DNA of 37,239 nt from an uncultured Ectothiorhodospiraceae bacterium (GTDB lineage Bacteria > Pseudomonadota > Gammaproteobacteria > GCA-002705445 > GCA-002716945): the NCBI GenBank assembly GCA_964342155.1, contig CAYFEQ010000001.1, positions 64,761 through 101,999 of the forward strand. The letters are read 5' to 3'. Both the position numbers and the translations under genes were made by a program. The notes under the pieces were generated by a model, which had not been told where the DNA came from, did no database searches, and saw only the letters and a program-made list of their open reading frames with translations. Positions 1 through 37,239 of the stretch are shown in pieces; positions within the stretch are counted from its first letter, which is position 1, and each line of letters opens with the position of its first letter.

Positions 1-954
1 GATTCAAGAAAGAAGACGGATGAACTAGTTATCTCTAGCCCAGCACGATTACACTTAGGTTTTTTTGGAATTGAAAAGACTTATGGTTATTCTTATGGAA
101 GTATGGGTCTAGCAATAAATCGCTATAAAACATTAATTAAAATTAGTAAAACAAACAGACCTCAATCAAACATTTCAAAAAAATATCTAGAACCATTAGA
201 AAAATACCTAAACTCAATTGGCAAAAAATGCAAAATGAAAATTATTTTAGAAAATGAGATGAAAAAGCATGTAGGGTTAGGATCAGGTACTCAAACTGCG
301 TTATGTTTAGGTAAAGGAGTTTCTAAACTATTAGGACTCAATCTAAATACCGAAAAGATAGTAAAGATATTTAATAGAGGATTAAGATCAGGAACTGGGA
401 TAGGAATATTTGAAAAGGGTGGTTTCATAGTAGACACCTGCAAGAAAACTAATCAACAACCCCAGATTTTATTAAGAAAGAAATTTCCAAGTAACTGGAA
501 GATAGTTCTATTATCTGATAAAACATTAAAAGGAGTCTCTGGAGATAGAGAAAAAGAGTTTTTCAGGAGCAAAAAGATTTTAAAAAGCATTTCTTCTGAA
601 TTGTCAGAGGTTGTTTTGAGAGGAATAATTCCATCGATCATATACAAAGATTTTTTATGCTTTGCAAAGAATATTTCTCTTTTCCAAAAATTGACCGTGG
701 AGTTTTATAAGAAAAAACAAAAAGATTTATTTGTCAGCAATGAAATTTCTAGAGTTGTGAAATATATATCGAAATCTAAAACCTTGGGTATTGGCCAAAG
801 CTCATGGGGTCCTTTTTCATATATATTCACAGAATCATTGCCTTCTGCTAAAGAGGTGATTAAAATTATAAATACTAAATTTAGTATGTATAATAATCTT
901 ACATATGAAATTGCCAGCGCTAGAAATTCTGGCTACAAAATAAAAAATATTTAA
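1..954 (+). CDS. mptG: Beta-ribofuranosylaminobenzene 5'-phosphate (beta-RFAP) synthase, GHMP kinase fold; 5' end lies outside the window
   Basis: Frame +1 is open from base 1 and reads ...SSPARLHLGFFG...GSMGLAI. It carries the PARLHLGF N-terminal motif, HVGLGSGTQ, RGLRSGTGIGIFEKGGFIVD and GQSSWGP. The ORF-track start at 103 is internal. Confidence 0.93.
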   Translation, partial: DSRKKTDELVISSPARLHLGFFGIEKTYGYSYGSMGLAINRYKTLIKISKTNRPQSNISKKYLEPLEKYLNSIGKKCKMKIILENEMKKHVGLGSGTQTALCLGKGVSKLLGLNLNTEKIVKIFNRGLRSGTGIGIFEKGGFIVDTCKKTNQQPQILLRKKFPSNWKIVLLSDKTLKGVSGDREKEFFRSKKILKSISSELSEVVLRGIIPSIIYKDFLCFAKNISLFQKLTVEFYKKKQKDLFVSNEISRVVKYISKSKTLGIGQSSWGPFSYIFTESLPSAKEVIKIINTKFSMYNNLTYEIASARNSGYKIKNI

Positions 955-969
955 ATATCGGGAGAATTT

Positions 970-1860
970 ATGGAAAAGCCTTATTTATTGCATATGATAA
1001 CACCGGAAAAAAATGTAAGCCCTTTTGATGCCAATATGGCTTATGATGCAGGATGGAATTCTATAATCCCTTACACTGCTGTTGAGATGGAAGAAGTTCA
1101 GACTTTAGTACAGGATGCCATCTTTTCTAGATCAACTTCCGCATTAAAACGAACAGGAATTTTTTTTGGGGGAAGAGATTGTCACATGGCAATGGATATG
1201 ATTGATGAAGCAAAGAAATCAATGGTCCCGCCATTTGAAGTTTCAGTCTTTGCTGACCCAAGTGGCGCATTTACAACTGCTGCTGGGATGGTTGCTGTTA
1301 CTGAAAAAGCTCTTAAAGAAAAATTTAACCTTACACTTGCAGACACTAAGATTGCTATTTTGGGAGGAACTGGACCAGTAGGAATAGTTTCAGCCGTTAT
1401 TACTGCAAATGCGGGTGCAAATGTGTACATAGTTGGAAGAAATGCAGAAAGAACTGAAAAAGTTGTTAATCTTTGTAAGGAAAGATATAAATCGTCGAAT
1501 GTTAATGTAGGCTTGGATGCCGATAAAGAATCTCTTTTGTTGGATACTGACATAGTTTTTGGAACAGCAGCACCAGGAATAGAGATTATGAATAAAGATT
1601 TAGTAAAAAATTCAAAATCATTAAAAATTTGTGCTGATACAAACGCAGTTCCTCCATCAGGAATATTTGGTGTTGACGTTAGTGATAATGTTGTAAAAAT
1701 GAAAGACTCAGCATCAGATTGTTATGGAATTGGCGCACTAGCAATTGGAAACGTAAAGTACAAAGCCCAACATGAATGTCTCAAACTAATGTGTAACACC
1801 GATAAGCCAGTTTATCTAAATTTTGAGCATGCATTTGAATTTGCACAGAAGAATGCGTAA
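970..1860 (+). CDS. mtdB: NAD(P)-dependent methylene-H4MPT dehydrogenase
   Basis: NVSPFDANMAYDAG, VQDAIFSR, VFADPSGAFTTAA, GGTGPVG, DTNAVPPSGI and IGALAIGNVKY motifs; GGAG RBS at 961; position after mptG. Confidence 0.93.
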   Translation: MEKPYLLHMITPEKNVSPFDANMAYDAGWNSIIPYTAVEMEEVQTLVQDAIFSRSTSALKRTGIFFGGRDCHMAMDMIDEAKKSMVPPFEVSVFADPSGAFTTAAGMVAVTEKALKEKFNLTLADTKIAILGGTGPVGIVSAVITANAGANVYIVGRNAERTEKVVNLCKERYKSSNVNVGLDADKESLLLDTDIVFGTAAPGIEIMNKDLVKNSKSLKICADTNAVPPSGIFGVDVSDNVVKMKDSASDCYGIGALAIGNVKYKAQHECLKLMCNTDKPVYLNFEHAFEFAQKNA

Positions 1861-2923
1861 GGCTGTATTAATAATAAATACCCATGCAGAATATTTAGCA
1901 ACACAGGCAGAAAAACTTGGATATAAAACCTTTTGTATTGATAGTTTTAATCAAAATAGTCTAAATAAAATTGCTAAACTAAAATTTCTAAAAAATTTCA
2001 TAAAAAAAATACGGAAGAATCACAAATTAGTGAAATTAATATATGGTTCTGGGTTAGAAGATAAACCTGATATTTACACAACATTACACTCTGAAGTAGA
2101 TGTGCAAGGCAATCCTTTAGAAGTTCTTGAATATTGTAATGATATATTAAATGTTGAAAAAGCATTGAATATAAGCGGTTTACAAATTCCTAGAACAAGT
2201 TTTTCTCCACTTCCTTCTAATATTAAAACTGTTGTAAAACCAATACAAAGTTATGGAGGATTACATGTCAATTTTACTAAACAAAATATAGAAGATATTT
2301 ATTATCAAGAATTTATTCCTGGGTCAACATTTTCTATATCTTTTTTCATAAATAAGAATAAATTTTCTTTACTAGGTTTTAATAAATTATTTACGTTGAA
2401 AGATTATTCTACTAATCCATTTATACATGCAGGAGCTATGAATATTAAAAGAATTAAAATATTTGATCAGGTTGAAAAATCAACTGAAATATTTTCATCG
2501 CTGATTGGTTTGCAAGGCTATAACAGCATAGATTTCAAAATATATGATAATAAAGTATTTGTTATTGATATAAATCCAAGAATTACATCAACTTTTAAGA
2601 TATATAACGAATTACTAACTAATGATTTGATGAAATCACAAATAAATCTTAAAAATTCTGAAATAAATAACACCTATTCTTATCCTAAAAAATTCTATGG
2701 TTTTGTATATATGTTTAGTAGGGAAAATTTTAAATTTCATAACAAAATAAAAGGTGATTCATCTATAACGAATCTACCGAAGGAAGGTGAAATCATAAAA
2801 AAAGACAATCCAATCTTTACAATAAATTTTTCCTCTAACTCACCATCTACGCTAGTTAGCTCATTAAGGAAAAAAATTAGTATGACAACGAAGCAGTATA
2901 ACTGTTATGATATAGACATCTAG
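1853..2923 (+). CDS. orfY: ATP-grasp protein OrfY of the H4MPT/methylofuran cluster
   Basis: YGSGLE, GNP, VVKP..SYGG, YYQEFIPG and IDINPR ATP-grasp motifs; lies between mtdB and mch. The ATG at 1853, overlapping the mtdB end, is preferred over 1823. Confidence 0.8.
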   Translation: MRKAVLIINTHAEYLATQAEKLGYKTFCIDSFNQNSLNKIAKLKFLKNFIKKIRKNHKLVKLIYGSGLEDKPDIYTTLHSEVDVQGNPLEVLEYCNDILNVEKALNISGLQIPRTSFSPLPSNIKTVVKPIQSYGGLHVNFTKQNIEDIYYQEFIPGSTFSISFFINKNKFSLLGFNKLFTLKDYSTNPFIHAGAMNIKRIKIFDQVEKSTEIFSSLIGLQGYNSIDFKIYDNKVFVIDINPRITSTFKIYNELLTNDLMKSQINLKNSEINNTYSYPKKFYGFVYMFSRENFKFHNKIKGDSSITNLPKEGEIIKKDNPIFTINFSSNSPSTLVSSLRKKISMTTKQYNCYDIDI

Positions 2924-2925
2924 AT

Positions 2926-3894
2926 ATGACAGATCAGGTAAGCATAAATAAAATCACAAAACCGCTTGTTGAAGAATTAATTGAAAATACAGATCAACTA
3001 AATCTTGGAATGACAACAAGTTCTGGTGGCGCCAAATTAATTGATGCTGGCATTAGTCACAAAGGTTGCCTTGAATCAGGAAGATTAATAACTGAAATAT
3101 GTATGGGTGGTTTGGGAACTGTATCATTGTCTATGAACAATACTTTTGAAAACTGGCCTTTATCAATAGATGTACATAGCACTAATCCAGTTTTAAGTTG
3201 CCTTGCGAGTCAATATGCTGGTTGGAGCCTTTCCCATGTGAAAGATGAAGAGAATTTTAATGCTCTTGGCTCAGGACCTTGTCGTTCATTAGCGTGCAAA
3301 GAAGAATTGTTTAAAGATTTAGGTTATCAGGATAAATTTTTTTCAACTGTTGCAATTATGGAAGTAGACAGCACACCTCCTCAAGAAATTATTGATAAAA
3401 TAGTTAATGATTGCAACATTAGCGAGAAGAATCTTACTATTATCTTAACTCCAACAAAGTCGCTTTCTGGCTGCGTGCAAATTGTTGGCCGTGTTCTAGA
3501 AGTTGGTATGCATAAACTACACGAACTTGGCTTTCCTTTAGATAAAGTTGTGGATGGATTTGGTTCAGCACCATTACCTCCGCCTGCTCCAGATTTTTTG
3601 AATGGAATGGGAAGAACTAATGATGCTATTTTATATGGAGGCAAAGTACATTTGTTCGTTGATGTTCCAGATGATGAGGCTGATGAACTCGCAAAAAGAT
3701 TACCCAGTTTAACTTCTAGTGATTATGGAAAACCATTTGCTGAAGTTTTTAAAGAATACAAGTATGACTTCTATAAAATTGACAAAATGCTTTTTAGCCC
3801 AGCCTATGTAATAGTGACATCAATCAAGACTGGAAACACCTTTAGAAATGGAAAAATCAATTCAGAGTTGATAGATAAATCTTTTGCTAAATGA
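2926..3894 (+). CDS. mch: Methenyl-H4MPT cyclohydrolase
   Basis: EICMGGLG, CLASQYAGW, LGSGPCR, GRVLEVGMHK, MGRTNDAILYGG, SSDYGKPF and FYKIDKMLFSPA motifs. Confidence 0.96.
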   Translation: MTDQVSINKITKPLVEELIENTDQLNLGMTTSSGGAKLIDAGISHKGCLESGRLITEICMGGLGTVSLSMNNTFENWPLSIDVHSTNPVLSCLASQYAGWSLSHVKDEENFNALGSGPCRSLACKEELFKDLGYQDKFFSTVAIMEVDSTPPQEIIDKIVNDCNISEKNLTIILTPTKSLSGCVQIVGRVLEVGMHKLHELGFPLDKVVDGFGSAPLPPPAPDFLNGMGRTNDAILYGGKVHLFVDVPDDEADELAKRLPSLTSSDYGKPFAEVFKEYKYDFYKIDKMLFSPAYVIVTSIKTGNTFRNGKINSELIDKSFAK

Positions 3895-4808
3895 GAAAAG
3901 TTTTAATATTAACTGATCAGAAGGGTTGGCATTTCAATCAATTACAAGAATCTTTTCTAAGAAAAAAAGTAACAGTTGAATCCTATGATTTAACTGAACT
4001 GACCTTATCTTTCATGAATAATGAAAATAAAATATTTCACAACAATAAAGAATTAAATAATGTTACAGATGTAATAGTCAGATTTATACCAAATGGTACT
4101 TTAGAGGAAATTGTAACGTACCTAAATATTTTGAAGATATTTAAAATGAAAGGTGCAAATGTAATTAATACTGCAGAGAATATTGAATTAACGGTAGATA
4201 AATCTTTAACAACCGCTTTACTTAATCATAAAAATATAAATACACCAAAAACTTGGGTAATCAGAGGTAAAAGGGAAACGAAGAATCTCGTGAGTAAACT
4301 ATTAAAAGAATATAGATTAATATATAAACCAATTTTTGGGTCTCAAGGAAATCACATAAAAAAAATTGAAAGATTGGAAGATTTAGATTCTATTAATAAT
4401 GTAAGTAATATTTATTATTTACAAGAATTTTTAAATACTGAACCATTCCATGATTACCGAGTTCTTATTGTAAAAAGTATGGATAAAACTAAAATTTTTT
4501 CGATGATAAGATATGGAAAATCGTATATTAATAATTTCTCAAAAGGTGCTAAATGTGTGCCGATAAAATTAGACAAGAAAATGGCTGAGACTGCATTATT
4601 AGCTTCAGAAATTGCTGATTTACCGTTATGTGGAATAGACATTATTAAACAAAAAGATAAATTTTTTATTATTGAGGTCAATGGAATCCCAGCATGGAAA
4701 GGATTGCAATCTATCAATAAAGAAAATATCGCTGATGTAATAGTTAATGCATTTCTTAATGCGTCAAGACATGAAGAAGGTCTGTCTATCAAACCTGTTT
4801 CTAAGTAA
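3891..4808 (+). CDS. orf5: RimK-family ATP-grasp glutamate ligase Orf5 (C1-cofactor polyglutamylation)
   Basis: GWH, VRFIPNGTLEEI, VDKSLT, YKPIFGSQG, YYLQEF, DYRV and EVNGIPAWKGLQ motifs; ATGA overlap with mch. Confidence 0.88.
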   Translation: MRKVLILTDQKGWHFNQLQESFLRKKVTVESYDLTELTLSFMNNENKIFHNNKELNNVTDVIVRFIPNGTLEEIVTYLNILKIFKMKGANVINTAENIELTVDKSLTTALLNHKNINTPKTWVIRGKRETKNLVSKLLKEYRLIYKPIFGSQGNHIKKIERLEDLDSINNVSNIYYLQEFLNTEPFHDYRVLIVKSMDKTKIFSMIRYGKSYINNFSKGAKCVPIKLDKKMAETALLASEIADLPLCGIDIIKQKDKFFIIEVNGIPAWKGLQSINKENIADVIVNAFLNASRHEEGLSIKPVSK

Positions 4809-5689
4809 TGTATAAAAGCATTAATTATCCTGAAATTGATTCTGGAGCTAAGTATGCTTTATTAAAAGATGCATATCTTTTTGCTTGTATGAAAGACATT
4901 GAAGTTATAAAACCTGGCAATGTATACATCAATGCTCCTCATGAAGATACTGATTCTGATGATTATTTAAAGAGCTCGGAACATAGCTGCAAACATTTAT
5001 TCCTTGAAGATCTGAATCTTGGTAATCGGATTTTTCTTTCTATCGAAGAGACATCTAAGTTTATAAAAAAAAATACTAATTTAGGAATTATTCTAACCTG
5101 TGCGCCTTTAATTCACTCTCTTATATGTTATAAAGAGTACCCTCTAAAAAAGGGTTTAAGCTTGACTCTAGAGAACACTACATCAGCTGATACCATAGCA
5201 ATCTGCCAAGCCATTAACCTCGTAAACCCAGGCGGCTTAGGTGAGAGTAAACAATATGATACACGTACATTACCTGATATTGGGCTCTTGGAGATTATGA
5301 AATATTCATCAAAATATGACAGGATTGCCTATCAATACACTAATATGTTTAAAGATGTTCTAGATTTTGTGGTGCCATGCCTAAATAGCTATCAGAATCG
5401 TTATAAATCGCTTAGTTTGTCCCTTTCTCTGACGTTTTTAGACATACTAAGAAATATACCAGATTCTCATATTCAGAGGAAATTTGGGCATAAAATAGCA
5501 AAAAAGACTAGTAATCAAGCCAATGATTTGCTAAAAATATTAGTTACGGAGAGAATTAATCAAGATTCGTTCAACAAGCGTTTGAGAGAACTTGATTATG
5601 AATATAAAAAACAGGGAATTAATCCGGGGACGACAGCAGACTTACTTGTCGCAGGTTTGATGATAAAAAAAATTTTCAAGGATACTTGA
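4808..5689 (+). CDS. orf7: CitG-like triphosphoribosyl-dephospho-CoA synthase family protein Orf7
   Basis: KPGNV, NTNLGII, NPGGLG, PDSHIQRKFG and INPGTTADL motifs; TAATG overlap with orf5. Confidence 0.88.
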   Translation: MYKSINYPEIDSGAKYALLKDAYLFACMKDIEVIKPGNVYINAPHEDTDSDDYLKSSEHSCKHLFLEDLNLGNRIFLSIEETSKFIKKNTNLGIILTCAPLIHSLICYKEYPLKKGLSLTLENTTSADTIAICQAINLVNPGGLGESKQYDTRTLPDIGLLEIMKYSSKYDRIAYQYTNMFKDVLDFVVPCLNSYQNRYKSLSLSLSLTFLDILRNIPDSHIQRKFGHKIAKKTSNQANDLLKILVTERINQDSFNKRLRELDYEYKKQGINPGTTADLLVAGLMIKKIFKDT

Positions 5690-5762
5690 AGTTGGATTAT
5701 GCGCTCAAATTTGTGATTAGAAATTAAAGCTTGAGGCCCAATAAATAACACAGGAGATAATA

Positions 5763-6278
5763 ATGGCAGTAGTTGATAAAGTGTTAGTAGGTGAAGCTCT
5801 AGTTGTTACCGAAGGTGGTGATAATGAAATTTCACATATTGACTTACTAATGGGTCCACGTGGATCAGCAGTAGAAGATGCGTTTTGTAATTCACTATGT
5901 AATAACAAAGATGGATTTACATCGCTATTAGCAGTGGTTGCACCTAATTTACAGTGTAAACCAAGCACAGTTATGTTTAATAAAGTAACAATAAAAGGTG
6001 CAAAACAAGCAGTACAAATGTTTGGTCCTGCACAAGCAGCTGTAGCAAGAGCTGTAACTGATTGTGTTGAAGATGGAACAATTCCAGAAAAAGAAGCCGA
6101 GGATATTTTTATCTGCGTAGGTGTATTTATTCACTGGGATGCAAGTGATGATACTAGAATCTATGATTACAACTATGAAGCTACCAAAATGGCAATAAAA
6201 AATGCTGTTGCTGGTAAACCTAGTGCTGGAGAAGTTGTAGCAGGAAAATCTACTCAACATCCATTTTCACCAAAATAA
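5763..6278 (+). CDS. fae: Formaldehyde-activating enzyme (5,6,7,8-H4MPT hydro-lyase)
   Basis: [49 protein letters not shown] and GVFIHW motifs; strong CAGGAG RBS at 5751-5756. Confidence 0.96.
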
Positions 6279-6292
6279 CAATTATGAGAATT

Positions 6293-6329
6293 GCCAACCG
6301 TGTTTCAAGCTCGGTTGGCTCTTTCTTTT
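6293..6329 (+). terminator. Probable intrinsic terminator after fae, overlapping the 3' end of orf17
   Basis: GCCAACCG (6293-6300) and CGGTTGGC (6312-6319) form a perfect 8-bp stem, followed by TCTTTCTTTT. Confidence 0.7.
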
Positions 6330-6994
6330 AGGAAGCTAAATTTCCTGAGTTTGTTCATTGATAATAAACTAGAGACAAGAACGCCACTAGCTCCTAGATT
6401 TTTTACAAACTTTATATCTAACATTGATCTAATTCCCCCAGCAACGTAATATTCAGTTTTGTATTTTTTTGTAATAAACTTTTTTATTACATGAAAGTTT
6501 GGTTTTAATTTTGTACCAACTCTTGATAAATCCATTATAATTACTTTTTTTGGATGTGTTTTTATACATCTATAAATAGATTTCGGTCCTATAATTCCAT
6601 TTTTATAGTCTATTGAACAAATATGGTTTTTGAATTTTTCTGAACTTAATTCAAAATCTTTTGCCTTTTCACTACAGAATATTGGGATGTAATTATTATA
6701 ATTTTTATCTAATTTAATCTTGTTAAGCCCTGAGTCTATCCAAAAATTAACTTTTGAAAATTTTTTTAGTATCTGTATTAAAAGATTGTGATTAACTTTG
6801 TTAAACATTATTGCATCAAGATCTGCAATGTAGATTGTTTTTGGAGAATATATATCTATTAAATGTCTAATTATTTCAACAGGCTCTGTGGTATTGTATA
6901 GTTTAGGATTTATTTTTTTATATGTGTTTCTATCGCCTTTTAAAGCTGTAACTACTTGACTATCTAATATGTCTATAACGGGAATGATGTCCAT
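6305..6994 (-). CDS. orf17: HisA/HisF-like TIM-barrel protein Orf17 of the H4MPT/methylofuran cluster
   Basis: IIPVIDI, GDRNTY, YIADLDAI, FWIDSG, IIMDLSRVG, VAGGIRS and GVLVSS motifs; cluster context. Confidence 0.85.
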   Translation of the reverse strand: MDIIPVIDILDSQVVTALKGDRNTYKKINPKLYNTTEPVEIIRHLIDIYSPKTIYIADLDAIMFNKVNHNLLIQILKKFSKVNFWIDSGLNKIKLDKNYNNYIPIFCSEKAKDFELSSEKFKNHICSIDYKNGIIGPKSIYRCIKTHPKKVIIMDLSRVGTKLKPNFHVIKKFITKKYKTEYYVAGGIRSMLDIKFVKNLGASGVLVSSLLSMNKLRKFSFLKERANRA

Positions 6995-6996
6995 CT

Positions 6997-7971
6997 ATGA
7001 TTAAGATACTAATATATGAATATGTTACAGGAGGTGGTTTAATAAATGAAGATTTAAGTTCAACTTTACTACACGAAGCCAAACTAATGACATCGAGGCT
7101 TCACAGCGATCTGAGTATATCAGATGAGGTTTCATTCAGCTTCTTCTTAGATGAAAGATTGAAGAATCTTGCTAGACCACAATCAATCCTTATAAATAAA
7201 CAGAATTCAAATAAGATCTATGATGAAAATTTTCTAAAAAAATTTGATTATGTATTGCCAATACTTCCTGAAACGAATCTCAATCTATATAAATATACTA
7301 AGTTTTTAGAAGAAAAAAAAATAAATAAAATTATTTCTGATAAACAAACAATCCTTTCTTTATCAAATAAACTATCTTTCTATAATTTGTTTATCAATCA
7401 AAAAATAAATGTCATACCAACATATAACATTAAGGAGATAAACAAAATAAAAAAAATAAAAAAATTAGTTATCAAAGATAAATACGGAGCAGGTTGTTCT
7501 TTTGTTAAAATTTTTAAAAACTCATCTAAGAAAGATTTTAAGGATTATAATAAGAATTACATTGTCCAGCCATATATCGATGGGAAACCATATAGCATAT
7601 CAGCATTCTTTGATCAAAATGATTTATATCTATTAAGTATTAATAGACAAGACATAAAAATAACAAAAAACTTTATTAAATTAAATAAAATAATTGTTAA
7701 TGATAAAATTGTAGATGATACAAAAATTTATGCCTTATTAGAAAAGATAAAATTGATATTACCAAAGTTATACGGGTATATTGGTATAGATATAATAATT
7801 AATAAAAAAGATTTATATGTTGTTGAAATAAACCCAAGACTAACAACTTCATATATTGGATTAAATGAGACTTTAGGCATTAATCTTGTTAATCTAATTA
7901 TTGGAAAAAAAATAAAGAAAAGAATTATCAGTGGAAAGAAATTTTGCATTAATTTAAATGAAAACAAATAA
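6997..7971 (+). CDS. orf1: ATP-grasp protein Orf1 (MfnD-like tyramine/tyrosine-glutamate ligase family)
   Basis: YEYVTGGG, ILPET, GAGC, VQPYIDG, GYIGID and EINPRLTTSYIGL motifs. Confidence 0.82.
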   Translation: MIKILIYEYVTGGGLINEDLSSTLLHEAKLMTSRLHSDLSISDEVSFSFFLDERLKNLARPQSILINKQNSNKIYDENFLKKFDYVLPILPETNLNLYKYTKFLEEKKINKIISDKQTILSLSNKLSFYNLFINQKINVIPTYNIKEINKIKKIKKLVIKDKYGAGCSFVKIFKNSSKKDFKDYNKNYIVQPYIDGKPYSISAFFDQNDLYLLSINRQDIKITKNFIKLNKIIVNDKIVDDTKIYALLEKIKLILPKLYGYIGIDIIINKKDLYVVEINPRLTTSYIGLNETLGINLVNLIIGKKIKKRIISGKKFCINLNENK

Positions 7972-9010
7972 AATTAAAAATTTATATCTAGGTTGGGATA
8001 TTGGAGGAGCACATATTAAGCTGTCTACTATAAAACCCAATAGTTTTTCATTTAACATATATAAATGTAACTTATGGAAATCAACTGATTTATTAAAAAA
8101 AATACTTCATTCTGTTTGTAGAAAATATAAGAGAGGATTCAATATAATAAATGTTATAACAATGTCCGGTGAAATGTGTGATATTTTTGATTCTAGGAAT
8201 CAGGGAGTTAAACATATTTTAGAAATATTTAAAAACATCAATAAAGAAAATTATGTATTCTCTACTAAGAAACCATTTTTTTTTAAACTTAGTGAAAAAA
8301 TCAATCCAGAATCTATATCATCAGCAAACTGGTTTGCAACTGCAAAGTTTCTTGAAACAAAAGTAAATAATGCAATTGCAGTTGATGTTGGATCAACAAC
8401 AACAGATATTATAGTTATAAAAAAAGGTGTCTGCATTAATAAAAATTATAGTGATTTTTCGAGACTACAATCATCAGAATTGATATATATGGGTATATTA
8501 AGAACACCAATACATGCTGTTACAAAAGAAATATATAGTGGCCAAAAGAAATTTTCTATAATACCAGAAAATTTTTCCAATATGTCTGATGTATATAGAA
8601 TTTTATCAGATATAAAACCAAAAATTGATTATTCAGAGAATTGTGATTCTAAAAACAAGTCCTATAGAAACAGTTTGGTAAGATTTTCTCGTATAATAGG
8701 CTTCGACTACCATTCAAAAAATGAAAGAATAGTGATAAATCTAGCTAAGAAAATAAAATTATCTCAAAAAAATTATCTTATGCAAAAAATTACTCATACA
8801 TTACAGCAGCATTTCCAAAGTAAAGAATCAGTAAATATTATTGGAATTGGAATAGGAAGTTTTTTAATTGAAGAGATTTCTAAAAAAATTAAAATGAGTT
8901 ATAAAGATTTTAACAGTTTTTGTCAAGGTGGTAGAAAGCAATTATTCTTGCCATCAGATATTGCGCCAGCTTACTCTATAAGTACATTATTTAAGTTAAG
9001 AAATGAATAA
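7958..9010 (+). CDS. orf9: Hydantoinase/oxoprolinase-family protein Orf9 (MfnF-like)
   Basis: GWDIGGAHIK, TMSGEMCDIF, SANWFATA, DVGSTTTDII and ELIYMGILRTP motifs. Confidence 0.87.
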   Translation: MKTNKIKNLYLGWDIGGAHIKLSTIKPNSFSFNIYKCNLWKSTDLLKKILHSVCRKYKRGFNIINVITMSGEMCDIFDSRNQGVKHILEIFKNINKENYVFSTKKPFFFKLSEKINPESISSANWFATAKFLETKVNNAIAVDVGSTTTDIIVIKKGVCINKNYSDFSRLQSSELIYMGILRTPIHAVTKEIYSGQKKFSIIPENFSNMSDVYRILSDIKPKIDYSENCDSKNKSYRNSLVRFSRIIGFDYHSKNERIVINLAKKIKLSQKNYLMQKITHTLQQHFQSKESVNIIGIGIGSFLIEEISKKIKMSYKDFNSFCQGGRKQLFLPSDIAPAYSISTLFKLRNE

Positions 9011-10364
9011 GATTGAATTTGATTATTACAGCAACACTTTAGAAATCTTTGATTTTTTGAAAGACCAAGATTGGTCAGTTTTTTTATGTAGCAATTTTGA
9101 TGTATTTGATAGAGAAAAATATGATATTATTTCCTGCTGTCCAATTAAAAAGATCATCGCATATCAAAACGCAACAATTGTTGAAACCAATGGTTCTAAA
9201 AAAGTTTTTAGAGACGACCCTATAGATGTACTTAAAAATATAATGAACAAATCTTTTTCTAGTAATCATACTGATTTACCTTTTTCCGGAGGCGCTATAG
9301 GATATTTTTCATATGACTTGGGAAATAAATATGAATCAGTTAAGCCTATTGGAGTTGATACCGATAATACTCCAATCATGGCATTTGGTATTTATGATTG
9401 GTCAATAATAATTGATCATAAATTAAAAAGGTCAATTTTGATATACACTACTGAGAATAATTTAATAAAAGAGATTATAAAAAACTTTAAGAAGAAAAAG
9501 TTTTCATTAATCAAAAAACGTGAATTTTCTATTCATTCACAGTTTGAATCTAATTTAAGTTATGAAGAATATGTTGAAAAATTTAATTCTATAAAATCCT
9601 ATATTGAAAAAGGGGATTGTTATCAAATAAATTTTGCACAACGATTTTCTCTTTCATATAAAGGAGATACCTGGGAAATATTTAAGAAGGTTTTGACAAA
9701 ATACAAAGCTCCATACTCTTCATATATGAATTTCCCATTTGTTAAAATTTTAAGTTATTCTCCAGAAAGATTTTTGCAAATAGAAAATAATCATGTAGAA
9801 ACAAAACCTATCAAAGGCACTAGACCAATACATCAAAACAAACAAAAAAATTCTCAATTAAAAAAAGAACTTGTTGATTCAAATAAAGATAAAGCTGAAA
9901 ATCTTATGATAGTTGATTTATTGAGAAATGATTTAGGCAGAAACTGTAATTTCGGCTCTATAAAGGTAAAAAAACTTTTTGAAATAGAAACTTTTTCAAA
10001 TGTGCATCATTTAGTTAGCACCATAGAAGGTGAGATATCAAAAAAGAGTGATGTTTTTAAATTAATAAGAGGCTGTTTTCCTGGAGGATCAATCACAGGT
10101 GCTCCAAAAATACGATCTATGCAAATAATTAATGAACTTGAACCAAATAGAAGAAGTATTTATTGTGGGTCAATTGGCTATATTAGTTTTAATGATAAGG
10201 TAGACTTAAATATTGCTATTAGAACTATTATTGCAAATAAAGAACATCTTTATTTCTGGGGTGGCGGAGGTATAGTTTATGATTCTAATGTTAAATCAGA
10301 ATTTCAAGAAACTTTAGATAAAGTTAATCCAATTATAAATGCTCTCAAATCAAGCACTACTTGA
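9003..10364 (+). CDS. pabB: Aminodeoxychorismate synthase component I
   Basis: PFSGGAIGYFSYD, GDCYQIN, SPERFL, TKPIKGTRP, AENLMIVDLLRNDLGR, FPGGSITGAPK and NIAIRT motifs; fits supply of p-aminobenzoate for methanopterin. Confidence 0.9.
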   Translation: MNKIEFDYYSNTLEIFDFLKDQDWSVFLCSNFDVFDREKYDIISCCPIKKIIAYQNATIVETNGSKKVFRDDPIDVLKNIMNKSFSSNHTDLPFSGGAIGYFSYDLGNKYESVKPIGVDTDNTPIMAFGIYDWSIIIDHKLKRSILIYTTENNLIKEIIKNFKKKKFSLIKKREFSIHSQFESNLSYEEYVEKFNSIKSYIEKGDCYQINFAQRFSLSYKGDTWEIFKKVLTKYKAPYSSYMNFPFVKILSYSPERFLQIENNHVETKPIKGTRPIHQNKQKNSQLKKELVDSNKDKAENLMIVDLLRNDLGRNCNFGSIKVKKLFEIETFSNVHHLVSTIEGEISKKSDVFKLIRGCFPGGSITGAPKIRSMQIINELEPNRRSIYCGSIGYISFNDKVDLNIAIRTIIANKEHLYFWGGGGIVYDSNVKSEFQETLDKVNPIINALKSSTT

Positions 10365-11036
10365 ATTTATAGCTAATGAAACTTGTTTCAATAAGTTAAT
10401 ATCAATCTCGCTTCTATCAGTATGATTTGAACATAATTGCCCACGGAAGCCTAGGAAATCTGGATTGTATCTTTTAAGATTATTAATATCACTAATCTTG
10501 AGTGAGCCAGATAATCCGCAAAGCGTTTTATTTTTTTTATTTATTGATATAAATTTTTTTATTTCTGAAGGTTTTAAGATTTCAGTCATAGATTTAGAAT
10601 CCTTATTAACTGTATCAATCATAATTCCTTGATAGCCCATATTAATAAGATCCCGCATTATATCTAAATCAAATGTTTTATCTGCAAATAGAACACAAAT
10701 AGGTTTCGTTTGTGTAAAAGAAAATTTCTCTAATAGTAGCTTATGCTCATCAATCATAGTTTTGTCAAATAAGCCAATTTTTATATATTCAATTTTCTGA
10801 TTTATGATCTTAGATAATATTGAAACTGTTTCTGGATTGTTTGGATTCCTATTATTGCCTAAGGTCACACTAATTTTATGATTCTGTAAGGTTTGTTTAG
10901 CTTTATTGATAATATCTAAGCCAACAAAGCCAAGAGCACCATCATCGACATTTTTTAAATCAACAATATCAATTTTTGCATTACTAATTTTTTTTGCCTC
11001 ATCAATATTCTTAATACTTGCAAGAAAACCAGTCAT
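10350..11036 (-). CDS. mfnB: (5-formylfuran-3-yl)methyl phosphate synthase-like protein (Orf22, DUF556)
   Basis: FLASI, IDIVDLKN..GALG, YIKIGLF, VLFAD, GIMIDT.NK, GLSGSL and PDFLGFRG.LC motifs. Confidence 0.82.
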   Translation of the reverse strand: MTGFLASIKNIDEAKKISNAKIDIVDLKNVDDGALGFVGLDIINKAKQTLQNHKISVTLGNNRNPNNPETVSILSKIINQKIEYIKIGLFDKTMIDEHKLLLEKFSFTQTKPICVLFADKTFDLDIMRDLINMGYQGIMIDTVNKDSKSMTEILKPSEIKKFISINKKNKTLCGLSGSLKISDINNLKRYNPDFLGFRGQLCSNHTDRSEIDINLLKQVSLAINSSSA

Positions 11037-11593
11037 TATTTTTCTCTATAATCAGCAATTTTATTTTCTATCCAGTTCCAGGCTTCCTTTTCCCTATCAC
11101 CAGCAGTTTTTTCTATACCTATTTTTAGATATTCAATCTCTTTTAAAATTTTATCTAAGGATATACGTCCTAATCTACTAACCAAAACAGAAGCTTCAAT
11201 GACAGAGAACTGAGCTCTGTTAAAACCTAAGAATGGACTATGGACTTTTTTATTTAAGATTTGGCATATAACTTTAGGCCTGACTTCATCATCAATTATA
11301 TCTATTACAGAAATTTCAAAGTGAGAGTTTACATTTTCTAGTCTTGGAATATCTGTGGTATTAAGATTAATTAAGGGCCAATCTTTTTTTATTCCACAAA
11401 TTATGCCTGCAAATATTCTTACATCATCCGTAAAATTTATTACAGCATTTTTTTGTGAAATTAGATTCACTAATGTTTTTGATGGTTTAAAAGGGGAAAC
11501 AAAAACTTCCTGCTGATTCATTTTAATTCCCATTGGGGCAATATGTACTTCACCGTCATTAGATTTAGTAGTTACTATAACTTCATGTATCAT
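11036..11593 (-). CDS. orf19: DUF447-family protein Orf19 (methanopterin cluster)
   Basis: IHEVIVTT, HIAPMG, PFKPSKTL.NL, GFNRAQ..VIEA.VLVSRL and EKTAGDRE motifs. Confidence 0.85.
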   Translation of the reverse strand: MIHEVIVTTKSNDGEVHIAPMGIKMNQQEVFVSPFKPSKTLVNLISQKNAVINFTDDVRIFAGIICGIKKDWPLINLNTTDIPRLENVNSHFEISVIDIIDDEVRPKVICQILNKKVHSPFLGFNRAQFSVIEASVLVSRLGRISLDKILKEIEYLKIGIEKTAGDREKEAWNWIENKIADYREK

Positions 11594-12978
11594 TTCTTTT
11601 TATATGTTGATCCAGTAGGTTTAAAAGACATTTTATCATCATCTTCTTTTTCAACTAAACAGCCCCAGGATAATTCTTCATCTTGAGAGTAGAATTTACC
11701 TAATTGATATGCAATTTGTGCTCTTGCTAGTTCGACACCAAGATAGAAGGCATGACCGGAATCATTATCAACATTAAGATTTTTGAAAAAGTCAAAAGGG
11801 TCTTTTGCAGTTTCAAACCCATCTCTGTTGAAAACATGAATTCCTTCATCTGTAACCATAATTCTATAGCTAGGGTCTTTAATATCTTTTGATAATTCTA
11901 TAACCTCATCATAAGAAAATTTAAAAGGCTTGTCTTCGTGAGTTGTTAGTAAATTATTGCTTATATGTTTGGGCGTCATATTACTCACACTTGATGCGTG
12001 AAGTATTCTGCGCGCTATATCAGTCTCTTTTATAACTGTTTTGCAATGATCACTAACTTGTGTGGTTAAAATATGATTTATTTTTAATTCTGAAGTTATA
12101 CCCATCAATAATAGAGTAAGACCAGTTGTATCAGCATGAGATAGTTCTGTTAAATTACCAGAACCCATCATGATATGTATATCAGGATATTTTTCTCTTA
12201 ACTCAGCATATCTTAAAATAGATTTTGTAAATCCAAAATTAATAGGATCTAGGATAGAGTCAGCTATAAAAGTTCTTTTTTGTTCAATACATTTATCTAT
12301 AATTTTATATAATTCATCTAGTTTTCCATCTAGCGGAATAAGAATAGGGTACGAATCTACTTGATCTAAGATTTTAAAATTATCTGACTTTATGCTCAAA
12401 ATATAATCTGCTCCTGCTTTACCACCCCTGATTAGCTCTTTATCATTATGAGAATCGACACTTACAAAAAAATCTAACCGTTTTAATTCCTGCACTACTT
12501 CTTCCAAATGTTCAAACTTAATATTTGGTAAACACCCAATGTCTATTACATCGGCCCCATTATCTCTATAAAAATTTGCTTGATTTACAATCTGTTCTAG
12601 ACTCATATTTGGTGCGTCAGTAATTTCAGCAAATATAGAAACCTCATATTGTGATAAATCGTGCTTGAATGATTCTTTACCAAATAAATTAGGCAAGTCC
12701 TTGAGTTCCTCGGGCCCACGAACAAAATCAACTTTTAATTTTTTTGATAATGCTGAGATATCACCTCTAGCCCTCCCTGGGATTATAACCTTATCAAAGT
12801 TAGAGACATCTCCAATCCTTCTTTCTATCATTTGTGTTGTCAATAATGATGCAACGCTGATACTTAAGTTACGTATTTCATATTCAAAAGGAAGCTTTCC
12901 CATTTCATCTATAACTCTCTTTAAACTTCTTTCAGCAAGTTTTCCCGTAATAAAAAGAATTTTTTCTTTTAACGCCAT
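11590..12978 (-). CDS. orf20: Dihydropteroate synthase-like protein Orf20 (methanopterin biosynthesis)
   Basis: ILFITGKLAE, RGPEELKDLP, IFAEITDAP, GADVIDIGCLP, SVDS, ILDPINFGF, GNLTEL, HAFYLGVELARAQIA and QDEELSWG motifs. Confidence 0.88.
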   Translation of the reverse strand: MALKEKILFITGKLAERSLKRVIDEMGKLPFEYEIRNLSISVASLLTTQMIERRIGDVSNFDKVIIPGRARGDISALSKKLKVDFVRGPEELKDLPNLFGKESFKHDLSQYEVSIFAEITDAPNMSLEQIVNQANFYRDNGADVIDIGCLPNIKFEHLEEVVQELKRLDFFVSVDSHNDKELIRGGKAGADYILSIKSDNFKILDQVDSYPILIPLDGKLDELYKIIDKCIEQKRTFIADSILDPINFGFTKSILRYAELREKYPDIHIMMGSGNLTELSHADTTGLTLLLMGITSELKINHILTTQVSDHCKTVIKETDIARRILHASSVSNMTPKHISNNLLTTHEDKPFKFSYDEVIELSKDIKDPSYRIMVTDEGIHVFNRDGFETAKDPFDFFKNLNVDNDSGHAFYLGVELARAQIAYQLGKFYSQDEELSWGCLVEKEDDDKMSFKPTGSTYKKK

Positions 12979-13502
12979 TTTTTTAGTACTTTATTTAATT
13001 CATCAATATTTTTGACAACATCAATATTTTTAAATTTTTTTAATAATTTATAATTTTTAAGATCAATCTCTCTAGGGTAAACCGTCACCATTTTACCTGG
13101 AGCGGGCGTTATAATTACTGGTTCTGTGTCACACGCTAAAACAATTGAATGAACATGACATTTGCCAGCTTGCGCAAAAATATTTGTTATCAGATTGTCA
13201 GAGAAACCATAAGCCATTTGAGCAACTGTATTAGATGTTGCTGGTGAAACAATTAGAACCTTATAAACATCTTCATAAAATAAACTTACTGGAGCAGAAC
13301 TTGCAGTCACATCTTTAAAAACCTTTATCTTCTTTTTTTTAAGATCGCTTAACTTATAACCATACCATTTTAAAACCTCTTCTCCTGCTTTACTCAAGAA
13401 CAAATCTATATTGTCTAAAGAATTAATAATCTCCATTGATTCTTTTAAAAAATGACCGGACCCTGTTATCCCCCAGGCTATTCTTTTATTTTTACTATTC
13501 AT
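12969..13502 (-). CDS. dmrB: AfpA/DmrB-type flavoprotein (dihydromethanopterin reductase)
   Basis: AWGITGSGH, DLFLS.AGEEVL, SPATSNTVA, FAQAGK and ACDTEP motifs; no Fe-S ferredoxin insert. Confidence 0.82.
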   Translation of the reverse strand: MNSKNKRIAWGITGSGHFLKESMEIINSLDNIDLFLSKAGEEVLKWYGYKLSDLKKKKIKVFKDVTASSAPVSLFYEDVYKVLIVSPATSNTVAQMAYGFSDNLITNIFAQAGKCHVHSIVLACDTEPVIITPAPGKMVTVYPREIDLKNYKLLKKFKNIDVVKNIDELNKVLKKWR

Positions 13503-14109
13503 TTTTATTTAAAATATTTTTAATTTTTTCTTTATGTTGATTCAAATCTTCCTCATTATTAATATTTATAAACAGATCTTTATTGTTTGAGAAGTCAATA
13601 TAATTGACTGAACATAATTCAAACCATTTATCAATTTTTCTTTCTCCTGATTGCAAAAACCTCTCAAGATTGCCAAGCAAGGACTTGTTTATGAGGCAAT
13701 ACACAGGTTGTAATCGTTTTCCATCAAACGCAACATTAATATCAGAATCACTTTCTAATAATATCATTTTTTTGAAGTAAGATTCGTTAATAAATGGACC
13801 ATCGCATGGCAGAGTAATTAAATATTCTGTACTAGACTCCTTTAAACCTGTATACATTCCAGCTAATGGACCTAGATACCCACTTATTGAATCCATACAT
13901 ACTTTATAACCAAAACCATCATAGCTTTCTAAGTTTTTATTAGCATTGATTAAAACATGAGCACAAAAATTTTGAGCTAAAGAGTATAAATGTTGTATTA
14001 CATATTTATTATTAATCTGCATAAGGCCTTTATCAATGCCTTTCATTCTGGAGGATTTTCCACCAGCTAAAATTAAAGCAGTTAATTGATTTTTATCTAT
14101 TTCAATCAT
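13495..14109 (-). CDS. mobA: Molybdenum cofactor guanylyltransferase
   Basis: ILAGGKSSRM..DKGL, GPLAG, PCDGPF, GERKI and FININ motifs. Confidence 0.9.
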   Translation of the reverse strand: MIEIDKNQLTALILAGGKSSRMKGIDKGLMQINNKYVIQHLYSLAQNFCAHVLINANKNLESYDGFGYKVCMDSISGYLGPLAGMYTGLKESSTEYLITLPCDGPFINESYFKKMILLESDSDINVAFDGKRLQPVYCLINKSLLGNLERFLQSGERKIDKWFELCSVNYIDFSNNKDLFININNEEDLNQHKEKIKNILNKNE

Positions 14110-14162
14110 GGCATTAATACAAAATAAAATATAAAATAGTCTACTTAATAGAATAACCTAGC

Positions 14163-15128
14163 ATGACAAAGAAACGAATATATTTAGCTCCAATGGTTGG
14201 TAGAACAGATCAACATTTCCGTACTTTTATAAGAATCCTATCAAAAAATATCCATCTTTATACAGAGATGATTACTTGTGATACTTTTCTCCATTCTAAT
14301 AGAAATAGAATAAAGGTTCATAATTATGAGGATCCTATTACGATACAGTTAGCAGGATCTGATCCTGAAAAGTACATGAAATGTTCAAAGATTATTCAAG
14401 AACAAGGTTTTAGTGAGATTAACTTAAATATAGGATGTCCTAGTAATAAAGTTATAAAAGGCAAGTTTGGAGCATGCTTAATGAATTACCCAAACCAAGT
14501 TGCTGAGATTGTAGAAGCAATTAAAGAATCTTGTTCTTTACCTGTTTCTATTAAAACTAGATTAGGGCTTGATTATGATGAGAATTTAGATTTATTACAC
14601 AAGTTTATTCATAAAACATCTAATGCAGGATGTAATACTTACTTTTTACATGCGAGAAATGCAATCCTAAAAGGAATAAGCCCAAAAAAGAATAGAAGTA
14701 TACCTTCCCTCAGATATGATGATGCTCTGAAGGTTAAACAGGAATTCCCGAACCTTTCTATAATTTTGAATGGAGGAATTAAAACTATGGATGAGGTAAT
14801 TCATTATTCAAACTTATTTGATGGAATAATGATTGGTAGAAAGATTTATGATGATCCTATGTTCCTTATCAATATAGAACATAAAATTTTTAACTCAATG
14901 TCTTTTTTTGATAAAAAAACTATCTTAGAAGTATATTTAAAATATTCAATTAACCAAATCAACTCAGGTGTAAGTAAATATTTTTTATTTAAACATTTAT
15001 TTGGTTTATATTATAAAACAAACTTTTCAAAGAAATGGAAGAAGTTTCTAAATATGATTATCCGTGATGAAGTTGATATTTTAAAAGTACCCTTGTTTGA
15101 GGAAATGATTTATGAAAAAAAAATCTAA
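14163..15128 (+). CDS. dusA: tRNA-dihydrouridine synthase A
   Basis: LAPM, LYTEMI, EINLNIGCPS..V..G.FGACLM, HARNA.L.GISPK.NR.IP.LRY, LNGGI and GIMIGR motifs. Confidence 0.88.
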   Translation: MTKKRIYLAPMVGRTDQHFRTFIRILSKNIHLYTEMITCDTFLHSNRNRIKVHNYEDPITIQLAGSDPEKYMKCSKIIQEQGFSEINLNIGCPSNKVIKGKFGACLMNYPNQVAEIVEAIKESCSLPVSIKTRLGLDYDENLDLLHKFIHKTSNAGCNTYFLHARNAILKGISPKKNRSIPSLRYDDALKVKQEFPNLSIILNGGIKTMDEVIHYSNLFDGIMIGRKIYDDPMFLINIEHKIFNSMSFFDKKTILEVYLKYSINQINSGVSKYFLFKHLFGLYYKTNFSKKWKKFLNMIIRDEVDILKVPLFEEMIYEKKI

Positions 15129-15921
15129 ACTAACTTCAAAGAATGCTGATATATATGATTTATATGAGAGGTCAGTTCAGTCGGTTGAATTTGAAGTTGA
15201 ATTCATAGAAAAAATGTTTAAAAAATATAATAGAGGTAAATGTCTCGATATTAGGGAAGATTTTTGTGCAACAGCTAGTATTTCCGCTACATGGGTTAAA
15301 GATAGTAAGAAAAAAACTGCTTTTGCAATAGACTTAGATAAAAAAATATTGAATGTAGCAAAAAAGAGAATAAATAAATCTTTATCTGAAGAACAATCCA
15401 AGAGATTGCATTTAATTCATGGAGATTCACAAACCCACAAAACAAAGAAAGTAAATTCGGTTGTTGCAATGAATTTTAGTTATTGGGTCTTTAAAAATAG
15501 ATCTGATTTAAAAAAATACTTTTCTAATTCACTGAAACATTTAAAGAAAGATGGAATTCTTTTAATAGATGCATTTGGTGGATATGAGGCTCATCAAGAA
15601 CTTGAAGAAAGTACCAAACATAATGGATTTACTTATGTTTGGGATCAGAGTAAATTTAATCCAATCAACAATGAAATTACCTGCTATATTCATTTTGAAT
15701 TTAGTAATGGATCGAAAATAAAAAAAGCTTTTAAATATGATTGGAGGCTTTGGTCTCTCCCAGAAATTACTGAATGCTTAAAGAGTGTAGGTTTTAAATC
15801 AATTGATATTTATATGCAAGGCTGGGATGAAAAAAATGATTGTGAATCTGAAAAATTTTATCGAATGAAAGAATGTGACCCAGACCCTGGCTGGATTGCA
15901 TATATAGTGGCATTAAAGTAA
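15112..15921 (+). CDS. Class I SAM-dependent methyltransferase, uncharacterised family
   Basis: LYERSVQ, REDFCATA, AIDLD, AMNFSYW, IDAFGG, YVWDQ and YDWRLWSLPE motifs. Confidence 0.7.
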   Translation: MKKKSKLTSKNADIYDLYERSVQSVEFEVEFIEKMFKKYNRGKCLDIREDFCATASISATWVKDSKKKTAFAIDLDKKILNVAKKRINKSLSEEQSKRLHLIHGDSQTHKTKKVNSVVAMNFSYWVFKNRSDLKKYFSNSLKHLKKDGILLIDAFGGYEAHQELEESTKHNGFTYVWDQSKFNPINNEITCYIHFEFSNGSKIKKAFKYDWRLWSLPEITECLKSVGFKSIDIYMQGWDEKNDCESEKFYRMKECDPDPGWIAYIVALK

Positions 15922-15957
15922 ATAAAGAGAAATATATATATATTCAGTTTTTTTCTA

Positions 15958-15963
15958 TATAAT
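15958..15963 (+). promoter_or_regulatory. Sigma70 -10 box of rnpB
   Basis: Perfect TATAAT ending 6 nt before the predicted RNase P RNA 5' end at 15970. Confidence 0.65.
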
Positions 15964-15969
15964 CAAATC

Positions 15970-16300
15970 GGGAGTCAGCAATGCAGTTGCTGCAACTTGC
16001 AGAGGAAAGTCCGGGCTCCATAGGCAAGAACGCCAGGTAACTCCTGGGAAACGTGAGTTTACGGAAAGTGCTACAGAAAATAACCGCCAGAAATCTGGTA
16101 AGGGTGAAAAGGTGAGGTAAGAGCTTACCACGTATTTGGTAACAAATACGGCTAAAGCAAACCCCGTTCGGAGCAAGGCAAATTTATAGCGTAATGTCAG
16201 CCTAAGACTTGCTATATGGTATGCTGCTTGAGGTTTTTGGTGACAGAAACCCTAGATTAATAACTGCACTCGACAGAACCCGGCTTATTTGTTGACTCTC
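15970..16300 (+). ncRNA. rnpB: RNase P RNA, bacterial type A
   Basis: Conserved GAGGAAAGTCCGGGCTCC and GACAGAACCCGGCTTAT segments; terminal P1 helix GGGAGTCAGCAA/TTGTTGACTCTC; usual position upstream of mraZ. Confidence 0.96.
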
Positions 16301-16415
16301 AGCCCATTTTCTTATAATTAAATTAATATAAACTTGTAAGTTATTGTTTATAAAAGATTTAATAAAACCATTTAAAAAATCACCATATAAACACATAAAT
16401 TGATCAGTGTGATGC

Positions 16416-16444
16416 TTGCATATGTTAAAAAAAACGCATATAGT
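16416..16444 (+). promoter_or_regulatory. Sigma70 promoter of the dcw operon (Pmra)
   Basis: TTGCAT (16416-16421), a 17-nt spacer, then TATAGT (16439-16444). Confidence 0.65.
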
Positions 16445-16488
16445 GTTGATAAATGGTGTTTTTTGTTAAATTGTGGAGAATAATGGTA
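16443..16488 (+). promoter_or_regulatory. MraZ autoregulatory binding repeats (10-bp period)
   Basis: GTGTTG (16443), ATGGTG (16453), TTGTTA (16463), GTGGAG (16473) and ATGGTA (16483) at exact 10-nt spacing, resembling known GTGG[A/T]G MraZ boxes. Confidence 0.65.
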
Positions 16489-16491
16489 GAT

Positions 16492-16944
16492 ATGTTTAGA
16501 GGCATACATAATATAAATCTTGACGCTAAAGGTAGGCTAGCTATCCCTACTAAGTATAGAAGCGCCATAAATGATCAATCATCTGGGAATATGATAATTA
16601 CAGTTGATCCAGGTGAAAAATGCCTTCTGCTTTACCCGCTATCTTCTTGGAATGATATTGAGAAACAAATCAATGACTTACCTGCTTTTCAAAAAAACTC
16701 CCGTAGAGTACAAAGATTATTAGTTGGTCATGCAGAAGATATACAGATGGATAAAGCTGGAAGAATTTTAATATCTCAGCCCTTAAGAGCTATCGCAGAA
16801 TTAAGTAAAAAAGTCACGATGATTGGCCAAGGAAAAAAATTTGAAATTTGGGGAAATAATCACTGGGAAAACAAGATATCAAAATGGAGGACTGAAGAAA
16901 CAGATGAGTCTGAAGAATCGGTTTTAGGAGGAATTAGAATCTGA
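16492..16944 (+). CDS. mraZ: Transcriptional regulator MraZ
   Basis: MFRG...NLDAKGRLAIP and MDKAGRILI repeats, GQGKKFEIW; likely start is the ATG at 16492. Confidence 0.95.
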   Translation: MFRGIHNINLDAKGRLAIPTKYRSAINDQSSGNMIITVDPGEKCLLLYPLSSWNDIEKQINDLPAFQKNSRRVQRLLVGHAEDIQMDKAGRILISQPLRAIAELSKKVTMIGQGKKFEIWGNNHWENKISKWRTEETDESEESVLGGIRI

Positions 16945-17141
16945 TGGATATAACAAGGTGTTTTAGAACATTGGGTATAAGTGGTCATGAAGATATGAGT
17001 GCCATCAAAAAGGCTTTCCTTAAAGTTGCTTTGAAATATCACCCTGATAAAACAAAAAATGATGTTAATTTGCTTCAAAGATTTATAGAAGCTCGGAATG
17101 CATATGACAGCATCATCAAATTTAAAAAGGCTATTAAATGA
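16944..17141 (+). CDS. Stand-alone J-domain (DnaJ-domain-only) protein, 65 aa
   Basis: LGI...IKKAF.K.ALKYHPDK...F..A.NAY J-domain signature with intact HPD; AGGAGG at 16926-16931; TGATG overlap with mraZ and ATGA overlap with rsmH. Confidence 0.88.
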   Translation: MDITRCFRTLGISGHEDMSAIKKAFLKVALKYHPDKTKNDVNLLQRFIEARNAYDSIIKFKKAIK

Positions 17142-18085
17142 GTAACTTAGCAAAACATGTGCCAGTCATGCAAAATGAATCACTTAATGCATTAAATATA
17201 CAAAAAGCTGGGATTTATGTTGATGCTACTTTTGGTTTTGGAGGTCATTCTCAAGCCATATTAAGTAAATTAGATGAAGAAGGCAGGCTATATGCGATAG
17301 ATAAAGATACTTCAGCAATTGAATTAGCAGATAAAAGAATTATAAAAGATGAAAGATTTACCCTGAAACAAGGATGTTTCTCCTCTCTTGAATCCTTTTC
17401 AAAAGAATGGGGAATTCAAGGGTCAGTAAATGGCATATTATTTGATCTTGGTGTTTCATCTGAACATTTAGAAAATCCAAAAAGAGGATTTAGTTTTCTA
17501 AGAGAAGGCCCAATTGATATGAGGTTTGATCAAAGTTCAGGTAATTCTGCAGGTGATTGGCTGGCTTCAGTTAGCGAAAACACGTTAGCTAAGATAATTA
17601 AAGAATATGGAGATGAACGTTACGCAAAAAGAATCGCCAAAGGGATTGTTACTGAAAGGGTTAAAGAAAGGATTAATACTACTAAAGATTTAGTAAATAT
17701 AATCAATAAAGCCATACCAAAAAATGAAACCAAAAAACATAATGCAACGCGAACATTTCAAGCAATCAGAATACATATCAATCAAGAATTAGAAACACTT
17801 AAGAAATCATTAGAAAAAACTTATAACATATTAGCTCCAAAAGGAAGGTTGGTATTGATAACATATCATTCCTTAGAAGAACGAATAATAAAGGATTTTA
17901 TAACTCTTACAGATAAAAGTTTATCTGCACCAAAAGACTTACCTTTAACTGAACAATTTCTAACAAAGATGTTTAAAATCATCAACAAACCGCTTAAACC
18001 TACAGACGAAGAAATAGAAATTAATAAAAAATCTAGATCAGCAAAACTAAACGTTTTAGAGAAATATAATGAAAATAATTCTTAA
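17138..18085 (+). CDS. rsmH: 16S rRNA m4C1402 methyltransferase
   Basis: HVPVM, YVDATFGFGGHS, LFDLGVSS, RGFSF..EGPIDMR, ATRTFQAIRI.IN.EL and YHSLEERI motifs. Confidence 0.95.
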   Translation: MSNLAKHVPVMQNESLNALNIQKAGIYVDATFGFGGHSQAILSKLDEEGRLYAIDKDTSAIELADKRIIKDERFTLKQGCFSSLESFSKEWGIQGSVNGILFDLGVSSEHLENPKRGFSFLREGPIDMRFDQSSGNSAGDWLASVSENTLAKIIKEYGDERYAKRIAKGIVTERVKERINTTKDLVNIINKAIPKNETKKHNATRTFQAIRIHINQELETLKKSLEKTYNILAPKGRLVLITYHSLEERIIKDFITLTDKSLSAPKDLPLTEQFLTKMFKIINKPLKPTDEEIEINKKSRSAKLNVLEKYNENNS

Positions 18086-18338
18086 TATTTCAATTTTTTT
18101 TGTGATAGCTTTTTCATCTTTTTTAGTTATATATACTAAACATCAAAATAGAATTATGAATATTCAAATAGAAAGTGTTGAAAAAGAATTATCAATAAAA
18201 GTTAATCAATATAAGGAACTATTAAATATCAAAACAAATTTATTAGAGAAAGAATTAATGAGAGAGGGGTTTAAGAAGAGTTTAGGGATGGATATACCCT
18301 CAAAAGATAGAATTATTTATTTAGATTTAGCTGAGTAG
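18069..18338 (+). CDS. ftsL: Cell division protein FtsL
   Basis: Small bitopic protein right after rsmH: N-terminal TM helix, H..R, coiled coil and LGM..P tail. Confidence 0.75.
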   Translation: MKIILNISIFFVIAFSSFLVIYTKHQNRIMNIQIESVEKELSIKVNQYKELLNIKTNLLEKELMREGFKKSLGMDIPSKDRIIYLDLAE

Positions 18339-18354
18339 GCTGGAGGTTAGTAAT

Positions 18355-19497
18355 ATGTTTGAGTTAATTGAAAATTATAGTCAGAATGCCGTGATTAAAG
18401 TCATTGGTGTTGGCGGTGGCGGCGGAAATGCTGTTCAATCGATGTTAGAGTCAAAGATACACGGTGCTGAATTCATAGTAGCGAATACCGATGCTCAAGC
18501 TTTGAATGACATAAAAGGTGCCACAACAGTCCAATTGGGTTCTGAAATTACAAAAGGACTTGGAGCAGGTGCTGATCCAGAAATAGGTAAGCAGGCTGCA
18601 GATGAAGATAGGGATAAGATTCAAGATGCAATACAAGGAGCTGATATGTTATTTATTGCTGCTGGTATGGGAGGTGGCACTGGGACAGGTGCAGCACCTG
18701 TAATAGCCCAATGTGCACATGATATGGGCATCCTAACGGTTGCAGTTGTAACAAAACCATTTGATTGGGAAGGAGTTGAAAGGAAGAAACATGCCGATGA
18801 TGGTATAGCTAAATTAGAAGATTGGGTTGATTCTCTAATTATTCTTCCAAACTCTAAACTTGAAGAAGTCTTTGGTGGGAATGCACCAATATTTGATGCA
18901 TTTGTCCATGCAAATGATGCTCTTCGAGGTGCAGTTAAAGGTATCGCTGAGATAATAACCATTAGAGGTTTAATTAATGTTGATTTTGCAGATGTTAAAA
19001 CTGTAATGTCAGGTAAAGGTAAAGCTATGATGGGATCTGGTGTTGCAAGAGGTGAAGGACGCTCGGAAGAAGCAGTAAGTCTGGCTCTTAGCAGTCCTTT
19101 ATTAGAGAATATCGATCTACATGGTGCTAGTGGTGTTTTAGTTAACATTACTGCAGGAGAAGACCTATCTGTCAGTGAATATAATAGCATTGGAAATACA
19201 ATAAAACAGATTGCTGCAGATGATGCAACAATCATTACGGGTTGTATTAAAGAAGAAGATGCAAGTGGTGAACTTAGAGTTACTATCATCGCAACAGGTT
19301 TTGATGAAAGTAAAGAATCTGAAGAATCTACAACATTGACGGATGAAAAACAATTAGAAAATCAGGTGTCACCATTAAGACCAGTTCAAGAAACTATGTT
19401 TGAAGAAAAATCACCTCAACTTTCAACTGATAATTCTGAAAGTAAAGATGGAGATGATTTAGACATCCCTGCTTTTTTAAGGCAACAAGCTGATTAG
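18355..19497 (+). CDS. ftsZ: Cell division protein FtsZ (unusual position)
   Basis: IKVIGVGGGGGNAV, GAGADPEIG, GMGGGTGTGAAP, INVDFADV and C-terminal DIPAFLRQQAD; GGAGGT RBS at 18342-18347. Confidence 0.98.
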   Translation: MFELIENYSQNAVIKVIGVGGGGGNAVQSMLESKIHGAEFIVANTDAQALNDIKGATTVQLGSEITKGLGAGADPEIGKQAADEDRDKIQDAIQGADMLFIAAGMGGGTGTGAAPVIAQCAHDMGILTVAVVTKPFDWEGVERKKHADDGIAKLEDWVDSLIILPNSKLEEVFGGNAPIFDAFVHANDALRGAVKGIAEIITIRGLINVDFADVKTVMSGKGKAMMGSGVARGEGRSEEAVSLALSSPLLENIDLHGASGVLVNITAGEDLSVSEYNSIGNTIKQIAADDATIITGCIKEEDASGELRVTIIATGFDESKESEESTTLTDEKQLENQVSPLRPVQETMFEEKSPQLSTDNSESKDGDDLDIPAFLRQQAD

Positions 19498-19500
19498 AAA

Positions 19501-21240
19501 ATTATAAACAACAGCAGACAAAGCGCATGGCGGCAATATTTCATTTACCTTATTGCCGCCACTTTTTTTATATTTATTTTAATAAGAGTAGTATTACTTC
19601 AAGTTTTTGATACTGACTGTTTTTTATTAAATAAAAATAAATGTAAAAACAACTTAAGTTCAGTTGCAGATAAACGCCAAATTGTTAATAGAGTTATTGA
19701 TACTAGTAGAGGAACAATATTTGATAGAAACAATGAAATCCTCGCAATGAGTCTTCCAAGAAAAACATTATGTATTAATCCAAATATGTTAAGTAAACTC
19801 TCCAAAGAAGAAATAATAAAATATAAACCACTATTAAAAATACTTGCAACTGATGAAACTAGATTTTGGAAATTGATAAACAAATATAAAAAAAGAAAAG
19901 AGTTTTATCTTAGAAGAAAGATCAATGACAAATTAGTTTATAAAATTAATCAATTAAACCTACCTTTTGTATATTTTATTAAAGAATATCATCGTGTATA
20001 TCTTGGAGGTAAAGCCTTTTCAAATGTAATTGGCTTTACTGATATAGATGATGTTGGTCAAGAAGGGATTGAATTGTCTAAAAATGAATCACTTACATCA
20101 ACAAAAGGGTTAAAGAAAATAAAAAAAGATAATTTAGGTAGATCCATCCAAACTATTGAAATAATTAAACAACCAATTTCTGGAAAAGATATTTATTTAT
20201 CATTAGACAAAAATATTCAAATAATTGGTTATAACGTCTTAAAGAAATATGTTGAAAAATATTCAGCTGATAGTGCATCTTTAGTACTTGTTAAAAATAA
20301 AACTGGAGAAATTATTTCTATGGTAAATTACCCAGCATTTAATCCAGACATTCGACATGAGATGAAAGGAGTTAAAATAAAAAACAGAGTAGCTACTGAA
20401 GTATTTGAACCAGGATCTACAATGAAACCTTTCATTATCCTTGCAGCCTTAAATGCTAATTCTGTCAATCAGCAGGACTTAATAGATACGACACCAGGTA
20501 TAATCAAAATTGGTGAAAAAAAAATTAAGGATCCACGTAATTATGGGAAATTAACACTCTCACAAATTATTGAAAAATCGAGTAATGTTGGAGCTGTTTT
20601 AGTATCTAGGAGTTTAGATAAAAAAGATTTATGGAATACATTAACATCATTACAATTTGGACAGAACTTGTATACTGGTTTTTCCGGAGAACAATTTGGT
20701 GAACTAAATCATCATTCACAGTGGAAGTCAGTTAATCAGGAAACGATAGCTTATGGTTACGGAATTTCTACAACATTACTACATTTATCTAGCGCATATT
20801 CTATTCTTGCAAATCATGGAAAATCTATACAACTAACTTATTTAAGAGTTGAAAGCGATGATGAAATTTTTGAGGAAGATATTATTGATGCAACTTTATC
20901 AAAAGATATATTGAAAATGATGATTCAAGTAGTTAAAAAAGGAACAGGAACTAAGGCATCTTTAGATAAATATACGGTTGCTGGTAAGACGGGGACCGTT
21001 CAAATCTTAAAGAAAAAAGGATATACATCAGAGGAACATAATACATTATTTGTGGGAGTAGTCCCCGCTACTAATCCACAGTATGTTGCTGCTATAATAG
21101 TTAGAAAGCCTAATCCAGGTAAAGATAAGGTATCAGGTGGAAAAAATGCTGCTCCGATTTTCAAAGAATTTATGAGTCAATCACTAAACCTTTTAAGGGT
21201 ATATCCAGATAAAAAAATAGTGGAAAATGAAAAAGAATAA
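19501..21240 (+). CDS. ftsI: Septal peptidoglycan transpeptidase FtsI (PBP3); start codon non-canonical or unresolved
   Basis: The frame is open from 19498 and reads KIINNSRQSAWRQYFIYLIAATFFIFILIRVVLLQV...SRGTIFDRN, giving the WR motif, TM helix and RG.I.DR. Catalytic motifs are EPGSTMK, SSN and KTGT. The first ATG (19747) would remove the membrane anchor. Confidence 0.9.
   Translation: MINNSRQSAWRQYFIYLIAATFFIFILIRVVLLQVFDTDCFLLNKNKCKNNLSSVADKRQIVNRVIDTSRGTIFDRNNEILAMSLPRKTLCINPNMLSKLSKEEIIKYKPLLKILATDETRFWKLINKYKKRKEFYLRRKINDKLVYKINQLNLPFVYFIKEYHRVYLGGKAFSNVIGFTDIDDVGQEGIELSKNESLTSTKGLKKIKKDNLGRSIQTIEIIKQPISGKDIYLSLDKNIQIIGYNVLKKYVEKYSADSASLVLVKNKTGEIISMVNYPAFNPDIRHEMKGVKIKNRVATEVFEPGSTMKPFIILAALNANSVNQQDLIDTTPGIIKIGEKKIKDPRNYGKLTLSQIIEKSSNVGAVLVSRSLDKKDLWNTLTSLQFGQNLYTGFSGEQFGELNHHSQWKSVNQETIAYGYGISTTLLHLSSAYSILANHGKSIQLTYLRVESDDEIFEEDIIDATLSKDILKMMIQVVKKGTGTKASLDKYTVAGKTGTVQILKKKGYTSEEHNTLFVGVVPATNPQYVAAIIVRKPNPGKDKVSGGKNAAPIFKEFMSQSLNLLRVYPDKKIVENEKE
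19528..19569 (+). terminator. Intrinsic terminator-like hairpin downstream of ftsZ, inside the ftsI coding sequence
   Basis: TGGCGGCAATA (19528-19538) and TATTGCCGCCA (19551-19561) form a perfect 11-bp GC-rich stem, followed by C and T7. Confidence 0.8.
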
Positions 21241-22630
21241 TAAAGATATTATACAAATTTTAAATTTTATAAAGAAAAATACTTCTAAAAACCAAGATAT
21301 AGATAAGGTTTTAGCATGGAATAGTAAATTAATTAAAAAAGGACAAATTTTTTTTTCTATAAAGACTAAATCATCAAAAAGATATAGCTACATAAAAGAA
21401 GCTTTAGAGAGAGGAGCGAAAGCTGTCATTTCTGATGTCCAACTAAAGAATATCCCTAACTTTAATAATATACCTATTTTATATTGTAAATATCTAAAAG
21501 ATAATCATAATGAATTTCTTAATTACATATATAAAAACCCATTAAATAATATTAAGGTAATTGGAATAACGGGTACTGATGGAAAGACATCGCAATTACA
21601 TTTACTTGCACAAAGTTTGCACCTTAGTGGAAAAAAAATAGGTATTATCTCAAGCGAAGGCAATGGTATTTATCCAAGGCTAAATAAGTCAGATTATACA
21701 ACGCCACGAGTTGATATTTTATTTAGATATTTTAAAAAATTCAGTATATCTAAAGTTAATATTGTACTTATTGAATGCTCATCTCAAGGAATACAGCAGG
21801 GAAGAATAGATAATATTAAATTTGATATGAGTATTTTAACTAATATTAATAAAGATCATATTGATTATCATCATTCATTGAAGAATTATATAAAATCTAA
21901 AATAAAATTATTAAATATGACAAAAAAACATATCTTTATTAATGAAAACTGCTCTACAACAAAAAAGAATATAAAACTAATAACCACAAAAGCCAAAAAG
22001 AATTTATTTAATCTTAATGTGGATATTGATTATAAAAATAAAAAACTAATGGGTACTATTTCTAATTATTATAATATATGTGTGATTATAAAAATTCTTA
22101 AATTAGAAAAGATACCAGTAAAAAATATTTATCAAATTATATGCAAACTTAAGCCTATTAGTGGACGAAACCAGTTTGTAAAAACTAAAAATAGAGGAAC
22201 GTTTGTTATTGATTATGCTCACACGCCAAGTTCATTATTAACTCTTCTAAAGACTGTTAACTTTTATTCTATATTGAGTGATGGTAAGCTAATCACTGTC
22301 TTTGGATGTGGTGGCGAAAGGGACATTTGGAAGAGAAAAGCTATGGGCATTATATCATCGGAATTTTCTAATCATGTAATCTTAACCGATGATAATCCAA
22401 GAAATGAAGAATCAATGAGAATAATTAATGACATTAAAAAAGGTATAAATAAAAAAACAAACCTTTCAATTATACCTTCTCGAAAAAAGGCAATAATGAA
22501 GGCTGTTTCATTAGCAAAAAAAAATGATTACATTGTAATTGCAGGAAAGGGAAGTGAAAATGATATTATATATAAAAATCGTATTATCAAACATAATGAT
22601 ACAAAAGTGTTAAAGGAAATTTTAAAATGA
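21227..22630 (+). CDS. murE: UDP-MurNAc-tripeptide (meso-DAP) ligase
   Basis: GITGTDGKTS, TTP, TNINKDHIDYH, IDYAHTP, VFGCGGERD, DDNPRNE (DAP-type) and AGKG motifs. Confidence 0.92.
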   Translation: MKKNNKDIIQILNFIKKNTSKNQDIDKVLAWNSKLIKKGQIFFSIKTKSSKRYSYIKEALERGAKAVISDVQLKNIPNFNNIPILYCKYLKDNHNEFLNYIYKNPLNNIKVIGITGTDGKTSQLHLLAQSLHLSGKKIGIISSEGNGIYPRLNKSDYTTPRVDILFRYFKKFSISKVNIVLIECSSQGIQQGRIDNIKFDMSILTNINKDHIDYHHSLKNYIKSKIKLLNMTKKHIFINENCSTTKKNIKLITTKAKKNLFNLNVDIDYKNKKLMGTISNYYNICVIIKILKLEKIPVKNIYQIICKLKPISGRNQFVKTKNRGTFVIDYAHTPSSLLTLLKTVNFYSILSDGKLITVFGCGGERDIWKRKAMGIISSEFSNHVILTDDNPRNEESMRIINDIKKGINKKTNLSIIPSRKKAIMKAVSLAKKNDYIVIAGKGSENDIIYKNRIIKHNDTKVLKEILK

Positions 22631-23958
22631 AGGGATCTTTTTCACAATTAGCAAGTATTTTAAATTTATCCACATCTAATCCAAATATTAATTTTAATGG
22701 CATCTCTATTGATTCAAGGACAATAAAAAAAGGAAATCTATTTATTGCTATAAAAGGTGATAAATTTGATGGGCATGAGTTTATTGATGACTCAATAAGA
22801 AAGGGTTCTGCGGGAATTATCACTGAAAAATCTTATAATGATGCTCAATTATTAGTTGAGGACACTACTATAGCTTTAGGAAAAATTGCAAAATTTTATA
22901 TTGATTCTCTGAAACCTTTAACTGTAGGAATTACTGGGACTAATGGAAAAACAACAACAACAAACTTAATTGGATCAATGTTAAATAAATTTCAAAGCAC
23001 TCTGATTAGTTTTGGAAATTATAATAATCAGATTGGATTACCATTATCTATACTAAAAATGAATGATAAGCATAAAATGTGTGTACTTGAGATGGGTGCA
23101 AGTAAAAAAGGTGATATAAGTTATTTAACGTCAATTGCCTCCCCCAAGATTGTGGCGCTTTTAAATGTTTCATCAGCACATTTAGAAAGTTTTAAGGATT
23201 TAGAGAATATACGTTTAACCAAAGAAGAAATATTTTCTGATCAAGGGTATAAAAAAACTGTAATATTAAATAAGGATGATAAAAATTTTTCTAGATGGAA
23301 TGAATTAACTAACAAACATAAAATACGGACTATATCTAAAACACAAGTTGCTGATTATTACATTGAAAACATAAATAATAGTTCTCTAAAAATAAATATA
23401 CCGAATGATCAGTCTTTTGAACTAGAGATTAAGGAACATCATCATCAGCATATTGACAATATACTTTTTGCAATTGCGTGTTCATATGAAGCTGGCGCAT
23501 CTATAAAAAATATAATTGATGGTTATTATGATTTTAAAGGCGTACAAGGAAGGTTTTTTATTGACAATGGTATTAATGGATCAACCATTATTGATGACTC
23601 ATATAATGCAAATCCATCATCAATGAAATTGTCTTTAATGTCATTAGTTTCAATGAAAGGAATACCATGGTTTGTGATGGGGGATATGGGTGAATTAGGA
23701 GAACAATCTAAAAAATTCCACATAGAATTAGTCCAATATGCAAAGAAAATTGGCATCAAGAAACTTTTTTATATTGGTGACTATAAAGATATAGTTCTAG
23801 AAAATTTTGGGGAAAACTCTTTTTATTTTACTGATAAGTTAGAACTTATTAAATATATTCAAAATAATATTACTGAAGATGTTAATATTTTAGTTAAGGC
23901 TTCTCGATTTATGGAATTTGAGACTATTGTTAATGAATTGAAGCTCAGAAAAGCTTAA
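22627..23958 (+). CDS. murF: UDP-MurNAc-tripeptide--D-Ala-D-Ala ligase
   Basis: IDSR, FDGH, GITGTNGKTTT, GNYNNQIGLP, LEMG, DDSYNANP, GDMGELG and LVKASR motifs. Confidence 0.94.
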   Translation: MKGSFSQLASILNLSTSNPNINFNGISIDSRTIKKGNLFIAIKGDKFDGHEFIDDSIRKGSAGIITEKSYNDAQLLVEDTTIALGKIAKFYIDSLKPLTVGITGTNGKTTTTNLIGSMLNKFQSTLISFGNYNNQIGLPLSILKMNDKHKMCVLEMGASKKGDISYLTSIASPKIVALLNVSSAHLESFKDLENIRLTKEEIFSDQGYKKTVILNKDDKNFSRWNELTNKHKIRTISKTQVADYYIENINNSSLKINIPNDQSFELEIKEHHHQHIDNILFAIACSYEAGASIKNIIDGYYDFKGVQGRFFIDNGINGSTIIDDSYNANPSSMKLSLMSLVSMKGIPWFVMGDMGELGEQSKKFHIELVQYAKKIGIKKLFYIGDYKDIVLENFGENSFYFTDKLELIKYIQNNITEDVNILVKASRFMEFETIVNELKLRKA

Positions 23959-23970
23959 ACTTAGTTAATT

Positions 23971-25071
23971 ATGTTAATTTATCTTTTTGATTATCTCTCT
24001 CAATATTACTCTGGCTTCAATGTCTTTCAATATCTTACTTTAAGAATTATCCTTGCCGCTTTGACAGCATTATTTACATCATTAATTCTAAGCCCCTATA
24101 TAATTAAAATGCTTAAAGAAAAAAAAATGTATCAATCAATAAGATCAGATGGGCCGGAGTCTCATATTGAAACTAAATCTGAAACTCCATCCATGGGAGG
24201 TTTAATAATACTTATATCTATAGTTACCAGTACTGTACTATGGGCTGATATTTATAATAAGAATATTTGGATTCTTTTATCTATTTTAATAAGCTTCGGT
24301 ATCATTGGGTTTTATGATGACTATAAAAAATTTGTACATTCTGATAGCAAAGGTATAAGCGGCAAAACAAAATTAATATTACAAATCATTGTTTCTTCTA
24401 TAGTTCTTATGTTTATTTATTTAAGTGTAGAAGATGATTTAGAATTAACATTAATTTTGCCATTTATGAAAACCTTTTCTCTATATTTAGGCTGGATATT
24501 TATACCTTGGAGCATTTTTATAATTGTGGGTTCAAGTAATGCTGTTAATCTTACTGATGGTCTTGATGGACTAGCAATTTTACCTTGTATCTTAATCGCA
24601 GCAGCATTTGTAGTTTTTGCTTATGTAGAAGGTAATGCAAACATTGCTAGCTATTTACTTATACCGCATTTACCCAATGTCTCAGAGATTGCAATTTTTT
24701 CAAGTGCAATTGTTGGATCAGGCCTAGGTTTTTTATGGTATAACTCTTATCCTGCAGATATATTTATGGGTGACGTAGGTTCACTGTCTCTCGGTGCAAT
24801 TCTTGGAACTATGGCAGTTCTACTCAGACAAGAAATTGCATTTGCTATAATGAGTGGAGTTTTTGTTGCAGAAGTTCTTTCGGTTATTATACAAGTAACT
24901 TATTTTAAGATGACAGGCAAAAGAGTTTTTTTAATGTCACCACTACATCATCATTTTGAGTACAAGTGGGAAAAAATTTACGAGAACCCAGAACCTAAGA
25001 TTATTGTCCGCTTTTGGATTGTAACCTTTATCCTTGTACTTATTGCATTATCATCATTAAAAATTAGGTAA
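23971..25071 (+). CDS. mraY: Phospho-MurNAc-pentapeptide transferase
   Basis: TPSMGG, GFYDDY, SNAVNLTDGLDGL, FMGDVGSL and PLHHHFE motifs. Confidence 0.96.
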   Translation: MLIYLFDYLSQYYSGFNVFQYLTLRIILAALTALFTSLILSPYIIKMLKEKKMYQSIRSDGPESHIETKSETPSMGGLIILISIVTSTVLWADIYNKNIWILLSILISFGIIGFYDDYKKFVHSDSKGISGKTKLILQIIVSSIVLMFIYLSVEDDLELTLILPFMKTFSLYLGWIFIPWSIFIIVGSSNAVNLTDGLDGLAILPCILIAAAFVVFAYVEGNANIASYLLIPHLPNVSEIAIFSSAIVGSGLGFLWYNSYPADIFMGDVGSLSLGAILGTMAVLLRQEIAFAIMSGVFVAEVLSVIIQVTYFKMTGKRVFLMSPLHHHFEYKWEKIYENPEPKIIVRFWIVTFILVLIALSSLKIR

Positions 25072-25076
25072 TAAGA

Positions 25077-26387
25077 GTGACAAAGAAAAAGTTAGTGTTG
25101 GGATTGGGTAAGACAGGACAATCTTGCATTAACTTTTTTGTTAAAAATAATATAAATTTCAAAGCTTTTGATACTCGAAATAAAAATTCAATAGACATAT
25201 CTAGTCATCATAATCAAAACCTTTCTCAATATAGGTTTGGTGATTATGAAGAAAACTTTTTGGATGATGTTAATGAAGCTATTATTAGTCCTGGTATAAA
25301 TTCAGAGCATAAAATAATAAATAAAATTAATGAGCTCTCTATTCCGCTTACTACTGATATAGAATTATGCGGTAAGTATTCCAAAACACCTATTATAGCT
25401 ATCACAGGGACAAATGGTAAAACTACCACTGTTAGTATGTTAGAACATCTTTTAAATAGCTTAAGTTTAAATTCACTAGCGTGCGGAAATAATGGTATTC
25501 CAATTCTTGAGTCATTAAATAATCAATATGACTATTTAATAGTAGAACTATCTAGTTATCATTTAGAATATATTAAAAATATCAATACTGCGGTCAGCCT
25601 TATAACAAATATTCAAGAAGATCATTTAGAAAGACATAAAGAATATAAAAATTACTTATCCATAAAAAAAAGAATATTTTTAAATTGTGATTACGCTTTA
25701 TGTAATATAAATCTCAAAAATGATATGGATGATATTAAAGATTGTAAGTACTATGGAATTAAAAAAGATAAGAATCATTTTATTATTAATAATAAATATA
25801 ATGACCAACTATCTCTTATTGATGAAAATATAATATATAGGGATAAAAAAATTCCTTTTAGAGGTTTTCATAATATTGATAACTTACTTGCTGTTCTATC
25901 AGTTTCAGACTATTTAGGTCTTAAAACTGATGAATGTATTCAAGCTTTATCAACTTTTAGTTATCCAGAACATAGGATTCAGCTGGTAAAGAAAGATAAT
26001 AATATACTTTGGTATAACGATTCAAAATCTACGAATGTTTCATCTACTATTGCTGCATTGAAATACATTAAAAGAAACATACTATTGATTTTGGGTGGAT
26101 CTGAAAAATTATTAGATTATCAAAAATTAGATTCATACATAGAGGAAAAGGTCAAAATGATAATTTTTATAGGAGAGAATCGTAAATTAATAAAGGATCA
26201 TTTAAAAACAAAAACACCAATGGTGGATGCAAATTCTATTTCAGATGCTGTTTCTATAGCTTATAAAAATGCCTCTTCAGGTGATACAGTCTTATTATCA
26301 CCTGCTAGTCCTAGTTTTGATATGTTTATAAATTATGAAGAACGTGGCATGGAATTTATAAAAGCGGTCAATAATATTGTTAAGTGA
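25077..26387 (+). CDS. murD: UDP-MurNAc-L-Ala--D-Glu ligase
   Basis: GLGKTG, SPGI, AITGTNGKTT, ELSSY, DHLERH, YNDSKSTN and LLSPA..SFDMF motifs; GTG start. Confidence 0.94.
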   Translation: MTKKKLVLGLGKTGQSCINFFVKNNINFKAFDTRNKNSIDISSHHNQNLSQYRFGDYEENFLDDVNEAIISPGINSEHKIINKINELSIPLTTDIELCGKYSKTPIIAITGTNGKTTTVSMLEHLLNSLSLNSLACGNNGIPILESLNNQYDYLIVELSSYHLEYIKNINTAVSLITNIQEDHLERHKEYKNYLSIKKRIFLNCDYALCNINLKNDMDDIKDCKYYGIKKDKNHFIINNKYNDQLSLIDENIIYRDKKIPFRGFHNIDNLLAVLSVSDYLGLKTDECIQALSTFSYPEHRIQLVKKDNNILWYNDSKSTNVSSTIAALKYIKRNILLILGGSEKLLDYQKLDSYIEEKVKMIIFIGENRKLIKDHLKTKTPMVDANSISDAVSIAYKNASSGDTVLLSPASPSFDMFINYEERGMEFIKAVNNIVK

Positions 26388-27531
26388 AAATATAAAGAAA
26401 GTATTGCTAATTAGTGAAAGCCGTGGCATAGACAATATTTTTGTTATTTGTATTAGTATATTGTCAGTTATTGGTCTAATAATGGTTGCTTCGTCGACTT
26501 TAGACTATTCTATGCAGACATATAAAAATGCATTTCATCTCACTATTAGACATTCTCTGTATCTTACACTTGGTCTATTCGTGACTTTTTTACTAGCGAG
26601 AGTAAAATTAAGTTTTTATGATGATTATAGTAAAGCTATCCTTTTATTGGCCTTTATTGTTTCCCTTCTTGTTTTTATACCTGGCTTGGGTAAGACAATT
26701 AAGGGAGCAACACGATGGATTGATTTAGGTATATTTACAGTACAAGCAGCTGAGGTCTCGAGATTATTTATACTTATCTGGGTATCAAGCTATATAGTCA
26801 GAAAAGATACTGAAAAATCATTCAATAAACCTTTGATTTTTGTAGTTATTTTATCAACCATAATCTTATTTCAAAATGATTTTGGCAGCGCAGTTGTTTT
26901 AGTTTCAAGCTTTCTAGCATTATCTTTTATTTCTGGAATTAGTTTGAAGAAATTTATTACTTGGTTATCTATTTTTATTCTTACAGCTATAACAGTTGCT
27001 TTTTTAACCCCATATAGGTTGAAGAGACTACTTAGCTTCATGGATCCATGGGAAGATCCTACTGGCGCCGGATTCCAACTAATAGCTTCAGAATTAGCAT
27101 TTAGCAAAGGAGGTTTCTTTGGGCTTGGATTAGGTTCCAGTGTACAAAAACTTTTTTACTTACCTGAATCATACAATGACTTTATTTTTGCAATAATTGC
27201 TGAAGAATTAGGATTACTCTTTATATTCTTTGTTATTATTATTTTTATTTTACTTATTTCCCGTATATTTATATTGGCAAGACAATCTGAGAATAATGAA
27301 ATGTTTTTTGCATCATATTTAGCTTACTCAATAGGGTTTTTAATTTTGATTCAAACACTTATACACATGTCAGTCAATGTTGGTCTTGTACCAACTAAAG
27401 GAATGGGATTGCCATTTATTAGTTTTGGGGGCACCAATATATTAGTAATGTTTATTTGTGTTGGTATTTTAATTAGAATACAAATAGAGAATCGTAAAAA
27501 AATCAGCCAAGCGGTACAAAGGAGCTATTAA
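26377..27531 (+). CDS. ftsW: SEDS peptidoglycan polymerase FtsW
   Basis: GLIMVAS, GATRWI, QNDFG, DPW.D..G.GFQL, YLPESYNDFIF, PTKG and PFISFGG motifs. Confidence 0.93.
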   Translation: MLSENIKKVLLISESRGIDNIFVICISILSVIGLIMVASSTLDYSMQTYKNAFHLTIRHSLYLTLGLFVTFLLARVKLSFYDDYSKAILLLAFIVSLLVFIPGLGKTIKGATRWIDLGIFTVQAAEVSRLFILIWVSSYIVRKDTEKSFNKPLIFVVILSTIILFQNDFGSAVVLVSSFLALSFISGISLKKFITWLSIFILTAITVAFLTPYRLKRLLSFMDPWEDPTGAGFQLIASELAFSKGGFFGLGLGSSVQKLFYLPESYNDFIFAIIAEELGLLFIFFVIIIFILLISRIFILARQSENNEMFFASYLAYSIGFLILIQTLIHMSVNVGLVPTKGMGLPFISFGGTNILVMFICVGILIRIQIENRKKISQAVQRSY

Positions 27532-28613
27532 TGACCGAAAAGTTTATTTCTATACTTGCTAGTGGGACAGGGGGGCATGTCTATCCTGCATATACAATAG
27601 CAAATGAATTAGTTAAAAAAGGATATAAGATTATTTGGATAGGGACAAAGGAAGGAATTGAAAATTCAGTTGTTAAGAATGACTCAATAGTAATTAGACA
27701 TATTGATTCTGCTGGAATACGTGGAAAATCTTTTTTTAAAAAAATTACTGGTTTTTTTCTCTTATTCAAATCTATGTTTCAAGTATATTTCATCATAAAA
27801 AAATATAAGCCAGTTCTGGTTATAGGATTTGGTGGATATGTTAGTGTTTCAGGATCAATTATTTCTTATTTTTTTAAGACTCCCTTAATAGTGCATGAAC
27901 AAAACTCTATTGCAGGTTCAGCAAATAAAATTAATTATTTCTTTTCTAAACTTGTTTTTGAAACTTTCCCAAATAGTTTTAGCAAAGTTGAGAAAAAAAT
28001 TATTCATACAGGTAATCCAGTCCGAGAGATATTTTCGTCCTTAGAAAAACCAGAAGAAAAATATATATCTCATAATCCTTATCTAAATATTCTAATAATG
28101 GGTGGCAGTCAGGGGTCATCTTTTTTTAATGAATGTTTGCCATTTGCATTTTCATATTTTGATAATCAAAATATTTCAATCAAACATTTATCCGGCAAAG
28201 ACAATAAAGATATAGTAAAAGAAAGATATAAAAAATATAATATTAAAGCAGAAGTTATAGAATATGCTAATGATGTGGATACTTTGTATAATTGGTCAAG
28301 TTTAATTATTTGTAGAGCTGGATCTACAACTATTTCAGAAATTTCAAAAATTGGTAGAGCAGTGATTTCAGTGCCATTCCCATATGCAACTGATAACCAT
28401 CAGTTTTATAATGCAAATTATTTAGCTAATCAATCTGCATGCATATTAATCGAACAGACTGACACTTTTGTAGAAGATTTTGTAAATACAATAAATATTT
28501 TACTTAATAACCAAAAGAGAATGTATACACTATCAAAAAATATTCAAGAAATTTTTCCAAAAGATACAATTAAAACAATTATCGATAGATCTACTCAAAT
28601 CATCAATGAATAA
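27531..28613 (+). CDS. murG: Undecaprenyl-PP-MurNAc-pentapeptide GlcNAc transferase
   Basis: GTGGHVYP, GFGGYVS, HEQN, TGNPVR, GGSQG, RAGSTT and HQ..NA motifs. Confidence 0.95.
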   Translation: MTEKFISILASGTGGHVYPAYTIANELVKKGYKIIWIGTKEGIENSVVKNDSIVIRHIDSAGIRGKSFFKKITGFFLLFKSMFQVYFIIKKYKPVLVIGFGGYVSVSGSIISYFFKTPLIVHEQNSIAGSANKINYFFSKLVFETFPNSFSKVEKKIIHTGNPVREIFSSLEKPEEKYISHNPYLNILIMGGSQGSSFFNECLPFAFSYFDNQNISIKHLSGKDNKDIVKERYKKYNIKAEVIEYANDVDTLYNWSSLIICRAGSTTISEISKIGRAVISVPFPYATDNHQFYNANYLANQSACILIEQTDTFVEDFVNTINILLNNQKRMYTLSKNIQEIFPKDTIKTIIDRSTQIINE

Positions 28614-29985
28614 TTCCTTTGATCAAATTAAAAATCTAAAGAAAATACATTTTATTGGAATTGGTGGTTCAGGAATGTATGGAATCGCTGAAGTATTACT
28701 TAACTTAGGGTGCTCTGTTTCTGGATCTGATTTAATTCAAAGTACTATAACAAAAAGACTAAAGTCTTTAGGAGTTAAAATCTACAATACGCACTCAGAA
28801 TCAAATCTTAAAAAAGTTGACTTAGTTGTTTTTTCAAACGCTATAAAGAAAAATAATCCAGAATTAAGATTTGCAGAGAAAAATAAAATCACAATAATTC
28901 CAAGAGCAAAAATGTTGGCAGAATTGATGAGATTTAAGTATGGGATTACAGTTGCGGGATCTCATGGAAAAAGCACAACGACTAGTTTGATTAGTTGGAT
29001 TCTAGCAGAGAGCAAACTTGATCCAACATACATAGTTGGCGGTAAATTAAAAAGCAGCAATAATCATGGCAGACTTGGGCATGGAAAATATCTTATAGCA
29101 GAAGCAGATGAGAGCGATTCAAGTTTTCTTTATTTGTCTCCAGAACTTGGAGTTATAACAAATATTGATAATGAACATCTTGATAATTATGATAATAATT
29201 TCAATAACCTTCAAAAAGCATATTTAACTTATATCAATAATATACCGTTTTATGGACGAATATTTATAAATGGTGATGATAAAAATATTAAGCCAATTAT
29301 AAAGAAAACAAATCGATCTAAAGTTACTTTTGGTTTTAATGATAAAAATGATTTTTATGCAAAAGACATTATTTATAATAAAAATGGAATGAGCTTTTTA
29401 ATTCTTAATAATGGATCGACATATAGAATAAAAACGAAACTTTTTGGGAAGCATAATATATTAAATATTCTTGCATCTTTTTCAATAGCATTATATTTAA
29501 AGATTCCATCAAAAAAGATTATAAAAGCAATTAAAGGGTTTGAGGGTATATCGAGAAGATTTGATATATATCACAATTTCAAATCTAAATTTGATGAGTT
29601 TACTTTAATAAATGATTATGGCCATCATCCTACTGAAATAAATTATACAGTAGAAACAATAAGAGAAATTTGGAAAAATAAAAAGATCTGTATGATTTTT
29701 CAACCTCATAGATACAGTAGAACACAAAATTGTCTTAGTCAGTTTATAGAAGTTCTATCTAGGGTGGATAAACTTATACTTACTGGGACATACTCTGGTG
29801 GCGAAAGAAAAACAAAGTTTTCATCATATTATTTGTATAATCAATTGAAAGAAAATAATATAAATTGTGAATATGTTAAAGATATTGATAAAATTCCTAA
29901 TAAACTCAAAAATACATTTGGAAATGATTATATAGTATTAGTACAAGGTGCTGGTAATATTTCTCAAGTAATAAAACTATTATAA
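28606..29985 (+). CDS. murC: UDP-MurNAc--L-alanine ligase
   Basis: HFIGIGGSGM, GSHGKSTTT, EADESD, NDYGHHPTEI, FQPHRYSRT and QGAG motifs. Confidence 0.96.
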   Translation: MNNSFDQIKNLKKIHFIGIGGSGMYGIAEVLLNLGCSVSGSDLIQSTITKRLKSLGVKIYNTHSESNLKKVDLVVFSNAIKKNNPELRFAEKNKITIIPRAKMLAELMRFKYGITVAGSHGKSTTTSLISWILAESKLDPTYIVGGKLKSSNNHGRLGHGKYLIAEADESDSSFLYLSPELGVITNIDNEHLDNYDNNFNNLQKAYLTYINNIPFYGRIFINGDDKNIKPIIKKTNRSKVTFGFNDKNDFYAKDIIYNKNGMSFLILNNGSTYRIKTKLFGKHNILNILASFSIALYLKIPSKKIIKAIKGFEGISRRFDIYHNFKSKFDEFTLINDYGHHPTEINYTVETIREIWKNKKICMIFQPHRYSRTQNCLSQFIEVLSRVDKLILTGTYSGGERKTKFSSYYLYNQLKENNINCEYVKDIDKIPNKLKNTFGNDYIVLVQGAGNISQVIKLL

Positions 29986-29986
29986 T

Positions 29987-30850
29987 ATGGAAATTCTTCA
30001 CAAGGATAAATTATCAAATCATACTACTATTCGATTAGGAGGAATAGCAAAGAAGATTTGTTTTCCAAAAAACACTGATGAATTACAAAAAGTACTACTC
30101 TCAATGACAACGAATAAATTCATTATAATAGGAAATGGTTCTAATATTGCATTTAGGGATGGGGGATATGACGGCATGGTAATAAGTCTAAAAAAATTTA
30201 ATAGAGATTTAATTTCAATAAGTGATAAAAAAGTTACTGTTGGTGCCGGAGTATCATGTTCTAAATTTGCTAAATTTCTTCATAAGAATAAAATCTCTGG
30301 TTTTGAATTCTTACATGGGATACCCGGTACAATTGGAGGCGCTATGGCAATGAATGCAGGCGCATTTCAAACATCAATCTGGGATAAAATTTTAAAATAT
30401 AAGGTGATCAACAATGATGGGAATATTAAAACTTTTTCACGAAAACAAATATCAACTTTTTATAGAAAAGTACATATAAATAGGAAATTATATTTTGTAG
30501 AAGCAGAATTAGTAATTGATTCAAGTACTAGATTTCAAAAGAAGTTAATTTTAGAATATGCTATCAAGAGAAAAACATCGCAGCCGGTTAATCAATTATC
30601 ATCTGGATGCATATTTAAAAACCCCAATTCTAAGTATTCAGCAAGTTATCTGATTGAAAAATCTGGGCTTAAAGCAACCAGAATAGGTGGTATTTATGTA
30701 TCAAAAAAACACTCTAACTATTTTATCAATGATGGCAGAGGTACTTGTAATGATTTGGAAAAACTAATAACTTTTGTAAAAAATAGAATTAAAAAGGAAC
30801 ATAATGTGAACCTTGATTGTGAGATTCATATATTTGGAAATAAAAATTAG
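29987..30850 (+). CDS. murB: UDP-N-acetylenolpyruvoylglucosamine reductase
   Basis: GNGSN, GIPGTIGGA..MNAGA, GCIFKNP and KHSNYFIN motifs. Confidence 0.93.
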   Translation: MEILHKDKLSNHTTIRLGGIAKKICFPKNTDELQKVLLSMTTNKFIIIGNGSNIAFRDGGYDGMVISLKKFNRDLISISDKKVTVGAGVSCSKFAKFLHKNKISGFEFLHGIPGTIGGAMAMNAGAFQTSIWDKILKYKVINNDGNIKTFSRKQISTFYRKVHINRKLYFVEAELVIDSSTRFQKKLILEYAIKRKTSQPVNQLSSGCIFKNPNSKYSASYLIEKSGLKATRIGGIYVSKKHSNYFINDGRGTCNDLEKLITFVKNRIKKEHNVNLDCEIHIFGNKN

Positions 30851-30857
30851 TAGAAAA

Positions 30858-31772
30858 ATGAATACTTACAAACAAATATCTATAGCAATACTATGCGGAG
30901 GATGGTCTAAGGAAAGAGAGATTTCTCTTTTGAGCGGAACTACAACATATAATTGTCTAAAAGACAATGGATACAACGTGTTATTTTTAGACATGAAAGA
31001 GAACGATAAAAAAGTTTTATCTAATTTCATAGAAAAAAATTCTATCGAATTGGTTTTTAATCTTATTCATGGGACTGGCGGTGAAGATGGCTTGATTCAA
31101 TCCTATTTAGACGAATTAGAAGTACAATATGTGGGATCAAATTCAAAATCATCTAGGGAATCTTTTGACAAGATTATAACAAAAAAACTGTGGCGTAAAA
31201 ATGGATTGCAGACACCAGACTATCAAATCTTAGGAAAAGAGACAGATTATGAAGATATAATTAATAAACTAGGTAACAATTTTATTGTTAAACCTATAAA
31301 GTCAGGATCCAGCGTTGATATTGAAATCATAAAATCACAATCACAATATAATAATTACATTGAAAGCAAAAAGAATTTGAATGATTATTTTGGAGAAACG
31401 CTGGTTCAAGGGGATGAGTATACTGCACCTGTCATATCAGAAGAGATTTTTCCTATAATACAAATTGAAACTAAAAGAGAGTTTTATGATTATCATGCAA
31501 AATATATTGATGAAAATACAACCTTCACATTTCCAAGTTTTGAAAAGGAATTTTTAGAATATATACATTCTATTGTAAAAGAAGCATTCTGTGTAATTGG
31601 ATGCACTGGCTGGGGCAGAGTTGATTTTTTTATTAATAACAATAAAGAAATTGAGCTCATAGAAATAAATTCTATACCAGGTATGACAAACCACAGCTTA
31701 GTACCAATGTCAGCAGAAAAAAACGATTTAGATTTCATTAAACTTTTAGAAAAAATTCTATTTAATTCATGA
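30858..31772 (+). CDS. ddl: D-alanine--D-alanine ligase
   Basis: GG.S.EREISL, HG..GEDG, VKP..SGSS, FYDY.AKY and EIN.IPGMT..SL.P motifs; the ATG at 30858 is preferred. Confidence 0.94.
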   Translation: MNTYKQISIAILCGGWSKEREISLLSGTTTYNCLKDNGYNVLFLDMKENDKKVLSNFIEKNSIELVFNLIHGTGGEDGLIQSYLDELEVQYVGSNSKSSRESFDKIITKKLWRKNGLQTPDYQILGKETDYEDIINKLGNNFIVKPIKSGSSVDIEIIKSQSQYNNYIESKKNLNDYFGETLVQGDEYTAPVISEEIFPIIQIETKREFYDYHAKYIDENTTFTFPSFEKEFLEYIHSIVKEAFCVIGCTGWGRVDFFINNNKEIELIEINSIPGMTNHSLVPMSAEKNDLDFIKLLEKILFNS

Positions 31773-32434
31773 GGCTTATTTATAAAGTTTTAACATTTTT
31801 CTTAACTGTTGGTTTTGTCTATTTAATTTTTAATTATAGTCAACTAATTAAGTCTTACCCAATTAAAACTATTAGTTTCAAAGGAGAGTTTATTTATGCT
31901 GATGAGAAAGGAATTCGGAAACAATTACAATATTTTATTGGTAAGGATTTAATAAAAATAGATATTTTAAAAATTAAAGAATCTATCAAAAAGAATGACT
32001 GGGTAAACAATGTCCTTGTAGAACGTAGATTTCCTGATACTTTATTTATTGAAATATTTGAATTTCAACCAGCCATTCTTTGGAATAATGAATATTATAT
32101 TGATGACAAAGGCATAAAATTTAAAGTAGAAAAGAATATCGCTTTAAATTTACCTGAAATTAAAAGTGATACTCTGAATTACTTAGTAATGTATGATCTA
32201 TACATGATCTTATCTAACATGCTGAAAAGAGTTGATTTAAGCATATTATCTATATCTCATAAAAATGATATGCTGGATATTCATACAAATAAGTATAATT
32301 TTTTGGTTAGATATTCTGAATATTCACAAAAAATAGATGAATTTATACACGTTTTCGAACAATTTCAAAATAAAAACAAGAAAAACATCAAGACCATTGA
32401 TCTTAGATATCCAACTGGTTTTGCTGTTCATTAA
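31769..32434 (+). CDS. ftsQ: Cell division protein FtsQ
   Basis: N-terminal TM helix, POTRA-like WV..V.VERRFPDTL and C-terminal IDLRY..GFAV. Confidence 0.9.
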   Translation: MRLIYKVLTFFLTVGFVYLIFNYSQLIKSYPIKTISFKGEFIYADEKGIRKQLQYFIGKDLIKIDILKIKESIKKNDWVNNVLVERRFPDTLFIEIFEFQPAILWNNEYYIDDKGIKFKVEKNIALNLPEIKSDTLNYLVMYDLYMILSNMLKRVDLSILSISHKNDMLDIHTNKYNFLVRYSEYSQKIDEFIHVFEQFQNKNKKNIKTIDLRYPTGFAVH

Positions 32435-32460
32435 ATAAGTTATAATGATAAAATAAGATA

Positions 32461-33714
32461 ATGATGAATAATCTCGATAAGAGTGAAGCCATTGTAGCTT
32501 TGGATGTTGGAACAACAAAAATCCTTTGTCTTGTTGCTGACTATAACGATGAGGGTAATCTCAGAATTGTAGGAATTGGCGATGAACCCTGTGATGGGCT
32601 AGAAAGAGGTGTTATCTCAGAGATACAGTCTACGGTATCAAGTATAAAAAGATCTGTTAATAAAGCCAGAAGTATCTCTTCTCACAAGATTGAATCCGTA
32701 ACAACTGGTATAGCTGGAAGTCATATACAATGCTTTAATGGTAATGCAGAAATAAATATTACAAATGATGAAGTTACCGAAGAAGATAAAATAAAGGTTG
32801 TAGAAAATGCTAGAGATATACAAATCCCCAATGATCAAGAAGTACTTCATGTTATTCCTCAGTATTATTCGATTGATGGGCAGATTGGAATAAGAGAGCC
32901 AATAGCAATGGCAGGTGCAAGACTGGGGGTCAATGTACATATAATAACTTCTTCTACTACAGCAAAAAAAAATCTAACTAAATGTATAGAGAACAGTTTG
33001 TTGGATGTTGATCATTTTGTTCTAGAACCAGTAGCCTCAAGCTATTCTGTGTTATCTGAAGAAGAACGTTCCTTGGGTGTTTGTTTAGTTGATATTGGAG
33101 GTGGAACAACTGACGTTGCAATTTTCACAGATGGAACTATTAAACATACATCTGTTATACAGATTGCCGGTCAAATGATAACTAACGATATTAAAATTGG
33201 TTTGCGCACATCAACTGAAGCAGCGGAAGAAATAAAAATACAACATGGATCTCTCATGAATAATCCTGATGACAGTGAAAAAATGATAACAGTACCTTCT
33301 GTTTCGGATAAACCAGATAATGAAGTTAGCCTAACTAATTTAAGTCATATTATAGGATGCAGGATTGATGAAATTTTTGAAAAAATACAGATTGAAATCG
33401 AAAACAGTGGTCATTCAAGCAAAATAAGATCAGGAATTGTTTTTACTGGTGGTGGAGCAAGACTATCTGGTCTTGATGATTATGCTGAAGCAAAATTTTC
33501 ATGCCCAGCTAGGATAGGTGCCCCCGCTAATATTCCAGGAATTGGTAATGTGAGTGGGAAAGCTAGGTATTCAACTGCCGTTGGACTCCTACTCTACAGA
33601 GAAGAAAAATTGAAAGATATGCCTCACAGGAGTACTTTGGAAGATAATCCTATATTAGCCTTCATTAATAGTTTTTGGACTAAATTATCTGCATATTTTC
33701 ATAAAGAACTTTAA
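32461..33714 (+). CDS. ftsA: Cell division protein FtsA
   Basis: LDVGTTK, VDIGGGTTD, AEEIK..HG, VFTGGG, YSTAVGL and an amphipathic C-terminal helix. Confidence 0.96.
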   Translation: MMNNLDKSEAIVALDVGTTKILCLVADYNDEGNLRIVGIGDEPCDGLERGVISEIQSTVSSIKRSVNKARSISSHKIESVTTGIAGSHIQCFNGNAEINITNDEVTEEDKIKVVENARDIQIPNDQEVLHVIPQYYSIDGQIGIREPIAMAGARLGVNVHIITSSTTAKKNLTKCIENSLLDVDHFVLEPVASSYSVLSEEERSLGVCLVDIGGGTTDVAIFTDGTIKHTSVIQIAGQMITNDIKIGLRTSTEAAEEIKIQHGSLMNNPDDSEKMITVPSVSDKPDNEVSLTNLSHIIGCRIDEIFEKIQIEIENSGHSSKIRSGIVFTGGGARLSGLDDYAEAKFSCPARIGAPANIPGIGNVSGKARYSTAVGLLLYREEKLKDMPHRSTLEDNPILAFINSFWTKLSAYFHKEL

Positions 33715-33819
33715 TGTATGAATTTTGTCATAATATAGGGGCATATTACTTATAAATTGGGGGTTTTTCCTTAACAAATATAGCGAAAAACCATATACTT
33801 TATTAACTGCTATAAAACT

Positions 33820-34746
33820 ATGATCAAACAACGTACACTTTCGAATAAAATAAAGGCAACAGGTGTGGGCCTACATACTGGTCAGAAGATTAATCTTACT
33901 CTCAATCCTGCTCCAGTTAATACTGGTATAAGGTTTAGAAGAATTGATGTAGATTTAGTTAATACAGATAACAATTCAGTCAAGGCGTCATTAAAAAATG
34001 TTCATGATACAAGATTATCAACAACCCTCTCTAATAAAGTGATCCAAATCTCTACTGTTGAACACTTATTATCAGCAATGGCTGGTTTAGGAATAGATAA
34101 CGCCCTAGTTGAATTAGATGGACCAGAAGTACCTATTATGGATGGTAGCTCTAGACCTTTTGTGTTTATGATTCAATCAGCAGGAATACAAGAACAGAAT
34201 TCACCAAAAAAATTTATAAAAATTAAAAAAACTGTGGAGGTTAAGCAAGATGAAAAGTGGGCTAGAATTGAGCCATTTGAAGGATTTAAAGTGGCATTTA
34301 CAATTGATTTTAATCATCCAACTTTCACAAAAACTTCTCAATCAGCTGAAATAGATTTTTCTACCGTTTCTTATCTAAGCCAAGTAAGTAGAGCTAGAAC
34401 ATTCGGTTTTGCTAAAGACATTGAGATTTTGAGAAAAAACAATCTTGCTCTTGGTGGTAGTGTTAATAATGCTGTTGTTATTGATGACTATAAAGTTATT
34501 AATGAAGAAGGATTAAGGTTTGATGATGAGTTTGTGAAACATAAAATTTTAGATGCAATTGGCGATCTTTATCTCTTAGGTCATGGATTAATAGGTTCTT
34601 TTTCGGCATATAAATCAGGTCACCATCTTAATAATCTATTATTACGTGAATTAATTAATAATGAAGAGGCTTGGGAAGAGTTTATTATAGAGAATGAAGC
34701 TGATGCACCAATTTTCTATACGAAACCAATAGAAATAAAGCCTTAA
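33820..34746 (+). CDS. lpxC: UDP-3-O-acyl-GlcNAc deacetylase
   Basis: [43 protein letters not shown] and KSGH motifs. Confidence 0.97.
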
Positions 34747-35012
34747 TTATCAATAATAATTTTAATATCTACTATATTAAGAAAATTGTTTTTTCTGAAT
34801 ATGTCTAAATATTTATTTCTTTCAAATTTGAGGTTAGTAGCCACGGAACTATTTTTACAGCCTATCACGACTATGTCGGCCTTTATATTAATTACTTCTA
34901 TTTGGCCAGCAATATTTTTTGGAAAATTGCTGCTTATAAATTGATTTAAATTCTTTATCAATACGCTTTTATTAAGAATATTGTCAGGCAGAAAAGATGA
35001 AATTTTTTTCAT
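34743..35012 (-). CDS. dciA: DciA/DUF721-family protein (helicase-operating protein)
   Basis: Small antisense ORF between lpxC and secA, the usual DUF721 site; [14 protein letters not shown] resembles the family core. Confidence 0.6.
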
Positions 35013-35089
35013 AAAAACTTAAAATTATTATATCATGATAAGCCATTAGGCAATCTATATGTTAATATATGTTTTACGCTGATATTTAA

Positions 35090-37239
35090 ATGATACCACA
35101 AATAGTTAAAAGTTTATTTGGTTCTAGAAATAGTCGTTTACTCAAGAAATACCGTCCTTTAGTAGGTAAGATAAATGATTTAGAAGAAAAGTACAGCGCT
35201 TTCAAAGATGAAAACTTTCCCACTGAAATGGAAAGGCTTAAAAACTCTTATCTCAATTCAAATAATTTAGATGATCTGCTGCCTGATGCTTTTGCATTGA
35301 TACGTGAGGCAGCTAAACGTTCCTTGGGTATGAGGCATTTTGATGAACAATTAATAGGCGGAATTGTACTCCATGAAGGGAAAATTGCTGAAATGAAAAC
35401 TGGAGAGGGTAAAACGCTGGTTGCCACGTTACCTGCTTTTTTAAATGCACTTACAAGTAAGCCAGTATTTATTGTAACAGTGAATGATTACCTTGCTCAA
35501 CGTGACTCTATATGGATGGGAAAAATCTTTAATTTTGTTGGATTATCTGTTGGTACTATCACGAGTAGTTCAGAACCTGAAGAAAAAAAAGAAATGTATT
35601 CGAGAGATATTGTTTATGGGACAAATAATGAATTCGGGTTTGATTATTTAAGAGACAACATGGTTTATCATATTAGTCAAAAGGTACAAAGCGAACTAGC
35701 ATATGCAATTATTGATGAAGTTGATTCAGTTTTGATTGATGAAGCAAGAACACCATTAGTAATTTCTGGTTCGGCTGCAGAAAGCAGCATGCTCTACCAA
35801 CAAATCAACAAAATAACTAATTTATTAATAACAAACAAAGATAGTGATAAATTATATAAGATTGATGAAAAACAGAAGAGTGCATCATTAACTGAAGATG
35901 GCCATAGCGAAATAGAAAAACTTTTATTATCAAATAATCTGATCACTAATACCTCTAGTTTATATGATCCAAAAAATATTTCTTTATTACACTATATTGA
36001 CTCTTCTCTCAAAGCAAATTTAATTTATAAAAAAGACATTGATTATGTAGTTGAAGATAATCAAGTTATAATCATCGATGAGTTCTCTGGAAGAAAGATG
36101 CCTGGGAGAAGATGGTCTGAAGGCTTACATCAATCAGTTGAAGCAAAAGAAAATGTAAAAATTCAAAATGAAAATCAGACTTATGCCTCCATTACATTTC
36201 AAAATTATTTTAGACTGTTTAAAAAAATTTCAGGTATGACTGGTACTGCAGATACTGAAGCAGTAGAATTTCAACAAATATATAATTTAGAGGTAGTTGT
36301 AGTCCCAACTAATAAGAAGATGATTAGAAAGGATGAAGTAGACTTAGTATTTATTTCTGCCAAAGAAAAATATAAAGCAATTATCAATGAAATAATAGAA
36401 AAAAATAAAACTGGACAACCTATTCTTGTTGGTACAACTTCAATTGAATCATCTGAATATTTATCTAAGACCTTAAAAACAAAAAAATTACAACATTCGG
36501 TGCTGAATGCAAAATATCATCAAAAGGAAGCTGAGATTATAGCTCAAGCTGGCAAATTAAATACAATTACTATAGCTACAAACATGGCTGGTAGAGGGAC
36601 AGACATTGTTCTAGGTGGTAATTACCTTTTTAATACAGATAATTTAAACCCAGAAGAAATTTCAAAATTAAAACAAGACTGGGAAAAGAACAGTGAAAAA
36701 GTAAAAAAACTGGGAGGCCTATATATAATAGGCACTGAGAGACATGAATCCAGAAGAGTGGATAATCAGTTAAGAGGTAGGTCTGGACGCCAAGGAGACC
36801 AAGGTAAGTCTAGATTTTATCTTTCATTAGAAGATAATCTAATGAGAATCTTTGCTTCAGAAAAAGTTAGCGAAATAATGAAAAAACTTGGTATGCAAGA
36901 AGGAGAATCAATAGAACATAAGTGGGTTGCAAAATCTATTGAAAATGCACAAAAAAGAGTAGAGGCCTATAATTTTGATATAAGAAAAACACTGTTGGAA
37001 TATGATGATATTGCAAATGAGCAAAGGAAAGTAATTTATAATCAAAGGAATGATGTTTTGACAGTTCCTGATACTTATTCTCTATTGCAGAACATAATAG
37101 GCTTTGAGTCTGAAGATATAATTAGTAGATACTTCCCAGAAGACTTACCTGTTGCGCAATGGAAACCAGAAGAATTAGATACCTATTTAAATGAAGAGTT
37201 TTTAATTAACACAGATTCTAAAAGAGTACTGGATGCTTC
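35090..37239 (+). CDS. secA: Preprotein translocase ATPase SecA, truncated by the window end
   Basis: Not in the ORF track. Read from the ATG at 35090: MIPQIVKSLFGSRN..., then EMKTGEGKTL, VTVNDYLA, FDYLRDNM, DEVDS.LIDEARTPL, NMAGRGTDI and HESRRVDNQLRGRSGRQGD. Confidence 0.96.
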   Translation, partial: MIPQIVKSLFGSRNSRLLKKYRPLVGKINDLEEKYSAFKDENFPTEMERLKNSYLNSNNLDDLLPDAFALIREAAKRSLGMRHFDEQLIGGIVLHEGKIAEMKTGEGKTLVATLPAFLNALTSKPVFIVTVNDYLAQRDSIWMGKIFNFVGLSVGTITSSSEPEEKKEMYSRDIVYGTNNEFGFDYLRDNMVYHISQKVQSELAYAIIDEVDSVLIDEARTPLVISGSAAESSMLYQQINKITNLLITNKDSDKLYKIDEKQKSASLTEDGHSEIEKLLLSNNLITNTSSLYDPKNISLLHYIDSSLKANLIYKKDIDYVVEDNQVIIIDEFSGRKMPGRRWSEGLHQSVEAKENVKIQNENQTYASITFQNYFRLFKKISGMTGTADTEAVEFQQIYNLEVVVVPTNKKMIRKDEVDLVFISAKEKYKAIINEIIEKNKTGQPILVGTTSIESSEYLSKTLKTKKLQHSVLNAKYHQKEAEIIAQAGKLNTITIATNMAGRGTDIVLGGNYLFNTDNLNPEEISKLKQDWEKNSEKVKKLGGLYIIGTERHESRRVDNQLRGRSGRQGDQGKSRFYLSLEDNLMRIFASEKVSEIMKKLGMQEGESIEHKWVAKSIENAQKRVEAYNFDIRKTLLEYDDIANEQRKVIYNQRNDVLTVPDTYSLLQNIIGFESEDIISRYFPEDLPVAQWKPEELDTYLNEEFLINTDSKRVLDA

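Follow-up and report, generated by a model that had tools for sequence, protein, structure and literature searches.

A J-domain-only gene conserved between mraZ and rsmH in the dcw operon of a gammaproteobacterial order

The window, by which we mean the whole 37,239-nt stretch of DNA analysed, carries mraZ, a J-domain-only gene (J gene), rsmH, ftsL, ftsZ, ftsI, mur genes, ddl, ftsQ, ftsA, lpxC and secA, in that order (Table 1). The mur genes were named from their sequences. The product of the J gene (J protein) matches the Pfam DnaJ family (PF00226) at 44.7 bits against a cut-off of 27.8, with residues 6–56 corresponding to profile positions 2–52 of 63; no other Pfam family matched, and the 65-residue sequence contains no membrane segment. 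The original prediction, made from the sequence alone, had described this ORF as a J-domain alone with an intact HPD, and it had also placed the gene in overlap with both neighbours; both descriptions hold. Specifically, the mraZ stop codon TGA (16942–16944) shares bases with the ATG of the J gene (TGATG), and the J gene stop (17139–17141) runs into the rsmH ATG at 17138 (ATGA). The predicted gene is therefore present, but its start had been set at 16926, which is the first base of an AGGAGG, rather than at the ATG at 16944. The longest mraZ ORF opens at 16453.

Table 1. Positions of the J gene and surrounding features, numbered along the window.
Feature	Position	Strand	Description
RNase P RNA gene	15971..16303	+	Upstream of mraZ
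mraZ	16492..16944	+	Start set at the MFRG Met from relatives; stop overlaps J gene start
AGGAGG	16926..16931	+	Within mraZ codons, 12 nt before the J gene ATG; conserved in two genera only
J-domain-only gene	16944..17141	+	65 aa; HPD at residues 33–35; from ORF, Pfam and model
rsmH (mraW)	17138..18085	+	Start overlaps J gene stop
ftsL	18069..18338	+	Pfam 22.1 bits, slightly below the 22.9 cut-off
ftsZ	18355..19497	+	Only copy in the genome; between ftsL and ftsI, not after ftsA
ftsI	19501..21240	+	Frame of the N-terminal membrane helix opens just past the ftsZ stop; no ATG, GTG or TTG ahead of the helix; first ATG at 19747
ftsA then lpxC	32461..34746	+	ftsA 32461–33714, lpxC from 33820; vacated ftsZ site

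The overlaps recur throughout the family of J genes recovered from the order to which the source genome belongs. The J gene start overlaps the mraZ stop at 23 of 23 family loci (17 TRATG and 6 ATGA), and the end of the J gene overlaps the rsmH start at 22 of the 23. The AGGAGG had been read as an SD sequence arguing for expression of the J gene. The motif is indeed present, but in this genome it spells Leu-Gly-Gly codons of mraZ, it lies 12 nt from the ATG, and an SD-like 4-mer or longer precedes the J gene at only 6 of 23 family loci, always 11–13 nt upstream, with an SD 4-mer occurring at 103 of 669 long ORFs genome-wide. The SD was therefore rejected as a sign of expression, and it is the overlaps, together with a signal of selection, that support the J gene. 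Metatranscriptome contigs matching perfectly span 16850–16989 (run X4) and 16941–17091 (run X6), a weak signal from two of four runs and two studies, in which strand and level are not shown, DNA is possibly present, and most bins, including rsmH, are uncovered. A scan for promoters and terminators gave nothing in excess of shuffles.

The order is represented by one gammaproteobacterial family, with 6 genera and 37 genomes; the source genome is 1.1 Mb in size, with 30.8% GC and 98% completeness, and the sequencing runs that contain the stretch are marine. A family profile finds a short J frame in 32 of the 37 genomes, and in each of the 32 (23 + 9 loci) the gene lies between mraZ and rsmH and was never found at another location, at protein identities of 36–95%. 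The remaining five genomes (57–87% complete) are also without mraZ and rsmH, so that the locus is evidently unassembled there. A broken J frame in one assembly (G041) was rejected as a real loss, since mraZ, rsmH, ftsZ and other genes are also frameshifted, which indicates sequencing error. The length of the protein is tightly held, at 62–66 residues in 119 of the 120 best relatives from a profile search. Pooled dN/dS for the J gene is 0.075 (Nei–Gojobori, 11 within-genus pairs), compared to 0.063 for mraZ, 0.097 for ftsZ (10 pairs), 0.108 for rsmH and 0.138 for ftsL, all of these values being approximate because several pairs are saturated at synonymous sites. The J gene had been expected to be present in close relatives and to be under purifying selection, and both expectations are borne out: it occurs in 32 of 32 order genomes with an assembled locus, and its dN/dS of about 0.075 is similar to that of mraZ. 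The J gene is thus real, conserved, and under selection as strong as that on mraZ. Insofar as a genome of ~1.1 Mb keeps it under such selection, the gene does something useful.

The predicted gene order ftsL-ftsZ-ftsI is likewise present in the window, with ftsA followed directly by lpxC. Across the order, the J gene is followed by rsmH-(ftsL)-ftsZ in 31 of 32 genomes, the contig of the remaining one stopping short, and all 14 long loci that extend as far as ftsA have lpxC directly after it. Because the J gene and the ftsZ move are both fixed in the order, however, they represent one lineage and not 31–32 independent tests.

The AlphaFold model of the J protein (pLDDT 88.9) has helices at residues 3–10, 18–31 and 41–64. 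The model shows an extended helix III and no helix IV; the Pfam match also stops at position 52 of 63, a helix IV motif is absent across the family, and the four-helix arrangement of the J-domain is not found. The top Foldseek match is the DnaK-bound J-domain of DnaJ (5NRO_B; rmsd 1.1 over 50 columns, E 0.012), with no match having E under 0.001. The family profile gives a gapless alignment of 63 positions with E. coli DnaJ, so that the DnaJ residue numbering can be used here. According to PMC8215388 (section 8), DnaK is contacted by R22, K26, R27, K48 and K51 of the J-domain in addition to HPD; the same section lists the J-contact sites on DnaK, and describes a K48–D477 salt bridge that helps to pass the client signal from J-domain to DnaK. 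Among 120 metagenomic relatives, 119 retain HPD and 100% have basic residues at positions 22 and 27 (K22, K/R27); K/R51 occurs in 87%. Position 26 is basic in 48 of the 120 and hydrophobic in 72, and position 48 is basic in none and hydrophobic in 118. The DnaJ of the order itself possesses K26 in 19 of 19 genomes and K48 with S51 in 18 of 19 (register on HPD). Its DnaK retains R167, E206, D211, E/D217, Q378, L391, P419 and D477 in all 19, and compensating DnaK changes at the J-contact sites were accordingly rejected. As judged from these contact residues, the DnaK of the order is ordinary, and the small J protein is the odd one. The J protein likely binds DnaK via the HPD loop and basic helix II; the loss of K48, with position 26 often hydrophobic, makes weaker or different stimulation possible, such that the J protein may act on DnaK weakly or in another way. 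Family-conserved residues at positions 8 (R/K), 16–17 (E-D), 58 (I/M), 60 (F/Y) and 61 (R/K) differ from those of DnaJ-type domains. The general J fold presumably puts these positions at the end opposite the HPD loop, where they could serve to bind a partner or stand in for helix IV.

With a J-domain and no other domain, the J protein corresponds to the J-domain-only JDPs of class C, and the class A and B features (G/F region, C-terminal beta-sandwich domains) are absent from its 65 residues. NCBIfam scores are far under the cut-offs for DnaJ (39.8 versus 338), CbpA (23.2 versus 403) and DjlA (21.9 versus 162). The J protein resembles the J-domain of E. coli DnaJ (5NRO_B) in HPD, K/R22, K/R27, K/R51 and the helical hairpin, but has no G/F region, zinc finger or client-binding domains, replaces K48 and often K26 by hydrophobic residues, and, in the model, possesses a longer helix III and lacks helix IV. 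DjlA carries an N-terminal membrane anchor and a TerB-like domain before its J-domain, both of which the J protein lacks. Being J-only is not new, given the 100,483 J-domain-only JDPs counted in the accessible part of PMC10410713; some members of that category are long and contain stretches without annotation, whereas the J family is truly bare (62–66 residues) and fixed in the dcw operon. AtcJ of Shewanella oneidensis, encoded in the atcJABC operon, is also short, bears HPD and has no folded client domain; a 21-residue tail attaches AtcJ to a partner encoded alongside it, as described in the available text of PMC6715715, and AtcJ is aimed in this way at AtcC. The J family differs in having no such tail, in the absence of PX7W (0 of 120 relatives), in its score on NF050028 (23.8 versus 150 bits), and in its neighbours, which are the dcw genes mraZ and rsmH and not atcABC.

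Our best explanation, held at a probability of roughly 0.45, is that the J protein works as a small, AtcJ-like adaptor, directing DnaK to a protein encoded in the same operon. The J protein would be translated by coupling to mraZ, and hence would come under MraZ control. Docking on DnaK-ATP is suggested by the retention of HPD, K22, K/R27 and K/R51, and of the matching DnaK sites in the order. Because the J protein is without a client-binding domain, we infer that a second surface (R/K8, E16-D17, and I/M58, F/Y60 and R/K61 of the extended helix III) aims it, comparable to the short tail of AtcJ. The partner would be an operon product, for which MraZ, RsmH and FtsZ are candidates, and the data do not favour FtsZ over MraZ or RsmH. 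Against the adaptor reading, operon position in a 1.1-Mb genome need not mean shared function.

A possible, albeit rather unlikely, alternative is a DnaK co-chaperone whose function has nothing to do with the dcw products, and whose gene landed once behind mraZ in the ancestor of the order, was kept there for steady growth-linked expression, and was then locked by the overlaps. The distribution of the family agrees with one origin. A J-domain tree of 54 rows splits the family from the remaining sequences, the host DnaJ included, at a single branch (98/91); the tree is rough, with 65 columns and a bootstrap that is not settled. The family is also confined to one order: across 248 scored genomes from other families of Gammaproteobacteria (one genome unscored, two marked unpublished), the matches listed score no higher than 71 bits, with 294 weaker ones outside the list, and fall in long frames, mostly of DnaJ length, compared to 100–124 bits on the family profile for intact orthologues in the order. 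A search of 1.84 billion representatives placed family members at the top of the list. Moreover, the other J proteins of the source genome are DnaJ (Pfam) and an HscB-like ORF in the isc cluster, with no J-domain of CbpA or DjlA type found by Pfam, and a spare J-domain could take another role. However, the J gene was never found elsewhere in the 32 genomes, at identities down to 36%, although murC left the operon in 9 of 14 long loci, and a bare J-domain needs a partner for aiming; these points argue against an unrelated job.

Several routes by which the gene could have arisen were tried and rejected. Recent duplication of the host dnaJ is contradicted by the tree, in which the J gene does not group with host DnaJ (on few columns); the J protein is 37% identical to DnaJ of the same genome. 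Phage origin was rejected because the 80 best viral loci reach at most 49% identity and PHROGs matches are weak and generic. A fusion with a neighbour, represented by a membrane-protein fragment joined to a J-domain on an 845-nt contig (P0008), was read as an assembly chimera, and a search for longer proteins gave no credible fused form of the family, which is weak evidence. A split DjlA, with TerB and J-domain encoded separately, was rejected since TerB is a stand-alone 149-residue protein on another contig (C2, L179:1492–1941); the gene beside this ORF is, we assume, hspQ. No other J gene was found beside dcw genes in 237 non-family loci. A divergent 66-residue J-only protein (P0253), with 93 bits on the family profile and K at position 26, has a sister lineage as its possible source; a search of metagenome contigs did not recover its locus. 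An IscU-type gene lies ~60 kb from the iscR-iscS-iscA-hscB-hscA-fdx cluster on the same contig (C3) of the source genome.

Genomes from outside the order provide an opportunity to separate the J gene from the ftsZ move. The rsmH locus was compared in 46 genomes from 46 other gammaproteobacterial families (16 relatives and 30 small genomes), and none has the J gene there, a single opposite-strand match of 16 bits being taken as chance. mraZ was detected in 39 of the 46, each time 8–134 nt from rsmH (between alignment ends). In three families ftsZ is ahead of ftsI, in the orders mraZ-rsmH-ftsZ-ftsL-ftsI (G100), mraZ-rsmH-ftsL-ftsA-ftsZ-ftsI (G256) and ftsZ-rsmH-ftsL-ftsI (G076, with ftsZ in the usual mraZ place), where ftsL was assigned by size, position and sequence. 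The three different ftsZ junctions suggest that these relocations were separate events. No short J frame was found in the three genomes, their J-domain matches occurring in frames of at least 246 residues. The forward move of ftsZ is thus a recurrent event for which the J gene is not required; the converse combination, a J gene alongside an unmoved ftsZ, was not observed in the order or the 46 other families. The co-occurrence anticipated by the original prediction stands within the order, where the J gene and ftsL-ftsZ-ftsI never separate, but this is one lineage only, and a distribution unrelated to the ftsZ move, which had been named as evidence to the contrary, is partly what we find, three of 46 families having moved ftsZ without a J gene. 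What survives of the proposed division-dedicated adaptor is a selected, HPD-bearing J gene placed for co-translation in the mraZ operon; dedication to division and a tie to the ftsZ move are not supported.

A more ambitious version holds that the bare J-domain aims DnaK at the division machinery, either FtsZ polymers or the MraZ repressor ring, and so constitutes a dedicated Hsp70 division arm in a free-living 1-Mb host that is without Min and ZipA, has rebuilt its operon with ftsZ forward, and uses a non-canonical ftsI start. We consider this version unlikely. Narrower, and in our view quite improbable, is an adaptor dedicated to FtsZ alone, which would bring DnaK to FtsZ and would have arrived with or because of the ftsZ move. 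The joint presence of the J gene and rsmH-(ftsL)-ftsZ in 31 of 32 order genomes is in its favour, yet the three outgroup genomes have ftsZ before ftsI and no J gene, and the genes to which the J gene is coupled within the operon are mraZ and rsmH rather than ftsZ. Searches of the 37 order genomes found neither MinC nor ZipA, a gap that another FtsZ regulator could fill, but 13 of 29 other gammaproteobacteria that were searched likewise lack MinC, and its loss was rejected as specific support. From the physiological side, E. coli is described in the accessible portion of PMC9886141 as filamenting upon DnaK depletion or overexpression; the portions of PMC13254874 and PMC9478669 that were available contain nothing on division.

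The Ftn2/ZipN/ARC6 proteins, in which a J-type domain is associated with division genes or proteins, were offered as precedents. In Synechocystis, FtsZ binding by ZipN reportedly depends on an N-terminal J-type region, according to the available text of PMC6391411, which also calls the domain status of ZipN unclear and gives Anabaena ZipN as a protein of 798 residues with a membrane helix. The J-like domain of ARC6 has PPQ in place of HPD and, as far as the accessible part of the preprint states (bioRxiv 10.1101/2024.01.08.574726), did not bind chloroplast Hsp70, and modulates binding of ARC3 and FtsZ2. These are large, membrane-anchored FtsZ tethers, in contrast to a J protein of 65 residues with no membrane segment and HPD intact. 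ARC6 therefore fails as a precedent for a DnaK adaptor, and counts against the FtsZ-dedicated reading as well.

The absence of a basic residue at position 48 in all 120 relatives, with HPD kept and no client-binding domain, could alternatively indicate a damper: by filling the J-binding site of DnaK while leaving ATP hydrolysis uncoupled from client binding, the J protein would compete with DnaJ. A precedent exists in Rki of phage RB43, a JDP of 237 residues that interferes with DnaK, according to the portion of PMC3486835 available. Rki and the J protein are both of class C, and Rki is no general co-chaperone. However, in the same source the toxicity of Rki requires its 160-residue C-terminal domain, for which the J protein has no counterpart, and shortened Rki partly replaces DnaJ. 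In addition, DnaJ of the order is itself without a basic residue at position 51 (S in 18 of 19), such that one missing contact is tolerated. A damper is thus very improbable. Two further ideas, that the gene is what decay has left of a longer J protein or that its product partners HscA rather than DnaK, draw on the protein stopping where helix IV would start and on the presence of HscA in the genome. They are scarcely credible given the dN/dS of 0.075, the constant length (119 of 120 relatives), the top matches among solved structures and in NCBIfam, which are of DnaJ type with HscB not among them, and the HscB-like neighbour that HscA already possesses.

Returning to the adaptor of an operon product, the J protein would, if partnered, be among the smallest natural J co-chaperones, and would illustrate how a J-domain can be aimed without an extra domain. 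A division client, if true, would provide a specific molecular handle on the filamentation of E. coli under DnaK imbalance. The family also represents a natural test of the K48–D477 salt bridge, which is proposed to couple client binding to ATP hydrolysis, because K48 is lost family-wide while HPD is kept. What appears new here is the placement of the J gene in the dcw operon, J-only JDPs being already known: the arrangement was not found described in the literature searched on J-domains, mraZ, dcw gene order and DnaK–FtsZ; the main bacterial JDP survey may hold it. The outgroup cases, moreover, separate the ftsZ move from the J gene.

Further observations concern the surrounding operon and genome. 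Upstream of mraZ, at 16441–16479 of the window, four GTG/TGG-type words with 10-nt spacing were recognized by eye, and resemble the MraZ binding repeats. In 17 of 21 order loci, no ATG, GTG or TTG precedes the membrane helix of FtsI (window 19495–19750); each of the 17 loci with ftsI in the +1 frame has a CTG or ATT overlapping the ftsZ end, and in the source genus the ftsI frame opens in step with ftsZ, just past its stop. Possibly, weak initiation downstream of the relocated ftsZ holds FtsI at a low level; recoding is another possibility. Two Cys residues following the FtsI membrane helix (DCF...CK, window ~19610–19650) recur in order loci, possibly as a periplasmic disulfide. The murC gene missing between murG and murB in the 9 of 14 long loci noted above is absent there in four genera, and is in place in the source genus and one other. 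One genome (G010) has two extra ftsZ-like matches (contigs C2 and C6) of 47% identity, possibly foreign given 5% contamination, and in another (G017, contig C13) ftsZ is split by a frameshift, with a similar case at locus L063. ZapA is encoded in the source genome (G000), where no HtpG was found. Finally, window positions 1–10364 of this 1.1-Mb genome encode a tetrahydromethanopterin-linked C1 oxidation cluster, comprising genes for methylene-H4MPT dehydrogenase, cyclohydrolase, formaldehyde-activating enzyme, an ATP-grasp protein and a CitG-type protein.

Follow-up and report, generated by a model that had tools for sequence, protein, structure and literature searches.

In the dcw cluster of the 37 239-nt DNA stretch analysed here (the window), ftsZ lies between ftsL and ftsI and no longer follows ftsA. 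The arrangement is family-wide (GTDB family GCA-002716945) and, judged from the sequences, likely results from a single translocation in the family ancestor. The reading that we favour, with a probability of about 0.6, is that ftsZ moved once in this ancestor and that the new ftsZ-ftsI junction acts as a built-in expression step down, with FtsZ high and FtsI low.

Genes were assigned using NCBIfam and Pfam profiles (Table 1). The window order is mraZ-J-rsmH-ftsL-ftsZ-ftsI, then murE-murF-mraY-murD-ftsW-murG-murC-murB-ddl-ftsQ-ftsA-lpxC. The full set of mraZ, rsmH, ftsL, ftsI, mur, ftsW, ddl, ftsQ, ftsA and ftsZ is carried on a single strand. The mraZ start was placed at the ATG of the MFRG motif (16492); further in-frame ATGs are found at 16453 and 16483. 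Sequences similar to the promoter-like motif before lpxC are visible in several family loci.

Table 1. Where the dcw-cluster genes and predicted signals lie within the window.
Feature	Position	Strand	Evidence or remark
Predicted Pmra-like sigma70 promoter, TTGCAT-17-TATAGT	16416..16444	+	Sequence; below consensus-scan threshold
Four MraZ-box-like tetramers (ATGG, TTGT, GTGG, ATGG), 10-nt period	16453..16486	+	Sequence only
mraZ	16492..16944	+	TIGR00242 over cut-off
J-domain gene, stand-alone, 65 aa, HPD motif	16944..17141	+	PF00226, E 1.4e-11
rsmH (mraW)	17138..18085	+	TIGR00006 over cut-off
ftsL	18069..18338	+	TIGR02209 (E 3e-9) and PF04999 (E 1.6e-4), weak, both under curated cut-offs; position and size fit
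ftsZ ribosome-binding site, GGAGGT, strong	18342..18347	+	Sequence
ftsZ, 380 aa, intact, single copy, translocated	18355..19497	+	TIGR00065 over cut-off; trees
TAAGG in ftsZ 3′ end	19478..19482	+	Possible ftsI Shine-Dalgarno; stop closing the +1 frame
ftsI (PBP3) frame	19498..21240	+	Open from 19498; profile matches
Hairpin, 11-bp stem, 12-nt loop, ftsI codons 10–21	19528..19561	+	Folding versus shuffles
ftsA, ftsZ no longer next	32461..33714	+	TIGR01174 over cut-off
Promoter-like TTAACA-17-TATACT before lpxC, vacated ftsZ site	33771..33799	+	Promoter scan
lpxC	33820..34746	+	TIGR00325 over cut-off; 105 nt past ftsA

The mraZ-J-rsmH-ftsL-ftsZ-ftsI order was kept in 23/25 family genomes, the remaining two giving no ftsZ match, and in 58/58 informative metagenome loci (L249 was mis-anchored and L244 was not anchored). 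The family genomes are mutually related, so that counts out of 23 overstate independence. The lpxC gene directly follows ftsA in each of the 24 family genomes in which ftsA was matched. Neither in the window nor in the family are ftsL-ftsI and ftsA-ftsZ side by side, whereas canonical ftsA-ftsZ was retained in all 44 other gammaproteobacterial families examined (16/16 and 28/28). A first-pass annotation had described an intact ftsZ between ftsL and ftsI, starting 16 nt past the ftsL stop behind a strong GGAGGT ribosome-binding site, and a gap of 105 nt between ftsA and lpxC. All of this was confirmed in the sequence, and the synteny survey that it proposed extended the order to the family. It had also considered that the order might be already known and common in this lineage. 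The order is indeed universal there; no published description of ftsL-ftsZ-ftsI was found, but a 2022 Nature Microbiology survey, reportedly on the evolution of dcw, or its supplements may mention it.

We considered whether the arrangement could be a misassembly or a xenologous replacement bringing in a foreign ftsZ, the source assembly being fragmented (59 contigs, 4% contamination) and the family long-branched in both the FtsZ and FtsA trees. A contig of run X2, possibly the source of the window DNA, covers 17500–21000 unbroken with 4 differences. Contigs of run X3, from a separate study, bridge ftsL-ftsZ (17500–18665) and ftsZ-ftsI (19261–19623). With both ftsZ junctions bridged by independent contigs, and 22 other assemblies along with 58 contigs from metagenomes showing the identical order, misassembly was refuted. 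The family is monophyletic with a support of 1.0 and has the identical sister in both trees, which share 13/17 internal splits. FtsZ shares on average 51.5% identity with its counterparts in other Gammaproteobacteria, a value comparable to that of MraY (52.1%), and carries its GTPase and C domains and the C-terminal peptide. Since the FtsZ and FtsA trees agree, this comparison, also proposed in the first-pass annotation, argues for one ancestral translocation and against gene replacement; denser trees would be needed to exclude a donor from a close unsampled gammaproteobacterium. Misassembly or replacement is scarcely credible on these data. The source genome, 98% complete but with 16S rRNA missing from the assembly, has a single ftsZ copy. 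Its C1 genes fit the order GCA-002705445, described as low-GC, basal, methylotrophic and marine; the low completeness scores reported for that order do not.

Ahead of mraZ, a sigma70-like motif (read by eye) and four degenerate MraZ-like boxes at a 10-nt period were found in 23/23 family loci. Known MraZ boxes are given as GTG(G/T) with 6-nt spacers (PMC12957436). Control of ftsZ by Pmra and MraZ is plausible from these motifs. It is less novel than first implied, given Burkholderia cenocepacia, where mraZ to ftsZ is described as a single MraZ-regulated mRNA that lacks internal promoters (PMC7761207). Family-wide, no internal promoter was found from mraZ to ftsZ, one site at −555 recurring in 6/23 genomes, and no conserved 5′ structure was found. 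A GGAGG motif precedes the ftsZ ATG by 5–9 nt in 23/23 family genomes. If ftsZ is transcribed from Pmra alone, some factor must lift ftsZ above mraZ-rsmH-ftsL. The suggested uncoupling of ftsZ from ftsQ-ftsA gained no support: the cluster is all co-oriented, and a terminator scan of the window gave none convincing from ftsZ to ftsA, its loop limit missing the hairpin described below (12-nt loop).

The ftsZ-ftsI junction has two features that were absent from the first-pass annotation, an ftsI without canonical start and a hairpin. In the window, the first ATG, GTG or TTG of ftsI is the ATG at 19747 (residue 83), beyond the membrane anchor (residues 10–34). A start at this ATG was rejected, as it would cost FtsI its anchor, together with 82 codons whose coding signature is clear. 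Candidate starts are ATT at 19501 or ATA at 19504. FtsI has its N-terminal anchor and its dimerisation and transpeptidase domains, with SxxK, SxN and KTG intact. No ATG, GTG or TTG precedes the anchor in 19/23 family genomes, the other four having a canonical start. Such a codon at or before the anchor-opening codon was thus found for ftsI in 4/23 genomes, against 344/345 gene-genome pairs for the other 17 genes. The N-terminal stretch is coding: it is stop-free in frame in 23/23 genomes, with stops in both other frames in 23/23, and differences number 1064, 565 and 339 at codon positions 3, 1 and 2, respectively. As in non-AUG-initiated genes of the infC/pcnB type, 19/23 genomes thus offer a near-cognate codon and no canonical start ahead of the conserved N-terminus.

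Relative to ftsZ, ftsI is in the +1 frame in 19 genomes and in frame 0 in four. The +1-frame ftsI opens 17 nt before the ftsZ end, has CTG at −8 and/or ATT at −5, and has a linker whose length changes only in steps of 3, each in 19/19 genomes and 57/57 scored metagenome loci; the CTG and ATT at the overlap are partly dictated by the FtsZ Ala-Asp-stop codons. In the window's genus (four genomes, frame 0), no common start codon is seen (ATT, ATC, ATT, ATG). TAAG is present at the possible Shine-Dalgarno in 23/23 genomes, and the Arg codon AGG is used there in 17/23, against a background use of 7–20%. In the window's genus, TAAGG is too distant from the candidate starts to serve.

A start-less ftsI whose frame abuts or overlaps that of ftsZ could also be read as a site of ftsZ-stop recoding (+1 frameshift, or readthrough in the window's genus). 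A few ribosomes would then make a minor FtsZ-FtsI fusion tying the Z-ring to the septal transpeptidase and replacing the ZipA anchor. Its topology is workable (cytoplasmic FtsZ, anchor, periplasmic PBP3), and one Pfam query each for ZipA and MinC gave no match in the 98%-complete source genome. The fusion is nevertheless very improbable. Two recoding routes would be required (+1 in 19 genomes, frame 0 in four, of which one has TAA), GAC/GAT as P-site codons are unable to re-pair in +1, and a stop-less junction was seen in 0/58 metagenome loci. The best 120 longer FtsZ proteins included no FtsZ-PBP fusion, and their identity did not exceed 59%. A −1 frameshift was rejected for T TTT TTA ahead of the ftsZ stop: it gives the wrong frame and lies 48 nt from the hairpin.

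The hairpin in the first ftsI codons has a z of −3.45 versus shuffles in the window. It is present in 23/23 family genomes (z −2.9 to −7.3 versus synonymous recodings), is in 20/23 one of the cluster's five most stable 54-nt loci, and is family-wide the strongest of 169 windows compared (mean z −3.86, the next being −1.97). In outgroup ftsI, the best hairpin reached z −2.8 to +0.2 (10 of 16 loci scored). The stem is maintained by covariation, 93% of cells being paired, with double changes at 8/11 pairs (38 such cells), compared with 0/500 shuffles and 34–59% in slid controls. An Rfam search matched only rnpB and returned no family for the hairpin. In two studies, RNA contigs that are aligned over their full length end at 19512 and 19510, whereas DNA contigs continue there. 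This is a weak hint of a step; contigs cannot map ends, and these stop about 50 nt short of the predicted protected end (~19561). From ~19760 to 21000, ftsI is uncovered by RNA contigs of five runs, a lack of cover that cannot rank genes.

At a fixed 22–31 nt past the ftsZ stop, the hairpin falls precisely on the membrane-anchor codons, as would suit an effect on translation only, by ribosome slowing for weak-start re-initiation or by pacing of FtsI insertion, with no mRNA step. The footprint of an initiating ribosome is about 15–20 nt. The hairpin begins 25–39 nt beyond the candidate ftsI starts, probably past this footprint, and the RNA contigs end at its foot, a weak argument in the same direction. 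We consider an effect on translation only decidedly unlikely.

A leaky intrinsic terminator within ftsI, stopping most transcripts past ftsZ, is possible though unlikely. The GC-rich stem is followed in the window by C and seven T (19563–19569), a T-run of 7–8 occurs within 16 nt in 7/23 genomes, and the RNA contigs end ahead of the hairpin. Internal U-poor terminators are reported to set ABC-transporter stoichiometry (PMC9045158). However, the stable GC-rich stem is not accompanied by a conserved U-tract in the family. The 9 nt past the stem hold on average 5.7 T, versus 5.8 in synonymous recodings, a comparison that fixes the amino acids and leaves selection for Phe codons outside. The longest T-run is ≤3 in 9/23 genomes, and loops are 8–12 nt in most genera. 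Because the U-run is not enriched beyond what the encoded protein accounts for, the hairpin looks closer to a structure that protects mRNA than to a terminator. Protective 3′ structures need no U-tract, and the hairpin is, like them, stable, conserved and located in the 5′ coding part of the downstream gene. RNase E/G and Rho are both encoded in the source genome.

The move could also be accidental and neutral, with early fixation in a streamlined lineage and with junction features that only repair the lost ftsI start and set no useful ratio. One event accounts for all genomes, four of which have a canonical ftsI start, and the cluster is otherwise labile: murC is gone from 11/20 loci and a family-specific J-domain gene (23/23 family loci versus 0/16 outgroup loci) has been inserted. 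This is unlikely, as the stem is preserved by double changes in a coding region and 19/23 genomes still lack a canonical start, which a single substitution could restore. Both observations point to current selection and are silent on the origin of the arrangement.

In the step down that we favour, ftsZ would be transcribed from the mraZ promoter, and the hairpin would shield or terminate the ftsZ portion of this message. It would act mainly as a barrier to 3′–5′ exonucleases after cleavage in a poorly translated ftsI; where the U-run is present, as in the window, it may also be a leaky terminator. Translation of ftsI is predicted to be weak, from a non-AUG codon, and coupled to the ftsZ stop. 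In five genera, initiation would occur at a CUG or AUU that overlaps the ftsZ stop; in the window, it would use an AUU or AUA immediately past this stop. A single message would thereby give much FtsZ and little FtsI. As precedents, FtsZ copies are in the thousands. For PBP3, 144–349 copies have been reported (PMC4428075), and initiation at AUA, AUC, AUU or CUG is reported at 1–2% of that at AUG (10.1101/063800).

The family is a natural experiment: it is free-living, marine and has a full wall and division gene set. Both the ftsL-ftsI and ftsA-ftsZ adjacencies were broken in its ancestor and are thus dispensable. The junction suggests a route by which a 1-Mb genome could obtain a many-fold FtsZ excess from one promoter with signals embedded in coding sequence. 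Should this start be confirmed, ftsI would be among the very few essential bacterial genes initiated at CUG or AUU. Gene callers restricted to ATG, GTG and TTG would remove the membrane anchor from FtsI in family genomes. An E. coli reporter would allow work on the 110-nt junction with no need to grow the organism itself.

The canonical proteobacterial dcw cluster (E. coli, Burkholderia cenocepacia; PMC7761207) shares the genes, the strand and the order except for ftsZ, with a MraZ-type promoter at the front and lpxC at the end. In the family, by contrast, ftsZ has a position ~14 kb further upstream that separates ftsL from ftsI, mraZ is followed by a J-domain gene, and ftsI mostly has no canonical start. 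Losses of genes and their departure from the cluster, with inner synteny retained, are described in a survey of dcw order (PMC8871954). In Mycoplasma, mraZ-mraW-ftsA-ftsZ also has ftsZ near a MraZ-bound promoter in a reduced genome (PMC12957436); there, wall genes were lost and ftsA-ftsZ kept, whereas the family moved ftsZ and kept all wall genes. In E. coli, infC and pcnB start at AUU (10.1101/063800). For ftsI, a near-cognate start is similarly predicted to keep expression low and to respond to IF3 (IF3 dependence in PMC2268962). It differs from them in encoding an essential septal transpeptidase and in that its predicted CUG or AUU overlaps the upstream stop. The internal terminators of Ruminiclostridium ABC importers (PMC9045158) also form a stem-loop directly past an abundant gene, but are described as intergenic, whereas the family hairpin is coding and its U-tract is not conserved. 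The malEF-type protective 3′ structures (Dar and Sorek, 2018; PMC5927463) are likewise stable hairpins in a downstream, less translated gene. In E. coli, 17/26 such hairpins are reported to lie within the downstream gene's coding region and to have no U-tract (PMC5927463), and RNase E/G is present in the source genome as well. The family hairpin lies closer, 31–64 nt past the upstream stop compared with a reported mean of 107 ± 56 nt into the gene in E. coli. Known here from sequence, it emerged once a gene had been translocated in a division operon.

Profile searches placed mraZ, a J-domain ORF, rsmH, ftsL, ftsZ, ftsI, murE, murF, mraY, murD, ftsW, murG, murC, murB, ddl, ftsQ, ftsA and lpxC in this order on one strand of the window, which bears out the arrangement rsmH-ftsL-ftsZ-ftsI that the first-pass annotation had read at the cluster front. 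The spacings it gave were also seen in the sequence: ftsZ starts 16 nt past ftsL with GGAGGT upstream, and 105 nt separate ftsA from lpxC. The window (GC about 30%) comes from a 1.1 Mb assembly that is 98% complete, and this genome (G000) carries one copy of ftsZ. Both ftsZ junctions are real: contigs from run X3, belonging to another study, bridge them, and a contig of run X2, possibly the source of the window DNA, spans 17500-21000 unbroken. Near-identical matches to the window occur in marine runs. Feature coordinates are collected in the table.

Features located in the window (window positions)
Feature	Position	Remarks
C1 gene cluster	103-13502	large, tetrahydromethanopterin/methanofuran-linked (mch, fae, mptG-like, mfn-like, dihydromethanopterin reductase-like), in a 1.1 Mb genome
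RNase P RNA, class A	15971-16303	directly upstream of the mraZ promoter
J-domain gene	16944-17141	65 aa, stand-alone, intact HPD motif; between mraZ and rsmH, overlapping both
Hairpin in ftsI	19528-19561	11-bp stem; z -3.45
FtsI cysteine insertion	19612-19653	residues 38-51, just past the membrane anchor; TDCF..N...CK.N
murC	28606-29985	
GTC motif after ftsA	33726-33732	mostly TGTCT(A/T)A

The order rsmH-(ftsL)-ftsZ-ftsI was found in all 23 family genomes with an ftsZ match, among 25 searched. ftsL was detected in 20 of these loci, and the other three retain a gap of 285 nt, which fits the gene in size. The two genomes without an ftsZ match, 87% and 72% complete, lack rsmH too. ftsA adjoins lpxC in 24/24 family genomes. 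Outgroup genomes have rsmH-(ftsL)-ftsI and ftsA-ftsZ (16/16), and the canonical order was also found in 28/28 further loci of the class, one per family (27/27 without genome G141), and in 77/78 loci that are mostly from Burkholderiales, the exception being cut by a contig end. In the class search, 151 genomes were scored and 30 loci were among the matches listed. The changed order is thus lineage-wide in the family, and the canonical order holds in the 44 other families checked. The metagenomes gave 80 loci: in the 58 close ones ftsZ immediately precedes ftsI, in the 14 distant ones, at 34-39% identity, the order is the usual one, and the other eight were too short. Two further records with the family order were left out of the counts, as they may duplicate genomes already counted. 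An ftsZ broken into two frames (G017:C13:17697-18784), two extra FtsZ matches at 47% in G010 (contigs C2 and C6; genome 5% contaminated) and two ftsA matches in G013 (C17 and C19) are probably assembly or binning artefacts. Two genera (9 loci) keep murC inside the cluster; it is absent between murG and murB in 11/20 loci, from the other four genera (L144-L146, L151-L153, L156, L158-L161). By eye, the GTC motif was seen 13-14 nt past the ftsA stop in 24/24 family loci, in an otherwise divergent spacer at the site vacated by ftsZ.

FtsZ and FtsA trees were built from 65 sequences each, 20 of them from the family. In both, these 20 sequences group as a single clade (support 1.0) next to the same long-branched sister, and the two trees share 13 of the 17 internal splits. 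The simplest reading is one translocation of the native ftsZ in the family ancestor. The best solved-structure relatives of FtsZ are 9isk, 8h1o and 2vaw, which we take to be enterobacterial and Pseudomonas FtsZ.

All 23 loci carry TTGCA-N18-TATAGT upstream of mraZ, along with four boxes that repeat every 10 nt (box consensus from PMC12957436), and the family shares no internal sigma70 site upstream of ftsZ. MraZ control of ftsZ is therefore plausible; PMC7761207 describes a precedent in Burkholderia. A strong GGAGG precedes ftsZ in 23/23. The J-domain gene was found in 23/23 family loci vs 0/16 outgroup loci, and its product may link DnaK to division proteins. One Pfam query each for ZipA and MinC gave no match in the whole G000 genome; the genome does have Rho, RNase E/G and IF3, and also an MreB-like match.

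The ftsI frame of the window is open directly after the ftsZ TAG and reads KIINNSRQSAWRQYF, then the membrane anchor; its earliest ATG/GTG/TTG is at residue 83. Of the 23 genomes, four have their first canonical ftsI start at or before the anchor, eight inside it and 11 after it, whereas for the 17 other genes such a start is at the expected place in 344/345 gene-genome pairs. The N-terminal stretch is coding, and ftsI retains intact PBP3 catalytic motifs. Relative to ftsZ, ftsI is in the +1 frame in 19 genomes, which span five genera, and in all 57 metagenome loci scored, 49 of them distinct. This frame opens 17 nt ahead of the ftsZ end and has CTG at -8, ATT at -5 or both; the spacing to the anchor is 22, 25, 28 or 31 nt, in steps of three only (one locus mis-anchored). 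This pattern implies that the ftsI frame is entered within the last ftsZ codons. An invariant TAAG lies 20 nt ahead of the ftsZ end, and AGG occurs at this site in 17/23 genomes vs a 7-20% background, so that TAAGG would fit a Shine-Dalgarno remnant. The exception is the window genus (four genomes), with ftsI in frame 0 and ATT, ATC, ATT or ATG past the ftsZ stop. Production of FtsI as a recoded FtsZ-FtsI fusion is unlikely, since the frame differs between genera and the best 120 longer FtsZ proteins, out of 7997 candidates scored, included no fusion. The cysteine insertion of FtsI is conserved in the family, with two invariant cysteines, and is possibly a periplasmic disulfide loop.

The hairpin is in the same register in 23/23 genomes (-13 to -22 kcal/mol), and of 300 synonymous recodings per genome no more than 3 reached its stability. 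Because the folded segment had been picked after the hairpin was seen, controls were run. The hairpin ranked in the top five of the cluster in 20/23 genomes (7, 12 and 13 in the others) and, in 12 genomes, scored highest among 169 codon windows spanning mraZ to ftsI; outgroup ftsI starts gave a best z of -2.8 (10/16 scorable). On a gap-free alignment, 93% of stem cells were paired (slid controls, 34-59%) and 38 carried double changes (0/500 shuffles); two type-counting covariation measures were unexceptional (65 and 81 of 500 shuffles). At least nine of the 11 pairs form in 54/57 metagenome loci. In the family genomes, no U-run is conserved after the stem (5.7 T in 9 nt vs 5.8 in recodings); the T-run is 7-8 in seven genomes and at most 3 in nine. 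This sequence comparison shifts the probable role of the hairpin from terminator-like towards mRNA protection. RNA contigs from two studies break off at 19512 and 19510, which is 50 nt before the predicted end, and a third stops at 19483, a weak hint of a transcript end near the hairpin foot.

From this junction anatomy we infer that one message would be made from Pmra, with ftsZ initiated strongly and ftsI weakly, by coupling. The thinly translated ftsI would be cleaved and then trimmed as far as the stem; where there is a U-run, some transcripts would also terminate. The outcome would be a large excess of FtsZ over FtsI and the genes downstream, ftsA included. E. coli has thousands of FtsZ copies. 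Its PBP3 and FtsA are given as 144-349 and 575-984 copies in PMC4428075.

Near-cognate starts in E. coli work at 1-2% of AUG according to 10.1101/063800, which names infC and pcnB as the only confirmed genes of this kind, and IF3 excess is reported to reduce re-initiation and non-canonical initiation alike (PMC2268962). In G000, infC has no ATG ahead of the conserved start, the candidate being ATA. No description of the family gene order or of a non-AUG ftsI was found in the literature searched, mainly open-access work. Protective hairpins of E. coli are described in PMC5927463 as lying mostly in the downstream coding region without a U-tract; the family hairpin is similar in also being downstream-coding, with no conserved U-tract. 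The case is one of a known operon with a lineage-wide changed order, in which signals of familiar types occupy a new position.

Follow-up and report, generated by a model that had tools for sequence, protein, structure and literature searches.

The ftsI gene of an uncultured Ectothiorhodospiraceae bacterium directly follows ftsZ and has no ATG, GTG or TTG where its protein must begin. We think it likely, with a probability of roughly 0.6, that ribosomes coming off ftsZ start again at one of two near-cognate codons, ATT 19501 or ATA 19504, and that a terminator-like hairpin at the start of ftsI lowers its expression further. All positions refer to the window, the whole stretch of 37,239 nucleotides that was analysed, and all features are on its + strand.

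The junction between ftsZ and ftsI

The ftsZ gene (18355-19497) is the only genomic copy and lies between ftsL and ftsI, not after ftsA. Its product has the Pfam domains Tubulin (PF00091) and FtsZ_C (PF12327) and scores 408 bits with the NCBIfam model TIGR00065 (cut-off 295). The Shine-Dalgarno sequence (SD) of ftsZ is strong (GGAGG, 8 nt, ATG), and the gene ends with GCT GAT TAG. Downstream of this TAG (19495-19497; TAG, TAA or TGA in relatives) the same frame continues, as a preliminary description of this DNA had it, with AAA ATT ATA AAC AAC AGC AGA CAA AGC GCA TGG CGG; it stays open until 21240. This ftsI frame (19498-21240, 580 codons) encodes a class B penicillin-binding protein (PBP) with an N-terminal membrane helix, a PBP dimer domain and a transpeptidase domain.

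Between 19498 and 19746 there is no ATG, GTG, TTG or CTG in the ftsI frame, and the lack of an obvious SD that had also been reported is equally apparent: the sole SD-like word is TAAGG (19478-19482), which, at 18 nt upstream of ATT 19501, is too far away to be used. TAAGG is part of the ftsZ tail (last seven codons TTA AGG CAA CAA GCT GAT TAG, 19477-19497), which also has the rare Arg codon AGG. The first in-frame ATG is codon 84 (19747-19749); it is downstream of the membrane helix and implausible as the start. ATT, ATC, ATA and CTG are listed as starts in NCBI table 11, and ftsI is therefore without a common start, not without every possible start. Candidates are ATT (19501-19503) and ATA (19504-19506), 3 and 6 nt past the ftsZ stop. 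Both are within an A-rich 30-nt spacer (19498-19527) that reaches from the stop to the hairpin and is predicted to be unpaired; at synonymous sites it has diverged about half as much as codons 11-83, with small counts.

The ftsI product has matches to PBP_dimer (PF03717, 2.9e-17) and Transpeptidase (PF00905, 1.2e-62), both above the Pfam cut-off. SxxK, SxN and KTG are the names of the active-site motifs of penicillin-binding proteins, and the translation has STMK, SSN and KTG as putative catalytic motifs. The N-terminal cytoplasmic tail, single membrane helix and W-R motif of FtsI are all present (WRQYFIYLIAATFFIFILIRVVLLQV); the W-R motif is also found in outgroup FtsI proteins. NCBIfam FtsI/PBP2 models align from residue 15-18 of the open reading frame (ORF), which bears out the earlier recognition of an FtsI N-terminus with WR motif and membrane helix. 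The codons of this helix (19534-19602, YFIYLIAATFFIFILIRVVLLQV) overlap the hairpin. With the FtsI subfamily model NF011685 the protein remains below threshold (295 bits, cut-off 737), because it is too diverged for this enterobacterial model; its probable identity as FtsI is based on its domains and on its position in the dcw cluster before murE. No other class B PBP of division type was found in the genome: a second match, with 29% identity, is longer and looks PBP2-like.

The missing canonical start is specific to ftsI in this genome. When all 786 stop-to-stop ORFs of at least 200 codons were ranked by the position of their first canonical start, ftsI came first (codon 84; median 5, 99th percentile 38). 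Of the six ORFs ranked next, five are artefacts caused by N runs and the sixth has an upstream stretch that is open by chance. From the codon frequencies of the genome itself, 83 sense codons without ATG, GTG or TTG have a probability of P = 0.037. The other dcw genes overlap or abut one another.

The 83 codons upstream of Met84 are coding, and codons 11-83 are under purifying selection: dN/dS in the ftsI frame is ~0.13-0.18 and third positions change most. This bears on the possibility that the junction is an artefact or a sign of decay, be it an assembly error, a recent loss of the ATG in a dying gene, or a start at Met84 resulting in an unanchored protein. One relative (G031, 69% complete) does have 11 in-frame stops in ftsI, as expected for decay. 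Against it stand, beside the dN/dS, the full-length ftsI frame that is open in relatives and the status of ftsI as the only gene of its type found in the genome. An assembly error, the exclusion of which had been called for, is countered by contigs from runs of other studies with the same junction: the DNA contig of run X2 covers 19261-19623 with no differences, and the X14 contig covers 18924-20109 with 10 differences, none of them listed in 19441-19581. Relatives and metagenome-assembled genomes have the same junction too, and the metagenome contigs L057-L059 retain TAG AAA ATY ATA. As far as sequence data allow, artefact and decay are refuted, with a negligible residual probability, and the suggestion of a one-base error or fresh mutation of an ATG in the preliminary description has to be rejected.

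Gene order and start codons across the order

We compared 34 loci, the window and 33 related species-level loci, from an order that holds 37 genomes. In 33 of these, ftsZ immediately precedes ftsI; the 34th is cut by the contig end. Among the first 15 loci, the flank extended as far as ftsL in 13, and all of these have the order ftsL-ftsZ-ftsI. Upstream of the hairpin, ahead of the membrane helix, 29 of the 34 loci have no ATG, GTG or TTG. In the remaining five, canonical starts are scattered over four offsets, +13, +15, +28 and, shared by two loci, +25, which looks like sporadic gain rather than ancestry. On this comparison, the ftsI without canonical start is a design conserved across the order. 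All six informative outgroups, from the same class, have ftsL followed by an ftsI with ATG or GTG, and a consistent hairpin was not found in these six.

The dcw cluster of E. coli type has the order mraZ-rsmH-ftsL-ftsI-murE...ftsQ-ftsA-ftsZ-lpxC, with the distal ftsZ boosted by internal promoters. The gene order in the window is the same, apart from ftsZ, an extra murB and an ORF with a DnaJ domain (10 of the 19 ORFs were checked with Pfam); lpxC and secA follow, and ftsA is followed by lpxC after a gap of 105 nt. What differs is the position of ftsZ, which is promoter-proximal and directly before ftsI instead of at the distal end. The displacement of ftsZ, the order-wide occurrence of the trait and the covarying hairpin at the ftsI start had all been missed in the preliminary description.

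A conserved hairpin within the ftsI coding sequence

The hairpin of the window (19528-19561) has its 5' arm at 19528-19538, a 12-nt loop at 19539-19550 and its 3' arm at 19551-19561. The 5' arm begins at the Trp codon of the WRQY motif, and rare codons (CGG and GCC GCC) go into the structure. Minimum free energy folds of all 34 loci have a hairpin of 9-15 bp that starts 21-30 nt past the ftsZ stop. The comparative data point to a conserved structured RNA with covarying pairs: 95.5% and 95.8% of the cells in the hairpin columns are paired, versus 24-65% when the partner columns are slid, and compensatory changes are present in 4 and 5 pairs (10 and 14 cells). None of 500 shuffles reached the covariation score, RNAalifold independently gives the same helix, and the z-score of the fold is -3.62. 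Rfam has no match to it at E <= 1.

In the window, the stem consists of 11 bp with 6 G-C pairs and is followed by a C and seven T (T7, 19563-19569, one base past the stem); with this combination of G+C-rich stem and T run, it is laid out like an intrinsic terminator. T is over-represented 3' of the stem: 18 of the 34 loci have at least 6 T in the following 8 positions, and control positions further into the helix-coding stretch have this in 2, 4 and 0 of 34. The short loop (3-8 nt) and the T run that a terminator family would have in all members were not found: fewer than 5 of 8 positions are T in 10 of the 34 loci, and a simple terminator scan (loop limit 8) did not list the hairpin, because its loop of 12 nt is long for a terminator. 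There is a near-even chance that the hairpin mainly serves as an attenuator; a main role as a scanning barrier or as a mask of the start is a serious, if lesser, possibility, and some other main role is rather improbable.

Reading frame and the possibility of a fusion protein

The uninterrupted frame across the TAG has led to the suggestion that programmed readthrough yields a functional FtsZ-FtsI fusion, with FtsZ tethered to the septal transpeptidase, either as the source of all FtsI or as a minor product with its own role. The N-terminus of FtsI is cytoplasmic, and the topology of such a fusion would be permissible. In all four species of the genus and in three metagenome contigs the frame is shared without an intervening stop, and natural fusions of dcw neighbours exist, for example MurE-MurF (PMC10214165). 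The frame of ftsI relative to ftsZ, however, is 0 in only 4 of the 34 loci, all from the genus of the window, and +1 in the 30 loci of five other genera, although these share the hairpin and the design without canonical start; a readthrough fusion that is conserved would not be expected to show this. The preliminary description, too, had named variation of the junction frame between relatives as a refutation of the fusion. Sharing the frame of ftsZ is a 1-in-3 event, and L004, the species of the genus with an ATG, has frame 0 as well, so that a single inherited event of this kind accounts for the shared frame.

Neither a frame that is conserved relative to the stop nor a specific leaky stop with its context was found: the stop varies between TAG, TAA and TGA, TAG terminates 124 of 786 long ORFs of the genome, and the +1-frame junctions have no recognisable slippery site. 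The usual stimulators of readthrough are ~8 nt from the stop, and the hairpin, 30 nt past it, is too far away. Both release factors, RF1 and RF2, are present (prfA and prfB, above the NCBIfam cut-offs), and there is no suppressor among the 28 tRNA genes detected, in a genome that is incomplete for tRNAs. The readthrough fusion is thus unsupported and we regard it as very unlikely.

Candidate near-cognate start codons at the ftsZ stop

All 29 loci without canonical start have a near-cognate codon (ATT, ATC, ATA or CTG) in the ftsI frame with its first base at -8 to +6 of the ftsZ stop, and in seven loci this is the only table-11 start before the hairpin. Three species of the genus of the window and three further metagenome contigs have kept AAA-ATY-ATA; in the five other genera, the ftsZ tail contains CTG and/or ATT in the ftsI frame, at overlaps of 8 or 5 nt. 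The candidate start offsets are hence -8, -5, +3 and +6, all inside the range (about -8 to +10 nt relative to the upstream stop) that characterises termination-reinitiation, and ftsI combines the lack of a canonical start where the protein must begin with a conserved near-cognate codon. Termination-reinitiation at such distances works in E. coli and Haloferax, as described in PMC10666635. Initiation at AUA, AUC, AUU and CUG in E. coli is given as ~1-2% of that at AUG (10.1101/063800), an efficiency that applies to de novo initiation driven by an SD, and published termination-reinitiation concerns canonical starts.

Several features of the sequence limit how these codons are to be read. In the +1-frame genera, the conserved end of FtsZ (Ala-Asp-stop) itself gives rise to the CTG and ATT near the stop, and their presence is therefore not independent evidence for starts; the genus of the window also keeps GCT, although no start depends on it there. 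Most A+T-rich stretches of 10-15 codons should contain an Ile codon by chance.

An alternative is that free 30S subunits initiate de novo at a near-cognate codon on the A-rich spacer, independently of ftsZ termination, with the hairpin acting only as an attenuator or as a stabiliser of the mRNA 3' end of the ftsZ transcript. The unpaired, A-rich nature of the 30-nt spacer and the T enrichment 3' of the stem are consistent with this, as is TAAGG, 7 nt before the CTG in the five other genera. There is also a likely precedent in the lineage: in 30 of the 30 loci listed, a conserved ATA of infC is preceded at a few nt by AGGAG or GGAG, and infC probably starts de novo at this ATA, with an SD. The probable use of ATA as a start by the lineage equally speaks for our preferred reading. 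In the genus of the window, however, there is no SD at a usable distance, and de novo initiation would not require sites at -8 to +6 nt, even if this siting is partly forced by the ORF opening there. Moreover, terminating and initiating ribosomes would compete for the same 20-30 nt. We consider de novo initiation improbable, although less so than readthrough.

A start at the out-of-frame ATG 19527-19529, followed by a frame change at T7 through transcriptional slippage or ribosomal frameshifting, is highly improbable. In one subset, 8 of 10 start-less loci outside g5 have such an ATG overlapping the Trp codon, and T7-T8 runs follow the stem in three species of the genus. Yet the W-R motif that is common to outgroup FtsI is encoded in the ftsI frame upstream of the T run, the run varies in length (7, 8, 8) while the ftsI frame is kept, and in most other genera it is absent from this position; with A+T-rich third positions, an A in front of TGG is to be expected. 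Among the three explanations offered in the preliminary description (re-initiation, fusion, error), re-initiation is the one that fits the comparative data best. We infer each of its elements, the start codon used, the dependence on ftsZ termination and the role of the hairpin.

Discussion

In the window, FtsI would start at ATT 19501 or ATA 19504, a few nt from the ftsZ stop, and in the five sister genera at a CTG and/or ATT that overlaps the stop by 8 or 5 nt. Since there is no properly spaced SD, initiation would mostly be by ribosomes that have just come off the heavily translated ftsZ. The hairpin 30 nt past the stop, with T7 next to it, may be a second brake, through one or several of three mechanisms: an intrinsic attenuator, which folds whenever no ribosome translates into ftsI, a barrier against post-termination ribosomes, or the masking of nearby start codons. 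Expression would then drop by a fixed step between abundant FtsZ and scarce FtsI without internal promoters, and the drop would probably extend to the tightly packed mur/fts genes downstream. The layout of ftsZ and ftsI thus probably keeps FtsI scarce relative to FtsZ. A stricter version is possible but doubtful: a selected, order-wide design in which an essential gene no longer uses canonical initiation at all, FtsI comes only from ribosomes just releasing FtsZ, by restart at any near-cognate codon present at the stop, and the hairpin is a translation-gated attenuator that ends transcription when no restarted ribosome reaches it, so that the ratios of FtsZ to FtsI and to the mur/fts products are set at the RNA and the protein level with neither regulator nor internal promoter.

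Parts of this arrangement resemble known systems. Two E. coli genes are confirmed to start with AUU, infC (IF3) and pcnB (10.1101/063800), and as proposed for ftsI, the near-cognate start holds an essential or housekeeping output low or regulated. Both use an SD and de novo initiation, whereas ftsI has no usable SD, its candidate codon is at the stop of a highly translated gene, and start codon and even frame vary between genera. Translational coupling by termination-reinitiation is described for overlaps of -4, -1 or -8 nt or gaps of a few nt (PMC10666635; review PMC12548453). The ftsI candidates at -8, -5, +3 and +6 nt are within this working range and the whole dcw operon is packed alike; the described cases, however, have ATG, GTG or TTG and often serve equal subunit stoichiometry, while here the codon would be near-cognate and the step-down is presumed to be large.

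The hairpin likewise has known counterparts. Ribosome termination structures (RTS) are stable folds after stop codons that insulate against re-initiation, with a signal peak at ~5 nt, and have been proposed as an energy barrier to scanning ribosomes that possibly doubles as a terminator (PMC7518266). As with an RTS, a highly expressed gene has a stable selected structure past its stop. Unlike an RTS, which is in untranslated RNA, the ftsI hairpin is within the coding sequence of the next gene, in codons of the membrane helix, and its stem is further from the stop (21-30 nt), leaving room for one ribosome in between. With intrinsic terminators and attenuators inside operons it shares the G+C-rich stem and T run (T7 here); it differs in its 12-nt loop in the genus, in a T run that some members of the order have only in weak form or lack, and in the embedding of the putative terminator inside an essential coding sequence. 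A ribosome translating through the stem of a terminator or attenuator would, as a general principle (review PMC12548453), block its folding.

A literature search, which did not extend to subscription journals, found no description of an ftsZ directly upstream of ftsI or of an ftsI without canonical start. Gene callers that accept only ATG, GTG and TTG would start ftsI at codon 84, and the membrane anchor would be lost from the annotation.

E. coli has thousands of FtsZ and roughly a hundred FtsI per cell, and from work in this organism the ratio is usually ascribed to internal promoters and regulators of the dcw cluster. The marine lineage described here, with genomes of ~1 Mb, seems to set FtsZ:FtsI by gene order and RNA sequence alone, with three parts: the abundant gene in promoter-proximal position, a near-cognate restart codon, and a hairpin embedded in the next coding sequence. 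If true, near-cognate codons would serve re-initiation here in a natural and conserved system, and a regulatory RNA structure would be written into the codons of a membrane helix with the use of rare codons.

The ftsI frame continues from ftsZ and lacks a common start codon

The ftsZ gene (18355-19497, + strand) ends with GCT GAT TAG, the stop being at 19495-19497, and its frame continues past the stop with AAA ATT ATA AAC AAC AGC AGA CAA AGC GCA TGG CGG as the ftsI open frame of 580 codons (19498-21240, + strand). The product, a penicillin-binding protein of class B, comprises an N-terminal membrane helix as well as PBP dimer and transpeptidase domains. The first in-frame ATG, GTG or TTG is codon 84 (19747), and CTG is absent before this position too; the preliminary description of an ftsI without canonical start, in the same frame as ftsZ across one TAG, is thus correct in every detail of the sequence. 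As ATT, ATA, ATC and CTG (here called near-cognate codons) are all accepted start codons in NCBI table 11, ftsI lacks a common start, not any start.

In the source genome, 786 stop-to-stop open reading frames have 200 codons or more. In none of them does the first canonical start come later than in ftsI, where it is codon 84; the median is codon 5 and the 99th percentile codon 38. Of the next six outliers, five are due to runs of N and one to a stretch upstream that is open by chance. From the codon frequencies of the genome, 83 sense codons without ATG, GTG or TTG have a probability of P = 0.037. The survey rules out a genome-wide habit of start-less genes at its own resolution, being blind to genes that by chance have a canonical codon near a non-canonical true start. 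Runs of N (scaffold gaps) mimic long start-less reading frames in several genes on contigs C7, C1 and C17 of the source genome; the window contains no N.

Translation could also begin at Met84. This is ruled out by codons 11-83, which have a dN/dS of about 0.13-0.18 among the three closest species, with changes mostly at third positions: at the level of sequence evolution, this confirms that the stretch ahead of Met84 is translated in the ftsI frame. The strain of sequencing run X14 carries 19741 C>T and 19743 C>G, which turn CTC into TTG two codons ahead of the ATG at 19747; this TTG is a canonical codon, yet still behind the membrane helix.

The junction is genuine and TAG is a stop codon

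The source genome has 1.1 Mb in 59 contigs and a G+C content of roughly 30%, and originates from marine plankton and seawater metagenomes; all or part of the stretch is present in 20 listed runs from 12 studies. Contigs of four runs were compared with the window. A DNA contig of run X2 (record 22) covers 19261-19623 and has the junction with no differences; a DNA contig of run X14 (record 3) covers 18924-20109 and has the junction unchanged, with 10 differences, the nearest at 19582. Run X4 spans the whole stretch and may be the source sample. Among the differences listed, which leave out 4 more, no substitution or indel falls between 19441 and 19581. The two DNA contigs of X2 and X14, the loci of relatives and metagenome contigs with the same junction rule out the assembly error that had been considered as an explanation. 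In the RNA run X15, contigs lie over parts of ftsZ, and one of them stops at 19512, 15 nucleotides past the TAG, so that it does not bridge the junction. No X15 contig lies over 19613-21300, and an uncovered part counts as no evidence in such contigs.

An alternative genetic code with TAG as a sense codon is excluded: the 786 long reading frames end with all three stops (TAA 487, TGA 175, TAG 124), prfA and prfB (RF1 and RF2) are both found above the NCBIfam cut-offs, and there is no suppressor tRNA among the 28 tRNA genes found. The match of the prfB reading frame (L017:1063-2064, - strand, contig C3 of the source genome) to the RF2 model does not begin until position 28, as would fit the usual programmed +1 frameshift near the prfB start.

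A relocated ftsZ within a complete dcw cluster

The window contains a complete division and cell wall (dcw) cluster on the + strand. Pfam was run on ten of its reading frames, while the remaining names are based on position and length only. The cluster starts with mraZ (16453), a DnaJ-domain reading frame of 65 codons (16944-17141; Pfam DnaJ domain, 1.4e-11), rsmH (17138) and ftsL (18069), followed by ftsZ and ftsI, then murE, murF, mraY, murD, ftsW, murG, murC, murB and ddl in this order, and finally ftsQ (31769), ftsA (32461), lpxC (33820) and secA (35090). The J-domain reading frame between mraZ and rsmH is an unusual insert for a dcw cluster; it has a strong Shine-Dalgarno sequence (GGAGG), and its ATG overlaps the mraZ TGA by one base.

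In E. coli-type clusters ftsZ follows ftsA and precedes lpxC; here, ftsA is directly followed by lpxC, separated only by a gap of 105 nucleotides (33715-33819), and ftsZ, of which the genome has a single copy, is ahead of ftsI instead. It begins 16 nucleotides past ftsL (gap 18339-18354) and has its own GGAGG 8 nucleotides ahead of the ATG, unlike most of the other dcw genes, which overlap or abut their neighbours. The relocated ftsZ is common to the whole order.

The start-less junction is conserved throughout the order, but not its frame

The order consists of one family with 37 species-level genomes in six genera, all of about 0.6-1.2 Mb, and the ftsI 5' region was obtained for 34 of them. 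In 33 of these 34 loci ftsZ is directly upstream of ftsI (the remaining locus is cut by a contig end), and all 13 loci among the first 15 with a flank reaching ftsL have ftsL ahead of ftsZ. An ATG or TTG precedes the membrane helix in only five of the 34 loci, at +13, +15, +25 (two sister species) and +28 nucleotides from the ftsZ stop, and in none of the other 29. In seven of these 29, an ATG or GTG is found within the 3' arm of a hairpin at the beginning of ftsI, i.e. inside the membrane helix, and is absent in sister species. In the outgroup, six informative genomes from the same class, ftsI comes straight after ftsL and starts with ATG or GTG in the expected place; from this distribution, the move of ftsZ is old, as is the loss of the canonical ftsI start, and the two go together. 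TAG AAA ATT/ATC ATA is also kept in three more metagenome contigs from the genus of the source genome. As judged from these sequences, the start-less ftsI is real and more general than initially described.

The preliminary description had also offered a readthrough product, fusing FtsZ to FtsI across the TAG. This fusion is the most exciting reading of the shared frame but the least supported, as the frame varies among the relatives: ftsI is in frame 0 relative to ftsZ in this genus (4 loci) and in frame +1 in the five other genera (30 loci), where the ftsI open frame starts 17 nucleotides before the end of the ftsZ stop and this stop can be TAG, TAA or TGA. A varying junction frame is what the preliminary description itself had set as the refutation of the fusion. 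One locus of this genus (L004) has an ATG and is in frame 0 as well, so that the shared frame counts as one inherited event with a prior chance of one in three.

Two loci of relatives, L005 (G004:C1:399091-400794) and L006 (G009:C1:62874-64577), each show a 1045-codon open frame interrupted by one TAG, across which ftsI and murE seem to share a frame; this would be a second same-frame junction in the cluster. In L021 (G031:C3:40535-42211; genome 69% complete) ftsI has 11 in-frame stops (3 TGA, 4 TAG and 4 TAA) and the ftsZ frame is broken too, while junction and hairpin are intact: this locus is either a decaying copy or poorly assembled.

Near-cognate codons at the ftsZ stop are candidate start codons

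All 29 start-less loci have a near-cognate codon with its first base between -8 and +6 nucleotides from the end of the ftsZ stop. In this genus these are ATT or ATC at +3 and ATA at +6; the other genera have CTG at -8 (from the FtsZ Ala-Asp codons GCT GAC/GAT) and/or ATT at -5 (from GAT TAA). In seven loci, the near-cognate codon at the stop is the only table 11 start ahead of the hairpin. However, the presence of near-cognate codons alone proves little, since in the +1-frame genera the conserved FtsZ tail itself gives rise to CTG and ATT, and isoleucine codons are common in the genome (ATT 5.1% and ATA 4.0% of codons). Support for CTG from codon choice was dropped, because this genus, in which the CTG is out of frame, keeps GCT as well. 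Rare codons in the ftsZ tail are AGG, which makes up 14% of Arg codons, and GAC, which makes up 16% of Asp codons and is used there in three genera. They place a TAAGG 7 nucleotides ahead of the CTG, suggestive of a weak Shine-Dalgarno site, though this amounts to one or a few evolutionary events.

A probable precedent for such starts is found within the order. The infC gene of the source genome (contig C3, about 44791-45320, - strand; L018, L060) and its homologues in relatives (L061-L089) have AGGAG or GGAG, judged by eye, a few nucleotides ahead of a conserved ATA in all 30 listed loci of the order; the ATG found in frame 7-8 codons past the ATA is conserved too and has no spaced Shine-Dalgarno sequence. 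Thus, infC probably starts at ATA, resembling the AUU start of E. coli infC, and this suggests that ATA can start translation in this lineage and that discrimination by IF3 against such codons persists. Initiation at AUA, AUC, AUU and CUG in E. coli reaches roughly 1-2% of that at AUG, and the only confirmed AUU genes in this species are infC and pcnB (10.1101/063800). Termination-reinitiation drops steeply past about 10-20 nucleotides (PMC10666635), and a review treats the restarting ribosome, 30S or 70S, as unsettled (PMC12548453).

Three other routes into the ftsI frame were considered. Initiation at an out-of-frame ATG with slippage at the T run past the hairpin is excluded, as the WR motif upstream of the T run is already in the ftsI frame. 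Translational bypassing from the last ftsZ codon is excluded, on the nucleotide sequence, by the first in-frame GAT or GAC being behind the membrane helix. For a +1 frameshift close to the ftsZ stop in the genera with the +1 frame, no slippery site was seen among the final ftsZ codons, by the general rules for such sites, and TAA closes the +1 frame until 17 nucleotides before the stop end.

A hairpin at the beginning of ftsI is conserved in all loci

Folding of the 110 nucleotides past the ftsZ stop yielded a hairpin of 9-15 base pairs in all 34 loci, beginning 21-30 nucleotides past the stop; most folding energies are in the range of -12 to -20 kcal/mol. In the window, the Trp codon of WRQY opens the 5' arm (19528-19538) and the 3' arm (19551-19561) is within membrane-helix codons, with a loop of 12 nucleotides; the z-score of the 101-nucleotide fold is -3.62. 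The stem in this genus includes CGG, the rarest Arg codon (1.5% of Arg), and GCC GCC (8.6% of Ala).

When the 22 sequences that do not belong to one genus (g5) are aligned with MAFFT, 95.5% of cells pair, compared with 29-58% for slid partner columns; compensatory changes are present in four pairs (10 cells), RNAalifold finds the same 11 pairs unaided, and none of 500 shuffles reaches the covariation score, a figure that is overstated because the sequences are related. The hairpin of g5 (12 sequences) has a different sequence and a loop of 4 nucleotides; 95.8% of cells pair and five pairs are compensatory (14 cells), shuffle figures being overstated here for the same reason. On comparative grounds, the stronger argument is that from genus to genus the arms have changed completely in sequence and still pair.

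The stem in the window is directly followed by C and then seven T (19563-19569). At least 6 T in the 8 nucleotides past the stem are found in 18 of 34 loci, compared with 2, 4 and 0 of 34 in control windows placed 12, 24 and 36 nucleotides deeper in the same T-rich helix-coding stretch. There was no match to an Rfam family at E <= 1 in 18000-21000, a simple terminator scan with a loop limit of 8 nucleotides did not list the hairpin with its 12-nucleotide loop, and the ftsI 5' regions of the outgroup have no consistent equivalent.

A model for FtsI initiation

Most likely, FtsI is initiated at a near-cognate codon beside the ftsZ stop, mainly by ribosomes fresh from ftsZ. Given the size of a ribosome footprint, the 30-nucleotide, A-rich and unpaired spacer would just fit one ribosome between stop and stem. 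The canonical ATGs of three species at +25 and +28 are located at the stem base or within it and would be masked by the stem. Hairpin and T run resemble an intrinsic attenuator, which would fold with a ribosome on the ftsZ stop and not with one that is translating the beginning of ftsI. In that case, a weak restart codon would reduce FtsI translation and also the transcription that reaches ftsI and the 13 genes following it. The stem may instead, or as well, act like a 'ribosome termination structure', proposed in PMC7518266 as an energy barrier to post-termination ribosomes, although it is farther from the stop than the signal described there.

In E. coli, internal promoters raise ftsZ above the upstream genes, and the junction design would replace such promoters. 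A literature search, with supplementary files outside its scope, found no description of this junction. Its elements, near-cognate starts, translational coupling and intra-operon attenuation, are of known kinds; here they would be combined in a conserved and compact form at an unusual gene junction.

Follow-up and report, generated by a model that had tools for sequence, protein, structure and literature searches.

Gene order at the ftsZ-ftsI junction

The DNA analysed here (the window) is a stretch of 37,239 nucleotides from an uncultured Ectothiorhodospiraceae bacterium. On its plus strand it carries a dcw cluster, identified by Pfam matches, whose genes follow each other from mraZ to lpxC with small gaps. 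The proximal part consists of mraZ (16453-16944), an ORF of 65 aa with a DnaJ domain (16944-17141), rsmH (17138-18085) and ftsL (18069-18338). The fifth gene is ftsZ (18355-19497), assigned by its Tubulin and FtsZ_C domains, its translation and the gene order; it is relocated, lying between ftsL and ftsI and not between ftsA and lpxC. The open frame of ftsI (PBP3; Transpeptidase and PBP_dimer domains, ORF listing) occupies positions 19498-21240. On the 3' side of ftsI and on the same strand there are murE, murF, mraY, murD, ftsW, murG, murC, murB, ddl and ftsQ, then ftsA (32461-33714) and lpxC (from 33820).

The ftsZ gene has a Shine-Dalgarno sequence, GGAGG (18342-18346), 8 nt ahead of its ATG, and ends with TAG (19495-19497). 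One base past this stop the ftsI frame opens, in the same frame as ftsZ. Neither a Shine-Dalgarno sequence nor a canonical start was found for ftsI ahead of position 19747, where the first in-frame ATG, GTG or TTG occurs, beyond the codons of the membrane helix. It follows that annotators are likely to call ftsI about 83 codons too short. The A-rich spacer (19498-19527), in frame with ftsZ, codes for KIINNSRQSA, which forms the short tail of FtsI in the cytoplasm; its only near-cognate starts are ATT (19501-19503) and ATA (19504-19506). The transmembrane helix, as read from the translation, is encoded by positions 19531-19587, from an Arg (CGG) to the Arg (AGA) 18 residues on, and FtsI proteins of outgroup genomes have a comparable helix flanked by basic residues (W/R-R ... 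R).

There were 97 promoter-like matches, compared with 114 ± 13 in shuffled sequences. As this is below expectation, no internal promoter is claimed. A search of the whole window against Rfam gave RNase P RNA as the sole match, and nothing in ftsI.

A hairpin in the membrane-helix codons of ftsI

A preliminary description of this DNA, made from the sequence, had placed a perfect 11-bp stem followed by seven T residues about 30 nt past the ftsZ stop, within the transmembrane codons of FtsI, and its coordinates proved correct. The 5' arm, TGGCGGCAATA (19528-19538, plus strand), starts 30 nt past the stop and encodes W-R-Q-Y; a loop of 12 nt (19539-19550) separates it from the 3' arm, TATTGCCGCCA (19551-19561), which encodes I-A-A-T. 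The arms were defined by sequence, folding, pair counts and RNAalifold, the loop by sequence and folding. The 3' arm is followed by a C (19562) and by T7 (19563-19569), the U-tract of the RNA, in the codons T-F-F, so that hairpin and tract together read W-R-Q-Y-F-I-Y-L-I-A-A-T-F-F, the start of the membrane helix. Six of the 11 pairs are G-C and the ΔG of the stem is -17.3. The RNA fold of 19498-19600 has -20.4 kcal/mol, compared with -10.6 ± 2.6 in shuffled sequences (z -3.77), and none of 200 shuffles was as stable.

The stem is built with rare codons, as the preliminary description had also noticed: in this genome of 31% G+C, CGG accounts for 1.6% of Arg codons, being the rarest of them, and GCC for 8.5% of Ala codons (codon usage from 904 long ORFs). 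In the -1 frame there is an NTG across the Trp codon (A-TGG); it was considered as a signal and dropped, as three of the four possible preceding bases create it by chance.

The position is intra-operonic, with co-oriented dcw genes on both sides and the 5' end of ftsI upstream of the stem. A transcript that starts upstream of the hairpin, whatever its promoter, therefore has to cross it to make ftsI, a point on which the earlier description holds. Of the parts of an intrinsic terminator, the G+C-rich stem and the U-tract are present in the window. The loop is longer than the 3-8 nt that the consensus terminator scan allows, and the scan missed the hairpin for this reason only.

Conservation and covariation in the order

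In GTDB the order of the window contains a single family, represented by 37 species genomes of about 1 Mb each. The N-terminus of FtsI was obtained from 34 of these and the ftsZ-ftsI junction from 33, one contig (genome G045) beginning just upstream of the junction. In all 33 junctions ftsZ stands directly ahead of ftsI and the hairpin begins 21-30 nt past the ftsZ stop. The 34 N-terminal sequences align without gaps because the length of the membrane helix is fixed, and in this alignment every one of the 34 genomes has the hairpin in the same register, on one shared axis. A perfect stem with ΔG between -12.3 and -21.2 is found in 31 of the 33 junctions, and the stem in genomes G033 and G039 is 15 bp long with one A-C mismatch. 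The ftsI gene of G033 is broken. In genus g5 the loop columns pair further, leaving a loop of 4 nt compared with the 12 nt of the window's genus.

The sequence of the stem differs completely among groups, as illustrated by TGGCGGCAATA, TGGAGACAATA, GAGACGATCAT, AGGCTGCTGTTA, AGGCTGCCATTA and TGGAGACTATTATTA. In spite of this, 82.2% of the 544 cells (a cell being one pair in one genome) are paired, compared with 68.0 ± 1.2% in shuffles, none of 500 of which reached the observed value, and with 35-55% when the partners were slid. Compensatory stem substitutions, which the preliminary description had named as a check on the pairing, are abundant: 87 cells have changes on both sides (35.9 ± 4.6 in shuffles; 0/500), such changes affect 12 of the 16 pairs, and RNAalifold, unaided, predicts pairing of columns 36-44 with 57-65, with 7 of the 9 pairs compensatory. 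Since the genomes are kin, the compensatory changes shrink to roughly nine stem types, and the cell counts overstate the number of independent events.

The 374 cells of the 11 core pairs comprise 319 Watson-Crick pairs, 23 G-U pairs, 7 A-C combinations and 25 others. The excess of G-U over A-C (23 vs 7) speaks for pairing in the sense-strand RNA. Synonymous-site identity outside g5 is modestly higher in the arms than downstream (0.745 vs 0.565), and within g5 it is not higher (0.624 vs 0.604 downstream); as weak support, this measure was left out of the argument. Taken together, the comparisons indicate that the hairpin is under selection as an element of the sense-strand RNA and that it is tied to the ftsZ-ftsI junction.

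Gene order and structure in outgroup genomes

The outgroup was an even sample of genomes of the same class, with genome G075 left out. In all 28 outgroup loci ftsA precedes ftsZ, in 26 of them lpxC lies behind ftsZ, and in none of the 28 is ftsI or ftsL found beside ftsZ. As the outgroups keep the ancestral order ftsA-ftsZ(-lpxC), the relocation of ftsZ is a shared derived trait of the window's order.

The 75-nt transmembrane-coding segment of ftsI was compared for excess structure. In the family the mean z is -4.9 and all 34 values are below -3.1. Out of the 28 outgroup loci examined (again without G075), the rule that locates the helix found none in two; in the remaining 26 genomes the mean z is -0.34 and the minimum -1.78, and 0 of 26 values fall below -2. 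Thus, helix codons of outgroup ftsI genes carry no excess structure, which argues that the hairpin is not a by-product of the peptide. Behind ftsZ itself, the best hairpins in 29 outgroup loci lie 3-114 nt past the stop with ΔG from -2.3 to -24.1 and at no common position, and nothing suggests that the hairpin moved together with ftsZ. In these comparisons the structure occurs where ftsZ abuts ftsI.

The same data bear on the idea that the element is a palindrome at the DNA level, whether bound by a protein or left over from the relocation, or else a chance product of the peptide sequence. In its favour, the inverted repeat lies at a rearrangement junction. However, the pairing is kept while the sequence changes completely among genera, G-U prevails over A-C, the similar peptides of outgroup FtsI helices are encoded without excess structure, and rare codons are employed for the stem. 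Taking these observations into account, an origin of this kind is highly improbable.

The U-tract and other gene-end hairpins

The tract behind the stem was evaluated with a T-weighted score over the 15 nt past each stem, and hydrophobic coding 6-mers of the window's genome served as the null. The family mean is 3.24, compared with 2.95 ± 0.9 for the null; scores of at least 3.0 are reached in 18 of the 34 genomes (null 41.9%) and scores of at least 3.5 in 10 of the 34 (null 24.7%). Being so close to the null, the T-tract of the family as a whole is roughly that expected from membrane-helix codons. Very strong tails (at least 5.3; null 1.3%) occur in five of the 34 genomes (G001, G003, G007, G032 and G018), and T7-T8 stands directly past the stem in three of the four genomes of the window's genus. 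Since the tract of the window is preceded by a C, its tail scores 4.1. Genera g3 and g4, and g6 in part, have poor tails, of which AACATTCT is an example. The full terminator form is thus confined to the window's genus and part of genus g5, and selection falls on the hairpin, not demonstrably on termination. The intrinsic terminator of the preliminary description stands as far as its anatomy is concerned, which is complete in the window's genome; across the family the T-tract is not conserved beyond the level of hydrophobic codons.

The T7 by itself is weak evidence, since the genome contains 2551 runs of at least seven T residues on its two strands and Phe-Phe is normally written TTTTTT (TTT accounts for 82% of Phe codons). 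A census of both strands of the 1.1-Mb genome yielded 72 elements consisting of a hairpin and a T-run, 14 of them with ΔG of -10 or lower, and the hairpin at the start of ftsI is the strongest of the 72. An ORF stop precedes ten of the 14 strongest elements by no more than 150 nt (the actual distances are 13-66 nt); for the ftsI-start hairpin the distance is 30 nt. It is the sole one among the 14 in indispensable coding sequence; in the two other apparently in-frame cases, the next gene starts at or past the hairpin. The ftsI-start hairpin is shaped like the genome's own gene-end terminators.

When the T-run was not demanded, the census gave 89 perfect-stem hairpins with ΔG of -12 or lower, the strongest of which are mostly intergenic and typically lie 0-40 nt past a stop. 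Some gene-end hairpins of this genome have no T-run, for instance the one at C1:55960, which lies 23 nt after a stop and has a tail score of 2.0. Each arm of the ftsI-start hairpin was found at one locus alone in the genome, with no membership in a repeat family. The genome encodes Rho, RNase E/G and PNPase, and an RNB-family exonuclease was not found in it (98% completeness).

These findings bear on a reading in which RNA polymerase does not terminate at the hairpin at all. RNase E would cut downstream, the hairpin would block 3' exonucleases such as PNPase, and the ftsZ segment of the mRNA would outlive the ftsI-mur segment; the intercistronic malE-malF and puf hairpins act as 3' stabilisers. 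Consistent with this, conservation extends to the hairpin in all 34 genomes but not to the T-tract; RNase E/G and PNPase are encoded, and an RNB-family enzyme was not found; and other gene-end hairpins, such as the one at C1:55960, have no T-run. What speaks against it is the U-tract lying directly past the stem in the window's genus (T7-T8 in three of four genomes), as it does in the terminators of the genome. We consider stabilisation without termination rather unlikely.

Of 17 public metatranscriptome runs, all in the form of assembled contigs, four from three studies (X1, X5, X7 and X9) were compared with the window. Near-identical contigs cover parts of ftsZ within 18337-19512, and none covers ftsL, rsmH or ftsI. 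Contigs end at 19512 (X1) and 19483 (X7), positions that coincide neither with each other nor with the U-tract; in such assemblies neither gaps in coverage nor contig ends are evidence on transcript levels or transcript ends.

Readings in which the hairpin acts on or through ribosomes

The hairpin could also act on ribosomes, by limiting or positioning initiation at ftsI, or re-initiation by ribosomes that finish ftsZ. The scarcity of starts is in line with this: an in-frame ATG or TTG ahead of the helix exists in only 5 of the 34 genomes, in three of which (G004, G042 and G016) the ATG stands at the foot of the stem, and the other 29 genomes have only CTG, ATT, ATA or ATC, adjoining or overlapping the ftsZ stop. 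In addition, the distance from stop to stem is constant (21-30 nt), and in all 21 genomes outside g5 the Arg of the motif FLRQQAD is the rare AGG, which creates a TAAGG 7 nt ahead of the CTG. On the other hand, elongating ribosomes unwind such stems, and an initiating 30S subunit reaches roughly 15 nt downstream, so that the stem would not block the ATT and ATA candidates of the window, which lie 24-27 nt ahead of it. A role as a brake on translation is doubtful.

In a further reading, the hairpin and the start-less ftsI would together fix the stoichiometry of the two proteins, FtsI being made only from the few transcripts that pass the hairpin. On these, only ribosomes fresh off FtsZ would make it, starting again at a near-cognate codon next to the stop of ftsZ, and the stem would fence the post-termination ribosome in the A-rich spacer of 21-30 nt. 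The codons in question are CTG or ATT in the other genera and ATT or ATA in the window. Such a coupling is conceivable, and we hold it with as little confidence as the brake. If true, it would make the output of FtsI a fixed small fraction of that of FtsZ, encoded wholly in overlapping coding sequence.

According to the preliminary description, a ribosome entering the ftsI frame by re-initiation or readthrough would melt the hairpin, which could then work as a translation-coupled attenuator. The 5' arm is indeed coding, and a ribosome on ftsI codons 5-12 would cover it, so that transcription of ftsI would be set by translation in the ftsI frame. For such a switch to work, a ribosome would have to re-initiate and translate about 10 codons before the polymerase leaves the U-tract. 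A ribosome at the ftsZ stop, however, sits 30 nt short of the stem in the window (21-30 nt in the 33 junctions), and as initiation at ftsI is weak, with neither a Shine-Dalgarno sequence nor a canonical start before 19747, an ftsI ribosome that trails the polymerase closely is unlikely. Since a leader-peptide-like sensing feature is absent too, we regard this switch as very unlikely.

Entry by readthrough can be judged together with the proposal that the hairpin stimulates recoding, either readthrough of the ftsZ stop (in the window's genus) or a +1 frameshift (in the other genera), to yield an FtsZ-FtsI fusion. In its favour, ftsI shares the frame of ftsZ in four of four genomes of the window's genus and is shifted to +1 in 28 of the 29 other junctions scored (the frame of G033 was mis-scored), and canonical ftsI starts are mostly missing. 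But two mechanisms would be required inside one family, and GAC/GAT-TAA holds no slippery site. Recoding stimulators are typically located 5-9 nt from a slippery site or a leaky stop, far less than the 21-30 nt of the spacer in all 33 junctions. The ftsZ stop varies among TAG, TAA and TGA, and TAG, which ends 161 of 998 long ORFs, is an ordinary stop in this genome. With TAG an ordinary stop, and with ftsI shifted to +1 in the five remaining genera, readthrough into ftsI, one of the two routes considered earlier, is unlikely, and recoding is the least probable of all the readings.

The preferred explanation

Termination or 3'-end formation by the hairpin, its leakiness and its effect on the ratio of the two proteins are what we infer from the evidence above. 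The explanation we rank first, with a confidence that is evenly balanced, is that the hairpin is a leaky terminator or a 3'-end-forming hairpin that keeps ftsZ mRNA above ftsI-mur mRNA. The U-tract lies directly past the stem in the window's genome and in most of its genus, for which a leaky intrinsic terminator, i.e. an intra-operon attenuator, is the most likely form. Of the transcripts started upstream, most would stop behind ftsZ, and only a minority would continue into ftsI, the mur genes, ftsW, ftsQ and ftsA. In genomes with a weak U-tract the hairpin may still mark and protect the 3' end of the ftsZ mRNA. Combined with the lack of a Shine-Dalgarno sequence at ftsI, and usually of a canonical start as well, the hairpin would make FtsI far scarcer than FtsZ. 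It is retained throughout the order, probably because it holds ftsI and the cell-wall genes far below ftsZ.

Leaky termination is consistent with the expression logic suggested by the initiation signals, ftsZ having GGAGG and ATG and ftsI having neither. Cells need far more FtsZ than septal transpeptidase FtsI, and in the classical dcw cluster extra promoters ahead of the distal ftsZ raise FtsZ. Against the proposal, the T-tract of the family is no richer than hydrophobic codons would make it, and the 12-nt loop exceeds the 3-8 nt of the terminator scan. With 14 division, wall-synthesis and lpxC genes behind it, an efficient terminator would do harm, and this one is therefore assumed to be leaky. 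As Rho, RNase E/G and PNPase are encoded, 3' ends could arise by other routes. In our ranking leaky termination or 3'-end formation in the window's genome is followed by stabilisation without termination and then by the brake on translation, and these are not mutually exclusive. The live readings converge on much FtsZ and little FtsI and differ in the step at which the hairpin would act.

Comparison with known systems

Leaky intrinsic terminators inside operons exist, for example between rplL and rpoB. The hairpin described here resembles them in being a G+C-rich stem-loop with a U-tract between highly and weakly expressed genes (the expression levels being those predicted here) of one operon. 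It differs in lying inside the essential membrane-helix codons of the next gene and not in a spacer, and in having a 12-nt loop and a U-tract that is not conserved in most sister genera. With the malE-malF REP and puf hairpins it shares a stable hairpin 3' of the cistron expected to be more abundant, no need for a U-tract (all 34 genomes keep the hairpin, and the T-tract varies) and the expectation of unequal mRNA levels. Unlike the malE-malF REP element, it is single-copy, belonging to no repeat family, and overlaps coding sequence.

RNA 3' ends internal to ORFs are common in E. coli, and one sRNA, FtsO, originates inside E. coli ftsI (PMC7815308). In the passages of that paper that deal with it, FtsO is a base-pairing sponge from the middle of ftsI, and the mutant was made by repairing a Y380D allele (PMC7815308). 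The two cases are alike in that one stretch of ftsI carries protein and RNA information. As far as FtsO is described there, it lies near codon 380, whereas the present element is a simple hairpin at codons 11-22. Identity with FtsO/STnc475 was considered and rejected on the basis of this difference in position and because Rfam has no match in ftsI.

For the dcw cluster of Burkholderia cenocepacia, the sections of PMC7761207 that treat it report that TransTermHP found no terminator inside the cluster and that ftsZ lies near its distal end, followed by BCAL3456 and lpxC. On that description the two clusters have the same gene set and a promoter near mraZ, and differ in that ftsZ is the fifth gene in the window and has a terminator-shaped hairpin behind it. 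A search of the literature found no title on the gene order ftsL-ftsZ-ftsI or on a hairpin at the start of ftsI.

Within an order of streamlined marine bacteria, ftsZ has moved to a promoter-proximal place, and the genes downstream of it appear to be turned down by a structure in the codons of an essential membrane helix. This is a clean natural case of dual coding, in which the bases that specify a protein helix also form an RNA helix, and it is backed by covariation throughout the family. The element appears to belong to a known kind, the intra-operon attenuators and 3'-end hairpins, with a function that we infer; what seems new is that such an element shares its bases with the codons of an essential membrane helix and covaries across a whole order.

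Position of ftsZ and start codons of ftsI

In the window ftsZ (18355-19497) lies between ftsL and ftsI, having moved away from its position between ftsA and lpxC, and ftsA now adjoins lpxC across a gap of 105 nt (33715-33819). This derived gene order was found at all 33 ftsZ-ftsI junctions available from the order, and the ancestral order was kept in 28 of 28 outgroup loci (the unpublished genome G075 was left out).

No ATG, GTG or TTG codon was present in the ftsI frame upstream of the membrane helix in 29 of the 34 genomes with an FtsI N-terminus (window positions 19498-19747; columns 1-36 of the gapless alignment of the ftsI 5' regions). Gene callers would probably place the start of ftsI at 19747 and thereby lose the membrane helix. 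The only near-cognate codons detected in the window's genus were ATT/ATC and ATA. In other genera CTG and/or ATT codons overlapping the last codons of ftsZ were found, and every scorable genome with ftsI in the +1 frame relative to ftsZ contained one or both of these.

The arginine codon of the peptide FLRQQAD at the C-terminus of FtsZ (window positions 19480-19482) is AGA in all 12 genomes of one genus of the family (g5) and AGG in all 21 genomes outside it. AGG is rare, accounting for 14% of Arg codons. Its use in FLRQQAD creates the motif TAAGG 7 nt upstream of the candidate CTG start of ftsI; TAAGG may therefore serve as a Shine-Dalgarno-like site for ftsI inside ftsZ.

The ftsI gene appeared broken in two assemblies. 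In G033 (locus L049) it was divided between two frames, with the split near residue 205, and the match in G031 contained 11 internal stops. Because these assemblies carry 6% and 4% contamination, respectively, both disruptions may be assembly artefacts.

Gene-end hairpins and features upstream of rsmH

Several strong gene-end hairpins in the genome of the window (dG -18 to -20), located 12-25 nt past a stop codon, had no T-run on either strand. Examples are at C1:55960 (+), C8:43679 (-) and C8:45406 (-), designated by contig and position. In this genome, such hairpins without a U-tract may form a general class of 3' ends.

Upstream of rsmH, the gap from a methyltransferase gene to mraZ is occupied by a class A RNase P RNA (15971-16303, + strand, 297 bits). 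Between mraZ and rsmH, and overlapping the ends of both genes, there is a 65-aa ORF (16944-17141, + strand) that consists of a bare DnaJ (J) domain, which is unusual in a dcw cluster.
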